Source of the DNA: Macrostomum lignano
Taxonomy: Eukaryota
Reading direction: 5' to 3'
NCBI GenBank assembly: GCA_002269645.1
Contig: NIVC01003626.1
Location: 1-34,817, forward strand
Length of the DNA: 34,817 nucleotides
In this document: one piece after another, positions 1-34,817 of the stretch
Numbering within the stretch: the stretch's first letter is position 1
Layout of the letters: every line of letters starts with the position of its first letter
Notes under the pieces: model-generated
What the model saw: the letters and a program-made list of their open reading frames with translations, nothing else
Databases searched by the model: none
Told to the model about the DNA's origin: nothing
Program-made: the position numbers and the translations under genes

Positions 1-2183
1 CTGGTCTGATTCTAAGAATTATGGCGACGCTTGCAGCGAAAGTACATTGAAATAAACAACGCATATCCCGTGAGGATTATCATCGAAGGAGTGATTGGAT
101 CGGTGTCAAGAGTGACATCGCCATCGATGATCTGTCATTCACGCTAGGACTGGCAAGCGCAGTCAGTCGCCAACTTTGCCAACTGTGCCACCAACACAGG
201 GACCAAACAGCGGTGTTCCTCAGAACTGCAATTTCGAACAAGGAGACTGCGGCTTCAAGAATTCCCAGTGGATACGTTTGACTGGATCCGGTCGCGCGGC
301 AGTGAAACTACAAGCTTCGTCAACAGGCGCCTGGCATTGACGCAAACACAGCTTCTAGCAGTGGCTACTACCTGTTCATTAGGAACAGCGAAGTGAGAAC
401 ACCTACAACAGATTCGCGCACACTTACACGCCCATCTACCGCACAAGCAAGTCAGATTGCTACATGAGACTAGCATATTACTTTACCGGACCTGCGCCCG
501 GAAGGTTGGACTTGTACCATGTTGACTTGAGAACCAACTCAAGCAACAGAATTTGGTATGTTCAGACTAACACAGGCGAGAAATGGACCTACACCAAAAT
601 TGGCCTGGGTGCTAGAAACTATCCCTTCCAGCTGTCATTCCAGCGTTCACCTCCTTCCACTATGACGGGATAGTGGCTATCAGATGATCTGACCTATGTG
701 GACTGCAGCTTCCCTCCCAAAGCTGACCAGTGCGACCAATTCTGGTGCACCAGCACCCGAGCCTGCGTCTCTACAGAATTCACCTGCGATATGAAGGACG
801 ACTGCGGCGATAATTCAGACGAAAGTCCGGCAATTTGCACCGGTTATCAGCAGCACTCATTCGAGCACGGGTTCGACGGCTGGAAGCAGGACTCCTCGCG
901 GAATGGCAACTGGGCAATGGAAAGGAAACAGGGCATCGCTTCTAGGCAGCGAAAGCGGGCCATCGTTCGATCATACAACGGAACACCCGATGGCTCCTAT
1001 GTCCTACTGTCGTCCAGCACCAATCCGTATGGTACAACTGCGTGGTTGATTAGCAAGAATTTCAAAGCGCCAAGAAGTCGAGAGCAGCCCTGTGTGATGC
1101 GGCTGTATTTTTTCCTGTACGGAAGATACAAGCCAAAGATTAATGTCTACACAAGGGCCTACTCAAACGGACCACCGACAAAGACTATATTTTACGCAGA
1201 TAGGAGATCAAGGAGACGTGTGGCTCCGTCAGGCAATACTGCTTGACCAAGAAACAACTGACTTCCAGGTCATCACCGAAGGAGTTACCAGCGATAGATA
1301 TCTTTCAGATGTAGCTTTTGACGACGTTATATTCTCACCTGAATGCGTAACTACCAATCAGGAGCTGCCAGTGAATCCAATGACCTTGCCGCCGTCTACC
1401 GCCTCTCCAACTTGGGCGCCGCACACCTGCATACCTGGTCAACAGTTTGCTTGCAAAAAGGATGGCAAATGTATTAATAAAAACCAGGTGTGCGATTTCC
1501 GCATCGATTGCATTGACGGCTCAGACGAGGAGAAATGCGTCTCGGCCACCTGTACATTCGAGTCTAGCAATCCCTGGTGCGGATGGACCCCATCTGGCGA
1601 TGCAAGGAACATGAGCAGCTACGTGTTTCTTAGAGACACTGGCGCCAACAGTCCAGATTATAAAGAAAGACCGAAAGTTGATCATACAACTGGCACCTCT
1701 GGTGGCTACTTTGTTTACGCCGACAGCTCCAGAGGTAGCGTGCATGACACTGCTCAGCTTGCTACTCCGGCCATCTCGCTCACCGGGCCGCAGTGCACCC
1801 TTTCCTTCTGGTACTATATGGACGGCTACTCCATCGCCACCCTGCAGGTGTACAGACAGTTCCAGGACCCTAGCGAATCGCAGACTCAGGAGCCGATGCG
1901 CCAGCTTTGGTTCCAGTCTGGTTCTCAAGGCAGCCAGTGGAATCTAGCCCGCTTGTTCCTGGACCCGTGGAGAGCTCACGCGTCATTTTCCAAGCAAAGA
2001 AGACCTACAACGGAGTGCACGGCGACATCGCGATCGACGACGTGACATTCGAGAACTGCCCACCGAAGCTGCCATCGGGGCAGTTGCATCGGCGGAGAGT
2101 ACCTGTGCAACAACATGGTGTGTATTAGCAATAGCCAACTGTGCGACTACGCAGACAACTGCGGCGATAGATCGGACGAGAGT
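1..2183 (+). CDS. MAM and LDL-receptor class A domain protein (MALRD1/MAMDC4-like), large internal exon, 5'-truncated by window, interrupted by single-base indels
   Basis: Frame-hopping translation gives MAM hallmarks (CNFEQGDCG, FDWIR, DHTTGTSGGYFVY, IAIDDLSF, VAFDDVIFSPEC, IAIDDVTFENC) alternating with LDLa repeats (CDMKDDCGDNSDE, CDFRIDCIDGSDE, CDYADNCGDRSDE). Ends at phase-0 donor AGT|GTGAGT (2184). Confidence 0.88.
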
Positions 2184-2481
2184 GTGAGTTGAAGTTGTTT
2201 ACTGGTGTAAAAGCATATTTAAATTTTCTGAATTCTTCACAATCAGCATAAGGTATACTAAGACGTTGTGTACTAGTAGAGCCTACTAAATGAACTGGCG
2301 ATACGAAAACTTTACGTTCCTTACGGGATGCCAGGTCATGTCTTCGTGTAGCTGCGTTCTTCTACTTCTGTTGTCTATGACTAAAGTAGTACCATAGTAG
2401 TACTACAGTGTTATTATTAAAGTAAGGCGCGGCATTAGTAAGGTGTCGCAAATCAGTATCTCAATACATCCTTCTTTACAG

Positions 2482-4631
2482 ACTACAAAATGCTCAGCCT
2501 ACGTCGGTCGATGCGACTTCGAGTCCGTGGGAATCTGTACTGACGACTGGAAGCAAGACGAAGATGACGAATTCGACTGGCGTGTAGCGCAGGGAGCCAC
2601 CAGTACGCCCACAACCGGACCAATGGTGGACCACACGACTCTGACTGGCGACGGGCACTACATGTACATTGAGACAAGCTCGCCACAAAAGCCTGGCTGG
2701 AAAGCTCGACTAAGCTCCTTTGTCATCCAGGGAGTCTCGTCTGATTGCTCGCTGAGGTTCTTCTATCACATGCAGGGCGACGACATCGGCGAGCTGAATG
2801 TGTACCTGCGCCACAGCTACGACGCTCAGCCAACTCGAATCTGGCACGAAGCGGGCCAGAAAGGGGATTGGTGGCTTCGAGCTGAAATCAATCTTAGCCA
2901 GGTGAACAGTCCGACGAAATCCGACTTTGAAATTGTCTTCGAGGGTATCGTTGGCGGATGGCTGGGCGACGTGGCAGTTGATGATATCTCCATGACGCCT
3001 GGTTGCCTGCGATCGCCGAACCAGCAGCTACCAGGAGCTCGCTCTACAGTGGCGCCAACTGCAGGTCCCTGCGGTCCAGGTCGGTACTCCTGCGATTCCG
3101 GACGGTGCTACTCTCAGGTGCAGATGTGCGACTTCAACTTCTTCTGCAAAGATCGCTCCGACGAGCTGTCTTGCGGAACTGACTGCGACTTTGAAACGGA
3201 CGGCGCTTGCGGTTGGCGCAACAGCTCGGGCGTTAGCGCGCTTTGGACTGTGCGGCAGGCCGGCGGCTGGGGGTTCCCGCCTGTGGACCACACAACCAAC
3301 CAGCCCAGCGGGTCGCTTATTGCGTTCCGACCCAACAGTGTGGATCAGAAGGACAAGCTCAAGGCCCATTTGCAAACCCTGACGTATCGCCATTCGGCTG
3401 CTATTTGTCAGTTTAGTCTTTGGTACTACATGAGCGCCGATAATGTTGGTACTCTGAGCGTTTGGATAAAGTCGGAGCACGGACTGGAGGCAAAGCCGCG
3501 ATTTTCTGTTTCCGGACGGCAAGGGGATTATTGGATTAACCAACTGGTTGACATTGGGCCAATGGCGGAGTTTAGCGTGGTCATCGAGGCTTTGCACAGC
3601 GGCCTTAGCACCAGCGGCGCCATTTCCCTGGATGATCTGCAGTTCATCAACTGCGAGCCCAAGGATATAATACCATACTGCGCCGCCAACAATGCACTGT
3701 GCTCAAACAGGCGTCAATGCGTGGACAAAAAGAACGTCTGCGACGGTGTGGCGCACTGCTCCGATGGTAGCGACGAGTTGAATTGTCCCAGCGTAGTCGG
3801 AGACTGTTCATTCGACCTGGCTGACTGGAGCGGCAGATGTCGCTACCAGGAGCTGCTCAATTCGACCGCCGATTGTCCCTATCAGCAAGCGGCCACGGTG
3901 ACCGAGGAGCAGTCAGGTCCGGTCACCGACCACTCGGGCAACGGCCAGTTCATCTTCAACTCGGACAGTGCGCCGGACTGCACTCGGCCTGGAGACTTGG
4001 CCTCCGTGCAGACACCGCGTATGCCGCCGACTCCGGCCGATCGGTACTGCTGGATCAGATTTTGGTACTACATGTGGGACAAGGAAGCTGCCGAGGGCAA
4101 CGCGGACAGCATGGGCAGCCTATCGGTCTATATCGACTACCAAGAAGGCGGCTCGCGAGGTCGACACCTGCTATGGCGCCGCATCGGTAATCAGGGTGGC
4201 GGTCCGGCCCGCACCGGATGGCAGAAGGCCGAGCAACGGCTCGACGGAATCCCGGCGGACTACGCCATAGTGTTCGAGGCGGCGAGAGGCGGCGGTCCTA
4301 GAACGGTGGTGGCCATAGACGATGTCAGCTTTACGCCCAGCTGTCGGCAGGCGAGCCCGGGCGAGAATGGCACTCTGGTGTGTTCGTCACCCGACGAGCT
4401 GGCCTGCAACGACTCGCTGAGCTGCTACCATTCGAGCTGGCGCTGCGACGGCCAGTTTGACTGTGCCGACGGGTCGGACGAGTCGGGCTGCCCGACCAGG
4501 GCGCCGCCGATTGGGGAGGGCGACATCGGCGGTCAAGTTGGCGCAATCGTAGGCGGAGTTATTGGAGCGATTGCGTTGGTGGCGGCTCTGGCGGCTGTTG
4601 GATGCCTTGTCTACAAGCGTCGGTTGGAAGT
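2482..4631 (+). CDS. MAM/LDLa protein, intact exon: 3 MAM + 3 LDLa domains and transmembrane helix
   Basis: Acceptor CTTCTTTACAG at 2481 is in phase 0 with the upstream exon (DES|TTKCSAYVGRCDFE). Uninterrupted ORF with MAM and LDLa motifs (CDGQFDCADGSDESGC) and hydrophobic VGAIVGGVIGAIALVAALAAVGCLVY followed by KRR. The ORF-track stop (4633-4635) lies inside a GTAAGT donor at 4632. Confidence 0.93.
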
Positions 4632-4666
4632 GTAAGTGGCAACGGCTTTTGCCTATACATATATAG

Positions 4667-5178
<512 letters not shown>

Positions 5179-5272
5179 TTTCTAAATTTCTAAATTTCTA
5201 AATCCTACCTGCGGAGAATGTTGATTGAAAAGTTTCATAACGGCACGTTATATAAAATCTGAAATGCTTCAG

Positions 5273-5351
5273 CCCATGGAATCGGTTCGGACAAGAACGG
5301 CGAAGCACCATAGTGGACAATCCCTTGTACGATTTGGACACTCAGGATGCT
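5273..5351 (+). CDS. MAM/LDLa protein, cytoplasmic-tail exon (PWNRFGQERRSTIVDNPLYDLDTQDA)
   Basis: Acceptor GCTTCAG at 5272 is phase 2, matching the 4632 donor. Open frame containing NPLY (5319-5330). Donor GCT|GTAAGA at 5352. Confidence 0.75.
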
Positions 5352-5431
5352 GTAAGAGACTTGATCAACGACTATCAGCATTCATTGCTCCCCAACATGC
5401 TCATAATAGTTTGAATCATAAATCATTTCAG

Positions 5432-5479
5432 ACATCTGGCGGCCTGTCATACGAGCTGCAGATTCAAGACTCGGCATGA
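5432..5479 (+). CDS. MAM/LDLa protein, probable terminal exon (TSGGLSYELQIQDSA*)
   Basis: 80-nt intron 5352-5431 ending ATTTCAG, phase 0; TGA at 5477-5479. Confidence 0.6.
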   Translation, partial: TSGGLSYELQIQDSA

Positions 5480-5997
5480 GATTCTGACTGAACCTGATAC
5501 CTGACTGACACCTGCACAGAACGTGTGTTATAATAACTTGAAGTGCTTTCATGCTTCAGCAGAAACATCAGATGCTTCATGTTTTAGATATACGCGTACT
5601 TCTCATTTCTCCAAACTCGGTATTTCAATACTGATTATACCATGCCATTGTATAATTTGTTAAAACAAAATGAAGTCAACTCTTGGACAACAGTGCACTT
5701 TATGCTTTAAGTGAACGTACTTATAATGAATTCATTCGATATCTATTCGAAAGTAGTTTAAAAGTAACAAGTTAACCTTTAAAAATCTTGTAGAAAAACA
5801 AATTCTGGAATGTGAAACGTGAAAGGTTACTAGTATAAACGAAAAGCATTACTGTTAGTCAAGCTTAAAGATCGAATGTTTAAATTCCTTAACTTTGAAA
5901 TTTTATTTAAAACAATATGTTCTTAGTGCGCTGTTGTCCGACAACATTCCTACTTCGATTTTGTTCATCACTTCGCTACTCTTTCAATGCCAGAAAC

Positions 5998-6007
5998 AAT
6001 AAATAAA
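5998..6007 (+). promoter_or_regulatory. Overlapping AATAAA polyadenylation signals, candidate for the MAM/LDLa gene
   Basis: AATAAA at 5998-6003 and 6002-6007, ~520 nt after the predicted stop and followed by U-rich sequence. Confidence 0.4.
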
Positions 6008-6218
6008 AGTAAATTTTGTTTGTTCTTCAAACTAATCTCGTAGCTACTGGTTTTGTCAGCTCGCCGATTAAGTAACATCCAAATTAAAGTTCAGTGAAAG
6101 CGCTGCCTAGCAACTAATTCTAACGTATTCGGATAAATACGAGCATAAACGAGCACAAACGTAGAAATTCTGTCTTCTTCTTCAAGGCATGTCTTAATCA
6201 CTTATAAATTGAACTTAT

Positions 6219-7065
6219 GCCCTCTTTCCCTGCCCCTTTCCCCTGCCCCTCTCCCCTGCCCTCTCCCCTGCCCCTCTCCCTGCCCTCTCCCCCTGCGGAT
6301 CTCGCCCTGCCCCTCTCCCCTGCCCCTCTCCCCCTGCGGATCTCGCCCTGCCCCTCTCCCCTGCCCCTCTCCCCCTGCGGATCTCGCCCTGCCCCTCTCC
6401 CCTGCCCCTCTCCCCTGCCCCTCTCCCCTGCCTCTCTCCCCTGCCCCTCTCCCCCTGCCCCTCTCCCCTGCCCCTCTCCCCTGCCCTCTCCCCTGCCCCT
6501 CTCTCCTGCCCCTCTCCCCTGCCCTCTCCCCCTGCCTCTCTCCCCTGCCCCTCTCCCTCTGCCCCTCTCCCCCTGCCCCTCTCCCCCTGCCCCTCTCCCC
6601 TGCCCCTCTCCCCTGCCCCTCTCCTCTGCCCCTCTCCCCCTGCCCCTCTCCCCTGCCCCTCTCCCCTGCCCCTCTCCCCTGCCCCTCTCCCCTGCCCCTC
6701 TCCCCTGCCCCTCTCCCTGCCCCTCTCCCCTGCCCCTCTCCCTGCCCCTCTCCCCTGCCCCTCTCCCTGCCCCTCTCCCCTGCCCCTCTCCCCCTGCCCC
6801 TCTCCCCTGCCCCTCTCCCCTGCCCCTCTCCCCTGCCCCTCTCCCCTGCCCCTCTCCCCTGCCCCTCTCCCCCTGCCCCTCTCCCCTGCCCCTCTCCCCC
6901 TGCCCCTCTCCCCCTGCCCCTCTCCCCTGCCCCTCTCCCCTGCCCCTCTCCCCTGCCCCTCTACCCTGTTTCTCTCCTCCTGCCCCTCTCCCCTGCCTCT
7001 CTCCCTCTGTCTTTCTCTCCTTGCCCCTTTCTCTCTGCCCCTCTCTCTCTGCCCGTCTCCCCTTT
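6219..7065. repeat. C-rich 12-13 bp minisatellite (CCCTGCCCCTCT[C]); G-rich on minus strand
   Basis: Directly visible; includes three copies of a variant with GCGGATCTCG (6290-6390). Confidence 0.96.
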
Positions 7066-7359
7066 ATCGCTGCCCATCTTTTGTGAGCAATGGCAAGAGC
7101 ATCGGTAAGAAACGTAAGTGAAGTGCCAGCATAAAAAATAGCATTAAGTAGACAGCGGGAAAATGGGAGTGAAAATTATTTAAATGATTGTCAAGAGTAG
7201 AAACATCAGAACATGTTGAGGGAGGCCAAGGGGAGAGAAATGGTAAATATTTGGGGGGAATGAAGAGAAGTTAAAATGACGCATTCGAATAACTATAACA
7301 TTAATTTTGTCATATTTTAGTTTTGTTTTGTCCTCATCACCACAGCTGCATGTTGTTAC

Positions 7360-8617
7360 CTTTTTGTGAATGGTGGCAGCGTCTTTAAAAAACTTTCGAG
7401 TTTCTGCTTGCGCTCCCCTCTACCTGCGTCATGTCTTTCTCTAACGTGCCTGCCCAGGTCTCGGCCTCTGATTCTGGCTCCTTGCTCCTGCGTCTCTTGC
7501 TGCGGCTCAGCGGTCCCTGCGGCGCCTGCGGCTGGGTTCGTCTCGGGACTCGCAACGACTGTCGCATTGACACGGCTCATTGCTGAAACTGCATTGAGCA
7601 GTGGATTTAAAATAACTTGAGCGTCAGTGCTTCATCTTGACGAGCTTTGGCAGTGTCTCATGTTTCATTTTTTCTGTCTAAGGCTCCTTGAAATGGCGCT
7701 TAAAATGGAGAAATGGCGCTAGGGGGCGCCATTTCATTTGAGGGGCGCCATCTAGTCTGAGGGGTACCAGTTAGTCCGAGGGGGGCGCTAGTTAGTCTGA
7801 GGGGGTCCCAGTTAGTGGGACAGAGCGCCATATCTATATTTTTTCAGCCAATATTGGGGGGGGAGAGAGAGTCTACCTACGCCCTTGGTGACTACCTATT
7901 GGTCACTGGCAAATGCTTCTGGTTGAATGGTGATAAAAGATGAACAACCTGGCCTGCTATTTGGAATAATCTGCATTGTGGCATCGAAAACCGCTGTGAT
8001 CATGGATAATTGAGTGTCATCCCGCTCGAAGCCAGCATCGGAGTCTGAAAATTTTATCGCAGGTGTAAAAAACATTCGAGCTGCATCAGTGCTCGGCCAG
8101 AATTACAGTTCACATGACTACCTACCGAGCTCGCTGTCGGATGGCCAGTACCGTCGGTACCAACCATCCAAGTCCAAGTCAGGGTCGGCATCAACCGATG
8201 GAGCCATTCGGTAGCTGTCAACTGTAAGTTTTAAAGAAATAAAGCTTGAGTAAATGTTGGCGTCTGAATTTTAGACCTTACTCAATTTTAAAATATTGTT
8301 TGCATTTTCATACTAAACGTAAAAAACTTTCCATTTGCAAATTAACCTATCGTGGTAAAGCCGTTAAATATGACTATTAATATGAAGCAATGTTGCCTAC
8401 TAACTTTATGAAGTTTAAAAAGCAGGATAATTTCATATTTAGCGCTGAAAAAAAGTGACAAACCTCACTTGAGCATTTCCGCATGAGCAACTGATCCTAT
8501 AAGAGTCCGTTAGCTTACCTGATAGCTGAGATGAGTCCGAGTCGCTGTCGCTGTCCATCCGCTGATCTGAGTATCCGAGAGCATAGGAGGATGTTTTTGG
8601 ATTAGCGTACGGATATT
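7360..8617 (-). CDS. Ankyrin-RS protein, predicted exons 11-14: 8617-8519, 8221-8126, 8044-7949, 7582-7360
   Basis: Each has AG/GT ends and continues the frame in phase 1 without stops (EYPYANPK...DSDSDSDSSQLS; VDSYRMAP...; DSDAGFERDD...; AMSRVNATVV...PPFTK). The donor at 7948 (GTTGTT) is weak. The final exon is uncertain (7292 or 6119 acceptors both give short ends). Confidence 0.5.
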
Positions 8618-8674
8618 CTAAGGCGCATCGTGTTCTAGGCCAGTCTTATTAACGTGTTGGTTGCTTGGTAAGCA

Positions 8675-10181
8675 TCTTTGGGTGTGTCATCCCATCTGAC
8701 ACGCCACTTCATTTGAATGGGTGTCATTCCATCTTTGGTGACGCCACTTCATTTGGTTGAGTGCCATTCCATCTGAGGTGACGCCACTTCATTTTGATGA
8801 GTGCCATTCCATCTGAGGTGACGCCACTTCATTTGGGTGAGTGTCATTCCATCTGAGGTGACGCCACTTCATTTTGGTGAGTGCCATTCCATATGACGTG
8901 ACGCCACTTCATTTTGGTGAGTGCCATTCCATCTGAAGTGACGGCACTTCATTTAGGTGAGTGTCATTCCATCTGATGTGACGCCGCTTCATTTGCGTGA
9001 GTGTCATCCCATCTGAGGTGACGCCACTTCATTTGGATGGGTGTCATTCCATCTGAGGTGACGCCACTTCATTTAGGTGAGTGTCATTCCATCTGAGGTG
9101 ACGCCACTTCATTTGGATGGGTGTCATTCCATCTGAGGTGACGCCACTTCATTTGCGTGAGTGTCATCCCATCTGAGGTGACGCCACTTCATTTGGATGG
9201 GTGTCATTCCATCTGAGGTGACGCCACTTCATTTAGGTGAGTGTCATTCCATCTGAGGTGACGCCACTTCATTTTGGTGAGTGCCATTCCATATGACGTG
9301 ACGCCACTTCATTTAGGTGAGTGTCATTCCATCTGATGTGACGCCACTTCATTTGGGTGAGTGTCATTCCATCTGATGTGACGCCACTTCATTTGGGTGA
9401 GTGTCATTCCATCTGAGGTGACGCCACTTCATTTGCGTGAGTGTCATCCCATCTGATGTGACGCCACTTCATTTTGGTGAGTGCTATTCCATCTGATGTG
9501 ACGCCACTTCATTTAGGTGAGTCTCATTCCATCTGAGGTGACGCCACTTCATTTGGGTGAGTGTCATCCCATCTGAGGTGACGGCACTTCATTTAGGTGA
9601 GTGTCATCCCATCTGATGTGACGCCACTTCATTTGGGTGAGTCTCATTCCATCTGAGGTGACGCCACTTCATTTAGGTGAGTGCCATTCCATCTGAGGTG
9701 GCGCCGCTTCATTTGGGTGAGTGTCATTCCATCTGAGGTGGCGCCGCTTCATTTGGGTGAGTGCCATTCCATCTGAGGTGGCGCCGCTTCATTTGGGTGA
9801 GTGCCATTCCATCTGAGGTGGCGCCGCTTCATTTGGGTGAGTGCCATTCCATCTGAGGTGACGCCACTTCATTTTGATGAGTGCCATTCTGACGTGACGC
9901 CACTTCACTTGGGTGAGTGTCATTCCATCTGAGGTGACGCCACTTCATTTGGGTGAGTGTCATTCCATCTGAGGTGACGCCACTTCATTTTGATGAGTGC
10001 CATTCCATATGACGTGACGCCACTTCATTTTGGTGAGTGCCATTCCATCTGAAGTGACGGCACTTCATTTAGGTGAGTGTCATTCCATCTGATGTGACGC
10101 CGCTTCATTTGCGTGAGTGTCATCCCATCTGAGGTGACGGCACTTCATTTAGGTGAGTGTCATTCTAACTGAGGTGACGCT
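8675..10181. repeat. 40-bp minisatellite (GTGACGCCACTTCATTTGGGTGAGTGTCATTCCATCTGAG), ~37 copies, in predicted intron 10312-8618
   Basis: Directly visible 40-nt periodicity. Confidence 0.98.
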
Positions 10182-10312
10182 GATTTATTTGGTATTGAGA
10201 TATTCGATCAACTCAGTGTATTTTTGCAGGCAGACTTATATTTTCTGTTTTGCATCTCTAAAGTCAAAAGATCTAAGTAGCAAATGCATTAGCAATTAAA
10301 ATATGCTAATAC

Positions 10313-11258
10313 CTCGCTTAGTATTATCGTCCAGCGGCATTCCTTGGAACCGTCCGGATGGTGCATTCCTTGGCTGTGTTGGATTCTGGTCTCCTTCTAC
10401 CGGCAATCTTTCGGCTGAAGTTGGCCGGCGACCTCTTTGACCGCTGAAACGTCGACTGTTTGGCGGTTCACGCGAAGTTTGCGACCTGTGGCGGGGCGCA
10501 GGAGCCAGAGTGATTTCTTAGAACTCGCGGGCAGTTCAGTCAGTCAGTCAGTTACCGTGCACACAAGCTCAAATGAATCGAACCAAGGGTCGTGAGCCCG
10601 ATTCAAAACGCTTTTATACCTCCGAGCTGCTCATGCCCCATCATTCTACATTAATGTTTCTATTTAAATGACTCAATGCACTTGAATTCCGATATTGCTC
10701 ACCCTGTAGCGTCAGAAACCCCATTATTGCTTCTGGTTCCTGAAATTTCGGTTACAAAGCCAGCAAAAGGAATTATTGAAAATTCTCTGCACGGTCTGAA
10801 AAGGAAATCTTTTCAGAAGAATATCGATGTAATCACCTGGTTCGGCTTTTAAAATTGTCAAAGTTCCGCTTGGCGGGTTTCTTTGTATGACTTTTATTGT
10901 TTTCGTTTCCTTCTGAATGAGCTGGGGCTGCGGGTATACGCCTGAAAACGATGGAATGAGAAAAGGAAGCCGGTATGAGGATAGTTGCGTATGAGCAGTT
11001 GGTATACGATAAAAGATCCAAATAAATGAAGCTTTGTAAAATGGAAAATGTACATACTGATTGTTTGGTTGCTTGAAAATTCCGACCTGGAAGAAACCAA
11101 CGAAAATTATTCACGTTAGTACGAGTAGAACGAGAAGGTATCGAGTTAGTATCCAATTGTCCAATTGTAAAAAACAAATCATTCAAAACAAAATCAATAC
11201 CTGGTGAAATCCAGGCCACTTGAGCTAGCAGTAATCCTTCTGCTGGTCCCAGAAATAT
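10313..11258 (-). CDS. Ankyrin-RS protein, predicted small exons 5-10: 11258-11201, 11086-11058, 10941-10837, 10739-10703, 10645-10620, 10516-10313
   Basis: Six GT-AG-bounded segments (58, 29, 105, 37, 26, 204 nt) whose phases (1-2, 2-1, 1-1, 1-2, 2-1, 1-1) chain without stops; introns 57-117 nt. Confidence 0.55.
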
Positions 11259-11568
11259 CTGCAAAAGAACGATCGGATATCTAGATAGAAAGCAGTCGCC
11301 AAAACTGTTTTGTATTCAAGTACTGTAGCTAGGTAGCCAAGCCTAGCAAGTTAGTAGGTAGATGGACAGTTCTCAGATTCAAAAACATGGTTACAGCTCT
11401 ACTTTTAGATCTATCGTTAGCATTCCGAGAAAGGGCCACTGCAAAAACGCTTTTTTAATTCATTGACATTTTTCTTAGAAACTTAACGTCCAAGATTTTG
11501 AGTAATGTCTTTTATTCAGAAAATACGAGCCAATTTATAATAAAGTAATTAACTGTATTTAGACTCAC

Positions 11569-12588
11569 CTCTGTTGCTTCGGTTCGGGTGCTCGCTTTCA
11601 CTGTTTCTGCTTTTTCTACCGTTGCTAGTTTTAGTTGTTTTTTCCTTGCATTTTCCGTCTTCGCTGCTGCTGCTCCTTGTGCTAATGCTTATGATACGGC
11701 TTTCGCTTGGGCTTCTGCTTCTGCTAAAACTTCTGCTTTGGTTTCTGCTTCTCCTAGGGCTTCTGCTTCTGCTTCTGCTTCTGCTTCGACTTCTGCTTCT
11801 GCTAAAACTTATGCTTTGGTTTCTGCTTCTTCTAGGGCTTCTGCTTCTGCTTCTGCTTCTGATTTGACTTCTGCTTCTGCTAAAGCTTCTGCTTTGGTTT
11901 CTGCTTCTTCTAGGGCTTCTGCTTCTTCTAGGGCTTCTGCTTCTTCTAGGGCTTCTGCTTCTGCTAAAGCTTCTACTTCGACTTGAGCTTCTGCTGAAGC
12001 TTCTGCTTTGGTTTCTGCTTCTTCTAGGGCTTCTGCTTCTGCTAAAGCTTCTGCTTCGACTTCTGCTTCTTGTGCTTCTGCTGAGGCTTCTGTTAAGGTT
12101 TCTGCCAAGGAAGCCTCTATGTTTGCTTCGCTCCTTGTAGTGAACAGGAGCGAAGCGAACATTGAGTCTTCCTTGGTTGCTGCTAAGGCTTCTGCTTTTG
12201 CTTCGGTTTCTACTTTGGCTTCTGCTTCTGATGTCGCTTCTGCTGTTGTCGCTTCTGTTTCTACTTCTGCCGCTCTTGTCATTTTGTTTCTTGCTGTTCA
12301 TATTTTTGATTCCGCTACTTCTTTTGGTTTTGTCACGGCTGTCTTTAAATTCAGTTTCGTTTCTAAAACCATGCGCGCTCGAGCCTTCGTTTTTTGCGCT
12401 GCTGTTTCTGCTTCTTGTTCCACCGCTCCTGGGTTCTACATGTCTGCTTTCTCTGCGGCTCTCAGTGTTTCCTGTTGAGTTTACGGATTCTCGATTGTCC
12501 CTGTTAGGCCCTGCAGAGGCAGGCGAAGGCTGCAGGCCGCCAGATCGAGACGAGGGCGGTGGTCGCTTGCGGGTCGCTCTACTAGAAG
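11569..12588 (-). CDS. Ankyrin-RS protein, exon 4: 1020-nt Arg/Ser-rich (RS, RSP) low-complexity domain
   Basis: Acceptor AAATTCCAG (12589), donor AGAG|GTGAGT (11568), phase 1-1. Open only in the RS frame across the whole exon; extends the 11549..12301 ORF 95 codons upstream. Confidence 0.75.
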
Positions 12589-12702
12589 CTGGAATTTATG
12601 AAAGTTTGGCATAATTGAAGCCTCTACTATTATCCAAAACTTTATTACCGAAAATAGCAAAAAGTCATCAGAGAAACCAGCAACAGGGGTGCCAGCCACG
12701 GA

Positions 12703-13253
12703 ATCTCAGCAACTCTCCACTTGACCCATGACATCTCAGCAACTCTCCACTTGCCCCATGACATCTCAGAAACTCTCCACTTGACCCATGACATCTCAGC
12801 AACTCTCCAATTGACCCATGACATCTCAGAAACTCTCAAATCGACCCATGACATCTCAGAAACTCTCAAATCGACCCATGACATCTCAGCAACTCTCCAC
12901 TTGACCCATGACATCTCAGCAACTCTCCACTTGCCCCATGACATCTCAGCAACTCTCCACTTGACCCATGACATCTCAGCAACTCTCCACTTGACCTATG
13001 ACATCTCAGCAACTCTCCAATTGACCAATGACATCTCAGAAACTCTCAAATCGACCCATGACATCTCAGCAACTCTCCACTTGCCCCATGACATCTCAGC
13101 AACTCTCCACTTGACCCATGATCTCAGCAACTCTCCACTTGACCTATGACATCTCAGCAACTCTCCAATTGACCCATGACATCTCAGAAACTCTCAAATC
13201 GACCCATGACATCTCAGCAACTCTCCACTTGACCCATGACATCTCAGCAACTC
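12703..13253. repeat. 30-bp minisatellite (CATGACATCTCAGCAACTCTCCACTTGACC), intronic
   Basis: Directly visible, ~18 copies. Confidence 0.97.
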
Positions 13254-14275
13254 CCTCTTGAGCTCTATGGCATCTCAGTCAGCAGCTCCCTCTTGAGCTC
13301 TATGGCATCTCAGCAACTCCCTCTTGAGCTCTATGGCATCTCAGCAACTCCCTCTTGAGCTCTATGGCATCTCAGTCAGCAGCTCCCTCTTGAGCTCTAT
13401 GGCATCTCAGCAACTCCCTCTTGAGCTCTATGGCATCTCAGCAACTCCCTCTTGAGCTCTATGGCATCTCAGTCAGCAGCTCCCTCTTGAGCTCTATGGC
13501 ATCTCAGCAACTCCCTATTGAGCTGTATGGCATCTCAGCAACTTCCTCTCGAGCTCTATGGCATCTTAGCAACTCCCTCTTGAGCTCTATGGCATCTCAG
13601 CAACTCCCTCTTGAGCTCTATGGCATCTCAGCAACTCCCTCTTGAGCTCTATGGCATCTCAGTCAGCAGCTCCCTCTTGAGCTCTATGGCATCTCAGCAA
13701 CTCCCTCTTGAGCTCTATGGTATCTCAGCAACTCCCTCTTGAGCTCTATGGCATCTCAGCAACTCCCTCTTGAGCTCTATGGCATCTCAGCAACTCCCTC
13801 TTGAGCTCTATGGCATCTCAGCAACTCCCTCTTGAGCTCTATGGCATCTCAGTCAGCAGCTCCCTCTTGAGCTCTATGGCATCTCAGCAACTCCCTCTTG
13901 AGCTCTATGGCATCTCAGTCAGCAGCTCCCTCTTGAGCTCTATGGCATCTCAGCAACTCCCTATTGAGCTGTATGGCATCTCAGCAACTTCCTCTCGAGC
14001 TCTATGGCATCTTAGCAACTCCCTCTTGAGCTCTATGGCATCTCAGCAACTCCCTCTTGAGCTCTATGGCATCTCAGCAACTCCCTCTTGAGCTCTATGG
14101 CATCTCAGCAGCTCCCTCTTGACCTCTATGGCATCTCAGCAACTCCCTCTTGAGCTCTATGGCATCTCAGCAACTCCCTCTTGAGCTCTATGGCATCTCA
14201 GCAACTCCCTCTTGAGCTCTATGGCATCTCAGCAACTCCCTCTTGAGCCATGTCATCTCAGAAACTCCCCCCGAT
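13240..14275. repeat. 31/35-bp minisatellite (GAGCTCTATGGCATCTCAGCAACTCCCTCTT, some units with an extra 4 nt), intronic
   Basis: Directly visible, ~31 copies; shares the core CATCTCAGCAACTC with the adjoining 30-bp array. Confidence 0.97.
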
Positions 14276-14414
14276 ATCTCAGCTATTACCCTTTATTACT
14301 TTTGAGAGCCCTGGCCTAACCCAAACCCTAGCTTCTTGATTAGTACACTCTTATTTTACTCACTGGTTGTCGTTCTTGTACGGAATCAAACAAGCATGTA
14401 TGGGCTAAACTTAC

Positions 14415-14597
14415 CTAATTGTCTGTTTCTACCGCGAGGCGGCTGTTGTCGATTTGGTTCGATAACTAAAATACGTCGCAAGGTTTCATATGATCACTTG
14501 TGCACTGAACATCATCAAGGTATTTGTGAAAAATATCTAAAATGCCACTTACAGACAGGCTGCGGCACCGGTCTTTTAGCTCTATCGAGTTTCTTAG
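14415..14597 (-). CDS. Ankyrin-RS protein, exons 2 and 3: 14597-14553 (45 nt) and 14465-14415 (51 nt)
   Basis: Acceptors TTCATTGACAG and TATTTTAG, both donors GTAAGT, both phase 1-1; read AKKLDRAKRPVPQPV and FIEPNRQQPPRGRNRQL. Confidence 0.7.
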
Positions 14598-14807
14598 CTG
14601 TCAATGAAAGATGAGAGCAAACGTTTTTGGTAGATTTTTTATGATGCAAAATAAATAGGAACTGAAAGAACTGCTAGGAACAGTTTTGACTGCTCCTATA
14701 GCAGTTCCTATAAAATGCCTCACTGGATACAACTTTAGCGTTAAAAACCGAATACTAAGCTTTAACAGTAGACAATTAACCAGTAAGTTAATAGGAAGTA
14801 AGTTAAT

Positions 14808-14970
14808 CCTCTCTCCTCTCGTAGGAATACGAGAGGAGAGAGGAGAGAAGAGAGAGGGAGAGAGGAGAGGAGAGGGAAGAGGGGGAAGAGGAGAGGGGGG
14901 AAGAGATGGGGAGAAACGAGAGGGTGGGAGGAGAGGAGAGAAGAAGGCGAAAGAAGAGAGGAGAGACACG
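14808..14970. repeat. GA-rich low-complexity tract in intron 1 of the ankyrin gene
   Basis: Directly visible. Confidence 0.85.
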
Positions 14971-15039
14971 TTCGTACGTGTAAAGCTTTCTCAATGATTG
15001 AACAAACGTGCGCAGAAACTCCTCTGCCGAGGACCGTAC

Positions 15040-16024
15040 CTTTCCTTGTGCATTCGCTAATAGCCGACTCGATAAGTTTTTTTGCGGGCACGGTTACAAT
15101 GGCATTCGCTCTGCAGTTCTCCTGCAGATACTGAATCGGGGTTTTCCCAAAACTGTCCCTAATTCGAGGATCGGTGCCGTTATTCAGCAGCATCGCCTGC
15201 AATTTGCCGCTTTGCTCAACCTTGACGATGTACCGTTGGCACAGGTAAAGCGTGTGCAAAGGTGTTCTGCCATACCTGTCAATCTTGTTCACACTTGCAC
15301 CTTTTCGGCGAACCAAGTCGGCCATGTCTGCAATCTCCTCAGTGCTGTAGTAGCATGAAGACAAGAGATGGAGAGCTGTAAAGCCATCCCCTTTTCTCAT
15401 CACCATCTGAAAGTCAAAATCCGACCAGTGCTCCATCAGGACCTCCAGAACCTGCTTCGGGCTGTAGCAGCGCAGTTCTTCTTTCATTTTCCGCCTCGAC
15501 ATCTGCTGCAGCCCAAGAAATAGCAGCTGGAAAGAGTTGCAGCCTTGCGAGTTGACTACGTCCTTGACAATGAAGCCTTCTAGAGCTGACTGATGCCGAA
15601 CAACTTCTGCGGCACCCATCCAGCAAGCGGTAAGAAACTTGAATTTATTGAATTCGCCAGCAGCATCCTCTTCATATAAGAATTCAATTAGCATTTTACG
15701 AAACTCTCTTTTGCACCTGCTCAATAAGCCAAGATCCTCAGCTAAGTAAGTGGGATCGCCGCCAAACTCGAGTATTAACTTCCCAGCCTCTGTCTTGTTG
15801 TACCTGGCAGCAAGAATTAGCATTGTCCAGCCCAGGTGGTTCACGGGTTTGTTCACTATTCCTGGGTTGGCTTCCAACTTTTTCCTAATATTGTTTAAAA
15901 AGGTGGTGTTGATGTATTCTCCGTCTTGACTTCGGGTTATCCAATCTATGAGACTGCGAGCCACTTCAAAAGAAATTGAGTCATTGTCTCCTTCCCGCTG
16001 ATTTTGGTCTCTGGCGCTTATCAT
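15040..16024 (-). CDS. Ankyrin-repeat protein, first coding exon (328 codons)
   Basis: Ankyrin motifs VNHLGWTMLILAARYNKTEAGKLILEFGGDP, GDGFTALHLL, GASVNKIDRYGRTPLHTL, GTDPRIRDSFGKTPIQYL. An in-frame TGA immediately precedes the ATG. Phase-1 donor AAAG|GTACGG at 15039; the ORF-track tail after it is intronic low complexity. Confidence 0.9.
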
Positions 16025-16059
16025 TCAGACGGCTGGGACCTGAGTTCCTTTGTACGCTC

Positions 16060-16172
16060 CTGTGATCAAGAATTGAGAGGAACTGCTGACTCAGGCGAAG
16101 TAATTGGCGTATTAGTAAAGTTGCAGACACAAAGTACGACAACACGCAGTAAAATTTATTAACGATACTTAC
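16060..16172 (-). other. Probable 5'-UTR intron of the ankyrin gene
   Basis: Donor TTTG|GTAAGT at 16172, acceptor TTGATCACAG at 16060, 35 nt before the ATG. Confidence 0.55.
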
Positions 16173-17543
16173 CAAACTCTTGAAAAGTCAAATTTGCTAC
16201 TTTCCAAAAACAAAAGCGATTATGACTGTGCAGGACTAATCAAATAAACGACTCGATAAGCACTGCCAGTGCTCGATGTTTTAGCTTGATGGACTCAACG
16301 AGATAAGATTTTATTTTATTCTGCATCCTGCTGCATGACGAAATGAATTTTGCTTGCTATAGCTATGTCCACAGGTCTCTCCCACCCTACGTCGGCTTAC
16401 AAGTGCATACGAGCTAGCATGGATATGCAAATATGCACAATATTAAACGAAGATCCGTACTACATTGTAGCACTTTGTACCTTAATGACGACGTTCTGTA
16501 CGCGCCTGCCCACCCCAACTCCACAGAAGCAGCTGGTGCTTCGGTGGGGTGGAAAAGTACTGCATTATGCAGCTTACGAGCGAAACTGACAACAATAGCA
16601 ACGCAACGAGCTGAAGGCATTTATGAAAAGCAAAGGCAAGAAGCCCCCGCATTTCTGAGTGTACTGTGCAAAGAGAATAAATAATTATTAGATCATAGCC
16701 AATGAATATTTTTATCACAAGCAATGCACCGCAGTTGAGCAACTGAACTTAAGAAGGGCGAGAGATTTGGGGTGAACCGCGTACTCTCTGAGACTCTTTA
16801 AAGGCTGACCACCAGGGGTTGCGCTCTCCGCGTCCGCGAATTATGGTAGAATTGAAAGGAATGAAAGGCAAAGTGTAATGGAATTCCGAATTGCTTAACA
16901 ATGTCCAAACTAGGGTGACTCTATTGCACTGCAGTTTCCACGCCCAGGTCTAGTCCCAACCGAGCTGTCTATCCTTAATAGGCCCTCATTCAATTTCCTG
17001 GCACATCCGGCCGTGCCACAACTCCACTATACATGTACATGTAGTTTTGGAGAAGGAAACTGGGCGTAAAGGATGCAGCTGCTTTTTTTCAGTCGATTCA
17101 GGGGCCACCAGCAGACTGTCCTCACAGACTAGCTATGATTCAACATGCATGCACTGTCTTTCGCTGGAAGAAATACAATATTATATTGTAGCCATAAAAT
17201 AATCAAGCAATCTTGTAAGTCAGATTTGCAGCAACTCCGTAGTACTCGTACAACCTTCCGAGACGAGACGTCCGCCGACCAATCAAAATGCACTCGCGAA
17301 TCTGCATGTATGACAAATGGAGAATGCTGTACATGTCCCTGTAAAAGTATAATGTACAAGATCAAACTGACAGACGTACAGCATGTACATCATGTGGTAG
17401 TGCAATAACCAAGGACCACTGTATATAACTGTTATATACAGTGTTCCTTGGCACAAACTTAAATACATAACACATTCACATGTGTAAAGGGTTAAAAATT
17501 TATTAAAGCGTCACAATTAAATCCCAACGCTGATTCCACCAAT

Positions 17544-19310
17544 TGTAAAATGCTTAAAATTAAACAGGCTTGACGGCTTGGAAACCAAATCCCACCGTTG
17601 CTACACCAAAGGTAGAAGGTCTTAAATTTATTAAACTTGACGTTGTTAATTGTTAAACCCAGCACGATACTTATTACTAACGAGTAGTATTTCACGGACC
17701 AGCGATCTGATACTCGAAGGAATTGGGTTAATCGTCTCGCCCGTTCTAGATTTCCGCTGGGGTATTTGTCTCACTAGGAGTCTAGATTTCCGCTGGGGTA
17801 TTTGTCTCACTAGGAGTCTAGATTTCCTCTGGGCTATTTGTCTCACTAGGAGTCTAGATTTCCTCTGGGCTATTTGTCTCACTAGGAGTCTAGATTTCCT
17901 CTGGGCTATTTGTCTCACTAGGAGTCTAGATTTCCTCTGGGCTATTTGTCTCACTAGGAGTCTAGATTTCCTCTGGGCTATTTGTCTCACTAGGAGTCTA
18001 GATTTCCTCTGGGCTATTTGTCTCACTAGGAGTCTAGATTTCCTCTGGGCTATTTGTCTCACTAGGAGTCTAGATTTCCTCTGGGCTATTTGTCTCACTA
18101 GGAGTCTAGATTTCCTCTGGGCTATTTGTCTCACTAGGAGTCTAGATTTCCTCTGGGCTATTTGTCTCACTAGGAGTCTAGATTTCCTCTGGGCTATTTG
18201 TCTCACTAGGAGTCTAGATTTCCTCTGGGCTATTTGTCTCACTAGGAGTCTAGATTTCCTCTGGGCTATTTGTCTCACTAGGAGTCTAGATTTCCTCTGG
18301 GCTATTTGTCTCACTAGGAGTCTAGATTTCCTCTGGGCTATTTGTCTCACTAGGAGTCTAGATTTCCTCTGGGCTATTTGTCTCACTAGGAGTCTAGATT
18401 TCCTCTGGGCTATTTGTCTCACTAGGAGTCTAGATTTCCGCTGGGCTATATTCGTCCCACGGGTTTTTGTCCAACAACAGGATAATACGTCACCCTGGAC
18501 TCTTAGCCGGTGATGACTCAGCGTCTGGCTCGGATTAATTGGGCTAATTGTCCGCGAACTCTAAATTTGCTGAGTGAGCGGTTCCTCTATTCCACAAATA
18601 TCCCAAATAACTTAGAATAACGGTAGCTGCGATGACAGGGTCTAATTAGGGCTAAAATTTTTATCTTGCACCAGCCGAAGAGCGGTACCCTGAGATGGTC
18701 TGATAGCGTGCGACCAATAAATTTCTTGATAATTTGCGTGCCCTCCCGAATCGATATGATTAATCCCAATTCTTTTATATATTTCACGGAAGGTAGTTCG
18801 CTGCCACCAATCGAAGCTATAGTTAAAATTGACTGAGACAAGTCGCTTGAATTAAGAATTTAATTAGTTGGGACTTAATAAATTGGAAGTAGCTTCAGAT
18901 TAGTAATTAACAAATATAATTATCAAAACTTATTAATTAACTAGAGCACAAGCAGAACAAAGAGTAATAAAAACTTAACATTGAATAATTAACAATTATT
19001 ATTAATAATCAATAATTAATAACAATTACTATTAATAATTAATAAGTAAGATCTACAACTTCTTCTCAATAGTTAAGAATTTCGAGATCCTCTTACTCAT
19101 GTCGAGTATTCGTAACTAGATCTATCACTCACTGATTATATTTATGCACCAATTGGCCGGGCTTCACACAAGCCAATATTAATTACCGGCGGGAACTTCC
19201 GCAACAAAGACTAGGCGGACCGTCGCAACAAGGGCAAACCAGGGCAGAGCGGGCGCCCTTCAAATTGGAGCGCGGTATATTTATACCAATTAGTCTGGTG
19301 CATTTTAACA
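17544..19310 (-). mobile_element. Degenerate LTR-like/non-autonomous element candidate
   Basis: Inverted termini TGTAAAATGC (17544) and GCATTTTAACA (19310), i.e. TG...CA; tRNA-Leu-primer-like motifs on the minus strand; no TSD and no gag/pol coding sequence found. Confidence 0.3.
17746..18449. repeat. 36-bp minisatellite (CTAGATTTCCTCTGGGCTATTTGTCTCACTAGGAGT), ~19.6 nearly identical copies
   Basis: Directly visible; central units identical. Confidence 0.98.
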
Positions 19311-19632
19311 AAGATAAAGTTATACTTGTCGCGCAGTTCTTGTACATTATTCCTAGCGCTTGTGCATGAAATCCAGTGAATTACTTGAATGTATTAGTAA
19401 ACTTATTTCATTATTAGTAATTTTGCATTATTACGGATTTTCCAAGGAGCCATGTCACACATGTGTACGATTACTTCGATCGTATTTTAATAATAATGTA
19501 TTTTCACGTGATTTGTTTCAATTTGGTCTGTATATCTTGCATCCGAACATACTGAAACATCACCAGTAAAGTGTACGGTAGTCGTAGAAGCACAAGCTAC
19601 ATATGTTACGTACAGTATTGTACTCGTATTTT

Positions 19633-19927
19633 CAGGGGCGTCGCCATGGATATTATGGCGGGGGACAAAGCCAAGAATTCAACTTGTACATATGTACATT
19701 ACTAAATTTCTAAATTTCTATTATTTTGAGAATCGTGTTGTCAGAGCCCTCATTTTGGCGCAGCAGGTACTCATTTTAGCGCCACAGGCACTCATTTTGG
19801 CCCCCTAAAAAAATTTATTGATTTACCACAACGAGTCAGAAGGTGGGGTGGGGGGACAACATTGGCATGTCCCCCCATAGCTTTTACTGGGGGGGACATG
19901 TCTTCCCCCCCGGTGGCGACGCGCCTG
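19633..19927. mobile_element. hAT-type MITE, 295 bp
   Basis: 14-bp TIR CAGGGGCGTCGCCA / TGGCGACGCGCCTG (1 mismatch); 8-bp TSD CGTATTTT / CATATTTT (7 of 8). Confidence 0.85.
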
Positions 19928-21305
19928 CATATTTTACCTGCACACGTACATCTTTACCTGTACAACTGACTTTTGATAGACGTGATCGAGAATTGCAGTC
20001 AGCCCAAGGAAACCAGTGAAACACTTTAAAGCATTTGACCGCTTTATAAAACTACTGCATGAAGTCAGCCCTGCGTCGCACATACATTATCCATGTCCAA
20101 TTTTTAATGAAAGTCCTTTCATTTGCACCTTGCACATTGCTGGCCATTAGGCATATGATTGACCTCGATGTAAACGTGTTGTAACTTTTTTTGGGAAACT
20201 GCCAGATCATCACTCTTCGGCTAGCTGTTTTTATTTAAAGCAAGTAAAAACGTTAAAAAATGTAAAACATATTCTCTAAACGTTTATTTGGGTTAAACTG
20301 TTTGTTATAACTACTAGTTTAAAATACTAAAAAAGAAGAAATTAAATTACTCTTCATAATAAAGATTCATGAATGATCATCATCAAGACAACAAACATCG
20401 TCATGACATTAGCGCTCTTGGATGCTTGGTTGAATGGTTGTTCATATTCCTTTGTTGAATACATAGTCAAAATAGAGCCTAGAGCTAATAGCTTCTACAA
20501 CGTAGAAAAAAATTGTAAAGAAACTAATCGAAACACAAACAGCACAGCAACTGTAATCATAATCATAGACATAGGGCCTACTTGTTTGAAACAGAACATT
20601 CAGGACTCAGGACAGGTGGGTGGGCTAACGTAAGTTTATAATATAGCATCTGTATTAAAATATTACTAAAAAGTGCTTATACAAACCACCCGAACAGTCC
20701 GTGTAGGCCTACATAGATGATCATAGATTTATGCACACGAGCCCGGGCATCTCGAAAAATATGTTGCTAAAAGGGATGCAGCCCAGCTGGGCTAGCATTA
20801 GGCCTAGCTAGAGACACAGGCTGGTCTAGCACGACTACCACTAAATTCCTTGCTTCTCTGGCTGCGCTGACCTAGCAGATCAACAGTGCTAGGCCTAGTT
20901 TATTAGATTAGGCCTAGGCCCTACCCTAGTAGGCTAGTCCCATGCCATATAGTAGTCCCTAGGCCATAGGAAGTATTATGTGTTGTACTTTATAGCACAT
21001 GTAGGCGTAGCTAGCCATTGTAATGTCTATTTGTTGCATGATTTGGGAAGACAAGTAGGGCCAATAGAATATAGGGCCTATAATGGAAATTTCAATTTCT
21101 ATTATACACCATTCCTTCCACAGATTAGAAACAATCCATACTAAATTAAAATAAAACAATGTTATATCTATTGTATTGCAATTGTTTTATAAACTCATCA
21201 AAAAGCAAATGGTAGGCCTAAGAGGCTAGGGCTAGGCCTATAATAGAGCATAGGCCTCCCTAGCCCTAGGCAAGTAACAAGCCTATAGGCCTACTTGTAT
21301 CTTAG

Positions 21306-21821
21306 CCATAGTCTGGATCATGCTGGACTTATGCCGGAGGAAAAATCCAACATTTTTTGGCACTTATGCCAGACTTATGCCAACCAAAAAAAGGTCCCTT
21401 TGACTTACGCCACCCAAAAAAAGGTCCCTCACAATTCGGTGATTAATTAAATTCAGAAGTTGCAACTGTTTAAAAATCTCACAAGTTGCGAATTCTGAAT
21501 CAAGAATCAAAGTAAGCATCTTGAAGCTAAAAAAACTTTTGCTATCCTACAATAGATATTCTGCTATCTAATTTATATAAACTGCAATATTTTAATGAAC
21601 TTTGTTTTAATGTTGCTCTTTAACATCATATTTAACGCAAATGTGTAATGTTCTATAGTGATAGATTTGATTGTGAATGATCTTATTTGTGCCAACATTT
21701 ATGCCACTTGATTTATGCCATGTACTTATGCCAAGCACTTACGCCAAGGCACATTTTGGCCTATACTTATGCCAACCACTTACGCCAGCCTCTGGCATAA
21801 ACGACATGATCTGGACTATGG
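21306..21821. mobile_element. Non-autonomous DNA transposon (MITE), 516 bp, 8-bp TSD
   Basis: 17-bp TIR CCATAGTCTGGATCATG / CATGATCTGGACTATGG (2 mismatches); perfect TSD TATCTTAG (21298-21305, 21822-21829); subterminal TTAYGCC repeats. Confidence 0.85.
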
Positions 21822-23950
21822 TATCTTAGGGCTTACCCTACTTCTATCTTAATAAATGATTCTTTAGCTATCACTAGCTATAATAGTAGGCCTATATATT
21901 GTTCTGTCTATTTAAATATCCTAAAATCTACCACTAAGTTGTAATAGGTCTAACTTTCTATTTAATTAATCCTATTGTATTTTACTTTTTCAATCTTAGT
22001 ATAAGTTTAGTAGCATTCCTAATACTAATAGTGTTCTTGGTAGCATCCTTAGTAGCATTTTTATATAAATCGTGTTTGTGTAATCTTGGCCTGAGCATTC
22101 TTACTAGTATGTATACTATTCTCCAGTCTAAGCATTACCAAGATTAGAGGGTCAAAGTGCTTAGTCTAAACATGTATTAGAATCTCTAAATATGTATTAG
22201 AACTTAGAATCTCTTACTATAAAATGATTGGCAATTTAGTATAGGCCTATGGCAATGTATATGAGAATGTTCAATTAATCTCTCTAATATGAGAACAAAA
22301 AATGAAAAAAAAATTTGTAAACATGTTTAGAAGCTTAGGCCTATAGCAAGTGAATAAGTTGGTCTCTTTCCTTTAAACTTTACTCTTAGGTCTTAGTCTT
22401 ATTTATACTAAGTTGATCAGATATTTAAAACAAACATCAAATATTAAGAATATTTTGCAAATTAAAACAAATATAAAATTTTTGTATAGATTTTAAAACT
22501 AGAGTTTTGAAGTAGAAGGGTTTATTCTAAGCAGTTTTGCTACTTTTAATAAAGGTCTTGCTAGTTGAATTCCTATTTGTCTAGAGGAAATTCTTTGAAA
22601 GATTAAAATTACAAAAAAGCAGTTTTGCTTTTATGCTACTAACAGTAGTTCAGCCCCAGGGAAGTAATAGAAGTCAGGGGAAATTTAGAAACAGCAAGTT
22701 TGTCTACCAATATAGAGCTATTGAGCTCTGGGAAAAGTATCCATTGGGACAAATTTGTGACATTGTATTTCAAGTGAATATAAAAGGAAGTCTTTCCTTG
22801 AATAGAAAGATATAAAATAAGAACTTTCCTTCTAAAAATCCTAGGGAATAGGGTAAGTTTAGTATAAGAATAGGGAGGCTAAAAGGTGTTTACCATTTAG
22901 TCTAAATAAGGGACAGAGTCTACTTGAACTTATTATACTAAGAAACCAACATTTTCTTAATTGTGCTAGAACTAGAACTAGAACTAGATCTGAACTGAAC
23001 TAGATCGCACTGATTATACTTGTTCAGGGCCTGCAACTCCACTTGCTTCCTAGGTAATTTTGGATTTGGGATTTCTCAATTTTGGGTAAATAGCAAGAGA
23101 AACTATAATTGTATTAATGCTAAATGCCTTGCCATCTAATTAGTACTATATTAATATTACTTTTATGTTTTTTTTCGGGTGGGTTTTTTGCAACTTACCT
23201 TGGCTGAGCCCCTCAGATTGGCCAGCTTGGCCAGGTGTTGCACATGTATGATCTCTAAAGACCCTTTAGTCTGTAAAAGGACTAACAGAAAGAAAAATGT
23301 CTAGCTGATAGTTTTATTGCCAAAGGCCTATGAAACACCTTAAAACAAAATTTTACTATATAAAAGTTATGTATAATTTGTTATTCATAGCAAATGTTAT
23401 ATAATTTTGTTTTGTTATTTCTGATCTTACAACAATCACTGCAAAATAGAATTCAACAATTGTCATGCATCTCATGGCCTTCAACTTATGGGCATGGGCT
23501 CACTATGCTCTTTCAATGGAGTTACATTGCTGGATACCAGGGTAAGTGCTTTTTCCTTTGCTGCTTTACTTTTTACAGTTTCTACAATTTATTAAATTCA
23601 GCAAACTAAACTTTAAATTAAAAGTATTAAAATTTTAATGCAATCTCATAATTTAAGTAGCCTAATAATTTTGGTTCATCATTTATATTTGCAAGTAGTT
23701 ATGTTTCATTTAATTTCTTGCAGAATTTTTTCTAAAATTAAAATTTCTAAGTTTAGTAGTAATTGTCTTGAATAAACCTAGTCTCAAGGATGGTTTCCTA
23801 AATTACAATTCAAGGGCTTAACCATTACTTGTGCATCTTAATCTGACTTCAGAAAAATGTGATCCCAATTTTACAAGCCCAACATTTCGTTACTTAACTT
23901 AATCAAAAAATTTTTTTCAGCCATCTAGAGACTTTGCACTGTCTCTTGCA

Positions 23951-25002
23951 CCCAGATCCTCAGTTGCTGGGCCAGCATCCCAGATCCTCAGTTTCTGGGC
24001 GAGCCTCCCAGATCCCCAGTTGCTAGGCCAATCTCAGATCCCCAGTTGCTGGGCCAGTCTCAGATCCCCAGTTGCTGGGCCAGTCTCAGATCCCCAGTTG
24101 CTGGGCCAGTCTCTCAGATCGTCAGTTTCTGGGCCAGCCTCCCAGGTCCTCAGTTTCTGGGCCAGCCTCCCAGATCCCCAGTTGCTGGGCCAGCCCCCCA
24201 GAGTGTCAGTTGCTGGGCCGGCCTCCCAGCGTGTCAGTTGCTGGGCTAGCCTCCCAGATCCTCAGTCTCTGGGCCAGCCTCTCAGATCCCCAGTTGCTGG
24301 GCCAGCCTCCCAGATGCTCAGTTGCTGGGCCAGCCTCCCAGATGCTCAGTTGCTGGGCCAGCCTCCCAGATCCCCAGTTTCTGGGCCAGCCTCCCAGATC
24401 CTCAGATGCTGGGCCAGCCTCCCAGATGCTCAGTTGCTAGGCCAGCCTCCCAGATCCCCAGTTTCTGGGCCAGCCTCCCAGATCGTCAGTTGCTGGGCCA
24501 GCCTCGCAGATGCTCAGTTTCTGGGCCAGCCTCCCAGAGTGTCAGTTGCTGGGCCGGCCTACCAACGTGTCAGTTGCTGGGCCAGCCTCCCAGATGCTCA
24601 GTTGCTGGGCCAGCCTCCCAGATCCCCAGTTTCTGGGCCAGCCTCCCAGATCCTCAGATGCTGGGCCAGCCTCCCAGATGCTCAGTTGCTGGGCCAGCCT
24701 CCTAGATCCCCAGTTTCTGGGCCAGCCTCCCAGATCCTCAGATGCTGGGCCAGCCTCCCAGATGCTCAGTTGCTGGGCCAGCCTCCCAGATCCCCAGTTT
24801 CTGGGCCAGCCTCCCAGATCGTCAGTTGCTGGGCCAGCCTCGCAGATGCTCAGTTGCTGGGCCAGCCTCCCAGATGCTCAGTTGCTGGGCCAGCCTCCCA
24901 GATGCTCAGTTGCTGGGCCAGCCTCCCAGCAGATGCTCAGTTGCTGGGCCAGCCTCCCAGAGTGTCAGTTGCTGGGCCAATCTCCCAGATCCTCAGATGC
25001 CT
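23951..25002. repeat. 28-bp minisatellite (CCCAGATGCTCAGTTGCTGGGCCAGCCT), ~37 copies
   Basis: Directly visible. Confidence 0.97.
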
Positions 25003-25600
25003 AACAGTCAAAGTGATGGTAGGTATTAGAAAGCAAGAAAGCATTAAATTGTTCGCCTAGGTTTCTTTTTTCGTTGCAATTCTGTAACCAGAGTCCAAGT
25101 TACAGTTGCAAATGAAATTTTTTTATTTTAATTTTGCAACATCAGAATTGCTGTCAAAATGAACCCATCCAACTTTCAGATTGTGAGTATAGCTGCTCGA
25201 TTATTCGTTATTTTTTACAGGTGTTTCGTTTCACTTCTTCAAGCGCAGAAGCCTGGCAAATGGCAATTGAGGGCTTTTCGTTTTCTTTCGCACCTTCTAG
25301 CAATGATTGCCAATTTGCCTGCTCAGTTTCGGCTCTCGAGTGGCCCAGTTTATTTTTAACATTCTGAGGGCTCCGCCCACACGACCGCTGCCGCCTCAGT
25401 TCACGCGATTCGATCGCTATTGAGAGCGGAATCTTTTGCCACTCAAAAAGGCTTGGATCTACTTTACACTTTCTGTTTTAGGATTTCATGCGATTGCTTA
25501 TAGGAAATACTCAGTGCATAGATGTTTACTTGTTGCCAAATGGGAATCATCTTTAAACTTTCATTAAACAGAAGTCTTTACCAGCTAGCTTTTGATTCCA

Positions 25601-26085
25601 GCTTCCCGCAGTCTCACTCCCGCTTCCCACAGTTTCACTCCCACCCCACAGATTCACTCACTCCCGCTTCCCACAGTTTCACTCCCGCTTCCCAAAGTTT
25701 CACTCCCGCTTCCCACAATTTCACTCCCGCTTCCCACAGTTTCACTCCCGCTTACCACAGTTTCACTCCCGCTTTCCACAGTTTCACTCCCGCTTCCCAC
25801 AGTTTCACTCCCGCTTCTCACAGTTTCACTCCCGCTTCCCACAGTTTCACTCCCGCTTCCCACAGTTTCACTCCCGCTTACCACAGTTTCACTCCCGCTT
25901 ACCGCAGTTTCACTCCCGCTTACCACAGTTTCACTCCCTCCCGCTTCCCACAGTTTCACTCCCTCGAACCTCCCGCAGTTTCACTCACTCCAACTTCCCG
26001 CAGTTTCACTCACTCCAACTTCTCGCAGTTTCAACCGCTTACCACAGTTTCACTCCCAGTTTCACTCCCGCCTCCCGCAGTTTCA
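25601..26085. repeat. 21-bp minisatellite (CCACAGTTTCACTCCCGCTTC)
   Basis: Directly visible, ~22 copies with degenerate edges. Confidence 0.96.
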
Positions 26086-26527
26086 TTTATTTTCATTCCA
26101 AATCTTACAAATAGTACTTTTTGAGAATCGATCAAAGGAATATTTTGCATTTAATGGCATTTTTGCACCTATCTTAATGCTAGCTAATTCACCTGTGATA
26201 TCTTTAGCACCCAATTAGCACAGTCAGGGTATGCTGTCTCACAATGTACAACTTTTTCATTAGATTAATTAAAGTGTTTGCTTAAACTTTTCCACTCTGG
26301 CAAATTTCTGTGTTCTTAACTCAACCACTTTCCAATTCGATTAGTATTGTTTAACTGTGTCTTTGTGCGGCCCATTGTTCAATAAACCGGGTTTGCTGTT
26401 ACCAAGGGATCTGCATTGATTTGTCTAGAAGCATTTTCATCATAATTTCTTTTTTATTTGCCAATGTGTGCTTAAAGGTTGTTTCAATCCGGTGTTGATT
26501 CATAAAGTCACTTTTACCGTGCCATAT

Positions 26528-27015
26528 GAATCTCACATGAGATTTTCTAAGAATCTGCTGTTATCAGAATATCTATAAGAATCTCACATGAGATTTTCTA
26601 AGAATCTGCTGTTATCAGAATATCCATAAGAATCTCACATGAGATTTTCTAAGAATCTGCTGTTATCAGAATATCAACAAGAATCTCACATGAGATTTTC
26701 TAAGAATCTGCTGTTATCAGAATATCCATAAGAATCTCACATAAGATTTTCTAAGAATCTGCTATTATCAGAATATCAACAAGAATCTCACATGAGATTT
26801 TCTAAGAATCTGCTATTATCAGAATATCAACAAGAATCTCACATGAGATTTTTTAAGAATCTGCTGTTATCAGAATATCCATAGGAATCTCACATGAGAT
26901 TTTTTAAGAATCTGCTGTTATCAGAATATCTATAAGAATCTCACCTGAGATTTTCTAAGACTCTGCTGTTATCAGAATATCTATAAGAATCTCACGTGAG
27001 ATTTTCTCAGAATTT
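26528..27015. repeat. 51-bp minisatellite with internal near-palindrome AATCTCA-CA-TGAGATT, ~9.5 copies
   Basis: Period 51 (unit starts at 26528, 26579, ...). Confidence 0.96.
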
Positions 27016-27235
27016 ATCAAGTATCCATAGGAGTAAGAATCTTCTGTTCAAAGTTTCTCCTTTTCTGGTAAATTTTTTAAATTCTATTTAAATACCCTCT
27101 ATAGAGACTATCACTTTAATTACGAGTATCTTAAATGATCCGTAAGGTAAGACGTGACATACAAAACAGAATCAATCAAATGGATCGATACCTAGATAGA
27201 GACAGTTCACTTTTAGTACATAGGAAGGAAGGAAT

Positions 27236-28862
27236 GGCATACAGACAGGGGATACAGACAGGGCATACAGACAGGGCATACAGACAAGGCATACAGACAG
27301 GGCATACAGACAGGGCATACAGACAGGGCATGCAGACATGGCATACAGACACTGCATACAGACAGGGCATACAGACAGGGCATACAGACAGGGCATACAG
27401 ACAGGGCATACAGACACTGCATACAGACAGGGCATACAGACATGGCATACAGACACTGCGTACAGACAGGGCATACAGACAGGGCATACAGACAGGGGAT
27501 ACAGACAGGGCATACAGACAGGGCATACAGACAAGGCATACAGACAAGGCATACAGACAGGGCATACAGACAGGGCATACAGACAGGGCATGCAGACATG
27601 GCATACAGACACTGCATACAGACAGGGCATACAGACAGGGCATACAGACAGGGGATACAGACAGGGCATACAGACACTGCATACAGACACTGCATACAGA
27701 CAGAGCATACAGACATGACATACAGACACTGCGTACAGACAGGGCATACAGACAGGGCATACAGACAGGGGATACAGACAGGGCATACAGACACTGCATA
27801 CAGACAGGGCATACAGACAGGGCATACAGACACTGCATACAGACAGGGCATACAGACAGGGCATACAGACACTGCATACAGACAGGGCATACAGACAGGG
27901 CATGCAGACATGGCATACAGACAGGGCATACAGACATGGCATACAGACAGGGCATACAGACAGGGCATGCAGACATGGCATACAGACACTACATACAGAC
28001 AGGGCATACAGACAGGGCATGCAGACACTGCATACAGACAGGGCATACAGACAGGGCATACAGACGGGATACAGACAGGGCATACAGACACTGCACACAG
28101 ACAGGGCATACAGACAGGGCATGCAGACACTGCATACAGACAGGGCATACAGACAGGGCATACAGACAGGGCATGCAGACATGGCATACAGACAGGGCAT
28201 ACAGACAGGGCATGCAGACACTGCATACAGACAGGGCATACAGACAGGGCATGCAGACACTGCATACAGACAGGGCATACAGACAGGGCATACAGACAGG
28301 GCATACAGACAGGGCATGCAGACATGGCATACAGACAGGGCATACAGACAGGGCATGCAGACACTGCATACAGACAGGGCATACAGACAGGGCATGCAGA
28401 CACTGCATACAGACAGGGCATACAGACAGGGCATACAGACAGGGCATACAGACAGGGCATGCAGACATGGCATACAGACAGGGCATACAGACAGGGCATG
28501 CAGACACTGCATACAGACAGGGCATACAGACAGGGCATACAGACAGGGCATGCAGACACTGCATACAGACAGGGCATACAGACAGGGCATACAGACAGGG
28601 CATGCAGACATGGCATACAGACACTGCATACAGACACTGCATACAGACAGGGCATACAGACAGGGCATACAGACAGGGCATGCAGACATGGCATACAGAC
28701 AGGGCATGCAGACACTGCATACAGACAGGGCATACAGACAGGGCATACAGACAGGGCATACAGACACTGCATACAGACACTGCATACAGACACTGCATAC
28801 AGACACTGCATACAGACAGGGCATACAGACAGGGCATACAGACAGGGGATACAGACAGGGCA
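27236..28862. repeat. 14-bp minisatellite (GCATACAGACAGGG), ~116 copies, within candidate leader intron 27147-28920
   Basis: Directly visible; flanked by donor AAG|GTAAGA (27147) and acceptor TTTTTCAG (28920) with an upstream TACTAAT branch-like site. Confidence 0.97.
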
Positions 28863-29030
28863 CTTTCCCCATATAGTTAAGTATAACAATTTTAATGTTA
28901 CTAATTAATGCATTTTTCAGTTACTGTCAGCTCAGTGCAGCTTCAGTCTATCAGTTCAAATCAGTTCCAATAATCAAGTAATAAACAATAATCTATTGTC
29001 AGCCCGAACTACTAATTAGCTAAAATAATC

Positions 29031-29372
29031 ATGCTTGGCAACGCTCCCATCGGTGATCGGAAACGCAAGATCTATAATACTAATAGTAGCAATAACGCTG
29101 GCGGAGGGCTTGGGCCCAGGCATCAGCCTCCAGCCCCAATGATGTCGCTAATGATGCATCAGGGGCCTGGTCAGGCTCCGATGCCGCCTCATCATCAGTT
29201 TGGCAGCAGTGGAAATGGCCAGCAGATGATGCAGATGCCAGCTATTGGTGCAGCTTCCGGCCCCGCTGCTGCCGCCCAGATGGGCCCCGGCATTGGCGGC
29301 CCAACCTGCGTGCTGTTTGTGAGCGAGATACCGCAGAATACTTGCGAGTTGGAGCTTAAACGAGTTTTCCAG
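29031..29372 (+). CDS. HNRNPL: hnRNP L-like protein, exon 1 (Q/P/G/M-rich N-terminus, RRM1 start)
   Basis: GPTCVLFVSEIPQNTCELELKRVFQ then CAG|GTGAGT, phase 0. Confidence 0.85.
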
Positions 29373-29418
29373 GTGAGTTCATTTATGTGAATGAATGCGT
29401 GAGTTGAAAGTACGGAAA

Positions 29419-29830
29419 TATGTGACAGTCTGGGTTAAAGTGTGACAGCCTGTAACTTAATATGTGACAGCTCGTGAGTTTATGTGTGACAGCCTGTAAA
29501 TGAATTTGTGACAGCCTGTAACGAAATATGTGACAGCTCGTGAGTTAATGTGTGACAGCCTGTGAGTTAATGTGTGACAGCCTGTAAATGAATTTGTGAC
29601 AGCCTGTAACGAAATGTGTGACAGCTTGTGAGTTAATGTGTGACAGCCTGTAAATGAATTTGTGACAGCCTGTAACGAAATGTGTGACAGCTCGTGAGTT
29701 AATGTGTGACAGCCTGTAAATGAACGTGTGACAGCTTGAGAGTTAAAGTGTGACAGTCTATGAGTGTGACAGAGTCAGCGTGATGTGCCTGAGTGTGACT
29801 GTGTGAGGACTAAGACTTGATGGCTGTGAC
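29419..29830. repeat. Degenerate ~23-bp TGTGACAGC-core repeat, hnRNP L-like intron 1
   Basis: Directly visible. Confidence 0.9.
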
Positions 29831-29933
29831 AGTGTTGGCCGTGAGATCATATACAAGTTAACTTACAAGAACCCGTGAATTGCCAGCAGCGATCAGCTGA
29901 ACTCAAATCCAACCAACCTTGTCCCTCGCTCAG

Positions 29934-30235
29934 GAGTTCGGCAAACTGGAGCAGATCCAGCTGATGCCGGCCAAAGGCCAGGCTCTGGTTGAATTTCTTC
30001 GCTTATCAGACGCTGAACGCCTGATGTCAATGTGCCAGTCCGGCTATATCATTGCAGCTAATGGCGGCAACCTGACTGTCTGCTTTGCTAACAGGCAGCG
30101 GATTGACCAGGGACTGGAGTCCTATCAGTCTGCCACTCCACAGACCTGCCTGCTGCTCACATTCTACAATGTGCGAATGGATTTTAACTGCGAGTCTATC
30201 AGGCAGATTTGCGGTCCCTATGGCATTGTGGATCG
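29934..30235 (+). CDS. HNRNPL: hnRNP L-like protein, exon 2 (RRM1, RRM2 start)
   Basis: EFGKLEQIQLMPAKGQALVEF...LLLTFYNVRMDFNCESIRQICGPYGIVDR; acceptor CGCTCAG, donor CG|GTGAGT (phase 2). Confidence 0.9.
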
Positions 30236-30254
30236 GTGAGTGTTCACGCTGCTA

Positions 30255-31278
30255 GAGTGTGGGTCAGTAGATGCCCTCAGTGTGGGTCAGTAGCTACCCA
30301 CAGCCACAGTGTGGGTCAGTAGCTCCCCTCAGTGTGGGTCAGTAGCTCCCCTCAGTGTGGGTCAGTAGCTCCCCTCAGTGTGGGTCAGTAGCTCCCCTCA
30401 GTGTGGGTCAGTAGCTATCCTCAGTGTGGGTCAGTAGCCCCTCTCAGTGTGGGTCAGTAGCTCCCCTCAGTGTGGGTCAGTAGCTATCCTCAGTGTGGGT
30501 CAGTAGCTCCCCTCAGTGTGGGTCAGTAGCTATCCTCAGTGTGGGTCAGTAGCTCTCCTCAGTGTGGGTCAGTAGCTCCCCTCAGTGTGGGTCAGTAGCT
30601 ATCCTCAGTGTGGGTCAGTAGCTCCCCTCAGTGTGGGTCAGTAGCTCTCAGTGTGGTCAGTAGCTATCCTCAGTGTGGGTCAGTAGCTCCCCTCAGTGTG
30701 GGTCAGTAGCTATCCTCAGTGTGGGTCAGTAGCTCCCCTCAGTGTGGGTCAGTAGCTCCCCTCAGTGTGGGTCAGTAGCTTCCCTCAGTGTGGGTCAGTA
30801 GCTATCCTCAGTGTGGGTCAGTAGCTCCCCTCAGTGTGGGTCAGTAGCTCTCAGTGTGGTCAGTAGCTATCCACAGTGTGGGTCAGTAAATGCCCTCTGT
30901 GTGGGTCAGTAGCTCCCCTCAGTGTGGGTCAGTAGCTCCCCTCAGTGTGGGTCAGTAGCTCCCCTCAGTGTGGGTCAGTAGCTCTCCTCAGTGTGGGTCA
31001 GTAGCTCTCCTCAGTGTGGGTCAGTAGCTCCCCTCAGTGTGGGTCAGTAGCTCCCCTCAGTGTGGGTCAGTAGCTCCCCTCAGTGTGGGTCAGTAGCTCC
31101 CCTCAGTGTGGGTCAGTAGCTCTCCTCAGTGTGGGTCAGTAGCTACCCACAGTGTGGGTCAGTAGCTACCCACAGTGTGGGTCAGTAGCCCCTCTCAGTG
31201 TGGGTCAGTAGCTACCCACAGTGTGGGTCAGTAGCTCCCCTCAGTGTGGGTCAGTAGCTCCCCTCAGTGTGGGTCAGA
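30255..31278. repeat. 23-bp minisatellite (AGTGTGGGTCAGTAGCTCCCCTC), intron 2
   Basis: Directly visible, ~44 copies. Confidence 0.97.
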
Positions 31279-31309
31279 AGCCACTCCCAACCATCTCCCT
31301 ACCCAACAG

Positions 31310-31698
31310 CTGCCTGGTCGTGAGCCAGCAAGACGGCCTTCTGCGCGCCGTTCTCGAATTCGAGAAGCTGGAAGATGCCGTGCTGACCAAGCCGAACCTG
31401 AACGGCGCCAACATGTACGCCGGCTGCAACGCCATCAGCTGCGAATACGTTCGGCACACGGCCTTCGAGTACTTCGCCTCCAGGCACCCGGTCATGGAGG
31501 AGTACCGCTACGATCAGGCCGGCGCCATGATGATGGGCGGCGGGCCCCCGCTGGCAAGCGGTTGAGGATGCCGCCGGTGCAGCCGCTGGGAGCCCCGTGC
31601 CTGCTGCCGCTGCTGCGGCTGCCGCTCCGCCTGCCCTCATGATGCAGCCCGCTCAGAGCGGCGCGGTTGCCATGCTGCCTGCTGGGGCTAAGCAGCCG
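31310..31698 (+). CDS. HNRNPL: hnRNP L-like protein, exon 3 (RRM2 and P/A-rich linker; two apparent 1-nt deletions)
   Basis: [35 protein letters not shown] resembles hnRNP L RRM2 (LNGADIYSGCCTLKIEY). Frame restored by adding 1 nt at ~31563 and ~31596; donor CCG|GTGAGC. Confidence 0.85.
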
Positions 31699-31717
31699 GT
31701 GAGCCTGGGTTCTCTGA

Positions 31718-31950
<233 letters not shown>

Positions 31951-32000
31951 ATATTTTCGTACCTTTTTTCCACATGTCCAACTCACAACCGCAACCGCAG

Positions 32001-32222
32001 GTGCCGCCCAATCAGCACTGCGTGATAGTGATCAGAGGCCTGAGTCCTCAGATGAACTGCGACCGGCTGTTTAACATCCTGGCCCTGTACGGCAACGTGG
32101 ACAGAATCAAATTCGTCACCAGCCGGGAGGGATTCGCTCTGGTCCAGATGCTGGACGCTTCATCGGCTCAGCAGGCTGTGGACTTTCTGCACGGACAGAC
32201 CGTGTTGGGCAGCACGCTAAAG
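32001..32222 (+). CDS. HNRNPL: hnRNP L-like protein, exon 4 (RRM3)
   Basis: [21 protein letters not shown] closely matches hnRNP L RRM3 (MNCDRVFNVFCLYGNVEKVKF); phase 0-0. Confidence 0.92.
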
Positions 32223-32289
32223 GTGGGACTCTTGTTTGAGGCTAAATAAAGCACTGTAGAGGTTCATCAGGCAATCTTTAAATGTCTTA

Positions 32290-33300
32290 GATGTCTATAA
32301 TCGGTGACCTTGAAATGACTATAATAGTTTACCTTGAGATGACTATAATAGGTAACCTTAAGATGACTATAATAAGCGAGAACTATAATAAGCGACCTTG
32401 AAATGACTATAATGAGCGACCTTGAGATGACTATAATAAGCGACCTTGAGATGACTATAATAGGTGACCTTGAGATGTCTATAATAGGTGACCTTGAAAT
32501 GACTATAATAGTTGACCTTGAGATGACTATAATAGGTGACCTTGAGATGGCTATAATCGGTGACCTTGAGAACTAAAATAAGCGACCTTGAGAACTATAA
32601 TAAGCGACCTTGAGAACTATAATAAGCGACCTTGAGATGACTATAATAGGTGACCTTGAGATGGCCATAATCGGTGACCTTGAGAACTAAAATAAGCGAC
32701 CTTGAGAACTATAATAAGCGACCTTGAGAACTATAATAAGCGACCTTGAGATGACTATAATAGGTGACCTTGAGATGGCTATAATCGGTGACCTTGAGAA
32801 CTAAAATAAGCGACCTTGAGAACTATAATAAGCGACCTTGAGAACTATAATAAGCGACCTTGAGATGACTATAATAGGTGACCTTGAGATGGCTATAATC
32901 GGTGACCTTGAGAACTAAAATAAGCGACCTTGAGAACTATAATAAGCGACCTTGAGAACTATAATAAGCGACCTTGAGATGACTATAATAGGTGACCTTG
33001 AGATGGCTATAATCGGTGACCTTGAGAACTAAAATAAGCGACCTTGAGAACTATAATAAGCGACCTTGAGAACTATAATAAGCGACCTTGAGATGACTAT
33101 AATAGGTGACCTTGAGATGGCTATAATCGGTGACCTTGAGAACTAAAATAAGCGACCTTGAGAACTATAATAAGCGACCTTGAGAACTATAATAAGCGAC
33201 CTTGAGAACTTTAATAAGCGACCTTGAGAACTATAATAAGCGACCTTGAGAACTATAATAAGCGACCTTGAGAACTAATAAGCGACCTTGAGATGACTAT
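32290..33300. repeat. 22/24-bp minisatellite (GACCTTGAGA[TG]ACTATAATAAGC) with 114-bp higher-order repeat, intron 4
   Basis: The ATGG marker variant recurs at 32547, 32661, 32775, 32889, 33003 and 33117. Confidence 0.96.
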
Positions 33301-33350
33301 AGTAGACAGAGGACTTTGATTAAGCTTCTTACAACGCAAATCCATAACAG

Positions 33351-33554
33351 GTGACGCACTCGGACCAGGGCGCAGTTAAGCGCAACACAAAAGACTTCAA
33401 GCTGGCCGACGGCACTCCGGCCGAGAAGTCTTACGACACCGCCAAGCTTAACAGGTTTATGAATCAGGAGGCTGTGGCTAGGAATCAGGCCTCATTGGGT
33501 CGGACTGGCCGCATCCTGTACTACTGGGGCTGTCCGGAAGGCACTAGCGAGAAG
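33351..33554 (+). CDS. HNRNPL: hnRNP L-like protein, exon 5 (RRM3-4 linker, RRM4 start)
   Basis: FKLADGTPAEKSYDTAKLNRF matches the hnRNP L linker (LEDGSCSYKDFSESRNNRF); donor AAG|GTAAAG, phase 0. Confidence 0.88.
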
Positions 33555-33594
33555 GTAAAGACTGCTTGTCACAGGTGTCTGGGGAGGGAGGCAA

Positions 33595-34212
33595 AATGGC
33601 TCAGAGGAGAGGATATAAGGGGAGTCAGGGGGAGAGGATATGAGGGTCAGGGGGGGAGAGGATATGAGGGTCAGGGGGGAGAGGATATGAGGGTCAGAGG
33701 GAGAGGATATGAGGGTCAGGGGAGAGGATATGAGGGTCAGGGGGGAGAGGATATGAAGGTCAGGGGGGGGAGAGGAGAGGATATGAGGGGGTCAGGAGAG
33801 GATATGAGGGGGTCAGGAGAGGATATGAGGGGGATCAGGAGAGAATATAAGGGGGTCAGGAGAAGGTATGAGGGGGGGTCAGGAGAGGATATGAGGGGGG
33901 TCAGGAGAGAGGATATAAGGGGGGTCAGGGATAGGAAAAAAGGGGTCAGAGGAGAGGATATAAGAGGGGTCACAGGAGAGGATAAAAGGGGGGTCAGAGG
34001 AGAGGATAGAAGGGGGTCACAGGTGAGGTGAGGGGGGGTCAGAGGAGAGGATAAAAGGGGGGTCAGAGGAGAGGATAGAAGGGGTCACAGGAGAGGATAA
34101 AAGGGGGTCAGAGGAGAGGATAAAAGGGGTCACAGGAGAGGATAAAAGGGGGGTCAGAGGAGAGGATAAAAGGGGGGTCAGAGGAGAGGATAAAAGGGGG
34201 GTCAGAGAAGAG
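33595..34212. repeat. GA-rich 21-25 bp degenerate repeat (GAGAGGATATGAGGGGGTCAG), intron 5
   Basis: Directly visible. Confidence 0.93.
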
Positions 34213-34325
34213 AGGTTGGGCATGTATGAGAAAAAGCGAAATGAAAGAAGATTTCACTGTGGCAACGCAATGACATTGTGGGGAGAACAGATCAGGCAGT
34301 GACCTTGAACCGGGCACTCCCGCAG

Positions 34326-34529
34326 ACAATCCGGGAGACGCTGAAGCTGGCCGGAGCCTCGAACCCCACCGAAGTTTCGCCGCAGAACGAGAAAGGCACC
34401 ACCGGTTGGATCACCTTCAACAGCGTGTCTGACGCCACGGATGCAATCTGTTTGGCTAATCACTCTGAGCTGAGCTCGAATACCAAGCTGAAGCTGGCTT
34501 ACGCTTTTAATAAGCATCGGGATCGCTGA
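34326..34529 (+). CDS. HNRNPL: hnRNP L-like protein, terminal exon 6 (RRM4)
   Basis: Acceptor CTCCCGCAG at 34325, phase 0; GWITFNSVSDATDAICLANH...KLKLAY resembles RRM4. Corrected model is ~554 aa. Confidence 0.85.
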   Translation, partial: TIRETLKLAGASNPTEVSPQNEKGTTGWITFNSVSDATDAICLANHSELSSNTKLKLAYAFNKHRDR

Positions 34530-34650
34530 AATTTTAGCCGCTGAATGGTCGCTAAGCTGGGATTCACCTGCGACGGCAAAGGGTGGCTGACTGTCTTTAC
34601 AGATTTGACTTTGTGCAGTGCTTTTGGTTTGACTGACTAGTTTCATTTTT

Positions 34651-34817
34651 ATGGATCCCACCTCATGGATCCCATCGATCCGATGGATCCCACCCCATGG
34701 ATCCCACCCCATGGATCCCACCCCATGGATCCCACCCCATGGATCCCACCCCATGGATCCCACCCCATGGATCCCACCCCATGGATCCCACCCCATGGAT
34801 CCCACCCCATGGATCCC
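34651..34817. repeat. 14-bp minisatellite (ATGGATCCCACCCC), runs off window end
   Basis: Directly visible, downstream of the hnRNP L-like stop codon. Confidence 0.95.

Follow-up and report, generated by a model that had tools for sequence, protein, structure and literature searches.

Long low-complexity tracts rich in serine and arginine (S/R) are known from SR-related proteins without an RRM, e.g., SRRM1/SRRM2, RS-domain kinases, cyclophilins and helicases (Cascarina and Ross 2022, PMC9479744). The gene model described here for Macrostomum lignano shares such a tract with them, and like them it carries many RS/SR dipeptides and SPRR motifs on a folded module other than an RRM; however, its partner module is an ankyrin-repeat (ANK) solenoid, and there is no sequence homology to the known members. 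The likeness is one of composition, with RNA binding, phosphorylation and speckle localisation as predictions. The canonical SR splicing factors (SRSF1-12) also have RS composition and dipeptide repeats in common with the model, but the model has no RRM, its RS tract is internal and not C-terminal, and the protein is ~4 times larger. In cofactors of the ANKRD11/ANKRD12 type, which act as nuclear adaptors, an ANK block at the N-terminus precedes a very long region that is charged and disordered. The layout of the model is similar, with a small ANK head and hundreds of charged S/R/K-rich disordered residues, whereas the disordered regions of ANKRD11/ANKRD12 are K/E/S-rich and not RS-dipeptide repeats; no homology to these cofactors was detected beyond the ANK repeats, and membership is not supported. 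With protamine-like sperm nuclear basic proteins the model has a strong net positive charge and the motifs SPRR and RSRS in common. Protamines, however, are small and richer in arginine; the model has an acidic tail, and with 1025 aa, a folded ANK head and an RS core of 35% R, a protamine-like reading fits it poorly. No Macrostomum protamine matching the model is described in the literature found.

The locus lies in a window of 34,817 nt (the whole stretch of DNA analysed, contig NIVC01003626.1). The only precedents for ANK repeats combined with S/R tracts were a few proteins with short tracts of 19-38 aa in the supplement of a proteome survey (PMC9479744). A sequence-only reading of the window had recognised no characterised family with ANK repeats and a long RS domain, and this was borne out by the searches with the ANK head and the RS exon: none of the 150 best ANK relatives had an RS tract (0/150), and the matches of the RS exon were weak, compositional and confined to plant SR proteins of the RRM type, with no protein similar beyond composition among 5.8 billion. 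The homology checks that reading had called for were run. Among the same 5.8 billion proteins nothing similar to the C-terminal 369 aa was found, and no RRM or other domain besides ANK was found in the 1025-aa model. For the ankyrin part, Pfam Ank families were matched, and a search of 1.84 billion representatives gave no orthologue except a near-identical annotated copy (A0A1I8JFC8, P0001); the remaining matches were multi-repeat proteins with similarity confined to the repeat motif. As the part outside the ANK head has no homologues, conservation validates none of it.

The proposed chain of 14 minus-strand segments (Table 1) was reproduced: joined, the segments give 3074 nt with no in-frame stop codon, and 13/13 introns start with GT and end with AG. 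One further base gives AGG, followed by TAA 7358-7356, so the count of 1025 codons stood while the additional uncertain last exon fell away. The layout, from the ANK head through a basic S/R-rich region and the P/R-rich exon 10 to the acidic D/S-rich exons 11-13, was correctly described by composition and Pfam. Both the gene and its introns are of ordinary size for M. lignano (PMC5730564). What the sequence shows directly is the ankyrin domain, the open frames, how good the splice signals are and the composition of the RS region. Probably, there is a real flatworm gene at this locus, specific to Macrostomum, in which the ANK exon appears to be spliced to a long R/S-rich exon of tandem-repeat origin; the 14-exon model as a whole is only partly supported. 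Support is solid for the ankyrin exon, good for the RS exon and exons 11-13, moderate for exons 2, 3 and 5-8, on the basis of their recovery by a simple gene finder, and weak for exons 9, 10 and 14 and the 13-to-14 junction.

Table 1. Features of the candidate gene and its surroundings (/, exon-intron boundary).
Feature	Position	Strand	Basis or remark
14-exon chain	16024-7356	-	all segment joins GT..AG, single stop-free frame
Exon 1, 328-aa ankyrin-repeat domain	15040..16024	-	ATG 16024, donor AAG/GTACGG
Exon 2, 45 nt, frame-neutral, candidate cassette exon	14553..14597	-	splice sites, gene finder
Exon 3, 51 nt, frame-neutral, candidate cassette exon	14415..14465	-	splice sites, gene finder
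31-nt minisatellite, ~50 copies, most of intron 3	12703..14269	.	Tandem Repeats Finder
Exon 4 (RS exon), 340 codons	11569..12588	-	open frame, flanking splice sites, RS composition
Alternative acceptor CTAG/T	AG 12583-12582, exon start 12581	-	implied by A0A1I8JFC8 model
AATAAA, possible alternative 3' end	11511..11516	-	33 nt downstream of read-through stop
Exon 5, 58 nt	11201..11258	-	acceptor TTTTGCAG/, rank 4/866
Exon 6, 29 nt	11058..11086	-	acceptor TTCTTCCAG/, rank 2/866
Exon 7, 105 nt	10837..10941	-	locus-best acceptor TTTTCAG/G, 4th best donor
Exon 8, 37 nt	10703..10739	-	donor AGG/GTGAGC, 98.5th percentile
Exon 9, 26 nt, doubtful	10620..10645	-	acceptor 63rd, donor 90th percentile
Exon 10, 204 nt, P/R/Q-rich, boundaries doubtful	10313..10516	-	73-codon open frame 10517-10299
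40-nt minisatellite, 37 copies, most of intron 10	8701..10180	.	Tandem Repeats Finder
Exon 11, 99 nt, acidic D/S block begins	8519..8617	-	donor CAG/GTAAGC, joint best score
Exon 12, 96 nt	8126..8221	-	both sites at least 95th percentile
Exon 13, 96 nt	7949..8044	-	codon frame rank 1/6; weak donor CAG/GTTGTT
Exon 14, terminal, includes TAA 7358-7356	7356..7582	-	open frame 7631-7359

Splice sites were scored within the locus (394 GT sites, 866 acceptors), and the six frames were ranked with a codon-usage model trained on the neighbouring gene only. A stop-free GT-AG chain alone is not beyond chance, since resampled sequence of the same composition under the same rules also gave chains of 3-5 exons with 340-540 coding nt. 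By a hand sum of site scores the proposed chain of exons 5-14 reached ~0 bits at an intron penalty of 6 bits and ~18 at 4 bits, which does not improve on the means of the resamples (13.1 and 19.0). The best minus-strand chain in 11568-7000, however, scored 29.3 against 13.1 +/- 4.2 in the resamples (0/100 reached it), with 8.1 for the best plus-strand chain over the same region; a strand-specific signal at the locus is real. The anchored gene finder recovered exons 2, 3, 5, 6, 7, 8 and 12 and the terminal exon, and the donors of the proposed chain include 9 of the 14 top donors among the 394 GT sites.

Exon 1 begins directly downstream of an in-frame TGA, its donor scores at the 98th percentile and its codon-usage frame ranks first of six. 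Pfam matches to its product were Ank_2 (3e-10), Ank (3e-9) and Ank_5 (4e-9), and the ankyrin repeats claimed for the N-terminus were thus found: residues 190-305 match three consensus ANK repeats (PDB matches, E = 3e-25 to 1e-8), with consensus ANK (DARPins), tankyrase or ankyrin-1 as nearest solved sequences, and a further repeat lies at residues 62-92. Unlike generic ankyrin-repeat proteins, residues 1-60 and 95-185 had no match. Over 261 aa the exon is 98% identical to the M. lignano UniProt entry A0A1I8JFC8, with 4/261 residues different, so the description of the gene as unannotated-looking is true only in part. A0A1I8JFC8 is a 292-aa model without exons 2 and 3. Its ANK exon ends at the identical donor (15040) and is joined 7 nt inside the proposed RS exon in another frame (+1), with a stop after 31 residues; by tblastn its residues 262-292 map to 12582-12484. 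As its splice runs from this donor to the 5' border of the RS exon, the model physically links the two exons. The link in the RS frame is putative and would follow from sequence logic together with this database model, which has a different acceptor and frame.

The RS open frame extends over 12595-11552 (348 codons), with an acceptor TTCCAG/ 7 nt inside it and a donor GAG/GTGAGT, of joint best score in the locus, 17 nt before its stop. The exon encodes 30% S and 25% R with 100 RS/SR dipeptides. S+R exceeds 40% over model residues 438-731 (294 aa) and is at least 70% in a 148-aa core, and the net charge of the tract is +50 over 140 aa. If translated, the product would be an RS domain by both the classical and the composition-based definition (at least 70% S+R in 20-aa windows) of PMC9479744. 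An (AGAAGC)n array with periods of 18, 48 and 78 nt gave rise to the repeat part (~11705-12110). Where four aligned 45-nt units of it vary, the changes are synonymous in the RS frame at 3/4 sites, and at one site a stop arises in the +1 frame. The first in-frame ATG of the exon is at codon 96, and the 95 open codons before it would have no explanation if the exon had a start of its own.

Downstream, exon 5 was recovered by the anchored gene finder at all penalties tried and exons 6 and 8 at 2-4 bits; exon 6, which has a weak donor (88th percentile), was lost at 6 bits, where exon 7 was recovered in a different frame. Together, exons 5 and 6 (87 nt) are frame-neutral. Exon 9 was not recovered by the gene finder and serves frame restoration only (exons 8 and 9 sum to 63 nt). 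The sites of exon 10 are weak (78th and 94th percentiles), the gene finder favours acceptor 10485 in a different phase, and z is 1.7 against stop-free null segments. Exon 11 has a weak acceptor, 8566 being favoured by the gene finder, and exon 12 was recovered exactly. The proposed frame ranks 1/6 in each of exons 11-13, with z = 3.8 for the three and the 99.6th percentile of null windows for exon 12. The donor of exon 13 (93rd percentile) has no consensus past the GT, and without splicing there the frame continues to TAG 7898-7896. The gene finder's best chains terminate in exon 14, via acceptor 7588 or 7582; its codon evidence is weak (frame rank 3/6, z = 2.1), and no canonical AATAAA was found within 1.4 kb after it. 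Exons 10-14 share one genomic frame, each intron between them being a multiple of 3, which is the pattern expected from over-fitting a single-frame ORF track. The claim of at least 14 exons was sound as to the existence of the chain but over-precise, given the weak sites of exons 9 and 10 and of the 13/14 junction and the codon-usage ranks of exon 7 (fifth of six frames) and exons 3 and 10 (sixth). The exact set of small downstream exons is tentative.

The best explanation, with a probability of about 0.45, is a minus-strand Macrostomum gene, specific to its lineage, that comprises the ANK exon, the RS exon and further short exons to an acidic end near 7356. Exon 1 would encode a protein-binding ankyrin-repeat domain and be spliced from donor 15040, possibly via two frame-neutral mini-exons, into the 1-kb RS exon, whose open frame, presumably the translated one, would give a long, basic, disordered R/S tract born when a tandem repeat of the (AGAAGC)n type expanded and decayed within coding sequence. 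Most likely the transcript would then run via short exons to the acidic exons 11-13, with all exons joined in one mRNA. We infer that the product may be an SR-related nuclear protein without an RRM. SRPK/CLK-type kinases could phosphorylate its RS tract, which could carry the protein into the nucleus and make it partition into RS-rich assemblies such as speckles and spliceosomal or chromatin-associated complexes; the ankyrin solenoid could recruit a protein client to these assemblies, and the acidic, CK2-like DSDSDS block could offset the basic tract. A role as an SR-related nuclear adaptor is purely inferential.

A short ankyrin gene is an unlikely alternative, although A0A1I8JFC8 has precisely that structure: the ANK exon would be spliced to acceptor 12581 and end after 31-33 codons at the stop 12483-12481, the rest being 3' UTR or non-coding repeat and the RS open frame a side effect of a repeat composition poor in T and rich in purines. 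T makes up only 10% of the RS exon's coding strand, hence stops are rare, the codon-usage frame rank of the exon is only 3/6, and tandem repeats in the window commonly yield ORFs of 250-580 codons (up to 581), so that the repetitive half of this frame is no coding evidence. The RS-exon start also diverges quickly between copies. Over its first 33 codons the window and the A0A1I8JFC8 copy differ by 9 residues and a 2-residue indel, and since a hand reconstruction of the base changes shows no excess at RS-frame third positions, the region looks nearly neutral. However, the first AG past the pyrimidine tract is the CAG at 12588, in the RS frame, which scores 2.9 against 0.24 for the TAG at 12581; donor 15040 (phase 1) fits the RS frame there and at 12510 (score 5.5). 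The non-repeat 5' 478 nt of the exon are stop-free in the RS frame alone (P ~0.003; 3 and 14 stops in the other two frames), and a 3' UTR needs no top donor 17 nt before the frame end followed by top-ranked acceptors. Moreover, A0A1I8JFC8 is an automated prediction on a draft assembly, and its short tail could plausibly come from truncation at a masked low-complexity repeat.

It is likewise doubtful that two transcription units are present, with an ANK+RS gene ending after exon 4 and exons 10/11-14, possibly from the ATGATG in exon 9, forming a small acidic-protein gene or being partly non-coding. With the exon-4 donor unused, a product of ~706 aa would end at TAA 11551-11549, ahead of the AATAAA at 11516 and an ATTAAA at 11459. 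The chain is weakest at its links through exons 9 and 10, the ATGATG, which could be an alternative start codon, lies behind a poor acceptor, exons 11-13 have a clear coding character of their own, and spliced-leader trans-splicing is used by ~39% of M. lignano genes (PMC5730564). On the other hand, the exon 4-5 intron has the top combined site score of the locus (6.4 + 6.7 bits, 13.1), and exons 5-8 were recovered in a phase compatible with RS and contain no Met, so that an upstream coding exon is needed; the AATAAA has AT-rich, intron-like surroundings, in which hexamers of this kind are commoner, and AATAAA occurs 8 times in 11.7 kb. Quite improbable is a decaying or silent duplicate, i.e., an unexpressed paralogue with the ANK exon intact and the remainder drifting. 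In M. lignano, duplications at >=95% identity amount to 180-312 Mb (PMC5730564), and the divergence and indel at the RS-exon start would suit such a paralogue, as would the lack of any protein for the RS or C-terminal parts in the deposited M. lignano annotations; but the GenBank annotation intentionally discarded repeat-overlapping transcripts (PMC5730564), which would account for that lack. The 1025 codons without stop or frameshift, the near-identity of the ANK exon to the other copy and the intact splice signals speak against decay.

Concerning the two mini-exons, the acceptor of exon 2 scores at the 98.5th percentile, its donor is GTAAGT and the anchored gene finder retrieved it when the penalty was 4-6 bits, with codon evidence of no significance. 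Exon 3 was also recovered, and its donor, TAG/GTAAGT, has the joint top score of the locus. The intron that follows is largely minisatellite (Table 1); the host genome is rich in tandem repeats.

Judged from its Pfam matches, the head encoded by the first exon of the 14-exon minus-strand model (ANK exon) is a bona fide ankyrin-repeat domain, with scores of 40.9 bits for Ank_2 (cut-off 27.3), 37.1 for Ank (21.1) and 37.2 for Ank_5 (27). Membership of the Pfam clan Ank calls for at least two tandem repeats of ~33 residues above the curated cut-off; the repeats here lie at residues 62-92, 191-258 and beyond, and matches to DARPins span residues 190-305 of the head. A single-sequence AlphaFold2 prediction of the head, made without an alignment, was all-helical with a mean pLDDT of 37.8, which is too low for use. 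The ankyrin ORF (16024-15041, minus strand) showed 98% identity over 261 residues to UniProt A0A1I8JFC8 (P0001, below the annotated copy), a 292-aa 'ANK_REP_REGION domain-containing protein' of M. lignano, which indicates that the window comes from this species or a very close relative and that the ORF is another copy or allele. Homology searches with the head returned the annotated copy and generic ankyrin matches alone; against representative proteins, the ANK exon matched just multi-repeat ankyrin proteins at residues 184-310, and an RS tract was found in none of the best 150 relatives. No orthologue of the head was recognised beyond the near-identical annotated copy, because the remaining matches cover the repeat motif alone. 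Reading the ORF through to 14762 (420 aa) was rejected: the additional 92 codons are CT-rich simple repeat, which extends the unspliced ORF by a meaningless S/L/P-rich tail, and 15040 is the donor used in the annotated copy. On the 5' side, an in-frame TGA immediately precedes the ATG at 16024, and at 16059 (minus strand), 35 nt upstream of that ATG, there is a good 3' splice acceptor (TTGATCACAG/GA, score 3.3), which could serve for spliced-leader trans-splicing or close an intron of the 5' UTR.

The stop-free chain of GT-AG exons proposed in the sequence-only reading was re-derived, with 3074 nt free of stop codons and every intron running from GT to AG. The uncertain last exon that had been appended to it was not needed, as the frame goes on AGG TAA and closes at 1025 codons (stop 7358-7356). 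The segment layout also agreed with the earlier description, i.e., ankyrin head, basic S/R/N/K-rich stretch, RS core, P/R-rich exon 10 and the acidic D/S-rich block of exons 11-13 (net charge -13). Exons 1, 4, 7, 10, 11, 12 and 13 each run from phase 1 to phase 1, and the small exons form frame-neutral sets (45 nt; 51 nt; 58 + 29 = 87 nt; 37 + 26 = 63 nt), so that any set could be skipped with the frame kept.

For the chance expectation, the downstream 4.6 kb was resampled 100 times with an order-2 Markov model and chained under the same rules, and splice sites were scored with a generic weight matrix of our own making that was not trained on M. lignano. The best chains in the resamples had 3-5 exons and 340-540 coding nt, and a stop-free GT-AG chain alone is therefore not beyond chance. 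The best chain on the real minus strand scored 29.3 bits against 13.1 +/- 4.2 in the resamples (0 of 100 as high), 8.1 bits on the plus strand of the same region and 13-20 bits in four control regions. Nine of the 14 best donors among the 394 GT sites of the minus strand belong to the chain, and the acceptors of exons 7, 6 and 5 rank first, second and fourth among 866. Anchored at the donor of either the ANK or the RS exon, a simple gene finder independently found exons 2, 3, 5, 6, 7, 8, 12 and the terminal exon; it disagreed with the model at exons 9, 10, 11 and 13, and it favoured acceptor 12510 for exon 4 (RS exon) with the frame unchanged. The exon 5-14 chain as proposed scored about 0 bits at an intron penalty of 6 bits and about 18 at 4 bits (hand sum of site scores), failing to exceed the resampled optima. 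The exon signal at the locus is real, while this specific chain is not uniquely supported. The earlier observation is partly confirmed, several of the small exons being candidates.

The codon model was trained on the neighbouring MAM/LDLa gene alone and ignored stop codons; it replaced an initial test that was biased, as rival frames were penalised by stop codons and its training data included the ANK exon. The modelled frame ranked first of six in the ANK exon, which is an independent positive control, and in exons 11, 12 and 13, third in the RS exon and exon 14, fifth in exon 7 and last in exons 3 and 10. Compared with stop-free window segments, z was 3.8 for exons 11-13, 2.1 for exon 14, 1.7 for exon 10, 1.1 for exons 5-9 and 0.8 for exons 2-3, values that may be somewhat inflated, the null segments being from a part of the window with more A+T. 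For the exon 10-14 part, the sole independent argument is the codon usage of exons 11-13. The introns between these exons (1695, 297, 81 and 366 nt) are all multiples of 3, leaving the exons in one common genomic frame across 7583-10312 (minus strand); this is either a 1-in-81 coincidence or an over-fitting of the chain to a single-frame ORF track. Around exons 5-7 (10727-11315, minus strand), each of the three minus-strand frames runs for 70-160 codons without a stop across the same ~500 nt, and this unusually low stop density makes the frame assignment ambiguous there.

Features of the ankyrin/RS locus and of its surroundings in the window
Feature	Position	Strand	Remark
Exon 1 (ANK exon)	16024-15040	-	
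Exons 2, 3	14597-14553, 14465-14415	-	
Exon 4 (RS exon)	12588-11569	-	
Exons 5-9	11258-11201, 11086-11058, 10941-10837, 10739-10703, 10645-10620	-	
Exons 10-14	10516-10313, 8617-8519, 8221-8126, 8044-7949, 7582-7356	-	
CT-rich simple repeat, (TCCTCTC)n on minus strand	14831-14966		intron 1, about 75 nt downstream of ANK-exon donor
AATAAA	11511-11516	-	33 nt after exon-4 read-through stop
ATTAAA	11459	-	downstream of exon-4 read-through stop
Minisatellite arrays (examples)	6220-7063, 8701-10180, 12703-14269, 17745-18449, 23951-25000, 27236-28862, 30256-31281, 32289-33293		Tandem Repeats Finder
Receptor-like gene, 3' part, alternating MAM and LDL-receptor class A domains	1-4635	+	MAM E = 1.6e-85 in 730-aa ORF 2443-4635
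(GTCT)126 microsatellite	4666-5171		directly after MAM/LDLa gene
Multi-exon RRM gene, PTB/hnRNP-L type	~29016-32246 (about 29.0-32.2 kb)	+	RRM_5 E = 5.6e-21 at 31821-32249; RRM_1 at 29919-30239
(TGTC)n microsatellite	31718-31950		between or within exons of PTB/hnRNP-L-type gene

In the gene model of the annotated copy, the ANK exon ends at donor 15040, as in the 14-exon model, and the transcript resumes at 12581, 7 nt into exon 4, in frame +1 and with exons 2 and 3 skipped. An independent annotation thus joins the ANK and RS exons, though not in the RS frame. That model stops after 31 residues, and the window copy of this tail has 33 codons with its stop at 12483-12481. The first AG after the pyrimidine tract in the window is the CAG at 12588, which leads into the RS frame; its score is 2.9, and that of the TAG downstream of it is 0.24. 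We infer that the short tail is plausibly an automated model truncated at a masked low-complexity repeat. Repeat-overlapping transcripts were explicitly removed from the GenBank annotation of a later M. lignano assembly (PMC5730564), which would account for the rest of the gene missing from protein databases. Support for spliced RNA of the 14-exon model is indirect, coming from the 15040-to-12581 join of the annotated copy and from the splice-site and codon statistics.

In the RS core of 148 aa, S accounts for 41% and R for 35% of the residues, and RS/SR dipeptides number 75. R+S exceeds 40% over model residues 438-731, and the segment would, conditional on translation in the RS frame, be an RS domain in the classical sense of at least 50 aa with >40% R+S and RS/SR dipeptide repeats (Manley and Krainer 2010, quoted in PMC9479744). 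It also falls under the SR-related composition definition, by which S and R each make up at least 20% of a 20-residue window and together at least 70% (Cascarina and Ross 2022, PMC9479744); the window maximum is 95% and the merged regions are 468-497 and 522-669. A decayed (AGAAGC)n array, with repeat periods of 18, 48 and 78 nt, makes up about half of the RS exon. Such arrays open in several frames, and those of the window give many long spurious ORFs (up to 581 codons), so the repeat half proves nothing on coding. A fixed-lag self-comparison of the repeat was uninformative, since the units do not stay in register: mismatch was 23-34%, and the share of synonymous differences was much the same in every frame.

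We favour, with a probability of about 0.45, a real lineage-specific ankyrin gene whose coding region runs into the repeat-born RS exon and probably on to the acidic C-terminal part. A short ankyrin protein followed by non-coding repeat, which we regard as unlikely, would agree with the codon rank of the RS exon, with its compositional homology (three weak matches to RRM-type SR proteins) and with the divergence of its start from the annotated copy, where 33 codons carry 9 substitutions and a 2-residue indel, compared with 4 substitutions in the 261 codons of the ANK exon. The base changes implied at the RS-exon start (our reconstruction) show no excess at RS-frame third positions, and the divergence is as expected of a disordered region under weak constraint or of non-coding sequence. 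In favour of coding, however, the 478-nt non-repeat 5' part is stop-free in the RS frame alone (3 and 14 stops in the other frames; P about 0.003 in resamples), and the 348-codon frame opens 7 nt before a good acceptor and closes 17 nt past a donor tied for the best at the locus; the intron that this donor opens also has the highest combined site score there. The first in-frame ATG of the RS exon is codon 96, and 95 open codons would have no explanation if translation started independently there. A comparison of four 45-nt units in register, a small sample, gave 4 variable sites, of which 3 are synonymous when read in the RS frame; one creates a stop in frame +1.

A split after exon 4 into two transcription units is given the same low weight as the short ankyrin protein. 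If the exon-4 donor were unused, the frame would end at the stop 11551-11549 and read-through would yield an ANK+RS protein of about 706 aa; the AATAAA that follows could possibly belong to a composite terminal exon or be an alternative polyadenylation site within intron 4. Against the split stands the intron after the RS exon, with its top combined site score, whereas the coding character that exons 11-13 have on their own speaks for it. A silent duplicate is the least probable alternative, and a remote one: near-identical duplicated sequence totals 180-312 Mb in M. lignano (PMC5730564), and on the other side stand the 1025 codons free of stops, the intact splice signals and the small difference of the ANK exon from the annotated copy. 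For the favoured gene, a variant 3' end is also offered by exon 13, where the frame ends at TAG 7898-7896 if its weak donor is left unspliced.

Canonical SR proteins (SRSF) have at least one N-terminal RRM, whereas no RRM match was found in the ankyrin part or the C-terminal 310 aa (Pfam), nor in the ANK or RS exon (NCBIfam). The RRMs of the window belong to the PTB/hnRNP-L-type gene, which lies on the opposite strand, 13 kb off, and is unrelated. The model is thus not a canonical SR protein, although it would have an RS domain in the classical sense if the RS frame is translated, in which case it would fall in the loose class of SR-related proteins. In functional terms, SR-related proteins are defined by phosphorylation by SRPK/CLK, localisation to nuclear speckles and interaction with RNA or with the splicing machinery. 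The C-terminal 369 aa had no homologue at E <= 0.01, and with no match outside generic ankyrin repeats the model does not group with ANKRD11/12-type cofactors, for which homology of the ankyrin block and conserved C-terminal domains would be expected. The sequence-only reading had recognised no characterised family pairing ankyrin repeats with a long RS domain, and none was found among the best ankyrin relatives or in the literature. The parts of a proteome-wide survey supplement that were available list sporadic ankyrin proteins with S/R tracts, e.g., a Daphnia kinase+ANK protein (Cascarina and Ross 2022, PMC9479744), but these tracts are short (19-38 aa) whereas the RS domain of the candidate is long. 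The interpretation offered earlier is partly supported, and a function as an SR-related nuclear adaptor may be suggested from composition only. The protamine-like germline protein that it also proposed fits poorly with a length of 1025 aa, a folded ankyrin head, an acidic tail and an RS core with more serine than arginine. Protamine-like sperm nuclear basic proteins are small, overwhelmingly basic, arginine-dominated and expressed in spermatids. A literature search found no Macrostomum protamine matching the candidate.

It is a tentative and rather doubtful proposal that the 1025-aa (or ~706-aa) protein is made and represents a flatworm-specific SR-related adaptor with an RS domain recently born from an AGAAGC-type minisatellite. 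The ankyrin client-binding head would then tether a protein partner to RS-rich nuclear condensates, and the RS domain would have arisen by expansion of the minisatellite within a coding exon. Such a protein would provide the first characterisable case of a long, bona fide RS domain joined to an ankyrin head that binds clients, and the origin of its RS domain could be dated. Expression of the fusion would add an unusual partner domain to the SR-related class and show cleanly how, in a genome rich in repeats, a tandem DNA repeat can give rise to a low-complexity domain of the RS type. The candidate would be experimentally tractable, because transgenesis and RNAi exist in M. lignano. If it is not expressed as modelled, the locus would be an ordinary orphan ankyrin gene beside a repeat-derived ORF. 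The case also illustrates a practical problem of annotation, as pipelines that take account of repeats truncate or omit genes with tandem repeats in exons or introns.

Minisatellites crowd this eukaryotic window. Tandem Repeats Finder gave 53 rows, and ~24 arrays, whose periods range from 4 to 114 nt and whose copies number up to 125, occupy roughly 13 kb of the 34.8 kb (~38%, hand sum of non-overlapping intervals), an extreme density compared with the 15% of simple and tandem repeats genome-wide (PMC5730564). Genes of M. lignano have a mean length of 7.5-9.4 kb and about 5 introns of 1.1-1.4 kb (PMC5730564). Rfam and tRNA scans detected no RNA genes in the window. The MAM/LDLa gene is convergent with the ankyrin gene.
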